Below, piece by piece: positions 1 through 64,000 of a stretch of 64,000 nucleotides of DNA. The first letter of the stretch is position 1. Every line of letters starts with the position of its first letter. Source of the DNA: Auanema rhodensis (Eukaryota; Animalia; Nematoda); NCBI GenBank assembly GCA_964057225.1, contig OZ059899.1, positions 4,402,001-4,466,000 on the forward strand, read 5' to 3'. Position numbers and translations under genes: made by a program. The notes under the pieces are model-generated. The model had not been told where the DNA came from. It ran no database searches and saw nothing but the letters and a program-made list of their open reading frames with translations.

Positions 1-16
1 AAACCAAAACTACTGT

Positions 17-88
17 TGGAGATATGGGGAATCGAACCCCAGACTTCTCGCATGCAAAGCGAGCGCTCTACCCCTGAGCTATATCCCC
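17..88 (-). tRNA. tRNA-Ala(TGC) copy 1
   Basis: Minus strand reads GGGGATATAGCTCAGGGGTAGAGCGCTCGCTTTGCATGCGAGAAGTCTGGGGTTCGATTCCCCATATCTCCA (72 nt). It forms a cloverleaf with anticodon arm CTCGC-TTTGCAT-GCGAG, the G3:U70 Ala identity pair and a GTTCGATTC B box. No CCA tail is encoded. Confidence 0.97.
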
Positions 89-247
89 ACATTCGACAAA
101 ATATATGACTGTGAGTTTGTTCAAACTTGAAGAACCTCTTGATCAAAAATTTTAGTTGTGAATATTAATTTCCTAATCTAATTTTTCTTTCAATCATTTT
201 GTAAAATTCCTGAAAAAAAAAATATAAAAGTAAAGAACTTGAAGAAT

Positions 248-257
248 AAAACCAAAA
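248..257 (-). terminator. Pol III terminator (TTTTGGTTTT), present in every tRNA unit; copy 2 shown
   Basis: On the minus strand the tRNA 3' end is followed by ACAGTAG and then TTTT-GG-TTTT. Confidence 0.7.
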
Positions 258-264
258 CTACTGT

Positions 265-336
265 TGGAGATATGGGGAATCGAACCCCAGACTTCTCGCA
301 TGCAAAGCGAGCGCTCTACCCCTGAGCTATATCCCC
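265..336 (-). tRNA. tRNA-Ala(TGC) copy 2
   Basis: Identical to copy 1. Confidence 0.97.
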
Positions 337-511
337 AAATTCGACAGAATATATGACTGTGAGTTTGTTCAAACTTGAAGAACCTCTTGATCAAAAATTT
401 TAGTTGTGAATATTAATCTCCTAATCTAATTTTTGTTTCAATCATTTTGTAAATCTCTTGAAAAAAATATAGAAAAGTAAAGAACTTGAAGAATAAAACC
501 AAAACTACTGT

Positions 512-583
512 TGGAGATATGGGGAATCGAACCCCAGACTTCTCGCATGCAAAGCGAGCGCTCTACCCCTGAGCTATATCCCC
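512..583 (-). tRNA. tRNA-Ala(TGC) copy 3
   Basis: Identical to copy 1. Confidence 0.97.
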
Positions 584-759
584 ACATTCGACAGAATATA
601 TGACTGTGAGTTTGTTCAAACTTGAAGAACCTCTTGATCAAAAATTTTGGTTGTGAATATTAATTTCCTAATCTAATTTTTCTTACAATCATTTTGTAAA
701 TCTCCTGAAAAAAAATATAGAAAAGTAAAGAACTTGAAGAATAAAACCAAAACTACTGT

Positions 760-831
760 TGGAGATATGAGGAATCGAACCCCAGACTTCTCGCATGCAA
801 AGCGAGCGCTCGACCCCTGAGCTATATCCCC
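760..831 (-). tRNA. tRNA-Ala(TGC) copy 4, variant (possible pseudogene)
   Basis: Two substitutions: 770 g>a (a T-stem G:C becomes G:U) and 812 t>g (GGTAGAGC becomes GGTCGAGC, losing the conserved D-loop A21 in the A box). Confidence 0.85.
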
Positions 832-1007
832 ACATTTGACAGAATATATGACTGTGAGTTTTTTCAAACTTGAAGAAGCTCTTGATCAAAAATTTTAGTT
901 GTAAATATTAATCTCCTAATCTAATTTTTGTTTCAATCATTTTGTAAAATTCCTGAAAAAAAATATATAAAAGTAAAGAACTTGAAGAATAAAACCAAAA
1001 CTACTGT

Positions 1008-1079
1008 TGGAGATATGGGGAATCGAACCCCAGACTTCTCGCATGCAAAGCGAGCGCTCTACCCCTGAGCTATATTCCC
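1008..1079 (-). tRNA. tRNA-Ala(TGC) copy 5, variant
   Basis: 1076 c>t changes G4 to A, giving an A4:C69 acceptor-stem mismatch next to the G3:U70 identity pair. Confidence 0.85.
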
Positions 1080-1255
1080 ACATTCGACAGAATATATGAC
1101 TGTGAGTTTGTTCAAACTTGAAGAACCTCTTGATCAAAAATTTTAGTTGTGAATATTAATTTCCTAATCTAATTTTTCTTTCAATCATTTTGTAAAATTC
1201 CTGAAAAAAAATATATAAAAGTAAAGAACTTGAAGAATAAAACCAAAACTACTGT

Positions 1256-1327
1256 TGGAGATATGGGGAATCGAACCCCAGACTTCTCGCATGCAAAGCG
1301 AGCGCTCTACCCCTGAGCTATATCCCC
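1256..1327 (-). tRNA. tRNA-Ala(TGC) copy 6
   Basis: Identical to copy 1. Confidence 0.97.
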
Positions 1328-1502
1328 ACATTAGACAGAATATATGACTGTGAGTTTGTTCAAACTTGAAGAACCTCTTGATCAAAAATTTTAGTTGTGA
1401 ATATTAATCTCCTAATCTAATTTTTGTTTCAATCATTTTGTAAATCTCTTGAAAAAAATATAGAAAAGTAAAGAACTTGAAGAATAAAACCAAAACTACT
1501 GT

Positions 1503-1574
1503 TGGAGATATGGGGAATCGAACCCCAGACTTCTCGCATGCAAAGCGAGCGCTCTACCCCTGAGCTATATCCCC
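1503..1574 (-). tRNA. tRNA-Ala(TGC) copy 7
   Basis: Identical to copy 1. Its upstream flank is interrupted by an LTR at 1649. Confidence 0.97.
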
Positions 1575-1648
1575 ACATTCGACAAAGTTAATGACTGTGA
1601 GTTTGTTCAAACTTGAAGAACCTCTTAATCAAAAATTTTAGTTGTGAA

Positions 1649-1948
1649 TGTCGCTTCGGCGAAGGCATTCCGTGTGATAGTTTTCCGCTGAGATTCGAAT
1701 AACAAATAATCAGTGGTAGAATGCTTTATTAAAGAGAAAGTTAACAATATCAACAAAATATAGATCGTCTATACTCCGTTGAAGTAAGTTGAGGTATATC
1801 GTATTTTCCGATCCCAAAGATGAAGATATGGGAAGGCGGGCCGAAAAGTACAATCTGAAATAGACAAAGTAAAGGAAAACGATAAAAACAAAACTGAAAT
1901 GGAACAAAACATAGAAAAAAGGATAAAAAATAATCGCTAACCGCGACA
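1649..1948 (-). repeat. 3' LTR (300 bp) of the BEL/Pao element
   Basis: Bounded by 6 bp terminal inverted repeats TGTCGC...GCGACA. It begins exactly where the tRNA repeat breaks, has AATAAA on the minus strand at 1725-1730, and is preceded by a PPT-like tract. There is no partner LTR in the window to confirm it. Confidence 0.85.
1725..1730 (-). promoter_or_regulatory. Polyadenylation signal in the LTR
   Basis: AATAAA on the element's sense strand, ~76 nt before the LTR end. Confidence 0.55.
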
Positions 1949-1958
1949 CTGCCGCCGC
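1949..1958 (-). promoter_or_regulatory. Polypurine-tract-like plus-strand primer site
   Basis: Minus-strand GCGGCGGCAG directly abuts the TGT of the LTR, the expected position, and is G-rich like BEL/Pao PPTs. Confidence 0.65.
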
Positions 1959-1960
1959 AG

Positions 1961-2431
1961 CTAAGCCATTGGCCTTTTGCGACGTTGTCCGTCGCATAAT
2001 GACCCATGATGCTTATCAGAGTTGCATTTGTAGCAGTTAGTGCTACAGGGATGCTCGTGTAGAGCCGATAAGCATCGTAAGCATAATTTCAATTGATGAG
2101 CGCGGATTCCACGCTCCATAACAGATGAATAGATGGGACAATTGCCTGTGCGGTGACCATCAGTAGTCACTTGATCGCAAAATAGGCAGGTTTTCGTTGG
2201 TTGCGTTTGTAATCGAATCAAATTCTGATTTTCATTCAGAATTTTCATAGCTTCAGAAATGATTCTGAAGTGATTGTCCAAATACTCACTCATGTATTGG
2301 AACTTTCGATTTAAACGATTTTCAACGAGAACAAGAGTTCGAATAGAGGTAGGAAGGTTAGAATAGGAAGGATCTTTCAATTCTTCCTCAAAAGATGGTT
2401 CATTATGAACTGTAATAGAATCAGAATGCAT
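1961..2431 (-). CDS. 3' accessory ORF with Gag-like Cys/His zinc knuckles
   Basis: A predicted helical or coiled-coil segment is followed by CLFC-x6-H-x4-CP, LCLRCL-x3-H-x3-C and CYKC-x4-HH-x3-C, resembling the triple knuckles of BEL/Pao Gag. The first ATG is at 2431; the ORF-track start at 2464 is TTG. Confidence 0.8.
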   Translation of the reverse strand: MHSDSITVHNEPSFEEELKDPSYSNLPTSIRTLVLVENRLNRKFQYMSEYLDNHFRIISEAMKILNENQNLIRLQTQPTKTCLFCDQVTTDGHRTGNCPIYSSVMERGIRAHQLKLCLRCLSALHEHPCSTNCYKCNSDKHHGSLCDGQRRKRPMA

Positions 2432-2511
2432 GACAACAAATAATTTCAAAAATGAGGATAACAATGCTTATATAGTAAGATTTTTAAGGATAGTACGGAA
2501 TTAGTTCAATG

Positions 2512-5500
2512 TTAAAATCTTCTATCAAAACAAAGATTTCTAAGAATAAAGAAAAACTTGGTTGTTGTATCTATTATGATTTTAATAGTACGGAAAGCTG
2601 TGATCAAGAAAAAATAAATGGCTGGAGTACAACCTAGGTATCCCAAAAAACATATGATGATCAGAAAAACAACGCAGATTGAAAACATCATCCAGTGTTC
2701 TTTAAAAAGTTTCAAAAAAGGAATTATGTCAGGTATTATAACTGAATTCTGATTTGAATGAATTTCATTTGGTTCATTAGTAGATGAATTAAAATATAAT
2801 TGTCCCGTTACAATTATATCAATTTTTTCATGATTACATTTAGTATGACAAACTTCATTTATAATTGAATTATCTCTTTTAATATTGATATTTGTAATTT
2901 CATTGAAGGGTGAACATTTAATCATGAATACATCTTTTGAACACTCGATCGGTATCCATGTTTCTTTAGATGACATACAAGAAAACAATGCAGATGCACC
3001 CTGCCCACAGGAATAACATCCGGAGAGACTGATCAATAAGGGACGACAAGGTATATCATAGGAAAATGTATTACTGTCATATAAAAGTTCAGAATCAATT
3101 GAAACTGTAGTTTCATCAGACTGAGTTCGAAAAGTTAAGGATGTATCGGGTTTATAGATTGTCTCCGTGTTTGCCATATACGGAGGTAAAATATGAGAAA
3201 AATGTGTGAAATTATGTTGTGGACATATACAGCCAGCAACATCATTATTGATTTTGTTACAAGTACAATCGATAACCGTTGTACATCTTGAAAAATTGTC
3301 GGAAGTGTCTGCCTTCGAAATACATTGTACCATAAATGGAAAATGTGGTTCAACAGCAAAGATTTGATTGTTTGAAGCAACAAAATAATAATTATGAAGT
3401 GGAGTAGGAGGTTTGTCTTGTGTATTGATCGTCATATTGAAAAAAGAGTAATTCATCTTCAAATATGGTGGAATTGTGATATTATAAATATTTTTATCTT
3501 TAACAATATGTGTTGTAATTTCAAAAGTTGAAGATGTTGTCCAATCTTCACATTTAAACACTTCAAATATGTCGTCCGAAGTAGGTACATGTTCTAATTT
3601 GTAGAAAAGACAAGGGTTTTCCCAAAATGTCAAACAACGCCATATATGTGCTGAAGACCGGACACATTTGGATTGTGTTGGATAATTATATGGTTCGAAT
3701 TCAGAAATACGAGAGCGATGATTCATAGTTTCACAAGTTTGATCACAAGATCCCATATGAGCACATCGAAAATCAACAGTTAGTTTAGGCAAAGTAGCCT
3801 TTGTAAAAAATTTTGTGGTTTTCTTACATTCATAACTTGTATATAATTTTCGAATTTGAATATAACCAATAGAATGATTTTTAAATTTTATATCCAGGCA
3901 TAAATCTTTAACTCCAGGAGAAAAAACTATTTGATCACTATATTGGTGATAACATTGAGTACGATTCAGACAATGTGTAGAAACCGAATGAATAACGTGA
4001 TGATCGGTACAAGCAGTAGCATTATTAATCAGAAATATCGTTAGTATACTGATAATTGATAATCGAGAACCTCTTTTCCAAAATGGAGGATATAATTTAG
4101 GTTCTATATGTGGAATATTCTCAGATGAAGTTGGAGGAGGTTCAATAACTCCTAATTCAATATCATTCTGTTCCGGAGTATGAGGTCTAAGTGTGAAAAA
4201 AGAAGATATGTAACGAATAGTATTAGACCAGGAATTATATCGATATTGATGGAATCCTATGCGTATACAACAACAAAGGATGCCAAATAAACAACAAAGT
4301 GGTAAGAACAATGACCACATGGCAAGATGAGGAGCACAATGTGGGTTTCCAAGCAAATGTATGGATAAAAACTTTGCCTCATCACATACTACAGAATTTG
4401 CAGATGCTACGGGTAAAAATATCGATATTATTGTAAAAATTAAAATTGCAGACGTCATTGCTGATTTGAAATTCTTTCGCGAAGCGTATGTGATGTGATC
4501 CCGTAAAGGTAAGGTGCGAACACGTTTTTCGTTTGTTTCAGTAGATGGTTTTACGTCGTTTTGGTCAATGGTAGGCAAAATTATGGTTTGTTTTGCTTTA
4601 CTTGTGTTTTTCTTTTGTAATTTTTTACGATTATCGTCAGGCGTATGACCTGGACCCCATAATTGTAATTCAGCTTCTTCCTCAAGGATCGGATTATGTA
4701 TCGAAGAAATTTTGGACGTAGGTATGTAAATTTTTTGAGGATTATTAATATCTATTGGTTCAGGACATGTAACCACATTGTTCGTTTCATGGATTGAAGG
4801 TACAGGTGAGTTTGATCTTATAATATATTCCTGTATTGGTTGAGCATCAAGGTTCATCATATCCGAAGCAGATCCTACCTTCAAAGACAATGAAGTGTCT
4901 TCGGAAGGAGTAGATCGAGGAATTGATGTCATATCAGGTAAAACACTTCGTAATTCAAGTGGATATAGATGATTTAAGGAACGAGATATGATGTTCCCAG
5001 CTGGAGTGAGAACTTTAGCTGTACGAATGAATCCATCAGAACTACTTATAAGTTCTGTGATTCGACCAAGTTTCCATTGACCACGAGGTAAGTTATCGTT
5101 ATGTATAACTACAATTTCACCAATATTAGGTTTATTGGCATTTGCTGAAGGTTGTTTTCGGGAATGTTTGTATATATCACGAATATATATCAAATATTCT
5201 GTTTGAAATTTATCCCAAAACATCGTAGCTGCATCAGAAGTAAGTTGTAAAGTTTCTAATGCTTGTTCAACGTTTTGTATTACAGGAATATCAATGGAAT
5301 TATTATAAACTCGAGAACCACAATCATCCGGTAGGGAAAGAACAAGACCAGGCGAAATGAAATCGACAGGACGAATAGGTACGTGATTTATATTATTTGG
5401 ATCTGGATGTGTTAAAGGCCTTGTGTTAATGACTGCTTCAATTTTGACAATTAAAGTTAATAATTCATCAAATGTTAATTTATTTCTTTGTATTGCCTTT

Positions 5501-6043
5501 TTCATTGCATTTTTAGTAATTCCCACCATTCTTTCCCAAGAACCTCCTTTCCATGGAGACTTAGGTGTGTTAAAGAGCCAATTTATGTTATTTTTGGCTA
5601 GATGGACTACAATATCAGCTGGGGTGAAATTAAATTCAGCTGATTTTTGTATTGTCTCAATTAATTGAGCTCCGAGAATAAAATTACCCCCACAATCACT
5701 TCGCATTGTGGTTGGTAAACCTCGTCGGGCTATGAAACGAGTGAAAGCGTTCATAAATGAAGTCGCTGTTTGATCATAGACCATTTCAAGATGAATGGCA
5801 CGTATGGTTAAGCAAGTAAAAAGACATACATAGACCTTATGTCCACTTTTAAGCATAATAGGTCCAAATAAGTCGCAACCAGTGTTAAGAAATGGTTTAG
5901 TTAATATCACTCTATCTTTAGGCAATGAAAGCATATCAGGAGTGCCATATGGTAAAGATTGATATTTATTGCATAAATGACATTTCTTTAAAGTTTGTTT
6001 TATAATTGCTGCAGCGCGAGCAATAAAATAAGTTTGACGAAAA
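2512..6043 (-). CDS. C-terminal part of the BEL/Pao polyprotein: integrase + linker + envelope (reduced Gn, phlebovirus G2/Gc-like class II fusogen)
   Basis: Zn-finger remnant CHLC; DDE core GCDLFGP / RSDCGGNF / PWKGGSWERMVG; INTRPL; BEL-type IN tail FWDKFQTEYL...WKLGRI...RSLNHLYPLE (ends ~4952). Hydrophobic signal/TM segments follow. Gc starts at NATA|C (~4011) with RCAHMGSC, CLFY, FKCEDW and LSGCYSCGQGA, and ends in a C-terminal TM. There are no stops across ~1175 codons and no native start. Confidence 0.92.
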
Positions 6044-7562
6044 CATCCATCATAGTGGAAGAACAAACACCAGTTACTGCTAAAAAGGTACGCTCCTCTA
6101 ATTCAAATAAAAATAAGAAAAATAAAAATAAAAACTCAAGCAAATCGGACGCATCTCTCTCTCTGTCCATCCCTGAACCAACAGTTTCACCTTCAGTAGC
6201 CACTACTAGTGCAGGCGGTTTACAAACTTTTAAAAACATAGTTTCTGATCTCTTCAATCGTTCACCAAAAGATCGAAACTTGAACACCAGCCACACGAAT
6301 AGATACTCGTCGGTTCCAAACATTAATTTATCTCCCATACAACCACCCGAACATACACATCTTGCTATTACTGATAACCAAACTTCAACCCCAATTTTAC
6401 CAAATACAACAACAGGAAGTTCAAAAGCACCAAACCAACCCAGCCGCTCAGTACACACAACCCCTGTGTCTGAAAACTCATTAACAACAGGCAGAGTGAT
6501 AAAAATGCCATCTGCCCGTACAAGTAATATGGCAACTGAACCTTCTTTACCTGGGGCAGGGAAAACTACCATAGCGCAAGCCTTGTTATCACCCTACTGC
6601 CCAACTTATGATGGCAGTCGCAACTTTCGAGATTACACGGCTAAATTCAACCTATTTGCCAACGCTGTAGGTCTGGTAATCCCGGAGAGATTAGCCCTCC
6701 TACCTTTGCTTCTTAAAAACGAAGCAGCGGAAGAAGCGTACAGCAAGTACCTGAACAATTAAAAACCACCGGTTCATGGAATGACCTGTTAAGAGCTTTA
6801 ACATCTAAGCTGTGTCCTGAATATAATCAGGACCCCGCGCTGATCAATCTCCAAAATACAACCCAAGGGGATCTGACAATTGACGCTTACGCTCAATCAC
6901 TGAGAACGATTGCACTAAGCGCTTTTGCCACGGATGACCCTCACAAAGATCACATATTAAGATCAACTTTCCTCAGAGGACTGAAAAATACTCTGAAACC
7001 AGCTGTGATTCGAGCGAAGCCAAAATCCTTCACGGATGCGATTGAGGCTGCTCGCTGGGAAGAATCAATAATGAACCAGACAACAGACACGCAGTCCATG
7101 CTAGTCAATGCTGTAAACAAAGCACTAGCTCCTTTCGCGCGCACAAACGAGAGACGAGATAACCGAAATTTTGACCGTAATCATCCACGTGATAACCAAA
7201 ACAATAAAAATTATCATAATTATCAAAATTATCAGAAAAATAAAAACTTTTCAAAATATAATAACAACCAAAATCGTAACGGCTCTTTTGCTAATTATCG
7301 CCGTAACAATAATTATGAACGAAATTCGGGACGATTTAATAACAACTGGCATTCAAACAATTTTAATCCTTCAAACAATAATAGAAGAGGAAGGACTAAT
7401 GAACATAACGGACAAAGAAGAATCCATTTTAACAATCAAAGAGATCAATCAAGAGGACGAGATAGAAGCACACCACGAATTAACTCTGTGACCCTTTCAC
7501 CGTTATCACTAACGGTTGTAATGGCAATCACAGTAGCAATTCTCCTGCCATGTGTAACTTCA
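6044..7562 (+). pseudogene. gag: gag (S/T/P-rich N-terminus, retrotransposon capsid, Asn/Arg-rich tail, env signal peptide) with a 1-nt frameshift at ~6740
   Basis: Frame 1 CPTYDGSRNFRDYTAKFNLFANA...LLKNEAAEEAY continues in frame 3 from 6741 as QQVPEQLKTTGSWNDLLRALTSKL...TTQGDLTIDAYAQSLRTIA...FLRGLKNTLKPAVIRAKPKSFTDAIEAARWEE. This matches Ty3/gypsy capsid hallmarks (PxFxG, W..L...L, MHR-like Q...I..Y...L, F..GL, P.S...AI..A). Confidence 0.82.
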
Positions 7563-10500
7563 TATCAAATTTGCACAAAAGCAACTGGAGGAGCCTTATT
7601 AGTTCCACCAGTAGTAAAGAAATGTAAATTAACAGAAACAAATCATGTGCTACGTACACAAATCCATCTATACACGCGAAACCACACGGCACACGAGTGG
7701 GACGCGTGGCGCTGCTCGAAGGAAGTACACAAGCTGTGTGTACGCGATTTGTTATTTCTCCGCGACACAAACAGAACAATCGATGAGGTGCAGCCTATAG
7801 CGGCGCACGAGTGCAGGCAGGCGATTCGCGATCGCAAATGGAATAACATGGAGCTGGAGAGAATCGATAGTATAGCACAAGCAACCCCAGAGCCCTCCTA
7901 TGATCCGGCGCGCGCGTTTAGCCGCGACGAGTGCGAGGAGCGGCCGCGTTTAGTACTAGAGCGCGGAGTCATGACCCGCATGCCCGATGATACAATATTA
8001 TCCAATTTAATACTAAACACTGAAGGTTGTAGTGCTCATCATGGTAATTGCAAATCAAATACATCAATAATTATATGGGATCCCCAAACATCGGATTCCC
8101 GTTGTAATTATATTGATATGCATTACTACGATGCTATAATAAGCAAAGAAACTATTTTGATTCCAAGTACACAATCAGCGCTTATCCTTTCGAGTAAAAT
8201 AACACCAAAACCAATTGCATCCTGCTTTAGACAACCAGCATTCCATACAACATCAGGAAATTATATAACATTCCCCAAATATCCTAATGATAACAATATC
8301 ACACTCCTAATTGAACGAGAATTTAAGAAATTGCTGTTCAAAAGACCTAAACGCGCAACTTCTACAAAATGCTCATTCCCATTCGATCAGGATAGAATAA
8401 ATGAAGTTGAAGATTTTGAAACGTACACGCTTCGAATTTGCCAATATCCATTTTTAATACCACTTATGAGTAATCCAGGAATTACACAAATTATTCCTCT
8501 AATTAAAGGAAGACGTATGGTAGACACTACATATTCCTTGAAAGAATGGATAATAGCCCATCGTGAAAATTTTGAATTTTTCTTTAAAATTCAAATTTAT
8601 GAGAAATCTTTAAGACATTTTCTCAAACAATATGATTTCCGTGATAAAGACGAAGCCATTTTACAATATGTTGCTCAAAGAGAATTAGCTTTAGCTACTA
8701 AAGCTGGAATATCTTATTTAACATCCAGGCAACTTCTTCAACAAATATCAGATCGTTTGACCGTTATTGAATTTGATCGGTTAATTCGTACAAAAGAAGG
8801 CACTTATCGAGAACGTGATGAAACTATTGCTCTTGATTTAGCCAATACACCAGTTATAATTGAAGACAAATTAACAGTTCCATCAAGACAAGAAATATTA
8901 AAAGCATTCGTAAAAATGCCACCAATAAGGAAACAATTATTAACTGATCAAGAAGAAAGAAACAGCAAATTTATAAAAGATACAATTGACCTTGTACATG
9001 AGCTAAAAACTCTCGTTACGCTTAGAAGAAATAAAACAGCAGCTGATATTGATGACATAAAATTTATAAACCTTCCATCTTCACGAATGTTTGTACTTGA
9101 TACGGATAAATTGTTCTATGACATCAAGAATAATTTTGGAATACCAATTGGACCACATCCCAAGCTCATAGAGCCCAACAACATCTCTAAGGACTTATTA
9201 TTGGAAATATTTTTACCACTACTAAACGATAATATTTTGCCTAATACATCTAGTAGAATATCATCAAAACAGTTAAAAAGATTAATGACAGAGAAAATCC
9301 AACTTAAATCGTTGCAAACCACGACGCGTGCGCCAAGCAACGCGGCAGGCGGCGCGGCCGAGATGGCAGCCCTCCCTATAATCGATCGTGAGGCGCTGAT
9401 CACAACAGATCCCGCAATACTGCCGCAAACATCTACAAGCCCTCGGGCAGCCGCAGCAACTACCGCGCGCGCGCCTTCATCGATGGCCCAGCCCGAAACA
9501 ACGGCGCGCCATACAACCGCAACAACAACCGCGCGCGCAACAATATCGACCCGCGCGCCGCCAACTACTATTCTCTACGCTGTTCATCAAGATCAACAAA
9601 TTCCAATAATGGAAGAAACTACATATACACCAATATCTTTGATTCGTAAACATAGAGCATCATCAACGCCTACAGCCACCGATATAGAGTCTGTACAGGC
9701 TAATGCTCAATACATTGCCACAAAAGTTGACTCTGAACAACAGTTTCGCCAAAACATAACAAGCAGAATTGCACAAGATCATTTGCAATATGCTACAACT
9801 ATGATTCAAGAAGAACTGCAGAAACATTTTAAAGAGTCATACGAATCAATATGTGAGATCCAAAATAGGTATCTTGAATTATGGAGATCAATTTTACAAA
9901 TTGAACCAACAATAGCTATGCGTACAATACTGGGAAGAGAAGATATAGCCGCAAGATTTGTAGGCAGCGAGATATTACATATACATGTTTGCCCGGTAGT
10001 ATTACAAAAGACTATATATCACAATCACACTGTGAATGGCACATGTTATCTCGAAACCCCAGTATTAACACAAGAAGGACAATTACTGTTTGCCGCACCA
10101 GGATCGAAAGACCTATTACCTCATGGTAAAGAAATTAACTGTGATCATGTACCAACAGACGTATGGTCAACAGACGGTGAATGGAAAGGAATTAATGGTA
10201 CTGTAGACGTCAGTCTCATATCCATGTGGGACGGACTTCATCATGAAAAGATCACGCCATTAAAATTCACCGGAGCACACTTATACACCAACTTATCATC
10301 TCGAGTGTACTCAATGACAACAGCCATTGCTTATGGTGCTAGTTTAGCATCGATTCGTCAAAATCACGTGCTTCACACAATTCATCATGATCCAAAAATA
10401 TCATCAGCATTCAGCATATTGAAGAAAAGTAGTGATTACATCTCCAAAGCCAATGAATTCACCAAAAGTACATGGAATTCATTTGTCGATACAATAGCAG

Positions 10501-10642
10501 GAACGATTGAACGAACACTCATCACTATCGGAGCAATTACAATTATTGTAGTTATACTGATCGTACTAGCCTTCGTTGCGAAAATATATTTCTTCAAACC
10601 AATAGGCATGCAAGTTATGCATATCGAACTCCGAGATCAAAC
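6044..10642 (+). mobile_element. Internal fragment of a second LTR retroelement (Ty3/gypsy-type gag + class III env), truncated at both ends
   Basis: Capsid motifs are followed by a viral-type glycoprotein. No LTR, PBS or pol is visible. It is bounded by the BEL element on the left and the satellite on the right. Confidence 0.8.
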
Positions 10643-10661
10643 CAGATTTGCGCTAGCTTAA
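7563..10661 (+). CDS. env: Envelope glycoprotein, class III fusogen-like (herpesvirus gB / chuvirus G related), in frame with the gag C-terminus
   Basis: Signal peptide LTVVMAITVAILLPCVTS|YQIC is followed by a Cys-rich ectodomain (WRCSK, HECRQA, GC..HGNC....IIW) and furin site RPKR at 8343-8354. The gB-like core is ICEIQN...ILQIEPTIAMRTILGREDIAARFVGSEILHIHVCPVV (9891-10001), then GTCY. There are multiple N-x-S/T sequons and a TM at ~10516-10580. The last 5 codons and the stop come from the satellite. Confidence 0.8.
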   Translation, partial: YQICTKATGGALLVPPVVKKCKLTETNHVLRTQIHLYTRNHTAHEWDAWRCSKEVHKLCVRDLLFLRDTNRTIDEVQPIAAHECRQAIRDRKWNNMELERIDSIAQATPEPSYDPARAFSRDECEERPRLVLERGVMTRMPDDTILSNLILNTEGCSAHHGNCKSNTSIIIWDPQTSDSRCNYIDMHYYDAIISKETILIPSTQSALILSSKITPKPIASCFRQPAFHTTSGNYITFPKYPNDNNITLLIEREFKKLLFKRPKRATSTKCSFPFDQDRINEVEDFETYTLRICQYPFLIPLMSNPGITQIIPLIKGRRMVDTTYSLKEWIIAHRENFEFFFKIQIYEKSLRHFLKQYDFRDKDEAILQYVAQRELALATKAGISYLTSRQLLQQISDRLTVIEFDRLIRTKEGTYRERDETIALDLANTPVIIEDKLTVPSRQEILKAFVKMPPIRKQLLTDQEERNSKFIKDTIDLVHELKTLVTLRRNKTAADIDDIKFINLPSSRMFVLDTDKLFYDIKNNFGIPIGPHPKLIEPNNISKDLLLEIFLPLLNDNILPNTSSRISSKQLKRLMTEKIQLKSLQTTTRAPSNAAGGAAEMAALPIIDREALITTDPAILPQTSTSPRAAAATTARAPSSMAQPETTARHTTATTTARATISTRAPPTTILYAVHQDQQIPIMEETTYTPISLIRKHRASSTPTATDIESVQANAQYIATKVDSEQQFRQNITSRIAQDHLQYATTMIQEELQKHFKESYESICEIQNRYLELWRSILQIEPTIAMRTILGREDIAARFVGSEILHIHVCPVVLQKTIYHNHTVNGTCYLETPVLTQEGQLLFAAPGSKDLLPHGKEINCDHVPTDVWSTDGEWKGINGTVDVSLISMWDGLHHEKITPLKFTGAHLYTNLSSRVYSMTTAIAYGASLASIRQNHVLHTIHHDPKISSAFSILKKSSDYISKANEFTKSTWNSFVDTIAGTIERTLITIGAITIIVVILIVLAFVAKIYFFKPIGMQVMHIELRDQTRFALA

Positions 10662-13600
10662 AAATGCACCGAGATATCAACTGATATAAGTTCACACTTA
10701 TATTCTCGATTTTCACCCTGAAGAATTAATTTTTTCGTTGAATAACATTGTCCATCGTCTTTGCCTTGAAAAAAGGAATCTAAAAACATCTACTTTTTGC
10801 TAAATGATTTTGAAATTTTTCGAAAAAATTTTTGTCAAAATGTTTTTGGAAGCAATCTTGAGTGTACATGGAAACTCAACATACACTAATGCATCATTTT
10901 TCAAACAATCATAACTGATTTTTGTATTAAGCGTTTCTCAATGTAGTATAGTGCATTCGATGCGGATTTTTAAGCTGCGTCGATCTATGTTATCAGATTT
11001 GCGCTAGCTTAAAAATGCACCGAGATATCAACTGATATAAGTTCACACATATATCCTCGATTTTCACCCTGAAGAATGAATTTTTTCGTTGAATAACATT
11101 GTCCATCGTCTTTGTCTTGAAAAAAGGAATCTAAAAACATCTACTTTTTGCTAAATTATTTTGAAATTTTTCGAAAAAATTTTTGTCAAAATGTTTTTTG
11201 AAGCAATGTTGAGTGTACATGGAAACTCAACATACACTAATGCATCATTTTTCAAACGATCATAACTGATTTTTGTATTGAGCGTTTCTCAATGTAGTAT
11301 AGTGCATTCGATGCGGATTTTTAAGCTGCTTCGATCTGTGTTATCAGATTTGCGCTAGCTTAAAAATGCACCGAGATATCAACTGATATAAGTTCACACT
11401 TATATTCTCGATTTTCACCCTGAAGAATGAATTTTTTCGTTGAATAACATTGTCCATCGTCTTTGCCTTGAAAAAAGGAATCTAAAAACATCTACTTTTT
11501 GCTAAATGATTTTGAAATTTTTCGAAAAAATTTTTGTCAAAATGTTTTTGGAAGCAATCTTGAGTGTACATGGAAACTCAACATACACTAATGCATCATT
11601 TTTCAAACAATCATAACTGATTTTTGTATTAAGCGTTTCTCAATGTAGTATAGTGCATTCGATGCGGATTTTTAAGCTGCGTCGATCTATGTTATCAGAT
11701 TTGCGCTAGCTTAAAAATGCACCGAGATATCAACTGATATAAGTTCACACATATATCCTCGATTTTCACCCTGAAGAATGAATTTTTTCGTTGAATAACA
11801 TTGTCCATCGTCTTTGTCTTGAAAAAAGGAATCTAAAAACATCTACTTTTTGCTAAATTATTTTGAAATTTTTCGAAAAAATTTTTGTCAAAATGTTTTT
11901 TGAAGCAATGTTGAGTGTACATGGAAACTCAACATACACTAATGCATCATTTTTCAAACGATCATAACTGATTTTTGTATTGAGCGTTTCTCAATGTAGT
12001 ATAGTGCATTCGATGCGGATTTTTAAGCTGCTTCGATCTGTGTTATCAGATTTGCGCTAGCTCAAAAATGCACCGAGATATCAACTGATATAAGTTCACA
12101 CTTATATTCTCGATTTTCACCCTGAAGAATGAATTTTTTCGTTGAATAACATTGTCCATCGTCTTTGTCTTGAAAAAAGGAATCTAAAAACATCTACTTT
12201 TTGCTAAATTATTTTGAAATTTTTCGAAAAAATTTTTGTCAAAATGTTTTTTGAAGCAATGTTGAGTGTACATGGAAACTCAACATACACTAATGCATCA
12301 TTTTTCAAACGATCATAACTGATTTTTGTATTGAGCGTTTCTCAATGTAGTATAGTGCATTCGATGCGGATTTTTAAGCTGCTTCGATCTGTGTTATCAG
12401 ATTTGCGCTAGCTCAAAAATGCACCGAGATATCAACTGATATAAGTTCACACTTATATTCTCGATTTTCACCCTGAAGAATGAATTTTTTCGTTGAATAA
12501 CATTGTCCATCGTCTTTGTCTTGAAAAAAGGAATCTAAAAACATCTACTTTTTGCTAAATTATTCTGAAATTTTTCGAAAAAATTTTTGTCAAAATGTTT
12601 TTTGAAGCAATGTTGAGTGTACATGGAAACTCAACATACACTAATGCATCATTTTTCAAACGATCATAACTGATTTTTGTATTAAGCGTTTCTCAATGTA
12701 GTATAGTGCATTCGATGCGGATTTTTAAGCTGCGTCGATCCGTGTTATCAGATTTGCGCTAGCTTAAAAATGCACCGAGATATCAACAGATATATGTTCA
12801 CACTTATATCCTCGATTTTCACCCTGAAGAATTAATTTTTTCGTTGAAAAATATTGTCCATCGTCTTTGCCTTGAAAAAAGGAATCTAAAAACATCTACT
12901 TTTTGCTAAATTTATTTGAAATTTTTCGAAAAAATTTTTGTCAAAATGTTTTTGGAAGCAATGTTGAGTGTACATGGAAACTCAACATACACTAATGCAT
13001 CATTTTTCAAACGATCATAACTGATTTTTGTATTAAGCGTTTCTCAATGTAGTATAGTGCATTCGATGCGGATTTTCAAGCTGCGTCGATCTGTGTTATC
13101 AGATTTGCGCTAGCTTAAAAATGCACCGAGATATCAACTGATATAAGTTCACACTTGTATCCTCGATTTTCACCCTGAAGAATTAATTTTTTCGTTGAAT
13201 AACATTGTCCATCGTCTTTGCCTTGAAAAAAGGAATCTAAAAACATCTACTTTTTGCTAAATTATTCTGAAATTTTTCGAAAAAATTTTTGTCAAAATGT
13301 TTTTTGAAGCAATGTTGAGTGTACATGGAAACTCAACATACACTAATGCATCATTTTTCAAACGATCATAACTGATTTTTGTATTAAGCGTTTCTCAATG
13401 TAGTATAGTGCATTCGATGCGGATTTTTAAGCTGCGTCGATCCGTGTTATCAGATTTGCGCTAGCTTAAAAATGCACCGAGATATCAACAGATATATGTT
13501 CACACTTATATCCTCGATTTTCACCCTGAAGAATTAATTTTTTCGTTGAAAAATATTGTCCATCGTCTTTGCCTTGAAAAAAGAAATCTAAAAACATCTA

Positions 13601-16600
13601 CTTTTTGCTAAATTTATTTGAAATTTTTCGAAAAAATTTTTGTCAAAATGTTTTTGGAAGCAATGTTGAGTGTACATGGAAACTCAACATACACTAATGC
13701 ATCATTTTTCAAACGATCATAACTGATTTTTGTATTGAGCGTTTCTCAATGTAGTATAGTGCATTCAATGCGGATTTTTAAGCTGCTTCGATCTGTGTTA
13801 TCAGATTTGCGCTAGCTCAAAAATGCACCGAGATATCAACTGATATAAGTTCACACATATATCCTCGATTTTCACCCTGAAGAATGAATTTTTTCGTTGA
13901 ATAACATTGTCCATCGTCTTTGTCTTGAAAAAAGGAATCTAAAAACATCTACTTTTTGCTAAATTATTTTGAAATTTTTCGAAAAAATTTTTGTCAAAAT
14001 GTTTTTTGAAGCAATGTTGAGTGTACATGGAAACTCAACATACACTAATGCATCATTTTTCAAACGATCATAACTGATTTTTGTATTAAGCGTTTCTCAA
14101 TGTAGTATAGTGCATTCGATGCGGATTTTTAAGCTGCGTCGATCCGTGTTATCAGATTTGCGCTAGCTTAAAAATGCACCGAGATATCAACAGATATATG
14201 TTCACACTTATATCCTCGATTTTCACCCTGAAGAATTAATTTTTTCGTTGAAAAATATTGTCCATCGTCTTTGCCTTGAAAAAAGGAATCTAAAAACATC
14301 TACTTTTTGCTAAATTATTTTGAAATTTTTCGAAAAAATTTTTGTCAAAATGTTTTTGGAAGCAATGTTGAGTGTACATGGAAACTCAACATACACTAAT
14401 GCATCATTTTTCAAACGATCATAACTGATTTTTGTATTGAGCGTTTCTCAATGTAGTATAGTGCATTCGATGCGGATTTTTAAGCTGCTTCGATCTGTGT
14501 TATCAGATTTGCGCTAGCTCAAAAATGCACCGAGATATCAACTGATATAAGTTCACACTTATATTCTCGATTTTCACCCTGAAGAATGAATTTTTTCGTT
14601 GAATAACATTGTCCATCGTCTTTGTCTTGAAAAAAGGAATCTAAAAACATCTACTTTTTGCTAAATTATTTTGAAAATTTTCGAAAAAATTTTTGTCAAA
14701 ATGTTTTTTGAAGCAATGTTGAGTGTACATGGAAACTCAACATACACTAATGCATCATTTTTCAAACGATCATAACTGATTTTTGTATTGAGCGTTTCTC
14801 AATGTAGTATAGTGCATTCGATGCGGATTTTTAAGCTGCTTCGATCTGTGTTATCAGATTTGCGCTAGCTCAAAAATGCACCGAGATATCAACTGATATA
14901 AGTTCACACTTATATTCTCGATTTTCACCCTGAAGAATGAATTTTTTCGTTGAATAACATTGTCCATCGTCTTTGTCTTGAAAAAAGGAATCTAAAAACA
15001 TCTACTTTTTGCTAAATTATTCTGAAATTTTTCGAAAAAATTTTTGTCAAAATGTTTTTTGAAGCAATGTTGAGTGTACATGGAAACTCAACATACACTA
15101 ATGCATCATTTTTCAAACGATCATAACTGATTTTTGTATTAAGCGTTTCTCAATGTAGTATAGTGCATTCGATGCGGATTTTCAAGCTGCGTCGATCTGT
15201 GTTATCAGATTTGCGCTAGCTTAAAAATGCACCGAGATATCAACTGATATAAGTTCACACTTGTATCCTCGATTTTCACCCTGAAGAATTAATTTTTTCG
15301 TTGAATAACATTGTCCATCGTCTTTGCCTTGAAAAAAGGAATCTAAAAACATCTACTTTTTGCTAAATGATTTTGAAATTTTTCGAAAAAATTTTTGTCA
15401 AAATGTTTTTGGAAGCAATGTTGAGTGTACATGGAAACTCAACATACACTAATGCATCATTTTTCAAACGATCATAACTAATTTTTGTATTAAGCGTTTC
15501 TCAATGTAGTATAGTGCATTCGATGCGGATTTTTAAGCTGCGTCGATCCGTGTTATCAGATTTGCGCTAGCTTAAAAATGCACCGAGATATCAACTGATA
15601 TAAGTTCACACTTACATTCTCGATTTTCACCCTGAAGAATCAATTTTTTCGTTGAATAACATTGTCCATCGTCTTTGCCTTGAAAAAGGAATCTAAAAAC
15701 ATCTACTTTTTGCTAAATTATTTTGAAATTTTCCGAAAAAATTTTTGTCAAAATGTTTTTGGAAGCAATGTTGAGTGTACATGGAAAATCAACATACACT
15801 AATGCATCATTTTTCAAACGATCATAACTGATTTTTGTATTAAGCGTTTCTCAATGTAGTATAGTGCATTCGATGCGGATTTTCAAGCTGCGTCGATCCG
15901 TGTTATCAGATTTGCGCTAGCTTAAAAATGCACCGAGATATCAACTGATATAAGTTCACACTTACATTCTCGATTTTCACCCTGAAGAATCAATTTTTTC
16001 GTTGAATAACATTGTCCATCGTCTTTGCCTTGAAAAAAGGAATCTAAAAACATCTACTTTTTGCTAAATTATTTTGAAATTTTCCGAAAAAATTTTTGTC
16101 AAAATGTTTTTGGAAGCAATGTTGAGTGTACATGGAAACTCAACATACACTAATGCATCATTTTTCAAACGATCATAACTAATTTTTGTATTAAGCGTTT
16201 CTCAATGTAGTATAGTGCATTCGATGCGGATTTTTAAGCTGCGTCGATCCGTGTTATCAGATTTGCGCTAGCTTAAAAATGCACCGAGATATCAACTGAT
16301 ATAAGTTCACACTTACATTCTCGATTTTCACCCTGAAGAATCAATTTTTTCGTTGAATAACATTGTCCATCGTCTTTGCCTTAAAAAAAGGAATCTAAAA
16401 ACATCTACTTTTTGCTAAATTATTTTGAAATTTTCCGAAAAAATTTTTGTCAAAATGTTTTTGGAAGCAATGTTGAGTGTACATGGAAAATCAACATACA
16501 CTAATGCATCATTTTTCAAACGATCATAACTGATTTTTGTATTAAGCGTTTCTCAATGTAGTATAGTGCATTCGATGCGGATTTTTAAGCTGCGTCGATC

Positions 16601-19600
16601 CGTGTTATCAGATTTGCGCTAGCTTAAAAATGCACCGAGATATCAACTGATATAAGTTCACACTTACATTCTCGATTTTCACCCTGAAGAATGAATTTTT
16701 TCGTTGAATAACATTGTCCATCGTCTTTGCCTTGAAAAAAGGAATCTAAAAACATCTACTTTTTGCTAAATTATTTTGAAATTTTTCAAAAAAATTTTTG
16801 TCAAAATGTTTTTGGAAGCAATGTTGAGTGTACATGGAAACTCAACATACACTAATGCATCATTTTTCAAACGATCATAACTAATTTTTGTATTAAGCGT
16901 TTCTCAATGTAGTATAGTGCATTCGATGCGGATTTTTAAGCTGCGTCGATCCGTGTTATCAGATTTGCGCTAGCTTAAAAATGCACCGAGATATCAACTG
17001 ATATAAGTTCACACTTACATTCTCGATTTTCACCCTGAAGAATCAATTTTTTCGTTGAATAACATTGTCCATCGTCTTTGCCTTGAAAAAAGGAATCTAA
17101 AAACATCTACTTTTTGCTAAATTATTTTGAAATTTTCCGAAAAAATTTTTGTCAAAATGTTTTTGGAAGCAATGTTGAGTGTACATGGAAACTCAACATA
17201 CACTAATGCATCATTTTTCAAACGATCATAACTGATTTTTGTATTAAGCGTTTCTCAATGTAGTATAGTGCATTCGATGCGGATTTTTAAGCTGCGTCGA
17301 TCTATGTTATCAGATTTGCGCTAGCTTAAAAATGCACCGAGATATCAACTGATATAAGTTCACACTTACATTCTCGATTTTCACCCTGAAGAATGAATTT
17401 TTTCGTTGAATAACATTGTTCATCGTCTTTGCCTTGAAAAAAGGAATCTAAAAACATCTACTTTTTGCTAAATTATTTTGAAATTTTTCAAAAAAATTTT
17501 TGTCAAAATGTTTTTGGAAGCAATGTTGAGTGTACATGGAAACTCAACATACACTAATGCATCATTTTTCAAACGATCATAACTAATTTTTGTATTAAGC
17601 GTTTCTCAATGTAGTATAGTGCATTCGATGCGGATTTTTAAGCTGCGTCGATCCGTGTTATCAGATTTGCGCTAGCTTAAAAATGCACCGAGATATCAAC
17701 TGATATAAGTTCACACTTACATTCTCGATTTTCACCCTGAAGAATCAATTTTTTCGTTGAATAACATTGTCCATCGTCTTTGCCTTGAAAAAAGGAATCT
17801 AAAAACATCTACTTTTTGCTAAATTATTTTGAAATTTTCCGAAAAAATTTTTGTCAAAATGTTTTTGGAAGCAATGTTGAGTGTACATGGAAACTCAACA
17901 TACACTAATGCATCATTTTTCAAACGATCATAACTGATTTTTGTATTAAGCGTTTCTCAATGTAGTATAGTGCATTCGATGCGGATTTTTAAGCTGCGTC
18001 GATCTATGTTATCAGATTTGCGCTAGCTTAAAAATGCACCGAGATATCAACTGATATAAGTTTACACATATATCCTCGATTTTCACCCTGAAGAATGAAT
18101 TTTTTCGTTGAATAACATTGTCCATCGTCTTTGCCTTGAAAAAAGGAATCTAAAAACATCTACTTTTTGCTAAATTATTTTGAAATTTTTCAAAAAAATT
18201 TTTGTCAAAATGTTTTTGGAAGCAATGTTGAGTGTACATGGAAACTCAACATACACTAATGCATCATTTTTCAAACGATCATAACTAATTTTTGTATAAA
18301 GCGTTTCTCAATGTAGTATAGTGCATTCGATGCGGATTTTTAAGCTGCGTCGATCTATGTTATCAGATTTGCGCTAGCTTAAAAATGCACCGAGATATCA
18401 ACTGATATAAGTTTACACATATATCCTCGATTTTCACCCTGAAGAATGAATTTTTTCGTTGAATAACATTGTCCATCGTCTTTGCCTTGAAAAAAGGAAT
18501 CTAAAAACATCTACTTTTTGCTAAATTATTTTGAAATTTTTCGAAAAAATTTTTGTCAAAATGTTTTTGGAAGCAATGTTGAGTGTACATGGAAACTCAA
18601 CATACACTAATGCATCATTTTTCAAACGATCATAACTAATTTTTGTATTAAGCGTTTCTCAATGTAGTATAGTGCATTCGATGCGGATTTTTAAGCTGCG
18701 TCGATCTGTGTTATCAGATTTGCGCTAGCTTAAAAATGCACCGAGATATCAACTGATATAAATTCACACATATATCCTCGATTTTCACCCTGAAGAATTA
18801 ATTTTTTCGTTGAATAACATTGTCCATCGTCTTTGCCTTGAAAAAAGAAATCTAAAAACATATACTTTTTGCTAAATTATTTTGAAATTTTCCGAAAAAA
18901 TTTTTGTCAAAATGTTTTTGGAAGCAATGTTGAGTGTACATGGAAACTCAACATACACTAATGCATCATTTTTCAAACGATCATAACTGATTTTTGTATT
19001 AAGCGTTTCTCAATGTAGTATAGTGCATTCGATGCGGATTTTCAAGCTGCGTCGATCTGTGTTATCAGATTTGCGCTAGCTTAAAAATGCACCGAGATAT
19101 CAACTGATATAAGTTCACACTTGTATCCTCGATTTTCACCCTGAACAATTATTTTTTTCGTTGAATAACATTGTCCATCGTCTTTGCCTTGAAAAAAAGA
19201 AATCTAAAAACATCTACTTTTTGCTAAATTATTTTGAAATTTTCCGAAAAAATTTTTGTCAAAATGTTTTTGGAAGCAATGTTGAGTGTACATGGAAACT
19301 CAACATACACTAATGCATCATTTTTCAAACGATCATAACTGATTTTGTATTAAGCGTTTCTCAATGTAGTATAGTGCATTCGATGCGGATTTTTAAGCTG
19401 CGTCGATCCGTGTTATCAGATTTGCGCTAGCTTAAAAATGCACCGAGATATCAACAGATATATGTTCACACTTATATCCTCGATTTTCACCCTGAAGAAT
19501 TAATTTTTTCGTTGAAAAATATTGTCCATCGTCTTTGCCTTGAAAAAAGGAATCTAAAAACATCTACTTTTTGCTAAATTATTTTGAAATTTTTTGAAAA

Positions 19601-22600
19601 AATTTTTGTCAAAATGTTTTTGGAAGCAATGTTGAGTGTACATGGAAACTCAACATACACTAATGCATCATTTTTCAAACGATCATAACTGATTTTTGTA
19701 TTAAGCGTTTCTCAATGTAGTATAAGGCATTCGATGCGGATTTTTAAGCTGCGTCGATCTGTGTTATCAGATTTGCGCTAGCTTAAAAATGCACCGAGAT
19801 ATCAACTGATATAAATTCACACATATATCCTCGATTTTCACCCTGAAGAATTAATTTTTTCGTTGAATAACATTGTCCATCGTCTTTGCCTTGAAAAAAG
19901 AAATCTAAAAACATCTACTTTTTGCTAAATTATTTTGAAATTTTCCGAAAAAATTTTTGTCAAAATGTTTTTGGAAGCAATGTTGAGTGTACATGGAAAC
20001 TCAACATACACTAATGCATCATTTTTCAAACGATCATAACTAATTTTTGTATTAAGCGTTTCTCAATGTAGTATAGTGCATTCGATGCGGATTTTCAAGC
20101 TGCGTCGATCTGTGTTATCAGATTTGCGCTAGCTTAAAAATGCACCGAGATATCAACTGATATAAGTTCACACTTGTATCCTCGATTTTCACCCTGAACA
20201 ATTATTTTTTTCGTTGAATAACATTGTCCATCGTCTTTGCCTTGAAAAAAAGAAATCTAAAAACATCTACTTTTTGCTAAATTATTTTGAAATTTTCCGA
20301 AAAAATTTTTGTCAAAATGTTTTTGGAAGCAATGTTGAGTGTACATGGAAACTCAACATACACTAATGCATCATTTTTCAAACGATCATAACTGATTTTG
20401 TATTAAGCGTTTCTCAATGTAGTATAGTGCATTCGATGCGGATTTTTAAGCTGCGTCGATCCGTGTTATCAGATTTGCGCTAGCTTAAAAATGCACCGAG
20501 ATATCAACAGATATATGTTCACACTTATATCCTCGATTTTCACCCTGAAGAATTAATTTTTTCGTTGAAAAATATTGTCCATCGTCTTTGCCTTGAAAAA
20601 AGGAATCTAAAAACATCTACTTTTTGCTAAATTATTTTGAAATTTTTTGAAAAAATTTTTGTCAAAATGTTTTTGGAAGCAATGTTGAGTGTACATGGAA
20701 ACTCAACATACACTAATGCATCATTTTTCAAACGATCATAACTGATTTTTGTATTAAGCGTTTCTCAATGTAGTATAAGGCATTCGATGCGGATTTTTAA
20801 GCTGCGTCGATCTATGTTATCAGATTTGCGCTAGCTTAAAAATGCACCGAGATATCAACTGATATAAGTTTACACATATATCCTCGATTTTCACCCTGAA
20901 GAATGAATTTTTTCGTTGAATAACATTGTCCATCGTCTTTGCCTTGAAAAAAGGAATCTAAAAACATCTACTTTTTGCTAAATTATTTTGAAATTTTTCG
21001 AAAAAATTTTTGTCAAAATGTTTTTGGAAGCAATGTTGAGTGTACATGGAAACTCAACATACACTAATGCATCATTTTTCAAACGATCATAACTAATTTT
21101 TGTATTAAGCGTTTCTCAATGTAGTATAGTGCATTCGATGCGGATTTTTAAGCTGCGTCGATCTGTGTTATCAGATTTGCGCTAGCTTAAAAATGCACCG
21201 AGATATCAACTGATATAAGTTCACACTTATATTCTCGATTTTCACCCTGAAGAATTAATTTTTTCGTTGAATAACATTATCCATCGTCTTTGCCTTGAAA
21301 AAAGAAATCTAAAAACATCTACTTTTTGCTAAATTATTTTGAAATTTTTCGAAAAAATTTTTGTCAAAATGTTTTTGGAAGCAATGTTGAGTGTACATGG
21401 AAACTCAACATACACTAATGCATCATTTTTCAAACGATCATAACTGATTTTGTATTAAGCGTTTCTCAATGTAGTATAGTGCATTCGATGCGGATTTTTA
21501 AGCTGCGTCGATCCGTGTTATCAGATTTGCGCTAGCTTAAAAATGCACCGAGATATCAACAGATATATGTTCACACTTATATCCTCGATTTTCACCCTGA
21601 AGAATTAATTTTTTCGTTGAAAAATATTGTCCATCGTCTTTGCCTTGAAAAAAGGAATCTAAAAACATCTACTTTTTGCTAAATTATTTTGAAATTTTTT
21701 GAAAAAATTTTTGTCAAAATGTTTTTGGAAGCAATGTTGAGTGTACATGGAAACTCAACATACACTAATGCATCATTTTTCAAACGATCATAACTGATTT
21801 TTGTATTAAGCGTTTCTCAATGTAGTATAAGGCATTCGATGCGGATTTTTAAGCTGCGTCGATCTATGTTATCAGATTTGCGCTAGCTTAAAAATGCACC
21901 GAGATATCAACTGATATAAGTTTACACATATATCCTCGATTTTCACCCTGAAGAATGAATTTTTTCGTTGAATAACATTGTCCATCGTCTTTGCCTTGAA
22001 AAAAGGAATCTAAAAACATCTACTTTTTGCTAAATTATTTTGAAATTTTTCGAAAAAATTTTTGTCAAAATGTTTTTGGAAGCAATGTTGAGTGTACATG
22101 GAAACTCAACATACACTAATGCATCATTTTTCAAACGATCATAACTAATTTTTGTATTAAGCGTTTCTCAATGTAGTATAGTGCATTCGATGCGGATTTT
22201 TAAGCTGCGTCGATCTGTGTTATCAGATTTGCGCTAGCTTAAAAATGCACCGAGATATCAACTGATATAAGTTCACACTTATATTCTCGATTTTCACCCT
22301 GAAGAATTAATTTTTTCGTTGAATAACATTATCCATCGTCTTTGCCTTGAAAAAAGAAATCTAAAAACATCTACTTTTTGCTAAATTATTTTGAAATTTT
22401 TCAAAAAAATTTTTGTCAAAATGGTTTTGGAAGCAATGTTGAGTGTACATGGAAACTCAACATACACTAATGCATCATTTTTCAAACGATCATAACTGAT
22501 TTTTGTATTAAGCGTTTCTCAATGTAGTATAGTGCATTCGATGCGGATTTTTAAGCTGCGTCGATCCGTGTTATCAGATTTGCGCTAGCTTAAAAATGCA

Positions 22601-25600
22601 CCGAGATATCAACTGATATAAGTTCACACTTACATTCTCGATTTTCACCCTGAAGAATTAATTTTTTCGTTGAATAACATTGTCCATCGTCTTTGCCTTG
22701 AAAAAAGGAATCTAAAAACATCTACTTTTTGCTAAATTATTTTGAAATTTTTCAAAAAAATTTTTGTCAAAATGTTTTTGAAGCAATGTTGAGTGTACAT
22801 GGAAACTCAACATACACTAATGCATCATTTTTCAAACGATCATAACTAATTTTTGTATTAAGCGTTTCTCAATGTAGTATAGTGCATTCGATGCGGATTT
22901 TTAAGCTGCGTCGATCTGTGTTATCAGATTTGCGCTAGCTTAAAAATGCACCGAGATATCAACTGATATAAATTCACACATATATCCTCGATTTTCACCC
23001 TGAAGAATTAATTTTTTCGTTGAATAACATTGTCCATCGTCTTTGCCTTGAAAAAAGGAATCTAAAAACATCTACTTTTTGCTAAATTATTTTGAAATTT
23101 TTCGAAAAAATTTTTGTCAAAATGTTTTTGGAAGCAATGTTGAGTGTACATGGAAACTCAACATACACTAATGCATCATTTTTCAAACGATCATAACTGA
23201 TTTTTGTATTAAGCGTTTCTCAATGTAGTATAGTGCATTCGATGCGGATTTTCAAGCTGCGTCGATCTGTGTTATCAGATTTGCGCTAGCTTAAAAATGC
23301 ACCGAGATATCAACTGATATAAGTTCACACTTGTATCCTCGATTTTCACCCTGAAGAATTAATTTTTTCGTTGAAAAATATTGTCCATCGTCTTTGCCTT
23401 GAAAAAAGGAATCTAAAAACATCTACTTTTTGCTAAATTATTTTGAAATTTTTTGAAAAATTTTTTGTCAAAATGTTTTTGGAAGCAATGTTGAGTGTAC
23501 ATGGAAACTCAACATACACTAATGCATCATTTTTCAAACGATCATAACTAATTTTTGTATTAAGCGTTTCTCAATGTAGTATAGTGCATTCGATGCGGAT
23601 TTTTAAGCTGCGTCGATCCGTGTTATCAGATTTGCGCTAGCTTAAAAATGCACCGAGATATCAACTGATATAAGTTCACACTTACATTCTCGATTTTCAC
23701 CCTGAAGAATCAATTTTTTCGTTGAATAACATTGTCCATCGTCTTTGCCTTGAAAAAAGGAATCTAAAAACATCTACTTTTTGCTAAATTATTTTGAAAT
23801 TTTTCAAAAAAATTTTTGTCAAAATGTTTTTGGAAGCAATGTTGAGTGTACATGGAAACTCAACATACACTAATGCATCATTTTTCAAACGATCATAACT
23901 GATTTTTGTATTAAGCGTTTCTCAATGTAGTATAGTGCATTCGATGCGGATTTTTAAGCTGCGTCGATCTATGTTATCAGATTTGCGCTAGCTTAAAAAT
24001 GCACCGAGATATCAACTGATATAAGTTTACACATATATCCTCGATTTTCACCCTGAAGAATGAATTTTTTCGTTGAATAACATTGTCCATCGTCTTTGCC
24101 TTGAAAAAAGGAATCTAAAAACATCTACTTTTTGCTAAATTATTTTGAAATTTTTCAAAAAAATTTTTGTCAAAATGTTTTTGGAAGCAATGTTGAGTGT
24201 ACATGGAAACTCAACATACACTAATGCATCATTTTTCAAACGATCATAACTAATTTTTGTATAAAGCGTTTCTCAATGTAGTATAGTGCATTCGATGCGG
24301 ATTTTTAAGCTGCGTCGATCTATGTTATCAGATTTGCGCTAGCTTAAAAATGCACCGAGATATCAACTGATATAAGTTTACACATATATCCTCGATTTTC
24401 ACCCTGAAGAATGAATTTTTTCGTTGAATAACATTGTCCATCGTCTTTGCCTTGAAAAAAGGAATCTAAAAACATCTACTTTTTGCTAAATTATTTTGAA
24501 ATTTTTCGAAAAAATTTTTGTCAAAATGTTTTTGGAAGCAATGTTGAGTGTACATGGAAACTCAACATACACTAATGCATCATTTTTCAAACGATCATAA
24601 CTAATTTTTGTATTAAGCGTTTCTCAATGTAGTATAGTGCATTCGATGCGGATTTTTAAGCTGCGTCGATCTGTGTTATCAGATTTGCGCTAGCTTAAAA
24701 ATGCACCGAGATATCAACTGATATAAGTTCACACTTATATTCTCGATTTTCACCCTGAAGAATTAATTTTTTCGTTGAATAACATTATCCATCGTCTTTG
24801 CCTTGAAAAAAGAAATCTAAAAACATCTACTTTTTGCTAAATTATTTTGAAATTTTTCAAAAAAATTTTTGTCAAAATGTTTTTGGAAGCAATGTTGAGT
24901 GTACATGGAAACTCAACATACACTAATGCATCATTTTTCAAACGATCATAACTGATTTTTGTATTAAGCGTTTCTCAATGTAGTATAGTGCATTCGATGC
25001 GGATTTTTAAGCTGCGTCGATCCGTGTTATCAGATTTGCGCTAGCTTAAAAATGCACCGAGATATCAACTGATATAAGTTCACACTTACATTCTCGATTT
25101 TCACCCTGAAGAATTAATTTTTTCGTTGAATAACATTGTCCATCGTCTTTGCCTTGAAAAAAGGAATCTAAAAACATCTACTTTTTGCTAAATTATTTTG
25201 AAATTTTTCAAAAAAATTTTTGTCAAAATGTTTTTGGAAGCAATGTTGAGTGTACATGGAAACTCAACATACACTAATGCATCATTTTTCAAACGATCAT
25301 AACTAATTTTTGTATTAAGCGTTTCTCAATGTAGTATAGTGCATTCGATGCGGATTTTTAAGCTGCGTCGATCTGTGTTATCAGATTTGCGCTAGCTTAA
25401 AAATGCACCGAGATATCAACTGATATAAATTCACACATATATCCTCGATTTTCACCCTGAAGAATTAATTTTTTCGTTGAATAACATTGTCCATCGTCTT
25501 TGCCTTGAAAAAAGAAATCTAAAAACATCTACTTTTTGCTAAATTATTTTGAAATTTTCCGAAAAAATTTTTGTCAAAATGTTTTTGGAAGCAATGTTGA

Positions 25601-28600
25601 GTGTACATGGAAACTCAACATACACTAATGCATCATTTTTCAAACGATCATAACTGATTTTTGTATTAAGCGTTTCTCAATGTAGTATAGTGCATTCGAT
25701 GCGGATTTTCAAGCTGCGTCGATCTGTGTTATCAGATTTGCGCTAGCTTAAAAATGCACCGAGATATCAACTGATATAAGTTCACACTTGTATCCTCGAT
25801 TTTCACCCTGAACAATTATTTTTTTCGTTGAATAACATTGTCCATCGTCTTTGCCTTGAAAAAAAGAAATCTAAAAACATCTACTTTTTGCTAAATTATT
25901 TTGAAATTTTCCGAAAAAATTTTTGTCAAAATGTTTTTGGAAGCAATGTTGAGTGTACATGGAAACTCAACATACACTAATGCATCATTTTTCAAACGAT
26001 CATAACTGATTTTGTATTAAGCGTTTCTCAATGTAGTATAGTGCATTCGATGCGGATTTTTAAGCTGCGTCGATCCGTGTTATCAGATTTGCGCTAGCTT
26101 AAAAATGCACCGAGATATCAACAGATATATGTTCACACTTATATCCTCGATTTTCACCCTGAAGAATTAATTTTTTCGTTGAAAAATATTGTCCATCGTC
26201 TTTGCCTTAAAAAAAGGAATCTAAAAACATCTACTTTTTGCTAAATTATTTTGAAATTTTTTGAAAAAATTTTTGTCAAAATGTTTTTGGAAGCAATGTT
26301 GAGTGTACATGGAAACTCAACATACACTAATGCATCATTTTTCAAACGATCATAACTGATTTTTGTATTAAGCGTTTCTCAATGTAGTATAAGGCATTCG
26401 ATGCGGATTTTTAAGCTGCGTCGATCTATGTTATCAGATTTGCGCTAGCTTAAAAATGCACCGAGATATCAACTGATATAAGTTTACACATATATCCTCG
26501 ATTTTCACCCTGAAGAATGAATTTTTTCGTTGAATAACATTGTCCATCGTCTTTGCCTTAAAAAAAGGAATCTAAAAACATCTACTTTTTGCTAAATTAT
26601 TTTGAAATTTTTCGAAAAAATTTTTGTCAAAATGTTTTTGGAAGCAATGTTGAGTGTACATGGAAACTCAACATACACTAATGCATCATTTTTCAAACGA
26701 TCATAACTAATTTTTGTATTAAGCGTTTCTCAATGTAGTATAGTGCATTCGATGCGGATTTTTAAGCTGCGTCGATCTGTGTTATCAGATTTGCGCTAGC
26801 TTAAAAATGCACCGAGATATCAATTGATATAAGTTCACACTTATATTCTCGATTTTCACCCTGAAGAATTAATTTTTTCGTTGAATAACATTGTCCATCG
26901 TCTTTGCCTTGAAAAAAGAAATCTAAAAACATCTACTTTTTGCTAAATTATTTTGAAATTTTTCAAAAAAATTTTTGTCAAAATGTTTTTGGAAGCAATG
27001 TTGAGTGTACATGGAAACTCAACATACACTAATGCATCATTTTTCAAACGATCATAACTGATTTTTGTATTAAGCGTTTCTCAATGTAGTATAGTGCATT
27101 CGATGCGGATTTTTAAGCTGCGTCGATCCGTGTTATCAGATTTGCGCTAGCTTAAAAATGCACCGAGATATCAACTGATATAAGTTCACACTTACATTCT
27201 CGATTTTCACCCTGAAGAATTAATTTTTTCGTTGAATAACATTGTCCATCGTCTTTGCCTTGAAAAAAGGAATCTAAAAACATCTACTTTTTGCTAAATT
27301 ATTTTGAAATTTTTCAAAAAAATTTTTGTCAAAATGTTTTTGGAAGCAATGTTGAGTGTACATGGAAACTCAACATACACTAATGCATCATTTTTCAAAC
27401 GATCATAACTAATTTTTGTATTAAGCGTTTCTCAATGTAGTATAGTGCATTCGATGCGGATTTTTAAGCTGCGTCGATCCGTGTTATCAGATTTGCGCTA
27501 GCTTAAAAATGCACCGAGATATCAACTGATATAAGTTCACACTTACATTCTCGATTTTCACCCTGAAGAATCACTTTTTCGTTGAATAACATTGTCCATC
27601 GTCTTTGCCTTGAAAAAAGGAATCTAAAAACATCTACTTTTTGCTAAATTATTTTGAAATTTTCCGAAAAAATTTTTGTCAAAATGTTTTTGGAAGCAAT
27701 GTTGAGTGTACATGGAAAATCAACATACACTAATGCATCATTTTTCAAACGATCATAACTGATTTTTGTATTAAGCGTTTCTCAATGTAGTATAAGGCAT
27801 TCGATGCGGATTTTTAAGCTGCGTCGATCTATGTTATCAGATTTGCGCTAGCTTAAAAATGCACCGAGATATCAACTGATATAAGTTTACACATATATCC
27901 TCGATTTTCACCCTGAAGAATGAATTTTTTCGTTGAATAACATTGTCCATCGTCTTTGCCTTGAAAAAAGGAATCTAAAAACATCTACTTTTTGCTAAAT
28001 TATTTTGAAATTTTTCGAAAAAATTTTTGTCAAAATGTTTTTGGAAGCAATGTTGAGTGTACATGGAAACTCAACATACACTAATGCATCATTTTTCAAA
28101 CGATCATAACTAATTTTTGTATTAAGCGTTTCTCAATGTAGTATAGTGCATTCGATGCGGATTTTTAAGCTGCGTCGATCTGTGTTATCAGATTTGCGCT
28201 AGCTTAAAAATGCACCGAGATATCAACTGATATAAGTTCACACTTATATTCTCGATTTTCACCCTGAAGAATTAATTTTTTCGTTGAATAACATTGTCCA
28301 TCGTCTTTGCCTTGAAAAAAGAAATCTAAAAACATCTACTTTTTGCTAAATTATTTTGAAATTTTTCAAAAAAATTTTTGTCAAAATGTTTTTGGAAGCA
28401 ATGTTGAGTGTACATGGAAACTCAACATACACTAATGCATCATTTTTCAAACGATCATAACTGATTTTTGTATTAAGCGTTTCTCAATGTAGTATAGTGC
28501 ATTCGATGCGGATTTTTAAGCTGCGTCGATCCGTGTTATCAGATTTGCGCTAGCTTAAAAATGCACCGAGATATCAACTGATATAAGTTCACACTTACAT

Positions 28601-31600
28601 TCTCGATTTTCACCCTGAAGAATTAATTTTTTCGTTGAATAACATTGTCCATCGTCTTTGCCTTGAAAAAAGGAATCTAAAAACATCTACTTTTTGCTAA
28701 ATTATTTTGAAATTTTTCAAAAAAATTTTTGTCAAAATGTTTTTGGAAGCAATGTTGAGTGTACATGGAAACTCAACATACACTAATGCATCATTTTTCA
28801 AACGATCATAACTAATTTTTGTATTAAGCGTTTCTCAATGTAGTATAGTGCATTCGATGCGGATTTTTAAGCTGCGTCGATCTATGTTATCAGATTTGCG
28901 CTAGCTTAAAAATGCACCGAGATATCAACTGATATAAGTTTACACATATATCCTCGATTTTCACCCTGAAGAATGAATTTTTTCGTTGAATAACATTGTC
29001 CATCGTCTTTGCCTTGAAAAAAGGAATCTAAAAACATCTACTTTTTGCTAAATTATTTTGAAATTTTTCAAAAAAATTTTTGTCAAAATGTTTTTGGAAG
29101 CAATGTTGAGTGTACATGGAAACTCAACATACACTAATGCATCATTTTTCAAACGATCATAACTAATTTTTGTATTAAGCGTTTCTCAATGTAGTATAGT
29201 GCATTCGATGCGGATTTTTAAGCTGCGTCGATCCGTGTTATCAGATTTGCGCTAGCTTAAAAATGCACCGAGATATCAACTGATATAAGTTCACACTTAC
29301 ATTCTCCATTTTCACCCTGAAGAATCAATTTTTTCGTTGAATAACATTGTCCATCGTCTTTGCCTTGAAAAAAGGAATCTAAAAACATCTACTTTTTGCT
29401 AAATTATTTTGAAATTTTTCAAAAAAATTTTTGTCAAAATGTTTTTGGAAGCAATGTTGAGTGTACATGGAAACTCAACATACACTAATGCATCATTTTT
29501 CAAACGATCATAACTAATTTTTGTATTAAGCGTTTCTCAATGTAGTATAGTGCATTCGATGCGGATTTTTAAGCTGCGTCGATCTATGTTATCAGATTTG
29601 CGCTAGCTTAAAAATGCACCGAGATATCAACTGATATAAGTTTACACATATATCCTCGATTTTCACCCTGAAGAATGAATTTTTTCGTTGAATAACATTG
29701 TCCATCGTCTTTGCCTTGAAAAAAGGAATCTAAAAACATCTACTTTTTGCTAAATTATTTTGAAATTTTTCAAAAAATTTTTTGTCAAAATGTTTTTGGA
29801 AGCAATGTTGAGTGTACATGGAAACTCAACATACACTAATGCATCATTTTTCAAACGATCATAACTAATTTTTGTATTAAGCGTTTCTCAATGTAGTATA
29901 GTGCATTCGATGCGGATTTTTAAGCTGCGTCGATCCGTGTTATCAGATTTGCGCTAGCTTAAAAATGCACCGAGATATCAACTGATATAAGTTCACACTT
30001 ACATTCTCGATTTTCACCCTGAAGAATCAATTTTTTCGTTGAATAACATTGTCCATCGTCTTTGCCTTGAAAAAAGGAATCTAAAAACATCTACTTTTTG
30101 CTAAATTATTTTGAAATTTTTCAAAAAAATTTTTGTCAAAATGTTTTTGGAAGCAATGTTGAGTGTACATGGAAACTCAACATACACTAATGCATCATTT
30201 TTCAAACGATCATAACTGAATTTTGTATTAAGCGTTTCTCAATGTAGTATAGTGCATTCGATGCGGATTTTTAAGCTGCGTCGATCTATGTTATCAGATT
30301 TGCGCTAGCTTAAAAATGCACCGAGATATCAACTGATATAAGTTTACACATATATCCTCGATTTTCACCCTGAAGAATGAATTTTTTCGTTGAATAACAT
30401 TGTCCATCGTCTTTGCCTTGAAAAAAGGAATCTAAAAACATCTACTTTTTGCTAAATTATTTTGAAATTTTTCGAAAAAATTTTTGTCAAAATGTTTTTG
30501 GAAGCAATGTTGAGTGTACATGGAAACTCAACATACACTAATGCATCATTTTTCAAACGATCATAACTGATTTTTGTATTAAGCGTTTCTCAATGTAGTA
30601 TAGTGCATTCGATGCGGATTTTTAAGCTGCGTCGATCCGTGTTATCAGATTTGCGCTAGCTTAAAAATGCACCGAGATATCAACTGATATAAGTTCACAC
30701 TTACATTCTCGATTTTCACCCTGAAGAATGAATTTTTTCGTTGAATAACATTGTCCATCGTCTTTGCCTTGAAAAAAGGAATCTAAAAACATCTACTTTT
30801 TGCTAAATTATTTTGAAATTTTTCAAAAAAATTTTTGTCAAAATGTTTTTGGAAGCAATGTTGAGTGTACATGGAAACTCAACATACACTAATGCATCAT
30901 TTTTCAAACGATCATAACTAATTTTTGTATTAAGCGTTTCTCAATGTAGTATAGTGCATTCGATGCGGATTTTTAAGCTGCGTCGATCCGTGTTATCAGA
31001 TTTGCGCTAGCTTAAAAATGCACCGAGATATCAACTGATATAAGTTCACACTTACATTCTCGATTTTCACCCTGAAGAATCAATTTTTTCGTTGAATAAC
31101 ATTGTCCATCGTCTTTGCCTTGAAAAAAGGAATCTAAAAACATCTACTTTTTGCTAAATTATTTTGAAATTTTCCGAAAAAATTTTTGTCAAAATGTTTT
31201 TGGAAGCAATGTTGAGTGTACATGGAAACTCAACATACACTAATGCATCATTTTTCAAACGATCATAACTGATTTTTGTATTAAGCGTTTCTCAATGTAG
31301 TATAGTGCATTCGATGCGGATTTTTAAGCTGCGTCGATCTATGTTATCAGATTTGCGCTAGCTTAAAAATGCACCGAGATATCAACTGATATAAGTTTAC
31401 ACATATATCCTCGATTTTCACCCTGAAGAATGAATTTTTTCGTTGAATAACATTGTCCATCGTCTTTGCCTTGAAAAAAGGAATCTAAAAACATCTACTT
31501 TTTGCTAAATTATTTTGAAATTTTTCAAAAAAATTTTTGTCAAAATGTTTTTGGAAGCAATGTTGAGTGTACATGGAAACTCAACATACACTAATGCATC

Positions 31601-34600
31601 ATTTTTCAAACGATCATAACTAATTTTTGTATTAAGCGTTTCTCAATGTAGTATAGTGCATTCGATGCGGATTTTTAAGCTGCGTCGATCTATGTTATCA
31701 GATTTGCGCTAGCTTAAAAATGCACCGAGATATCAACTGATATAAGTTTACACATATATCCTCGATTTTCACCCTGAAGAATGAATTTTTTCGTTGAATA
31801 ACATTGTCCATCGTCTTTGCCTTGAAAAAAGGAATCTAAAAACATCTACTTTTTGCTAAATTATTTTGAAATTTTTCGAAAAAATTTTTGTCAAAATGTT
31901 TTTGGAAGCAATGTTGAGTGTACATGGAAACTCAACATACACTAATGCATCATTTTTCAAACGATCATAACTAATTTTTGTATTAAGCGTTTCTCAATGT
32001 AGTATAGTGCATTCGATGCGGATTTTTAAGCTGCGTCGATCTGTGTTATCAGATTTGCGCTAGCTTAAAAATGCACCGAGATATCAACTGATATAAATTC
32101 ACACATATATCCTCGATTTTCACCCTGAAGAATTAATTTTTTCGTTGAATAACATTGTCCATCGTCTTTGCCTTGAAAAAAGAAATCTAAAAACATCTAC
32201 TTTTTGCTAAATTATTTTGAAATTTTCCGAAAAAATTTTTGTCAAAATGTTTTTGGAAGCAATGTTGAGTGTACATGGAAACTCAACATACACTAATGCA
32301 TCATTTTTCAAACGATCATAACTGATTTTTGTATTAAGCGTTTCTCAATGTAGTATAGTGCATTCGATGCGGATTTTCAAGCTGCGTCGATCTGTGTTAT
32401 CAGATTTGCGCTAGCTTAAAAATGCACCGAGATATCAACTGATATAAGTTCACACTTGTATCCTCGATTTTCACCCTGAACAATTATTTTTTTCGTTGAA
32501 TAACATTGTCCATCGTCTTTGCCTTGAAAAAAAGAAATCTAAAAACATCTACTTTTTGCTAAATTATTTTGAAATTTTCCGAAAAAATTTTTGTCAAAAT
32601 GTTTTTGGAAGCAATGTTGAGTGTACATGGAAACTCAACATACACTAATGCATCATTTTTCAAACGATCATAACTGATTTTGTATTAAGCGTTTCTCAAT
32701 GTAGTATAGTGCATTCGATGCGGATTTTTAAGCTGCGTCGATCCGTGTTATCAGATTTGCGCTAGCTTAAAAATGCACCGAGATATCAACAGATATATGT
32801 TCACACTTATATCCTCGATTTTCACCCTGAAGAATTAATTTTTTCGTTGAAAAATATTGTCCATCGTCTTTGCCTTGAAAAAAGGAATCTAAAAACATCT
32901 ACTTTTTGCTAAATTATTTTGAAATTTTTTGAAAAAATTTTTGTCAAAATGTTTTTGGAAGCAATGTTGAGTGTACATGGAAACTCAACATACACTAATG
33001 CATCATTTTTCAAACGATCATAACTGATTTTTGTATTAAGCGTTTCTCAATGTAGTATAAGGCATTCGATGCGGATTTTTAAGCTGCGTCGATCTATGTT
33101 ATCAGATTTGCGCTAGCTTAAAAATGCACCGAGATATCAACTGATATATGTTCACACTTATATCCTCGATTTTCACCCTGAAGAATTAATTTTTTCGTTG
33201 AAAAATATTGTCCATCGTCTTTGCCTTGAAAAAAGGAATCTAAAAACATCTACTTTTTGCTAAATTATTTTGAAATTTTTCGAAAAAATTTTTGTCAAAA
33301 TGTTTTTGGAAGCAATGTTGAGTGTACATGGAAACTCAACATACACTAATGCATCATTTTTCAAACGATCATAACTGATTTTTGTATTAAGCGTTTCTCA
33401 ATGTAGTATAAGGCATTCGATGCGGATTTTTAAGCTGCGTCGATCTATGTTATCAGATTTGCGCTAGCTTAAAAATGCACCGAGATATCAACTGATATAA
33501 GTTTACACATATATCCTCGATTTTCACCCTGAAGAATGAATTTTTTCGTTGAATAACATTGTCCATCGTCTTTGCCTTGAAAAAAGGAATCTAAAAACAT
33601 CTACTTTTTGCTAAATTATTTTGAAATTTTTCGAAAAAATTTTTGTCAAAATGTTTTTGGAAGCAATGTTGAGTGTACATGGAAACTCAACATACACCAA
33701 TGCATCATTTTTCAAACGATCATAACTAATTTTTGTATTAAGCGTTTCTCAATGTAGTATAGTGCATTCGATGCGGATTTTTAAGCTGCGTCGATCTGTG
33801 TTATCAGATTTGCGCTAGCTTAAAAATGCACCGAGATATCAACTGATATAAGTTCACACTTATATTCTCGATTTTCACCCTGAAGAATTAATTTTTTCGT
33901 TGAATAACATTGTCCATCGTCTTTGCCTTGAAAAAAGAAATCTAAAAACATCTACTTTTTGCTAAATTATTTTGAAATTTTCCGAAAAAATTTTTGTCAA
34001 AATGTTTTTGGAAGCAATGTTGAGTGTACATGGAAACTCAACATACACTAATGCATCATTTTTCAAACGATCATAACTGATTTTTGTATTAAGAGTTTCT
34101 CAATGTAGTATAGTGCATTCGATGCGGATTTTTAAGCTGCGTCGATCTGTGTTATCAGATTTGCGCTAGCTTAAAAATGCACCGAGATATCAACTGATAT
34201 AAATTCACACATATATCCTCGATTTTCACCCTGAAGAATGAATTTTTTCGTAGAATAACATTGTCCATCGTCTTTGCCTTGAAAAAAGGAATCTAAAAAC
34301 ATCTACTTTTTGCTAAATTATTTTGAAATTTTTTGAAAAAATTTTTGTCAAAATGTTTTTGGAAGCAATGTTGAGTGTACATGGAAACTCAACATACACT
34401 AATGCATCATTTTTCAAACGATCATAACTAATTTTTGTATTAAGCGTTTCTCAATGTAGTATAGTGCATTCGATGCGGATTTTTAAGCTGCGTCGATCCG
34501 TGTTATCAGATTTGCGCTAGCTTAAAAATGCACCGAGATATCAACTGATATAAGTTCACACTTACATTCTCGATTTTCACCCTGAAGAATGAATTTTTTC

Positions 34601-37600
34601 GTTGAATAACATTGTCCATCGTCTTTGCCTTGAAAAAAGGAATCTAAAAACATCTACTTTTTGCTAAATTATTTTGAAATTTTTCGAAAAAATTTTTGTC
34701 AAAATGTTTTTGGAAGCAATGTTGAGTGTACATGGAAACTCAACATACACTAATGCATCATTTTTCAAACGATCATAACTAATTTTTGTATTAAGCGTTT
34801 CTCAATGTAGTATAGTGCATTCGATGCGGATTTTTAAGCTGCGTCGATCTGTGTTATCAGATTTGCGCTAGCTTAAAAATGCACCGAGATATCAACTGAT
34901 ATAAGTTCACACTTATATTCTCGATTTTCACCCTGAAGAATTAATTTTTTCGTTGAATAACATTGTCCATCGTCTTTGCCTTGAAAAAAGAAATCTAAAA
35001 ACATCTACTTTTTGCTAAATTATTTTGAAATTTTCCGAAAAAATTTTTGTCAAAATGTTTTTGGAAGCAATGTTGAGTGTACATGGAAACTCAACATACA
35101 CTAATGCATCATTTTTCAAACGATCATAACTGATTTTTGTATTGAGAGTTTCTCAATGTAGTATAGTGCATTCGATGCGGATTTTTAAGCTGCGTCGATC
35201 TGTGTTATCAGATTTGCGCTAGCTTAAAAATGCACCGAGATATCAACTGATATAAATTCACACATATATCCTCGATTTTCACCCTGAAGAATTAATTTTT
35301 TCGTTGAATAACATTGTCCATCGTCTTTGCCTTGAAAAAAGAAATCTAAAAACATCTACTTTTTGCTAAATTATTTTGAAATTTTCCGAAAAAATTTTTG
35401 TCAAAATGTTTTTGGAAGCAATGTTGAGTGTACATGGAAACTCAACATACACTAATGCATCATTTTTCAAACGATCATAACTAATTTTTGTATTAAGCGT
35501 TTCTCAATGTAGTATAGTGCATTCGATGCGGATTTTTAAGCTGCGTCGATCTGTGTTATCAGATTTGCGCTAGCTTAAAAATGCACCGAGATATCAACTG
35601 ATATAAGTTCACACTTATATTCTCGATTTTCACCCTGAAGAATTAATTTTTTCGTTGAATAACATTGTCCATCGTCTTTGCCTTGAAAAAAGAAATCTAA
35701 AAACATCTACTTTTTGCTAAATTATTTTGAAATTTTCCGAAAAAATTTTTGTCAAAATGTTTTTGGAAGCAATGTTGAGTGTACATGGAAACTCAACATA
35801 CACTAATGCATCATTTTTCAAACGATCATAACTGATTTTTGTATTAAGAGTTTCTCAATGTAGTATAGTGCATTCGATGCGGATTTTTAAGCTGCGTCGA
35901 TCTGTGTTATCAGATTTGCGCTAGCTTAAAAATGCACCGAGATATCAACTGATATAAATTCACACATATATCCTCGATTTTCACCCTGAAGAATTAATTT
36001 TTTCGTTGAATAACATTGTCCATCGTCTTTGCCTTGAAAAAAGAAATCTAAAAACATCTACTTTTTGCTAAATTATTTTGAAATTTTCCGAAAAAATTTT
36101 TGTCAAAATGTTTTTGGAAGCAATGTTGAGTGTACATGGAAACTCAACATACACTAATGCATCATTTTTCAAACGATCATAACTGATTTTTGTATTAAGC
36201 GTTTCTCAATGTAGTATAGTGCATTCGATGCGGATTTTCAAGCTGCGTCGATCTGTGTTATCAGATTTGCGCTAGCTTAAAAATGCACCGAGATATCAAC
36301 TGATATAAGTTCACACTTACATTCTCGATTTTCACCCTGAAGAATGAATTTTTTCGTTGAATAACATTGTCCATCGTCTTTGCCTTGAAAAAAGGAATCT
36401 AAAAACATCTACTTTTTGCTAAATTATTTTGAAATTTTTCAAAAAAATTTTTGTCAAAATGTTTTTGGAAGCAATGTTGAGTGTACATGGAAACTCAACA
36501 TACACTAATGCATCATTTTTCAAACGATCATAACTAATTTTTGTATTAAGCGTTTCTCAATGTAGTATAGTGCATTCGATGCGGATTTTTAAGCTGCGTC
36601 GATCTATGTTATCAGATTTGCGCTAGCTTAAAAATGCACCGAGATATCAACTGATATAAGTTTACACATATATCCTCGATTTTCACCCTGAAGAATGAAT
36701 TTTTTCGTTGAATAACATTGTCCATCGTCTTTGCCTTGAAAAAAGGAATCTAAAAACATCTACTTTTTGCTAAATTATTTTGAAATTTTTCGAAAAAATT
36801 TTTGTCAAAATGTTTTTGGAAGCAATGTTGAGTGTACATGGAAACTCAACATACACTAATGCATCATTTTTCAAACGATCATAACTAATTTTTGTATTAA
36901 GCGTTTCTCAATGTAGTATAGTGCATTCGATGCGGATTTTTAAGCTGCGTCGATCTGTGTTATCAGATTTGCGCTAGCTTAAAAATGCACCGAGATATCA
37001 ACTGATATAAATTCACACATATATCCTCGATTTTCACCCTGAAGAATTAATTTTTTCGTTGAATAACATTGTCCATCGTCTTTGCCTTGAAAAAAGAAAT
37101 CTAAAAACATCTACTTTTTGCTAAATTATTTTGAAATTTTCCGAAAAAATTTTTGTCAAAATGTTTTTGGAAGCAATGTTGAGTGTACATGGAAACTCAA
37201 CATACACTAATGCATCATTTTTCAAACGATCATAACTGATTTTTGTATTAAGCGTTTCTCAATGTAGTATAGTGCATTCGATGCGGATTTTTAAGCTGCG
37301 TCGATCTATGTTATCAGATTTGCGCTAGCTTAAAAATGCACCGAGATATCAACTGATATAAGTTTACACATATATCCTCGATTTTCACCCTGAAGAATGA
37401 ATTTTTTCGTTGAATAACATTGTCCATCGTCTTTGCCTTGAAAAAAGGAATCTAAAAACATCTACTTTTTGCTAAATTATTTTGAAATTTTTCGAAAAAA
37501 TTTTTGTCAAAATGTTTTTGGAAGCAATGTTGAGTGTACATGGAAACTCAACATACACTAATGCATCATTTTTCAAACGATCATAACTAATTTTTGTATT

Positions 37601-40600
37601 AAGCGTTTCTCAATGTAGTATAGTGCATTCGATGCGGATTTTTAAGCTGCGTCGATCTGTGTTATCAGATTTGCGCTAGCTTAAAAATGCACCGAGATAT
37701 CAACTGATATAAATTCACACATATATCCTCGATTTTCACCCTGAAGAATTAATTTTTTCGTTGAATAACATTGTCCATCGTCTTTGCCTTGAAAAAAAAA
37801 ATCTAAAAACATCTACTTTTTGCTAAATTATTTTGAAATTTTCCGAAAAAATTTTTGTCAAAATGTTTTTGGAAGCAATGTTGAGTGTACATGGAAACTC
37901 AACATACACTAATGCATCATTTTTCAAACGATCATAACTGATTTTTGTATTAAGCGTTTCTCAATGTAGTATAGTGCATTCGATGCGGATTTTCAAGCTG
38001 CGTCGATCTGTGTTATCAGATTTGCGCTAGCTTAAAAATGCACCGAGATATCAACTGATATAAGTTCACACTTGTATCCTCGATTTTCACCCTGAACAAT
38101 TATTTTTTTCGTTGAATAACATTGTCCATCGTCTTTGCCTTGAAAAAAAGAAATCTAAAAACATCTACTTTTTGCTAAATTATTTTGAAATTTTCCGAAA
38201 AAATTTTTGTCAAAATGTTTTTGGAAGCAATGTTGAGTGTACATGGAAACTCAACATACACTAATGCATCATTTTTCAAACGATCATAACTGATTTTGTA
38301 TTAAGCGTTTCTCAATGTAGTATAGTGCATTCGATGCGGATTTTTAAGCTGCGTCGATCCGTGTTATCAGATTTGCGCTAGCTTAAAAATGCACCGAGAT
38401 ATCAACAGATATATGTTCACACTTATATCCTCGATTTTCACCCTGAAGAATTAATTTTTTCGTTGAAAAATATTGTCCATCGTCTTTGCCTTGAAAAAAG
38501 GAATCTAAAAACATCTACTTTTTGCTAAATTATTTTGAAATTTTTTGAAAAAATTTTTGTCAAAATGTTTTTGGAAGCAATGTTGAGTGTACATGGAAAC
38601 TCAACATACACTAATGCATCATTTTTCAAACGATCATAACTGATTTTTGTATTAAGCGTTTCTCAATGTAGTATAAGGCATTCGATGCGGATTTTTAAGC
38701 TGCGTCGATCTATGTTATCAGATTTGCGCTAGCTTAAAAATGCACCGAGATATCAACAGATATATGTTCACACTTATATCCTCGATTTTCACCCTGAAGA
38801 ATTAATTTTTTCGTTGAAAAATATTGTCCATCGTCTTTGCCTTGAAAAAAGGAATCTAAAAACATCTACTTTTTGCTAAATTATTTTGAAATTTTTTGAA
38901 AAAATTTTTGTCAAAATGTTTTTGGAAGCAATGTTGAGTGTACATGGAAACTCAACATACACTAATGCATCATTTTTCAAACGATCATAACTGATTTTTG
39001 TATTAAGCGTTTCTCAATGTAGTATAAGGCATTCGATGCGGATTTTTAAGCTGCGTCGATCTATGTTATCAGATTTGCGCTAGCTTAAAAATGCACCGAG
39101 ATATCAACTGATATAAGTTTACACATATATCCTCGATTTTCACCCTGAAGAATGAATTTTTTCGTTGAATAACATTGTCCATCGTCTTTGCCTTGAAAAA
39201 AGGAATCTAAAAACATCTACTTTTTGCTAAATTATTTTGAAATTTTTCGAAAAAATTTTTGTCAAAATGTTTTTGGAAGCAATGTTGAGTGTACATGGAA
39301 ACTCAACATACACTAATGCATCATTTTTCAAACGATCATAACTAATTTTTGTATTAAGCGTTTCTCAATGTAGTATAGTGCATTCGATGCGGATTTTTAA
39401 GCTGCGTCGATCTGTGTTATCAGATTTGCGCTAGCTTAAAAATGCACCGAGATATCAACTGATATAAGTTCACACTTATATTCTCGATTTTCACCCTGAA
39501 GAATTAATTTTTTCGTTGAATAACATTGTCCATCGTCTTTGCCTTGAAAAAAGAAATCTAAAAACATCTACTTTTTGCTAAATTATTTTGAAATTTTCCG
39601 AAAAAATTTTTGTCAAAATGTTTTTGGAAGCAATGTTGAGTGTACATGGAAACTCAACATACACTAATGCATCATTTTTCAAACGATCATAACTGATTTT
39701 TGTATTAAGAGTTTCTCAATGTAGTATAGTGCATTCGATGCGGATTTTTAAGCTGCGTCGATCTGTGTTATCAGATTTGCGCTAGCTTAAAAATGCACCG
39801 AGATATCAACTGATATAAATTCACACATATATCCTCGATTTTCACCCTGAAGAATGAATTTTTTCGTAGAATAACATTGTCCATCGTCTTTGCCTTGAAA
39901 AAAGGAATCTAAAAACATCTACTTTTTGCTAAATTATTTTGAAATTTTTTGAAAAAATTTTTGTCAAAATGTTTTTGGAAGCAATGTTGAGTGTACATGG
40001 AAACTCAACATACACTAATGCATCATTTTTCAAACGATCATAACTAATTTTTGTATTAAGCGTTTCTCAATGTAGTATAGTGCATTCGATGCGAATTTTT
40101 AAGCTGCGTCGATCCGTGTTATCAGATTTGCGCTAGCTTAAAAATGCACCGAGATATCAACTGATATAAGTTCACACTTACATTCTCGATTTTCACCCTG
40201 AAGAATGAATTTTTTCGTTGAATAACATTGTCCATCGTCTTTGCCTTGAAAAAAGGAATCTAAAAACATCTACTTTTTGCTAAATTATTTTGAAATTTTT
40301 CGAAAAAATTTTTGTCAAAATGTTTTTGGAAGCAATGTTGAGTGTACATGGAAACTCAACATACACTAATGCATCATTTTTCAAACGATCATAACTGATT
40401 TTTGTATTAAGCGTTTCTCAATGTAGTATAGTGCATTCGATGCGGATTTTCAAGCTGCGTCGATCTGTGTTATCAGATTTGCGCTAGCTTAAAAATGCAC
40501 CGAGATATCAACTGATATAAGTTCACACTTGTATCCTCGATTTTCACCCTGAACAATTATTTTTTTCGTTGAATAACATTGTCCATCGTCTTTGCCTTGA

Positions 40601-43600
40601 AAAAAAGAAATCTAAAAACATCTACTTTTTGCTAAATTATTTTGAAATTTTCCGAAAAAATTTTTGTCAAAATGTTTTTGGAAGCAATGTTGAGTGTACA
40701 TGGAAACTCAACATACACTAATGCATCATTTTTCAAACGATCATAACTGATTTTGTATTAAGCGTTTCTCAATGTAGTATAGTGCATTCGATGCGGATTT
40801 TTAAGCTGCGTCGATCCGTGTTATCAGATTTGCGCTAGCTTAAAAATGCACCGAGATATCAACAGATATATGTTCACACTTATATCCTCGATTTTCACCC
40901 TGAAGAATTAATTTTTTCGTTGAAAAATATTGTCCATCGTCTTTGCCTTGAAAAAAGGAATCTAAAAACATCTACTTTTTGCTAAATTATTTTGAAATTT
41001 TTTGAAAAAATTTTTGTCAAAATGTTTTTGGAAGCAATGTTGAGTGTACATGGAAACTCAACATACACTAATGCATCATTTTTCAAACGATCATAACTGA
41101 TTTTTGTATTAAGCGTTTCTCAATGTAGTATAAGGCATTCGATGCGGATTTTTAAGCTGCGTCGATCTATGTTATCAGATTTGCGCTAGCTTAAAAATGC
41201 ACCGAGATATCAACAGATATATGTTCACACTTATATCCTCGATTTTCACCCTGAAGAATTAATTTTTTCGTTGAAAAATATTGTCCATCGTCTTTGCCTT
41301 GAAAAAAGGAATCTAAAAACATCTACTTTTTGCTAAATTATTTTGAAATTTTTTGAAAAAATTTTTGTCAAAATGTTTTTGGAAGCAATGTTGAGTGTAC
41401 ATGGAAACTCAACATACACTAATGCATCATTTTTCAAACGATCATAACTGATTTTTGTATTAAGCGTTTCTCAATGTAGTATAAGGCATTCGATGCGGAT
41501 TTTTAAGCTGCGTCGATCTATGTTATCAGATTTGCGCTAGCTTAAAAATGCACCGAGATATCAACTGATATAAGTTTACACATATATCCTCGATTTTCAC
41601 CCTGAAGAATGAATTTTTTCGTTGAATAACATTGTCCATCGTCTTTGCCTTGAAAAAAGGAATCTAAAAACATCTACTTTTTGCTAAATTATTTTGAAAT
41701 TTTTCGAAAAAATTTTTGTCAAAATGTTTTTGGAAGCAATGTTGAGTGTACATGGAAACTCAACATACACTAATGCATCATTTTTCAAACGATCATAACT
41801 AATTTTTGTATTAAGCGTTTCTCAATGTAGTATAGTGCATTCGATGCGGATTTTTAAGCTGCGTCGATCTGTGTTATCAGATTTGCGCTAGCTTAAAAAT
41901 GCACCGAGATATCAACTGATATAAGTTCACACTTATATTCTCGATTTTCACCCTGAAGAATTGATTTTTTCGTTGAATAACATTGTCCATCGTCTTTGCC
42001 TTGAAAAAAGAAATCTAAAAACATCTACTTTTTGCTAAATTATTTTGAAATTTTTCGAAAACATTTTTGTCAAAATGTTTTTGGAAGCAATGTTGAGTGT
42101 ACATGGAAACTCAACATACACTAATGCATCATTTTTCAAACGATCATAACTGATTTTTGTATTAAGAGTTTCTCAATGTAGTATAGTGCATTCGATGCGG
42201 ATTTTTAAGCTGCGTCGATCTGTGTTATCAGATTTGCGCTAGCTTAAAAATGCACCGAGATATCAACTGATATAAATTCACACATATATCCTCGATTTTC
42301 ACCCTGAAGAATGAATTTTTTCGTAGAATAACATTGTCCATCGTCTTTGCCTTGAAAAAAGGAATCTAAAAACATCTACTTTTTGCTAAATTATTTTGAA
42401 ATTTTTTGAAAAAATTTTTGTCAAAATGTTTTTGGAAGCAATGTTGAGTGTACATGGAAACTCAACATACACTAATGCATCATTTTTCAAACGATCATAA
42501 CTAATTTTTGTATTAAGCGTTTCTCAATGTAGTATAGTGCATTCGATGCGAATTTTTAAGCTGCGTCGATCCGTGTTATCAGATTTGCGCTAGCTTAAAA
42601 ATGCACCGAGATATCAACTGATATAAGTTCACACTTACATTCTCGATTTTCACCCTGAAGAATGAATTTTTTCGTTGAATAACATTGTCCATCGTCTTTG
42701 CCTTGAAAAAAGGAATCTAAAAACATCTACTTTTTGCTAAATTATTTTGAAATTTTTCGAAAAAATTTTTGTCAAAATGTTTTTGGAAGCAATGTTGAGT
42801 GTACATGGAAACTCAACATACACTAATGCATCATTTTTCAAACGATCATAACTAATTTTTGTATTAAGCGTTTCTCAATGTAGTATAGTGCATTCGATGC
42901 GGATTTTTAAGCTGCGTCGATCTGTGTTATCAGATTTGCGCTAGCTTAAAAATGCACCGAGATATCAACTGATATAAGTTCACACTTATATTCTCGATTT
43001 TCACCCTGAAGAATTAATTTTTTCGTTGAATAACATTGTCCATCGTCTTTGCCTTGAAAAAAGAAATCTAAAAACATCTACTTTTTGCTAAATTATTTTG
43101 AAATTTTCCGAAAAAATTTTTGTCAAAATGTTTTTGGAAGCAATGTTGAGTGTACATGGAAACTCAACATACACTAATGCATCATTTTTCAAACGATCAT
43201 AACTGATTTTTGTATTAAGAGTTTCTCAATGTAGTATAGTGCATTCGATGCGGATTTTTAAGCTGCGTCGATCTGTGTTATCAGATTTGCGCTAGCTTAA
43301 AAATGCACCGAGATATCAACTGATATAAATTCACACATATATCCTCGATTTTCACCCTGAAGAATTAATTTTTTCGTTGAATAACATTGTCCATCGTCTT
43401 TGCCTTGAAAAAAGAAATCTAAAAACATCTACTTTTTGCTAAATTATTTTGAAATTTTCCGAAAAAATTTTTGTCAAAATGTTTTTGGAAGCAATGTTGA
43501 GTGTACATGGAAACTCAACATACACTAATGCATCATTTTTCAAACGATCATAACTAATTTTTGTATTAAGCGTTTCTCAATGTAGTATAGTGCATTCGAT

Positions 43601-46600
43601 GCGGATTTTTAAGCTGCGTCGATCTGTGTTATCAGATTTGCGCTAGCTTAAAAATGCACCGAGATATCAACTGATATATGTTCACACTTATATTCTCGAT
43701 TTTCACCCTGAAGAATTAATTTTTTCGTTGAATAACATTGTCCATCGTCTTTGCCTTGAAAAAAGAAATCTAAAAACATCTACTTTTTGCTGAATTATTT
43801 TGAAATTTTCCGAAAAAATTTTTGTCAAAATGTTTTTGGAAGCAATGTTGAGTGTACATGGAAACTCAACATACACTAATGCATCATTTTTCAAACGATC
43901 ATAACTGATTTTTGTATTAAGAGTTTCTCAATGTAGTATAGTGCATTCGATGCGGATTTTTAAGCTGCGTCGATCTGTGTTATCAGATTTGCGCTAGCTT
44001 AAAAATGCACCGAGATATCAACTGATATAAGTTCACACTTATATTCTCGATTTTCACCCTGAAGAATTAATTTTTTCGTTGAATAACATTGTCCATCGTC
44101 TTTGCCTTGAAAAAAGAAATCTAAAAACATCTACTTTTTGCTAAATTATTTTGAAATTTTCCGAAAAAATTTTTGTCAAAATGTTTTTGGAAGCAATGTT
44201 GAGTGTACATGGAAACTCAACATACACTAATGCATCATTTTTCAAACGATCATAACTGATTTTTGTATTAAGAGTTTCTCAATGTAGTATAGTGCATTCG
44301 ATGCGGATTTTTAAGCTGCGTCGATCTGTGTTATCAGATTTGCGCTAGCTTAAAAATGCACCGAGATATCAACTGATATAAGTTCACACTTATATTCTCG
44401 ATTTTCACCCTGAAGAATTAATTTTTTCGTTGAATAACATTGTCCATCGTCTTTGCCTTGAAAAAAGAAATCTAAAAACATCTACTTTTTGCTAAATTAT
44501 TTTGAAATTTTCCGAAAAAATTTTTGTCAAAATGTTTTTGGAAGCAATGTTGAGTGTACATGGAAACTCAACATACACTAATGCATCATTTTTCAAACGA
44601 TCATAACTGATTTTTGTATTAAGAGTTTCTCAATGTAGTATAGTGCATTCGATGCGGATTTTTAAGCTGCGTCGATCTGTGTTATCAGATTTGCGCTAGC
44701 TTAAAAATGCACCGAGATATCAACTGATATAAATTCACACATATATCCTCGATTTTCACCCTGAAGAATTAATTTTTTCGTTGAATAACATTGTCCATCG
44801 TCTTTGCCTTGAAAAAAGAAATCTAAAAACATCTACTTTTTGCTAAATTATTTTGAAATTTTCCGAAAAAATTTTTGTCAAAATGTTTTTGGAAGCAATG
44901 TTGAGTGTACATGGAAACTCAACATACACTAATGCATCATTTTTCAAACGATCATAACTAATTTTTGTATTAAGCGTTTCTCAATGTAGTATAGTGCATT
45001 CGATGCGGATTTTTAAGCTGCGTCGATCTGTGTTATCAGATTTGCGCTAGCTTAAAAATGCACCGAGATATCAACTGATATATGTTCACACTTATATTCT
45101 CGATTTTCACCCTGAAGAATTAATTTTTTCGTTGAATAACATTGTCCATCGTCTTTGCCTTGAAAAAAGAAATCTAAAAACATCTACTTTTTGCTGAATT
45201 ATTTTGAAATTTTCCGAAAAAATTTTTGTCAAAATGTTTTTGGAAGCAATGTTGAGTGTACATGGAAACTCAACATACACTAATGCATCATTTTTCAAAC
45301 GATCATAACTGATTTTTGTATTAAGAGTTTTTCAATGTAGTATAGTGCATTCGATGCGGATTTTTAAGCTGCGTCGATCTGTGTTATCAGATTTGCGCTA
45401 GCTTAAAAATGCACCGAGATATCAACTGATATAAATTCACACATATATCCTCGATTTTCACCCTGAAGAATTAATTTTTTCGTTGAATAACATTGTCCAT
45501 CGTCTTTGCCTTGAAAAAAGAAATCTAAAAACATCTACTTTTTGCTAAATTATTTTGAAATTTTCCGAAAAAATTTTTGTCAAAATGTTTTTGGAAGCAA
45601 TGTTGAGTGTACATGGAAACTCAACATACACTAATGCATCATTTTTCAAACGATCATAACTGATTTTTGTATTAAGCGTTTCTCAATGTAGTATAGTGCA
45701 TTCGATGCGGATTTTCAAACTGCGTCGATCTGTGTTATCAGATTTGCGCTAGCTTAAAAATGCACCGAGATATCAACTGATATAAGTTCACACTTACATT
45801 CTCGATTTTCACCCTGAAGAATGAATTTTTTCGTTGAATAACATTGTCCATCGTCTTTGCCTTGAAAAAAGGAATCTAAAAACATCTACTTTTTGCTAAA
45901 TTATTTTGAAATTTTTCGAAAAAATTTTTGTCAAAATGTTTTTGGAAGCAATGTTGAGTGTACATGGAAACTCAACATACACTAATGCATCATTTTTCAA
46001 ACGATCATAACTAATTTTTGTATTAAGCGTTTCTTAATGTAGTATAGTGCATTCGATGCGGATTTTTAAGCTGCGTCGATCTGTGTTATCAGATTTGCGC
46101 TAGCTTAAAAATGCACCGAGATATCAACTGATATAAGTTCACACTTATATTCTCGATTTTCACCCTGAAGAATTAATTTTTTCGTTGAATAACATTGTCC
46201 ATCGTCTTTGCCTTGAAAAAAGAAATCTAAAAACATCTACTTTTTGCTAAATTATTTTGAAATTTTCCGAAAAAATTTTTGTCAAAATGTTTTTGGAAGC
46301 AATGTTGAGTGTACATGGAAACTCAACATACACTAATGCATCATTTTTCAAACGATCATAACTGATTTTTGTATTAAGAGTTTCTCAATGTAGTATAGTG
46401 CATTCGATGCGGATTTTTAAGCTGCGTCGATCTGTGTTATCAGATTTGCGCTAGCTTAAAAATGCACCGAGATATCAACTGATATAAATTCACACATATA
46501 TCCTCGATTTTCACCCTGAAGAATTAATTTTTTCGTTGAATAACATTGTCCATCGTCTTTGCCTTGAAAAAAGAAATCTAAAAACATCTACTTTTTGCTA

Positions 46601-49600
46601 AATTATTTTGAAATTTTCCGAAAAAATTTTTGTCAAAATGTTTTTGGAAGCAATGTTGAGTGTACATGGAAACTCAACATACACTAATGCATCATTTTTC
46701 AAACGATCATAACTGATTTTTGTATTAAGCGTTTCTCAATGTAGTATAAGGCATTCGATGCGGATTTTTAAGCTGCGTCGATCTATGTTATCAGATTTGC
46801 GCTAGCTTAAAAATGCACCGAGATATCAACTGATATAAGTTTACACATATATCCTCGATTTTCACCCTGAAGAATGAATTTTTTCGTTGAATAACATTGT
46901 CCATCGTCTTTGCCTTGAAAAAAGGAATCTAAAAACATCTACTTTTTGCTAAATTATTTTGAAATTTTTCGAAAAAATTTTTGTCAAAATGTTTTTGGAA
47001 GCAATGTTGAGTGTACATGGAAACTCAACATACACTAATGCATCATTTTTCAAACGATCATAACTAATTTTTGTATTAAGCGTTTCTCAATGTAGTATAG
47101 TGCATTCGATGCGGATTTTTAAGCTGCGTCGATCTGTGTTATCAGATTTGCGCTAGCTTAAAAATGCACCGAGATATCAACTGATATAAGTTCACACTTA
47201 TATTCTCGATTTTCACCCTGAAGAATTAATTTTTTCGTTGAATAACATTGTCCATCGTCTTTGCCTTGAAAAAAGAAATCTAAAAACATCTACTTTTTGC
47301 TAAATAATTTTGAAATTTTCCGAAAAAATTTTTGTCAAAATGTTTTTGGAAGCAATGTTGAGTGTACATGGAAACTCAACATACACTAATGCATCATTTT
47401 TCAAACGATCATAACTGATTTTTGTATTAAGAGTTTCTCAATGTAGTATAGTGCATTCGATGCGGATTTTTAAGCTGCGTCGATCTGTGTTATCAGATTT
47501 GCGCTAGCTTAAAAATGCACCGAGATATCAACTGATATAAATTCACACATATATCCTCGATTTTCACCCTGAAGAATGAATTTTTTCGTAGAATAACATT
47601 GTCCATCGTCTTTGCCTTGAAAAAAGGAATCTAAAAACATCTACTTTTTGCTAAATTATTTTGAAATTTTTTGAAAAAATTTTTGTCAAAATGTTTTTGG
47701 AAGCAATGTTGAGTGTACATGGAAACTCAACATACACTAATGCATCATTTTTCAAACGATCATAACTAATTTTTGTATTAAGCGTTTCTCAATGTAGTAT
47801 AGTGCATTCGATGCGAATTTTTAAGCTGCGTCGATCCGTTTTATCAGATTTGCGCTAGCTTAAAAATGCACCGAGATATCAACTGATATAAGTTCACACT
47901 TACATTCTCGATTTTCACCCTGAAGAATGAATTTTTTCGTTGAATAACATTGTCCATCGTCTTTGCCTTGAAAAAAGGAATCTAAAAACATCTACTTTTT
48001 GCTAAATTATTTTGAAATTTTTCGAAAAAATTTTTGTCAAAATGTTTTTGGAAGCAATGTTGAGTGTACATGGAAACTCAACATACACTAATGCATCATT
48101 TTTCAAACGATCATAACTAATTTTTGTATTAAGCGTTTCTCAATGTAGTATAGTGCATTCGATGCGGATTTTTAAGCTGCGTCGATCTGTGTTATCAGAT
48201 TTGCGCTAGCTTAAAAATGCACCGAGATATCAACTGATATAAGTTCACACTTATATCCTCGATTTTCACCCTGAAGAATTAATTTTTTCGTTGAATAACA
48301 TTGTCCATCGTCTTTGCCTTGAAAAAAGAAATCTAAAAACATCTACTTTTTGCTAAATTATTTTGAAATTTTTCGAAAAAATTTTTGTCAAAATGTTTTT
48401 GGAAGCAATGTTGAGTGTACATGGAAACTCAACATACACTAATGCATCATTTTTCAAACGATCATAACTAATTTTTGTATTAAGCGTTTCTTAATGTAGT
48501 ATAGTGCATTCGATGCGGATTTTTAAGCTGCGTCGATCTGTGTTATCAGATTTGCGCTAGCTTAAAAATGCACCGAGATATCAACTGATATAAGTTCACA
48601 CTTATATTCTCGATTTTCACCCTGAAGAATTAATTTTTTCGTTGAATAACATTGTCCATCGTCTTTGCCTTGAAAAAAGAAATCTAAAAACATCTACTTT
48701 TTGCTAAATTATTTTGAAATTTTCCGAAAAAATTTTTGTCAAAATGTTTTTGGAAGCAATGTTGAGTGTACATGGAAACTCAACATACACTAATGCATCA
48801 TTTTTCAAACGATCATAACTGATTTTTGTATTAAGAGTTTCTCAATGTAGTATAGTGCATTCGATGCGGATTTTTAAGCTGCGTCGATCTGTGTTATCAG
48901 ATTTGCGCTAGCTTAAAAATGCACCGAGATATCAACTGATATAAATTCACACATATATCCTCGATTTTCACCCTGAAGAATTAATTTTTTCGTTGAATAA
49001 CATTGTCCATCGTCTTTGCCTTGAAAAAAGAAATCTAAAAACATCTACTTTTTGCTAAATTATTTTGAAATTTTCCGAAAAAATTTTTGTCAAAATGTTT
49101 TTGGAAGCAATGTTGAGTGTACATGGAAACTCAACATACACTAATGCATCATTTTTCAAACGATCATAACTGATTTTTGTATTAAGCGTTTCTCAATGTA
49201 GTATAAGGCATTCGATGCGGATTTTTAAGCTGCGTCGATCTATGTTATCAGATTTGCGCTAGCTTAAAAATGCACCGAGATATCAACTGATATAAGTTTA
49301 CACATATATCCTCGATTTTCACCCTGAAGAATGAATTTTTTCGTTGAATAACATTGTCCATCGTCTTTGCCTTGAAAAAAGGAATCTAAAAACATCTACT
49401 TTTTGCTAAATTATTTTGAAATTTTTCGAAAAAATTTTTGTCAAAATGTTTTTGGAAGCAATGTTGAGTGTACATGGAAACTCAACATACACTAATGCAT
49501 CATTTTTCAAACGATCATAACTAATTTTTGTATTAAGCGTTTCTCAATGTAGTATAGTGCATTCGATGCGGATTTTTAAGCTGCGTCGATCTGTGTTATC

Positions 49601-52600
49601 AGATTTGCGCTAGCTTAAAAATGCACCGAGATATCAACTGATATAAGTTCACACTTATATTCTCGATTTTCACCCTGAAGAATTAATTTTTTCGTTGAAT
49701 AACATTGTCCATCGTCTTTGCCTTGAAAAAAGAAATCTAAAAACATCTACTTTTTGCTAAATAATTTTGAAATTTTCCGAAAAAATTTTTGTCAAAATGT
49801 TTTTGGAAGCAATGTTGAGTGTACATGGAAACTCAACATACACTAATGCATCATTTTTCAAACGATCATAACTGATTTTTGTATTAAGAGTTTCTCAATG
49901 TAGTATAGTGCATTCGATGCGGATTTTTAAGCTGCGTCGATCTGTGTTATCAGATTTGCGCTAGCTTAAAAATGCACCGAGATATCAACTGATATAAATT
50001 CACACATATATCCTCGATTTTCACCCTGAAGAATGAATTTTTTCGTAGAATAACATTGTCCATCGTCTTTGCCTTGAAAAAAGGAATCTAAAAACATCTA
50101 CTTTTTGCTAAATTATTTTGAAATTTTTTGAAAAAATTTTTGTCAAAATGTTTTTGGAAGCAATGTTGAGTGTACATGGAAACTCAACATACACTAATGC
50201 ATCATTTTTCAAACGATCATAACTAATTTTTGTATTAAGCGTTTCTCAATGTAGTATAGTGCATTCGATGCGAATTTTTAAGCTGCGTCGATCCGTGTTA
50301 TCAGATTTGCGCTAGCTTAAAAATGCACCGAGATATCAACTGATATAAGTTCACACTTACATTCTCGATTTTCACCCTGAAGAATGAATTTTTTCGTTGA
50401 ATAACATTGTCCATCGTCTTTGCCTTGAAAAAAGGAATCTAAAAACATCTACTTTTTGCTAAATTATTTTGAAATTTTTCGAAAAAATTTTTGTCAAAAT
50501 GTTTTTGGAAGCAATGTTGAGTGTACATGGAAACTCAACATACACTAATGCATCATTTTTCAAACGATCATAACTAATTTTTGTATTAAGCGTTTCTCAA
50601 TGTAGTATAGTGCATTCGATGCGGATTTTTAAGCTGCGTCGATCTGTGTTATCAGATTTGCGCTAGCTTAAAAATGCACCGAGATATCAACTGATATAAG
50701 TTCACACTTATATTCTCGATTTTCACCCTGAAGAATTAATTTTTTCGTTGAATAACATTGTCCATCGTCTTTGCCTTGAAAAAATAAATCTAAAAACATC
50801 TACTTTTTGCTAAATTATTTTGAAATTTTCCGAAAAAATTTTTGTCAAAATGTTTTTGGAAGCAATGTTGAGTGTACATGGAAACTCAACATACACTAAT
50901 GCATCATTTTTCAAACGATCATAACTGATTTTTGTATTAAGAGTTTCTCAATGTAGTATAGTGCATTCGATGCGGATTTTTAAGCTGCGTCGATCTGTGT
51001 TATCAGATTTGCGCTAGCTTAAAAATGCACCGAGATATCAACTGATATAAATTCACACATATATCCTCGATTTTCACCCTGAAGAATTAATTTTTTCGTT
51101 GAATAACATTGTCCATCGTCTTTGCCTTGAAAAAAGAAATCTAAAAACATCTACTTTTTGCTAAATTATTTTGAAATTTTCCGAAAAAATTTTTGTCAAA
51201 ATGTTTTTGGAAGCAATGTTGAGTGTACATGGAAACTCAACATACACTAATGCATCATTTTTCAAACGATCATAACTAATTTTTGTATTAAGCGTTTCTC
51301 AATGTAGTATAGTGCATTCGATGCGGATTTTTAAGCTGCGTCGATCTGTGTTATCAGATTTGCGCTAGCTTAAAAATGCACCGAGATATCAACTGATATA
51401 TGTTCACACTTATATTCTCGATTTTCACCCTGAAGAATTAATTTTTTCGTTGAATAACATTGTCCATCGTCTTTGCCTTGAAAAAAGAAATCTAAAAACA
51501 TCTACTTTTTGCTAAATTATTTTGAAATTTTCCGAAAAAATTTTTGTCAAAATGTTTTTGGAAGCAATGTTGAGTGTACATGGAAACTCAACATACACTA
51601 ATGCATCATTTTTCAAACGATCATAACTGATTTTTGTATTAAGAGTTTCTCAATGTAGTATAGTGCATTCGATGCGGATTTTTAAGCTGCGTCGATCTGT
51701 GTTATCAGATTTGCGCTAGCTTAAAAATGCACCGAGATATCAACTGATATAAATTCACACATATATCCTCGATTTTCACCCTGAAGAATTAATTTTTTCG
51801 TTGAATAACATTGTCCATCGTCTTTGCCTTGAAAAAAGAAATCTAAAAACATCTACTTTTTGCTAAATTATTTTGAAATTTTCCGAAAAAATTTTTGTCA
51901 AAATGTTTTTGGAAGCAATGTTGAGTGTACATGGAAACTCAACATACACTAATGCATCATTTTTCAAACGATCATAACTGATTTTTGTATTAAGCGTTTC
52001 TCAATGTAGTATAGTGCATTCGATGCGGATTTTCAAGCTGCGTCGATCTGTGTTATCAGATTTGCGCTAGCTTAAAAATGCACCGAGATATCAACTGATA
52101 TAAGTTCACACTTACATTCTCGATTTTCACCCTGAAGAATGAATTTTTTCGTTGAATAACATTGTCCATCGTCTTTGCCTTGAAAAAAGGAATCTAAAAA
52201 CATCTACTTTTTGCTAAATTATTTTGAAATTTTTCGAAAAAATTTTTGTCAAAATGTTTTTGGAAGCAATGTTGAGTGTACATGGAAACTCAACATACAC
52301 TAATGCATCATTTTTCAAACGATCATAACTAATTTTTGTATTAAGCGTTTCTTAATGTAGTATAGTGCATTCGATGCGGATTTTTAAGCTGCGTCGATCT
52401 GTGTTATCAGATTTGCGCTAGCTTAAAAATGCACCGAGATATCAACTGATATAAGTTCACACTTATATTCTCGATTTTCACCCTGAAGAATTAATTTTTT
52501 CGTTGAATAACATTGTCCATCGTCTTTGCCTTGAAAAAAGAAATCTAAAAACATCTACTTTTTGCTAAATTATTATGAAATTTTCCGAAAAAATTTTTGT

Positions 52601-55600
52601 CAAAATGTTTTTGGAAGCAATGTTGAGTGTACATGGAAACTCAACATACACTAATGCATCATTTTTCAAACGATCATAACTGATTTTTGTATTAAGAGTT
52701 TCTCAATGTAGTATAAGGCATTCGATGCGGATTTTTAAGCTGCGTCGATCTGTGTTATCAGATTTGCGCTAGCTTAAAAATGCACCGAGATATCAACTGA
52801 TATAAGTTCACACTTATATTCTCGATTTTCACCCTGAAGAATTAATTTTTTCGTTGAATAACATTGTCCATCGTCTTTGCCTTGAAAAAAGAAATCTAAA
52901 AACATCTACTTTTTGCTAAATTATTTTGAAATTTTCCGAAAAAATTTTTGTCAAAATGTTTTTGGAAGCAATGTTGAGTGTACATGGAAACTCAACATAC
53001 ACTAATGCATCATTTTTCAAACGATCATAACTGATTTTTGTATTAAGAGTTTCTCAATGTAGTATAGTGCATTCGATGCGGATTTTTAAGCTGCGTCGAT
53101 CTGTGTTATCAGATTTGCGCTAGCTTAAAAATGCACCGAGATATCAACTGATATAAATTCACACATATATCCTCGATTTTCACCCTGAAGAATTAATTTT
53201 TTCGTTGAATAACATTGTCCATCGTCTTTGCCTTGAAAAAAGAAATCTAAAAACATCTACTTTTTGCTAAATTATTTTGAAATTTTCCGAAAAAATTTTT
53301 GTCAAAATGTTTTTGGAAGCAATGTTGAGTGTACATGGAAACTCAACATACACTAATGCATCATTTTTCAAACGATCATAACTGATTTTTGTATCAAGCG
53401 TTTCTCAATGTAGTATAGTGCATTCGATGCGGATTTTCAAGCTGCGTCGATCTGTGTTATCAGATTTGCGCTAGCTTAAAAATGCACCGAGATATCAACT
53501 GATATAAGTTCACACTTGTATCCTCGATTTTCACCCTGAACAATTATTTTTTTCGTTGAATAACATTGTCCATCGTCTTTGACTTGAAAAAAAGAAATCT
53601 AAAAACATCTACTTTTTGCTAAATTATTTTGAAATTTTCCGAAAAAATTTTTGTCAAAATGTTTTTGGAAGCAATGTTGAGTGTACATGGAAACTCAACA
53701 TACACTAATGCATCATTTTTCAAACGATCATAACTAATTTTTGTATTAAGCGTTTCTCAATGTAGTATAGTGCATTCGATGCGGATTTTTAAGCTGCGTC
53801 GATCCGTGTTATCAGATTTGCGCTAGCTTAAAAATGCACCGAGATATCAACAGATATATGTTCACACTTATATCCTCGATTTTCACCCTGAAGAATTAAT
53901 TTTTTCGTTGAAAAATATTGTCCATCGTCTTTGCCTTGAAAAAAGGAATCTAAAAACATCTACTTTTTGCTAAATTATTTTGAAATTTTTTGAAAAAATT
54001 TTTGTCAAAATGTTTTTGGAAGCAATGTTGAGTGTACATGGAAACTCAACATACACTAATGCATCATTTTTCAAACGATCATAACTGATTTTTGTATTAA
54101 GCGTTTCTCAATGTAGTATAAGGCATTCGATGCGGATTTTTAAGCTGCGTCGATCTATGTTATCAGATTTGCGCTAGCTTAAAAATGCACCGAGATATCA
54201 ACTGATATAAGTTCACACTTACATTCTCGATTTTCACCCTGAAGAATGAATTTTTTCGTTGAATAACATTGTCCATCGTCTTTGCCTTGAAAAAAGGAAT
54301 CTAAAAACATCTACTTTTTGCTAAATTATTTTGAAATTTTTCGAAAAAATTTTTGTCAAAATGTTTTTGGAAGCAATGTTGAGTGTACATGGAAACTCAA
54401 CATACACTAATGCATCATTTTTCAAACGATCATAACTAATTTTTGTATTAAGCGTTTCTCAATGTAGTATAGTGCATTCGATGCGGATTTTTAAGCTGCG
54501 TCGATCTGTGTTATCAGATTTGCGCTAGCTTAAAAATGCACCGAGATATCAACTGATATAAGTTCACACTTATATTCTCGATTTTCACCCTGAAGAATTA
54601 ATTTTTTCGTTGAATAACATTGTCCATCGTCTTTGCCTTGAAAAAAGAAATCTAAAAACATCTACTTTTTGCTAAATTATTTTGAAATTTTCCGAAAAAA
54701 TTTTTGTCAAAATGTTTTTGGAAGCAATGTTGAGTGTACATGGAAACTCAACATACACTAATGCATCATTTTTCAAACGATCATAACTGATTTTTGTATT
54801 AAGAGTTTCTCAATGTAGTATAGTGCATTCGATGCGGATTTTTAAGCTGCGTCGATCTGTGTTATCAGATTTGCGCTAGCTTAAAAATGCACCGAGATAT
54901 CAACTGATATAAATTCACACATAAATCCTCGATTTTCACCCTGAAGAATGAATTTTTTCGTTGAATAACATTGTCCATCGTCTTTGCCTTGAAAAAAGGA
55001 ATCTAAAAACATCTACTTTTTGCTAAATTATTTTGAAATTTTCCGAAAAAATTTTTGTCAAAATGTTTTTGGAAGCAATGTTGAGTGTACATGGAAACTC
55101 TACATACACTAATGCATCATTTTTCAAACGATCATAACTGATTTTTGTATTAAGCGTTTCTCAATGTAGTATAGTGCATTCGATGCGGATTTTTAAGCTG
55201 CGTCGATCTATGTTATCAGATTTGCGCTAGCTTAAAAATGCACCGAGATATCAACTGATATAAGTTTACACATATATCCTCGATTTTCACCCTGAAGAAT
55301 GAATTTTTTCGTTGAATAACATTGTCCATCGTCTTTGCCTTGAAAAAAGGAATCTAAAAACATCTACTTTTTGCTAAATTATTTTGAAATTTTTCGAAAA
55401 AATTTTTGTCAAAATGTTTTTGGAAGCAATGTTGAGTGTACATGGAAACTCAACATACACTAATGCATCATTTTTCAAACGATCATAACTGATTTTTGTA
55501 TTAAGCGTTTCTCAATGTAGTATAGTGCATTCGATGCGGATTTTCAAGCTGCGTCGATCTGTGTTATCAGATTTGCGCTAGCTTAAAAATGCACCGAGAT

Positions 55601-58600
55601 ATCAACTGATATAAGTTCACACTTGTATCCTCGATTTTCACCCTGAAGAATTAATTTTTTCGTTGAATAACATTGTCCATCGTCTTTGCCTTGAAAAAAG
55701 AAATCTAAAAACATCTACTTTTTGCTAAATTATTTTGAAATTTTCCGAAAAAATTTTTGTCAAAATGTTTTTGGAAGCAATGTTGAGTGTACATGGAAAC
55801 TCAACATACACTAATGCATCATTTTTCAAACGATCATAACTGATTTTTGTATTAAGAGTTTCTCAATGTAGTATAGTGCATTCGATGCGAATTTTAAGCT
55901 GCGTCGATCTGTGTTATCAGATTTGCGCTAGCTTAAAAATGCACCGAGATATCAACTGATATAAATTCACACATATATCCTCGATTTTCACCCTGAAGAA
56001 TTAATTTTTTCGTTGAATAACATTGTCCATCGTCTTTGCCTTGAAAAAAGAAATCTAAAAACATCTACTTTTTGCTAAATTATTTTGAAATTTTCCGAAA
56101 AAATTTTTGTCAAAATGTTTTTGGAAGCAATGTTGAGTGTACATGGAAACTCAACATACACTAATGCATCATTTTTCAAACGATCATAACTGATTTTTGT
56201 ATTAAGCGTTTCTCAATGTAGTATAGTGCATTCGATGCGGATTTTCAAGCTGCGTCGATCTGTGTTATCAGATTTGCGCTAGCTTAAAAATGCACCGAGA
56301 TATCAACTGATATAAATTCACACATATATCCTCGATTTTCACCCTGAAGAATTAATTTTTTCGTTGAATAACATTGTCCATCGTCTTTGCCTTGAAAAAA
56401 GAAATCTAAAAACATCTACTTTTTGCTAAATTATTTTGAAATTTTCCGAAAAAATTTTTGTCAAAATGTTTTTGGAAGCAATGTTGAGTGTACATGGAAA
56501 CTCAACATACACTAATGCATCATTTTTCAAACGATCATAACTGATTTTTGTATTAAGCGTTTCTCAATGTAGTATAGTGCATTCGATGCGGATTTTTAAG
56601 CTGCGTCGATCCGTGTTATCAGATTTGCGCTAGCTTAAAAATGCACCGAGATATCAACAGATATATGTTCACACTTATATCCTCGATTTTCACCCTGAAG
56701 AATTAATTTTTTCGTTGAAAAATATTGTCCATCGTCTTTGCCTTGAAAAAAGAAATCTAAAAACATCTACTTTTTGCTAAATTTATTTGAAATTTTTCGA
56801 AAAAATTTTTGTCAAAATGTTTTTGGAAGCAATGTTGAGTGTACATGGAAACTCAACATACACTAATGCATCATTTTTCAAACGATCATAACTGATTTTT
56901 GTATTAAGCGTTTCTCAATGTAGTATAGTGCATTCGATGCGGATTTTCAAGCTGCGTCGCTCTGTGTTATCAGATTTGCGCTAGCTTAAAAATGCACCGA
57001 GATATCAACTGATATAAGTTCACACTTGTATCCTCGATTTTCACCCTGAAGAATTAATTTTTTCGTTGAATAACATTGTCCATCGTCTTTGCCTTGAAAA
57101 AAGGAATCTAAAAACATCTACTTTTTGCTAAATGATTTTGAAATTTTTCGAAAAAATTTTTGTCAAAATGTTTTTGGAAGCAATGTTGAGTGTACATGGA
57201 AACTCAACATACACTAATGCATCATTTTTCAAACGATCATAACTAATTTTTGTATTAAGCGTTTCTCAATGTAGTATAGTGCATTCGATGCGGATTTTTA
57301 AGCTGCGTCGATCCGTGTTATCAGATTTGCTCTAGCTTAAAAATGCACCGAGATATCAACTGATATAAGTTCACACTTACATTCTCGATTTTCACCCTGA
57401 AGAATCAATTTTTTCGTTGAATAACATTGTCCATCGTCTTTGCCTTGAAAAAAGAAATCTAAAAACATCTACTTTTTGCTAAATTATTTTGAAATTTTCC
57501 GAAAAAATTTTTGTCAAAATGTTTTTGGAAGCAATGTTGAGTGTACATGGAAACTCAACATACACTAATGCATCATTTTTCAAACGATCATAACTGATTT
57601 TTGTATTAAGAGTTTCTCAATGTAGTATAGTGCATTCGATGCGGATTTTTAAGCTGCGTCGATCTGTGTTATCAGATTTGCGCTAGCTTAAAAATGCACC
57701 GAGATATCAACTGATATAAGTTCACACTTATATTCTCGATTTTCACCCTGAAGAATTAATTTTTTCGTTGAATAACATTGTCCATCGTCTTTGCCTTGAA
57801 AAAAGAAATCTAAAAACATCTACTTTTTGCTAAATTATTTTGAAATTTTCCGAAAAAATTTTTGTCAAAATGTTTTTGGAAGCAATGTTGAGTGTACATG
57901 GAAACTCAACATACACTAATGCATCATTTTTCAAACGATCATAACTGATTTTTGTATTAAGCGTTTCTCAATGTAGTATAGTGCATTCGATGCGGATTTT
58001 TAAGCTGCGTCGATCTATGTTATCAGATTTGCGCTAGCTTAAAAATGCACCGAGATATCAACTGATATAAGTTTACACATATATCCTCGATTTTCACCCT
58101 GAAGAATGAATTTTTTCGTTGAATAACATTGTCCATCGTCTTTGCCTTGAAAAAAGGAATCTAAAAACATCTACTTTTTGCTAAATTATTTTGAAATTTT
58201 TCGAAAAAATTTTTGTCAAAATGTTTTTGGAAGCAATGTTGAGTGTACATGGAAACTCAACATACACTAATGCATCATTTTTCAAACTATCATAACTAAT
58301 TTTTGTATTAAGCGTTTCTCAATGTAGTATAGTGCATTCGATGCGGATTTTTAAGCTGCGTCGATCTGTGTTATCAGATTTGCGCTAGCTTAAAAATGCA
58401 CCGAGATATCAACTGATATAAGTTCACACTTATATTCTCGATTTTCACCCTGAAGAATTAATTTTTTCGTTGAATAACATTGTCCATCGTCTTTGCCTTG
58501 AAAAAAGGAATCTAAAAACATCTACTTTTTGCTAAATGATTTTGAAATTTTTCGAAAAAATTTTTGTCAAAATGTTTTTGGAAGCAATGTTGAGTGTACA

Positions 58601-61600
58601 TGGAAACTCAACATACACTAATGCATCATTTTTCAAACGATCATAACTAATTTTTGTATTAAGCGTTTCTCAATGTAGTATAGTGCATTCGATGCGGATT
58701 TTTAAGCTGCGTCGATCCGTGTTATCAGATTTGCTCTAGCTTAAAAATGCACCGAGATATCAACTGATATAAGTTCACACTTACATTCTCGATTTTCACC
58801 CTGAAGAATCAATTTTTTCGTGTAATAACATTGTCCATCGTCTTTGCCTTGAAAAAAGGAATCTAAAAACATCTACTTTTTGCTAAATTATTTTGAAATT
58901 TTCCGAAAAAATTTTTGTCAAAATGTTTTTGGAAGCAATGTGGAGTGTACATGGAAACTCAACATACACTAATGCATCATTTTTCAAACGATCATAACTG
59001 ATTTTTGTATTAAGAGTTTCTCAATGTAGTATAGTGCATTCGATGCGGATTTTTAAGCTGCGTCGATCTGTGTTATCAGATTTGCGCTAGCTTAAAAATG
59101 CACCGAGATATCAACTGATATAAATTCACACATATATCCTCGATTTTCACCCTGAAGAATTAATTTTTTCGTTGAATAACATTGTCCATCGTCTTTGCCT
59201 TGAAAAAAGAAATCTAAAAACATCTACTTTTTGCTAAATTATTTTGAAATTTTCCGAAAAAATTTTTGTCAAAATGTTTTTGGAAGCAATGTTGAGTGTA
59301 CATGGAAACTCAACATACACTAATGCATCATTTTTCAAACGATCATAACTGATTTTTGTATTAAGCGTTTCTCAATGTAGTATAGTGCATTCGATGCGGA
59401 TTTTCAAGCTGCGTCGATCTGTGTTATCAGATTTGCGCTAGCTTAAAAATGCACCGAGATATCAACTGATATAAGTTCACACTTACATTCTCGATTTTCA
59501 CCCTGAAGAATGAATTTTTTCGTTGAATAACATTGTCCATCGTCTTTGCCTTAAAAAAAGGAATCTAAAAACATCTACTTTTTGCTAAATTATTTTGAAA
59601 TTTTTCGAAAAAATTTTTGTCAAAATGTTTTTGGAAGCAATGTTGAGTGTACATGGAAACTCAACATACACTAATGCATCATTTTTCAAACGATCATAAC
59701 TGATTTTTGTATTAAGCGTTTCTCAATGTAGTATAGTGCATTCGATGCGGATTTTCAAGCTGCGTCGATCTGTGTTATCAGATTTGCGCTAGCTTAAAAA
59801 TGCACCGAGATATCAACTGATATAAGTTCACACTTGTATCCTCGATTTTCACCCTGAAGAATTAATTTTTTCGTTGAATAACATTGTCCATCGTCTTTGC
59901 CTTGAAAAAAGAAATCTAAAAACATCTACTTTTTGCTAAATTATTTTGAAATTTTCCGAAAAAATTTTTGTCAAAATGTTTTTGGAAGCAATGTTGAGTG
60001 TACATGGAAACTCAACATACACTAATGCATCATTTTTCAAACGATCATAACTGATTTTTGTATTAAGAGTTTCTCAATGTAGTATAGTGCATTCGATGCG
60101 GATTTTTAAGCTGCGTCGATCTGTGTTATCAGATTTGCGCTAGCTTAAAAATGCACCGAGATATCAACTGATATAAATTCACACATATATCCTCGATTTT
60201 CACCCTGAAGAATTAATTTTTTCGTTGAATAACATTGTCCATCGTCTTTGCCTTGAAAAAAGAAATCTAAAAACATCTACTTTTTGCTAAATTATTTTGA
60301 AATTTTCCGAAAAAATTTTTGTCAAAATGTTTTTGGAAGCAATGTTGAGTGTACATGGAAACTCAACATACACTAATGCATCATTTTTCAAACGATCATA
60401 ACTGATTTTTGTATTAAGCGTTTCTCAATGTAGTATAGTGCATTCGATGCGGATTTTCAAGCTGCGTCGATCTGTGTTATCAGATTTGCGCTAGCTTAAA
60501 AATGCACCGAGATATCAACTGATATAAATTCACACATATATCCTCGATTTTCACCCTGAAGAATTAATTTTTTCGTTGAATAACATTGTCCATCGTCTTT
60601 GCCTTGAAAAAAGAAATCTAAAAACATCTACTTTTTGCTAAATTATTTTGAAATTTTCCGAAAAAATTTTTGTCAAAATGTTTTTGGAAGCAATGTTGAG
60701 TGTACATGGAAACTCAACATACACTAATGCATCATTTTTCAAACGATCATAACTGATTTTTGTATTAAGCGTTTCTCAATGTAGTATAGTGCATTCGATG
60801 CGGATTTTTAAGCTGCGTCGATCCGTGTTATCAGATTTGCGCTAGCTTAAAAATGCACCGAGATATCAACAGATATATGTTCACACTTATATCCTCGATT
60901 TTCACCCTGAAGAATTAATTTTTTCGTTGAATAACATTGTCCATCGTCTTTGCCTTGAAAAAAGAAATCTAAAAACATCTACTTTTTGCTAAATTATTTT
61001 GAAATTTTCCGAAAAAATTTTTGTCAAAATGTTTTTGGAAGCAATGTTGAGTGTACATGGAAACTCAACATACACTAATGCATCATTTTTCAAACGATCA
61101 TAACTGATTTTTGTATTAAGCGTTTCTCAATGTAGTATAGTGCGTTCGATGCGGATTTTCAAGCTGCGTCGCTCTGTGTTATCAGATTTGCTCTAGCTTA
61201 AAAATGCACCGAGATATCAACTGATATAAGTTCACACTTACATTCTCGATTTTCACCCTGAAGAATCAATTTTTTCGTTGAATAACATTGTCCATCGTCT
61301 TTGCCTTGAAAAAAGGAATCTAAAAACATCTACTTTTTGCTAAATTATTTTGAAATTTTCCGAAAAAATTTTTGTCAAAATGTTTTTGGAAGCAATGTTG
61401 AGTGTACATGGAAACTCAACATACACTAATGCATCATTTTTCAAACGATCATAACTGATTTTTGTATTAAGAGTTTCTCAATGTAGTATAGTGCATTCGA
61501 TGCGGATTTTTAAGCTGCGTCGATCTGTGTTATCAGATTTGCGCTAGCTTAAAAATGCACCGAGATATCAACTGATATAAGTTCACACTTATATTCTCGA

Positions 61601-64000
61601 TTTTCACCCTGAAGAATTAATTTTTTCGTTGAATAACATTGTCCATCGTCTTTGCCTTGAAAAAAGAAATCTAAAAACATCTACTTTTTGCTAAATTATT
61701 TTGAAATTTTCCGAAAAAATTTTTGTCAAAATGTTTTTGGAAGCAATGTTGAGTGTACATGGAAACTCAACATACACTAATGCATCATTTTTCAAACGAT
61801 CATAACTGATTTTTGTATTAAGCGTTTCTCAATGTAGTATAGTGCATTCGATGCGGATTTTTAAGCTGCGTCGATCCGTGTTATCAGATTTGCTCTAGCT
61901 TAAAAATGCACCGAGATATCAACTGATATAAGTTCACACTTACATTCTCGATTTTCACCCTGAAGAATCAATTTTTTCGTGTAATAACATTGTCCATCGT
62001 CTTTGCCTTGAAAAAAGGAATCTAAAAACATCTACTTTTTGCTAAATTATTTTGAAATTTTCCGAAAAAATTTTTGTCAAAATGTTTTTGGAAGCAATGT
62101 GGAGTGTACATGGAAACTCAACATACACTAATGCATCATTTTTCAAACGATCATAACTGATTTTTGTATTAAGAGTTTCTCAATGTAGTATAGTGCATTC
62201 GATGCGGATTTTTAAGCTGCGTCGATCTGTGTTATCAGATTTGCGCTAGCTTAAAAATGCACCGAGATATCAACTGATATAAATTCACACATATATCCTC
62301 GATTTTCACCCTGAAGAATTAATTTTTTCGTTGAATAACATTGTCCATCGTCTTTGCCTTGAAAAAAGAAATCTAAAAACATCTACTTTTTGCTAAATTA
62401 TTTTGAAATTTTCCGAAAAAATTTTTGTCAAAATGTTTTTGGAAGCAATGTTGAGTGTACGTGGAAACTCAACATACACTAATGCATCATTTTTCAAACG
62501 ATCATAACTGATTTTTGTATTAAGCGTTTCTCAATGTAGTATAGTGCATTCGATGCGGATTTTCAAGCTGCGTCGATCTGTGTTATCAGATTTGCGCTAG
62601 CTTAAAAATGCACCGAGATATCAACTGATATAAGTTCACACTTACATTCTCGATTTTCACCCTGAAGAATGAATTTTTTCGTTGAATAACATTGTCCATC
62701 GTCTTTGCCTTGAAAAAAGGAATCTAAAAACATCTACTTTTTGCTAAATTATTTTGAAATTTTTCGAAAAAATTTTTGTCAAAATGTTTTTGGAAGCAAT
62801 GTTGAGTGTACATGGAAACTCAACATACACTAATGCATCATTTTTCAAACGATCATAACTGATTTTTGTATTAAGCGTTTCTCAATGTAGTATAGTGCAT
62901 TCGATGCGGATTTTCAAGCTGCGTCGATCTGTGTTATCAGATTTGCGCTAGCTTAAAAATGCACCGAGATATCAACTGATATAAGTTCACACTTGTATCC
63001 TCGATTTTCACCCTGAAGAATTAATTTTTTCGTTGAATAACATTGTCCATCGTCTTTGCCTTGAAAAAAGAAATCTAAAAACATCTACTTTTTGCTAAAT
63101 TATTTTGAAATTTTCCGAAAAAATTTTTGTCAAAATGTTTTTGGAAGCAATGTTGAGTGTACATGGAAACTCAACATACACTAATGCATCATTTTTCAAA
63201 CGATCATAACTGATTTTTGTATTAAGAGTTTCTCAATGTAGTATAGTGCATTCGATGCGGATTTTTAAGCTGCGTCGATCTGTGTTATCAGATTTGCGCT
63301 AGCTTAAAAATGCACCGAGATATCAACTGATATAAATTCACACATATATCCTCGATTTTCACCCTGAAGAATTAATTTTTTCGTTGAATAACATTGTCCA
63401 TCGTCTTTGCCTTGAAAAAAGAAATCTAAAAACATCTACTTTTTGCTAAATTATTTTGAAATTTTCCGAAAAAATTTTTGTCAAAATGTTTTTGGAAGCA
63501 ATGTTGAGTGTACATGGAAACTCAACATACACTAATGCATCATTTTTCAAACGATCATAACTGATTTTTGTATTAAGCGTTTCTCAATGTAGTATAGTGC
63601 ATTCGATGCGGATTTTCAAGCTGCGTCGATCTGTGTTATCAGATTTGCGCTAGCTTAAAAATGCACCGAGATATCAACTGATATAAATTCACACATATAT
63701 CCTCGATTTTCACCCTGAAGAATTAATTTTTTCGTTGAATAACATTGTCCATCGTCTTTGCCTTGAAAAAAGAAATCTAAAAACATCTACTTTTTGCTAA
63801 ATTATTTTGAAATTTTCCGAAAAAATTTTTGTCAAAATGTTTTTGGAAGCAATGTTGAGTGTACATGGAAACTCAACATACACTAATGCATCATTTTTCA
63901 AACGATCATAACTGATTTTTGTATTAAGCGTTTCTCAATGTAGTATAGTGCATTCGATGCGGATTTTTAAGCTGCGTCGATCCGTGTTATCAGATTTGCG
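10643..64000. repeat. 351 bp AT-rich satellite DNA array, ~152 head-to-tail monomers (runs off the right edge)
   Basis: CAGATTTGCG recurs at 10643, 10994, 11345 ... 63991; (63991-10643)/351 = 152.0. Monomers differ at only a handful of recurrent sites, and no inversions or insertions were seen. Confidence 0.99.

What the first reader, a model, noticed from the sequence alone, without database searches (positions are those of the whole stretch)
1649..10642. Two endogenous viruses with different fusogen classes fused head-to-head between a tRNA array and a satellite
Seen: a 9 kb island holds a minus-strand BEL/Pao IN-env (class II, phlebovirus Gc-like) and a plus-strand gag-env (class III-like). 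They diverge from one junction at ~6043. Both have lost their 5' LTRs and RT, yet both env ORFs have no stops. Inference: the simplest explanation is a recent nested insertion followed by deletions that joined two tandem arrays. An alternative is a retained composite (capsid, integrase, Zn-knuckle protein, two fusogens) that acts as a small-RNA source or as co-opted fusogens.
Basis: partly seen in the sequence, partly recalled or inferred. Interest (0 to 1): 0.7.

Follow-up and report, generated by a model that had tools for sequence, protein, structure and literature searches.

The report
Two broken worm retrotransposons joined together
Two cut-off pieces of known kinds of envelope-carrying jumping genes lie back to back between two repeat arrays in what is likely a nematode genome, most likely joined by chance deletions and likely non-functional, so this is probably an ordinary relic.

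Summary
The anatomy is real. It consists of a tRNA-Ala array (1-1648), a minus-strand BEL/Pao piece (one LTR, a small zinc-knuckle ORF, integrase plus phlebovirus-Gc-like class II env), a junction at 6041, a plus-strand gag plus gB-like class III env, and a 351-bp satellite from 10643. The striking parts have ordinary explanations. Gag sits next to env because this family's natural order is gag-env-pol (17 of 23 homologs scanned; published for nematode elements), so pol was cut off downstream by the satellite. The stop-free env frames are expected from youth: the copies differ about 0.1% and 0.7% from their families, giving P(no stop) of 0.9 and 0.4-0.5. Gag carries a frameshift. Public runs hold both families, but 0 of 20 contigs in 4 runs cross the 6041 junction; contigs run on into other sequence on both sides. 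The two broken ends overlap by 1 and 2 bases. Best reading: a recent, probably private deletion product of two neighbouring insertions in repeat-rich DNA. Nesting is not supported. Long reads and RNA were not testable here. Side observations (a splice-site-like variant in DNA, a near-absent Gn domain, an optional accessory ORF) are more interesting than the junction itself.

The parts
1..1648 (-). Tandem array of tRNA-Ala(TGC) genes, 248-bp unit, cut in the spacer by the BEL LTR end
1649..1948 (-). Single 300-bp LTR of the BEL/Pao element (3' LTR by position), TG...CA ends with 6-bp inverted termini and one AATAAA
   Evidence: sequence; LTR status inferred from termini and position, since the second LTR is absent
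1961..2431 (-). Small ORF (156 aa from ATG) with a Pao-type triple Cys-His box, between env and LTR; most of it (2009-2463) is missing in a second form of the family
   Evidence: motif definition from PMC554778 passages; deletion joint in 4 of 4 runs (table 5); ESM Atlas nearest cluster unnamed, mostly Nematoda, score 0.93
2512..6041 (-). BEL/Pao integrase (cut inside the N-terminal zinc-binding part) in frame with env: very short Gn-like part, full Gc-like class II fusogen, C-terminal membrane anchor
6041..6041 (.). Junction of the two elements; one base belongs to both
   Evidence: contigs of both families match up to or from exactly 6041 and then run on into other sequence
6041..7487 (+). 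5'-truncated Ty3/gypsy-type gag with a frameshift near 6742; capsid-like part followed by an Asn/Arg-rich basic stretch
   Evidence: Retrotrans_gag E=3e-4, Ty3_capsid E=4e-3, both below cut-off; table 4
7488..10644 (+). gB-like class III env in frame with gag: signal-like segment, furin-like RPKR, about 450-residue low-confidence central insert, long central helix, membrane anchor; tail cut off
   Evidence: 45% identical to P0001
10643..64000 (+). 351-bp satellite, 152 copies about 95% alike; two bases overlap with the element; supplies the stop codon of the env frame

Best explanation
Truncated pieces of a BEL/Pao element with a class II env and of a Ty3/gypsy gag-env-pol element with a class III env meet at base 6041, and they were likely joined by chance deletions into a likely silent, non-functional relic. 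Steps: (1) a gag-env-pol element inserted in this repeat-rich region (inferred; it looks the older one). (2) A BEL element integrated into the tRNA array in the opposite orientation (the LTR end in the array spacer is seen directly). (3) A break-and-rejoin event removed both 5' ends, BEL's gag-PR-RT and whatever lay between (the 1-base overlap is seen; end joining is inferred). (4) A second event removed the plus element's pol and 3' LTR up to the satellite (the 2-base overlap is seen). With neither 5' LTR, no RT and a frameshifted gag, the island cannot move by itself. Its open env frames likely reflect youth, not selection.
For: Family order gag-env-pol: P0001 has gag-env-protease-RT start in one frame; 17 of 23 long homologs scanned have env before pol domains; PMC13524379 states that nematode errantiviruses are GAG-ENV-POL with gB-type env. 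Longer forms of both families exist: contigs run on past 6041 by 310-3192 letters in X1, X3, X8 and past 10644 by 129-1930 letters in 4 of 4 runs. Junction absent: 0 of 20 contigs in X2, X6, X7, X9 bridge 6041, although X9 kept a 17.6x variant beside a 4963x path. Divergence from family contigs: BEL 0-0.12%, plus element 0.57-0.80%. P(no stop by chance) is 0.90 and 0.41-0.50. The frameshift is not shared by 4 of 4 runs. Single-base homology is the signature of polymerase-theta end joining in C. elegans (PMC5068794 section 9).
Against: Contigs drop rare branches, so a single-copy or germline-only junction could be missed. No run matches the window's copy fully (best share 0.84), so the source isolate may not be among them. 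10 of 22 differences in the plus element are silent against 29% expected under neutrality (p=0.07), a weak lean towards past purifying selection. One- or two-base overlaps also arise often by chance. The order of events rests on divergence alone.
Confidence: 0.76

Rival explanations
1. Assembly artefact: a chimeric read or a mis-join links two multi-copy families and two arrays.
For: No contig bridges 6041 (0 of 20); none of the 32 pieces shown of 28,363 bridges 1649, 6041 or 10643; the setting is highly repetitive.
Against: Mis-joins usually use long shared repeats (general knowledge), whereas these joints share 1-2 bases. The 1649 joint is an exact LTR end. The copy carries its own substitutions and a frameshift, so it is not the collapsed majority form. 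Three separate joints would each have to be false.
Confidence: 0.12
2. True nesting: the gag-env-pol element inserted into the BEL integrase in the opposite orientation, then two deletions trimmed it.
For: Gives the same final layout and explains why two elements are adjacent without needing neighbouring insertions.
Against: No LTR end, primer site or target duplication is left at 6041. The supposedly younger inner element is about 6-fold more diverged from its family than the outer one (Fisher p 1e-5 to 3e-3 in 4 runs).
Confidence: 0.07
3. Retained composite: the island is kept as a small-RNA source against both families, or as co-opted fusogen genes, possibly in germline-restricted DNA.
For: Two open env frames; an intact triple Cys-His ORF; a weak excess of silent changes (p=0.07). 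The setting resembles the eliminated satellite and tRNA arrays of Auanema rhodense, and the closest protein comes from an Auanema species.
Against: Junction not seen in the runs laid. Both 5' LTRs are lost. Open frames are expected by chance. The class III env has lost its tail and sits behind a frameshift. The class II env has almost no Gn-like ectodomain.
Confidence: 0.05

Closest known systems
Nematode GAG-ENV-POL Ty3/gypsy elements (errantiviruses) with HSV-gB-type env (Chary and Hayashi, PMC13524379; Sacco et al. 2022 as cited there, not seen)
   Same: Gag directly followed in frame by a gB-like class III env; pol downstream in relatives (P0001 from Auanema sp. JU1783, 45% identity).
   Different: This copy lacks both LTRs, the gag start, the env tail and all of pol, and has a gag frameshift. 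The env has a central insert of about 450 residues that folds with low confidence.
Nematode belpaoviruses with phlebovirus-like env: Atlas virus of Ancylostoma ceylanicum and C. elegans Cer13 (PMC9094657)
   Same: Integrase and env in one frame, Gc-like class II fusogen with a C-terminal anchor (Atlas Gc 7a4a E=1e-19), LTR of similar size (300 vs 271 nt).
   Different: Gag, protease, RT and the 5' LTR are absent here. The Gn-like region is about 150 residues against 421 in Atlas. An extra triple Cys-His ORF lies between env and LTR.
Transposon relics in germline-restricted satellite and tRNA arrays of Auanema rhodense (bioRxiv 10.64898/2026.08.27.747507)
   Same: Large satellite block (351 bp, inside the reported 167-504 bp range) next to a tandem tRNA array, with transposon-derived ORFs between.
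   Different: 0 of 4 published FISH probes match the window. The repeat tables are in supplements that I could not see. Species and elimination status of this window are not established.

Membership tests
Belpaoviridae (BEL/Pao), nematode env-bearing type | LTR with TG...CA ends | tested here: met
   1649-1948, 6-bp inverted termini; only one LTR present
Belpaoviridae (BEL/Pao), nematode env-bearing type | BEL-type integrase with DDE residues and C-terminal DUF5641 | tested here: met
   DUF5641 E=7e-15; 35% identical over 376 aa to the Pao polyprotein P0002, acidic triad positions aligned
Belpaoviridae (BEL/Pao), nematode env-bearing type | Phlebovirus Gc-like env in frame after integrase | tested here: met
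   Phlebovirus_G2 E=2e-43; 11 of 11 PDB sequence hits are Atlas or phenuivirus glycoproteins
Belpaoviridae (BEL/Pao), nematode env-bearing type | RT placing it in the family (YVDN-type motif) and Gag with triple Cys-His box | not testable with these tools
   gag and RT are not in the window; the triple box occurs instead in the small 3' ORF
Atlas-type tandem Gn-Gc envelope | Full Gn-like ectodomain (421 residues in Atlas) before Gc | tested here: not met
   about 16 residues between the first two hydrophobic segments, about 150 before Gc; no Gn alignment to P0004; same short form in family contigs of X1, X3, X8
Nematode GAG-ENV-POL Ty3/gypsy errantivirus | gB-type class III env | tested here: met
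   model pLDDT 64, pTM 0.50; best rigid match HSV-1 prefusion gB Z 8.8, rmsd 7.0, 385 aligned
Nematode GAG-ENV-POL Ty3/gypsy errantivirus | Order gag-env-pol | tested here: met
   gag-env seen in the window; pol after env in the closest relative P0001 and in 17 of 23 homologs; this copy's own pol is absent
Nematode GAG-ENV-POL Ty3/gypsy errantivirus | Ty3/gypsy-type capsid Gag | tested here: inconclusive
   Retrotrans_gag and Ty3_capsid hits below curated cut-offs; homologs P0011, P0015, P0033 pass them
Nematode GAG-ENV-POL Ty3/gypsy errantivirus | RT/IN phylogeny, two LTRs and primer-binding site | not testable with these tools
   these parts are not in the window; no genome held
Co-opted (domesticated) fusogen gene | Fixed at one locus across isolates or species | tested here: not met
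   0 of 20 contigs in 4 runs bridge 6041; contigs can miss rare forms
Co-opted (domesticated) fusogen gene | Purifying selection after insertion | tested here: inconclusive
   10 silent of 22, expected 29%, p=0.07; too few sites for BEL (2 of 3)
Co-opted (domesticated) fusogen gene | Expression from a host promoter | not testable with these tools
   no RNA holder listed; no raw reads

The most novel reading that the evidence does not exclude
The island lies in germline-restricted, somatically eliminated DNA and is read through from the flanking arrays as a two-family trap. It would make small RNAs against both a class II-env and a class III-env endogenous virus: a nematode counterpart of a piRNA cluster, built by deletion inside eliminated repeats.
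Probability: 0.05. Interest if true: 0.65.

Novelty: new member of a known kind. Interest (0 to 1): 0.2.

Why it matters
As a locus it matters little: rearranged retrotransposon relics are expected in satellite-rich DNA. It does show that one genome, likely a nematode's, holds two recently active envelope-bearing families with unrelated fusogen classes, both multi-variant in public runs. That makes this organism useful for asking whether such elements are infectious. The BEL family's near-absent Gn domain, its optional zinc-knuckle ORF, and the gypsy family's splice-site-like DNA variant are testable features of those families.

Tried and rejected
No whole genome is held, so copy number and other junction copies could not be counted. 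No RNA holder listed; this says nothing on expression. Earlier findings: nothing by place, sequence or words. No LTR-length repeat pair inside the island and no island sequence in either array. Rfam gave only the 7 tRNAs in 1-12000. The small ORF had no homolog at E<=0.001 among near-length proteins and is not like Cer1 CERV as described in PMC10309623 passages. The idea that the 455-bp optional segment is an insertion with an 8-bp target duplication was rejected: the ORF runs on beyond it, and I saw no terminal inverted repeat by eye. 0 of 4 Auanema rhodense FISH probes match the window at up to 3 mismatches. No primer site for the array's tRNA (best 13 of 18) and no double nematode telomere hexamer (motif recalled) in the window. 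The 'longer' search for BEL relatives gave 3 distant hits only. Sacco et al. 2022 is not held. Searches for a published accessory ORF after env in nematode BEL elements and for spliced derivatives found none in this library; subscription papers are not covered.
Full report
Observation. The island lies between a tRNA-Ala(TGC) array (7 genes, 248-bp period) and a 351-bp satellite that fills 53,348 of the last 53,358 bases. On the minus strand are a 300-bp LTR (1649-1948, TG...CA, 6-bp inverted ends, one AATAAA), a 156-aa ORF with a Pao-type triple Cys-His box (motif as defined in PMC554778, passages seen), and an open frame 2512-6041. That frame holds a BEL-type integrase (DUF5641 E=7e-15; 35% identical to P0002) and a phlebovirus-Gc-like env (Pfam E=2e-43; 11 of 11 PDB hits are Atlas or phenuivirus glycoproteins). 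On the plus strand are a gag broken by a frameshift near 6742 and, in frame with its second half, an env. The env's model (pLDDT 64, pTM 0.50) matches herpesvirus gB by Foldseek (best E=2.5e-11, low TM-scores of about 0.15). The 7 of 48,161 chains with Z>=8 are all gB or rhabdovirus G. The tool warns that Z near 8 is middling for a long helical model, but four methods agree. So two fusogen classes are really present. The host is likely a nematode (inference from the closest protein, Auanema sp. JU1783, and a mostly nematode ESM Atlas cluster); I did not establish the species.

Gag next to env is the family's normal order. The one hit, P0001 (45% identity), reads gag, env, protease and the start of RT in one frame. 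One search found 283 env relatives and listed 150. I picked 30 long ones and scanned 23 of them: 17 have env before protease, RT, RNase H or integrase (env placed by Pfam, or for five by the match), 1 is a Pao pol-env, and 5 show no pol domain. PMC13524379 (abstract, outline and passages seen) states that nematode errantiviruses carry only gB-type env arranged GAG-ENV-POL, citing Sacco et al. 2022 (not held, not seen). BEL elements with Gc-like env are likewise known (PMC9094657, passages and section 6 seen). In the window the env is cut about 20 residues after its membrane anchor, and the satellite provides its stop.

The junctions. Eleven of 14 listed runs, from 3 studies, hold the stretch or part of it; the best share is 0.84. 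Laid on 1402-10993 (32 of 28,363 pieces shown), BEL contigs in X1, X3 and X8 match up to 6041 and run on for 3192, 310 and 546 letters unlike the window. Gypsy contigs in all four runs match to 10644 and run on for 129-1930 letters that are not satellite. I saw at most 30 of those onward letters, so that they encode pol is inferred from P0001. Laid on 5860-6094 with X2, X6, X7 and X9 (all 20 records listed), 0 of 20 records cross 6041. In every run one path ends there and another begins there, each going on into its own sequence. X9 kept a 17.6x variant beside a 4963x path, so low-depth forms can survive, but contigs cannot prove absence. The 1649 and 10643 joints were not tested at this resolution. 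Both elements claim base 6041, and element and satellite share 10643-10644: overlaps of 1 and 2 bases. This fits end joining of the kind described for C. elegans (PMC5068794, abstract and section 9 seen), though such short overlaps are common by chance. The 1649 joint is an exact LTR end in the array spacer, as expected for a true integration.

Age and selection. From the longest pieces shown, the window differs from family contigs by 0-0.12% in the BEL half and 0.57-0.80% in the gypsy half (Fisher p 1e-5 to 3e-3 per run). I left out X6 record 18 (25 differences, 12 gaps) as a different subfamily; including it would raise X6's BEL figure to about 1%. At these levels a stop-free frame is expected with probability 0.90 (BEL) and 0.41-0.50 (gypsy), so open frames are no sign of selection. 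One search showed 40 of 126 difference rows. I classed the 31 in ORFs and left out 9 in the LTR and arrays. Of 22 gypsy sites at which all four runs differ from the window, 10 are silent against 29% expected (one-sided p=0.07). This leans slightly towards purifying selection, which could equally date from the active lineage before insertion. The gag frameshift is not shared by 4 of 4 runs.

Mechanism. The most likely history (0.76) is two neighbouring insertions in opposite orientation, the gypsy element probably first, followed by one deletion that removed both 5' ends and another that removed pol and the 3' LTR up to the satellite. The result has no 5' LTR and no RT, and is likely inert. The rivals are an assembly artefact (0.12), true nesting (0.07; the divergence runs the wrong way and no LTR end remains at 6041) and a retained functional composite (0.05).

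Context. In Auanema rhodense, satellite blocks of 167-504-bp units and tandem tRNA arrays, with mostly silent transposon-derived genes, are germline-restricted (bioRxiv 10.64898/2026.08.27.747507; abstract, passages, sections 7, 11, 26 and part 2 of section 4 seen). The window looks like such DNA, which would explain weak purging and low read depth. But 0 of 4 published probes match, and the repeat tables are in supplements I could not see, so this is a lead only. Expression is untested.

Verdict. The features are real, both element kinds are known, and the junction is probably private and accidental. Interest 0.2. The family-level oddities listed under Noticed in passing deserve more attention than the fusion. 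My searches (listings only) found no description of them in this library.

Noticed in passing
window 6087/6088: In 4 of 4 runs a second DNA form of the gypsy family leaves the window sequence at 6087, exactly at a canonical-looking splice donor, at depth of the same order as the window-like form (417 vs 341, 66 vs 135, 347 vs 463, 1796 vs 3142). The following letters are not in the window. Possibly a spliced, reverse-transcribed non-autonomous derivative; a recombinant subfamily is the alternative.
   Followed up: partly
window 2009-2463: A 455-bp deletion between 8-bp direct repeats removes most of the triple Cys-His ORF in a form present in 4 of 4 runs, at depth similar to the form with the ORF (table 5). 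The accessory ORF seems optional within the family.
   Followed up: partly
window 4011-4470 (minus strand): The Gn-like part of the class II env is almost absent (about 16 residues between the first two hydrophobic segments), and family contigs in X1, X3, X8 show the same short form without gaps. Atlas has 421 residues there.
   Followed up: partly
window 10643-12046: At the satellite edge, units 1 and 3 and units 2 and 4 score 100% identical (rounded), against about 95% on average: a recent 702-bp duplication next to the junction.
   Followed up: no
whole window: Satellite block plus tandem tRNA array plus transposon relics resembles germline-restricted DNA described in Auanema rhodense; 0 of 4 published probes match and the supplements could not be seen.
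   Followed up: partly
window about 8350-9670: The class III env has a central region of about 450 residues, mostly helical then Thr/Ala/Pro-rich, with pLDDT mostly under 60. The helical part is shared with P0001. Function not examined.
   Followed up: no
window 1674-1800; 3854-4701: Run X1 holds an LTR variant with many differences at 1674-1700, and X6 holds a diverged BEL-related contig (25 differences, 12 gaps over 848 bases): subfamilies exist.
   Followed up: no

Follow-up and report, generated by a model that had tools for sequence, protein, structure and literature searches.

A stretch of the genome of the nematode Auanema rhodensis raises the question of what kind of retroelement carries gag joined directly to an envelope (env) gene. 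The stretch that was analysed, called the window here, is 64,000 nucleotides long. Its gag-env piece is very probably a fragment, cut at both ends, of a nematode Ty3/gypsy (Metaviridae) element with the gene order GAG-ENV-POL and a predicted class III, gB-like env.

The gag-env reading frame and its two ends

The plus-strand ORF 6717-10661 (1314 aa) contains part of the capsid, an Asn/Arg-rich tail, a hydrophobic segment predicted as a signal, env and a transmembrane segment (TM), in this order, which continues into PR-RT-RH-IN in relatives. The parts are listed in Table 1. A first-pass annotation had placed capsid, tail, signal and glycoprotein in one frame starting at 6595. The order stands, whereas the single frame does not, as the capsid is split across two ORFs, with its N-terminal part in 5992-6762 and the remainder in 6717-10661. 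In a tblastn comparison, the relative P0014 matches frame 1 at 6601-6666 and then frame 3 from 6741. The contigs of all seven DNA runs disagree with the window at this frame break, which therefore appears private to this copy or to the assembly. Two features were absent from the annotation, a 5' truncation at 6041 and an insert of ~480 aa in env. The N-terminal gag piece lacks both the true start of gag and the 5' LTR.

Pfam matches to the C-terminal part of the capsid are weak (Retrotrans_gag PF03732, E 3e-4; Ty3_capsid PF19259, E 4e-3; both below the cut-off). Despite these scores, relatives align across the junction between this Ty3/gypsy-type gag and the env that follows it, and no pol lies between the two. 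The absence of PR, RT and IN at this place, claimed earlier, was borne out: ORF 6717-10661 contains no D[ST]G[AS] protease motif, and tblastn with seven relatives as queries found no gypsy PR or RT within the 64-kb window. Neither a BEL/Pao-type gag (DUF1759) nor a Peptidase_A17 pol was found by Pfam in the gag-env ORFs. A zinc knuckle (CCHC) was sought in the gag tail and none was found; the tail is likely the RNA-binding equivalent of a nucleocapsid.

Table 1. Features of the gag-env piece and its surroundings, in positions of the window.
Feature	Position	Strand	Basis or remark
BEL/Pao element, separate, 3' half only	1649..6041	-	Pfam; LTR-like end
gag N-terminal region, Ser/Thr/Pro-rich, 5'-truncated	6041..6594	+	frame of ORF 5992-6762
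Ty3/gypsy-type capsid, frame break between 6717 and 6762	6595..7100	+	weak Pfam matches, P0014 alignment
Asn/Arg-rich gag tail, ends in RINSV	7143..7484	+	32% N, 18% R; same tail in P0003
Internal signal peptide (predicted)	7488..7562	+	hydropathy 2.3 over aa 257-287
N-terminal half of env, beta-rich with 10 Cys; predicted gB domains I/II	7563..8291	+	model; aligned to herpes gB
Furin-type motif RPKR, aa 543-546	8343..8354	+	putative cleavage site; RTKR at the aligned place in P0003
Lineage-specific insert domain, mostly helical	8364..9311	+	homologs only in 7 Auanema sp. JU1783 proteins
Thr/Ala/Pro-rich mucin-like stretch, predicted disordered	9312..9686	+	21% T, 19% A, 10% P; pLDDT < 50
env C-terminal half: domain III 76-residue helix, beta domain IV, membrane-proximal helices	9675..10511	+	PF24664, PF00606, model
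Transmembrane anchor (predicted stop-transfer)	10512..10598	+	hydropathy 3.2
Cytoplasmic tail start, cut by satellite	10599..10642	+	P0003 runs on ~100 aa to protease
351-bp satellite, 152 copies, in place of expected pol and 3' LTR	10643..64000	.	starts 15 codons after the TM

As had been noted, the frame stays open after the TM until the satellite begins. The junction at 10643 lies 15 codons past the TM, and the ORF enters the satellite for six codons before a stop. At its other end, at 6041, the gag-env piece meets a BEL/Pao piece head to head. This neighbour is not its pol; it consists of an integrase end, DUF5641, a phlebovirus-G2-like env, a small 3' ORF and a 300-bp LTR-like end. The LTR-like stretch (1649-1948) is bounded by TGTCG...CGACA, and a tRNA-Ala array adjoins it. 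No LTR pair was found in 1600-10700, both ends of the gag-env copy being cut off.

Contigs from 8 of 14 sequencing runs (7 DNA, 1 possibly RNA) were compared with the window. The BEL piece continues past 6041 into DNA outside the window in five of the seven DNA runs, and the gag side continues separately upstream of 6041, likewise into DNA outside the window, in four (X3, X5, X6, X9). At the opposite junction, contigs leave the window at 10644 in six of the seven and run 129-1930 bases further; in the seventh, the piece among those listed ends at 10573. Among the pieces listed, none bridges the junction at 6041 or 10643, though contigs drop rare forms. As the run contigs continue on their own past 6041 and 10644, the gag-env piece is considered truncated at both ends, either by real rearrangement or by assembly. 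Either the copy is a relic amid repeat-rich DNA, or part of it is a chimera made by the assembly. It cannot move by itself, because both LTRs and pol are absent and gag is broken. Run X12, guessed to be RNA, gave four short, low-depth contigs, which are no evidence of expression, and a metagenome scan yielded no relatives.

Gene order in the relatives

The nearest relative, P0003 from Auanema sp. JU1783, is colinear with the window copy from the capsid to the tail behind the TM, with 45% and 55% identity in two blocks. Beyond its TM, P0003 continues into an aspartic protease and then the start of an RT. A cluster-representative search at E 0.001 yielded 274 matches, and the best 150 of them were taken. 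Together with P0002 and P0003 they form the set of 152 relatives to which the counts below refer, and they were classed by domain order with stretches of P0001-P0003 as probes. The order gag-env-pol occurs within one ORF in 21 of the 152, of which 12 have RT, RH and IN, and env-pol in a further 29, so that pol follows env in 50 in total. Gag-env with pol undetected accounts for 15, some of which are partial records. Pol precedes env in 11, and the rest are env fragments (74) or insert-only fragments (2).

Among 19 long relatives chosen for a Pfam scan, 12 have either gypsy-type pol after env or gag-env without pol between. The other seven are BEL/Pao polyproteins with env last, and these are seven of the 11 pol-first rows. 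A quick env tree was built from 45 rows, leaving out fragments and env-only rows; in it, the query groups with P0003 (SH-aLRT 100), then with P0010, P0014 and P0019 (98), and then with P0013 and P0016 (91). Of the six partners in this group of seven, at least the five other than P0019 are named Auanema or Caenorhabditis proteins, which points to a rhabditid nematode as the most likely host. Intact copies with pol between gag and env had been named as the finding that would count against a gag-env junction; no row of the group, and thus none of the six nearest relatives, has pol before env. Ty3/gypsy PR-RT-RH-IN after env is seen in the nearest relatives and is absent from the truncated window copy.

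Three other explanations of the locus were weighed. The annotation had left room for a non-autonomous family that encodes gag and env only and borrows pol from another element. The lack of gypsy pol in the window favours it, as do the 15 of 152 relatives (best 150 of 274 plus P0002 and P0003) with gag-env and no detected pol. However, the window copy has no natural end, stopping at the satellite junction 15 codons past the TM; contigs run up to 1930 bases further in six of seven DNA runs; and the closest relative has PR and RT after the TM. This family is accordingly improbable as the source of the copy, which is read as a truncated gag-env-pol element because P0003 continues to PR/RT, 50 of the 152 relatives have env and then pol, and contigs pass the satellite junction. 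Real gag-env-only ORFs may exist among the relatives.

In-frame loss of pol from an ordinary gag-pol-env element would fit the usual order of env-carrying LTR elements and the 11 pol-first relatives among the 152 (best 150 of 274 plus P0002 and P0003). It is already largely refuted and very unlikely, as the gag-env junction is colinear with P0003, single or overlapping contigs span it with no joint implying extra DNA, and the pol-first relatives lie far from the query in the env tree, the seven scanned being BEL/Pao. Hardly any credence is given to one ambisense element that would unite the minus-strand integrase/env ORF 2512-6102 with the plus-strand gag-env. Both ORFs do abut head to head at 6041, with an LTR-like end at 1649-1948, but the ORF on the minus strand belongs to a BEL/Pao element that has a class II env of its own. 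Moreover, the two sides go separate ways past 6041 (BEL side in 5/7 DNA runs, gag side in 4/7), and no bridge over this position occurs among the pieces listed, contigs dropping rare forms.

Predicted fold of the envelope protein and its insert

The class III fold proposed earlier for env agrees with the structure prediction. Pfam matches to its C-terminal part are PF24664 (E 2e-13, above the cut-off) and PF00606 (E 8e-9, below the cut-off). Sequence matches by phmmer to solved gB structures are weak, the best having an E of 0.0014. The ectodomain was modelled from a 93-row alignment (pLDDT 69.9, pTM 0.42). The model has a confident beta-rich N-terminal part, where most 10-residue blocks reach a pLDDT of 84-97, a 76-residue helix (model residues 704-779) assigned to domain III, and a beta domain. 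In a Foldseek search against PDB, herpes gB ranks first (E 1.6e-11), with 119 matches at E 0.001. Against viral models, Mono-Chu virus glycoproteins match at E 5e-14, and gB is also among the matches. VIA structural alignment to gB gave a Z of 12.5 (rmsd 4.5 over 289 residues) and, for gB 114-722, a Z of 12.3 (rmsd 6.4 over 427 residues), with domains I-IV in gB order; the rmsd ranges from 4.5 to 6.6 across alignments. On this prediction, env is a gB-like fusogen of class III. It shares its predicted fold and domain order with herpesvirus gB and with the glycoproteins of Mono-Chu viruses (nyamivirus, chuvirus, rhabdo-like), at 9-17% identity in the main rows. It differs from these in being part of a retroelement polyprotein and in the large insert that separates domain II from domain III. 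The TM at about aa 1266-1294 lies within a hydrophobic segment (aa 1260-1298).

The insert follows the furin-type motif, which is the only one in ORF 6717-10661. The spacer between the conserved env halves is 483 aa long in the query. Spacer lengths were counted in the 84 relatives that have both env halves, within the set of the best 150 of 274 matches plus P0002 and P0003. They vary from 0 to 500 aa at this single site; 28 of the 84 have at least 100 aa, eight at least 300 and two at least 450. BLAST divides the 29 long spacers (28 relatives and the query) into 15 groups that show no link to one another. A furin motif is present in the spacer of 20 of the 29 long and 19 of the 56 short cases, a comparison in which longer stretches match more by chance.

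Homologs of the helical part were found in only seven other proteins, all from Auanema sp. JU1783. Modelled alone from eight rows, the insert reached a pLDDT of 70 and a pTM of 0.68. Its fold gave no Foldseek match at E 0.001, a best Z of only 4.1 with a wide structural aligner over 48,161 chains, and Atlas matches that were all at or below 0.84. Searching with a profile of the insert alignment recovered solely one of its own members. These blank searches with a predicted model do not prove a new fold.

That the insert serves attachment or shielding is a guess, prompted by its location on the outer side of the fusogen behind the furin motif. More broadly, and with considerable doubt, the post-furin loop of nematode gB-type env could be a hot spot for the capture of unrelated accessory modules. 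In the Auanema-like lineage, a helical domain of ~240-300 aa with an undescribed fold, on a mucin-like stalk, would then be a built-in receptor-binding or shielding subunit, taking on, within a single protein, the task that herpes gB leaves to gD/gH-gL. Should such modules determine host or tissue range, they would illustrate how a class III fusogen can gain specificity without partner proteins. Being small and expressible, the helical domain lends itself to structural study.

Topology, processing and published elements

Relatives, fold prediction and sequencing runs all agree with the earlier proposal of a gag-env-pol polyprotein with signal and stop-transfer topology, as far as this can be predicted. 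A hydrophobic segment with a hydropathy of at least 2.0 directly precedes env in 21 of the 27 relatives with gag and env, and a TM lies between env and the protease in 35 of 37; these counts come from the best 150 of 274 matches plus P0002 and P0003. The annotation had also named RINSV and QVMHI as possible protease sites flanking env. A boundary motif, [IV][NH][AS][VIL], was defined from P0001-P0003 and tested without them. Of 27 relatives, 7 have it ahead of the signal, and 9 of 31 have it ahead of the protease, versus 1.8% of background windows. The nominal p values (4e-7 and 7e-9) overstate the case, because several positives are close kin. This enrichment makes RINSV a plausible protease site, whereas QVMHI does not fit the motif. 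Late-domain-like [LP]PxY motifs are not enriched in env tails (2 of 37 relatives versus 1.0 expected from shuffles).

Based on the anatomy of the element and on general knowledge of membrane polyproteins, the following mechanism is proposed. An intact element would make one polyprotein, of which Gag would fold in the cytosol. The internal signal would thread Env into the ER, where signal peptidase would free the N-terminus of Env. The TM would stop the transfer, leaving Pol to be synthesised on the cytosolic side while still attached to the Env tail. The protease of the element would then release Pol from this tail and would likely also cut RIN/SV between Gag and the signal anchor. Furin may also cut Env itself, between domain II and the large insert.

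In the nematode endogenous retroviruses (NERV), the genes reportedly form one continuous gag-env-pro-pol ORF. A gB-like env after the integrase is found in BEL/Pao elements of the Ascaris Tas type. The env of these elements is a related class III protein, and seven such polyproteins are among the relatives. Unlike the query, they have a different gag/pol family and env in last position, and the spacer is at most 51 aa in all 11 pol-first relatives.

The annotation had regarded BEL/Pao as the only known setting of gB-like env in nematodes and the present element as a poorly described lineage. Both views are wrong in the light of Chary and Hayashi (eLife 2026, PMC13524379), by whose account Ty3/gypsy elements of the order GAG-ENV-POL with gB-type env are the norm among nematode errantiviruses. 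According to the parts of that paper covered here, gB-type ENV is the only kind found in errantiviruses of Nematoda, Bryozoa and Platyhelminthes, in the order GAG-ENV-POL. The flipped order is credited there to Sacco et al. 2022 (J Gen Virol 103:1739, doi 10.1099/jgv.0.001739), whose NERV, as summarised in PMC13524379, have env before pol in a nematode metavirus. Literature searches for this exact gene order or for an env insert yielded PMC13524379 at most. The gene order is therefore real but already published, and the window copy is one more, degraded, member of a known group, its residual value being the env insert. This large insert may be the only new part; no description of env inserts of this kind was found in the covered portion of PMC13524379 or by literature searches, though the insert may have been noted elsewhere.

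Supplementary file 1 of PMC13524379 contains 36 nematode elements. The curated list, in the portion covered, has no Auanema element, and the screen table has ENV-POL matches for both Auanema assemblies. The nematode GAG-ENV-POL errantiviruses of that paper, as described in the same portion, share with the query a Ty3/gypsy capsid, env directly after gag and, as very probably in the intact query element, ahead of pol, a gB-type fold (predicted in the query), a signal peptide and a TM. The Auanema copy differs from them in being truncated and frame-broken and in its 483-aa insert. Compared by eye with the rows available from PMC13524379, domain I/II of the query resembles the Nematoda_C1 rows both in short motifs and in how its cysteines are spaced. 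Again by eye only, the most similar domain I/II in the 36 nematode rows is that of Clat_errantivirus_4 from Caenorhabditis latens.

Neighbouring enveloped elements

The minus-strand BEL/Pao piece with its phlebovirus-G2-like env, which is Cer7/Atlas-like, adjoins the Ty3/gypsy-type gag-env piece, whose env is predicted to be class III (gB-like). The two retroelements that abut in the window are thus both enveloped, and their fusogens belong to different classes. The LTR-like end of the BEL element directly adjoins the tRNA-Ala array, at 1649.

Features flanking the gag-env piece
Feature	Position	Strand	Details
tRNA-Ala(TGC) tandem array	1-1648		7 genes, 248-bp period
BEL/Pao element, 3' half	1649-6041	-	phlebovirus-G2-like (class II) env, PF07245 E 2e-43
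Small ORF, 168 aa	1961-2467	-	Cys/His-rich; between BEL/Pao env and LTR-like end
Satellite	10643-64000		351-bp unit, 152 copies, 97% match, 31% GC

In three of the four sequencing runs compared there, the contigs skip 455 bases at 2008-2464, which leaves some BEL copies with little of the small 3' ORF.

Junctions of the gag-env piece

At both boundaries of this piece, with the BEL/Pao element (6041) and with the satellite (10643-10644), just 1-2 bases are common to both sides. This is compatible with end-joining deletions, and also with read chimeras. In nematodes, repair by polymerase theta typically leaves such deletions.

Probable further gag-env families, and relatives

At 7200-7234 and 7971-8026, several runs show loose ends, a sign that the same organisms carry additional, diverged gag-env families. 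In some protein relatives, P0013, P0016 and P0024, two protease-like stretches are seen downstream of env (Pfam lists 2-3 stretches).
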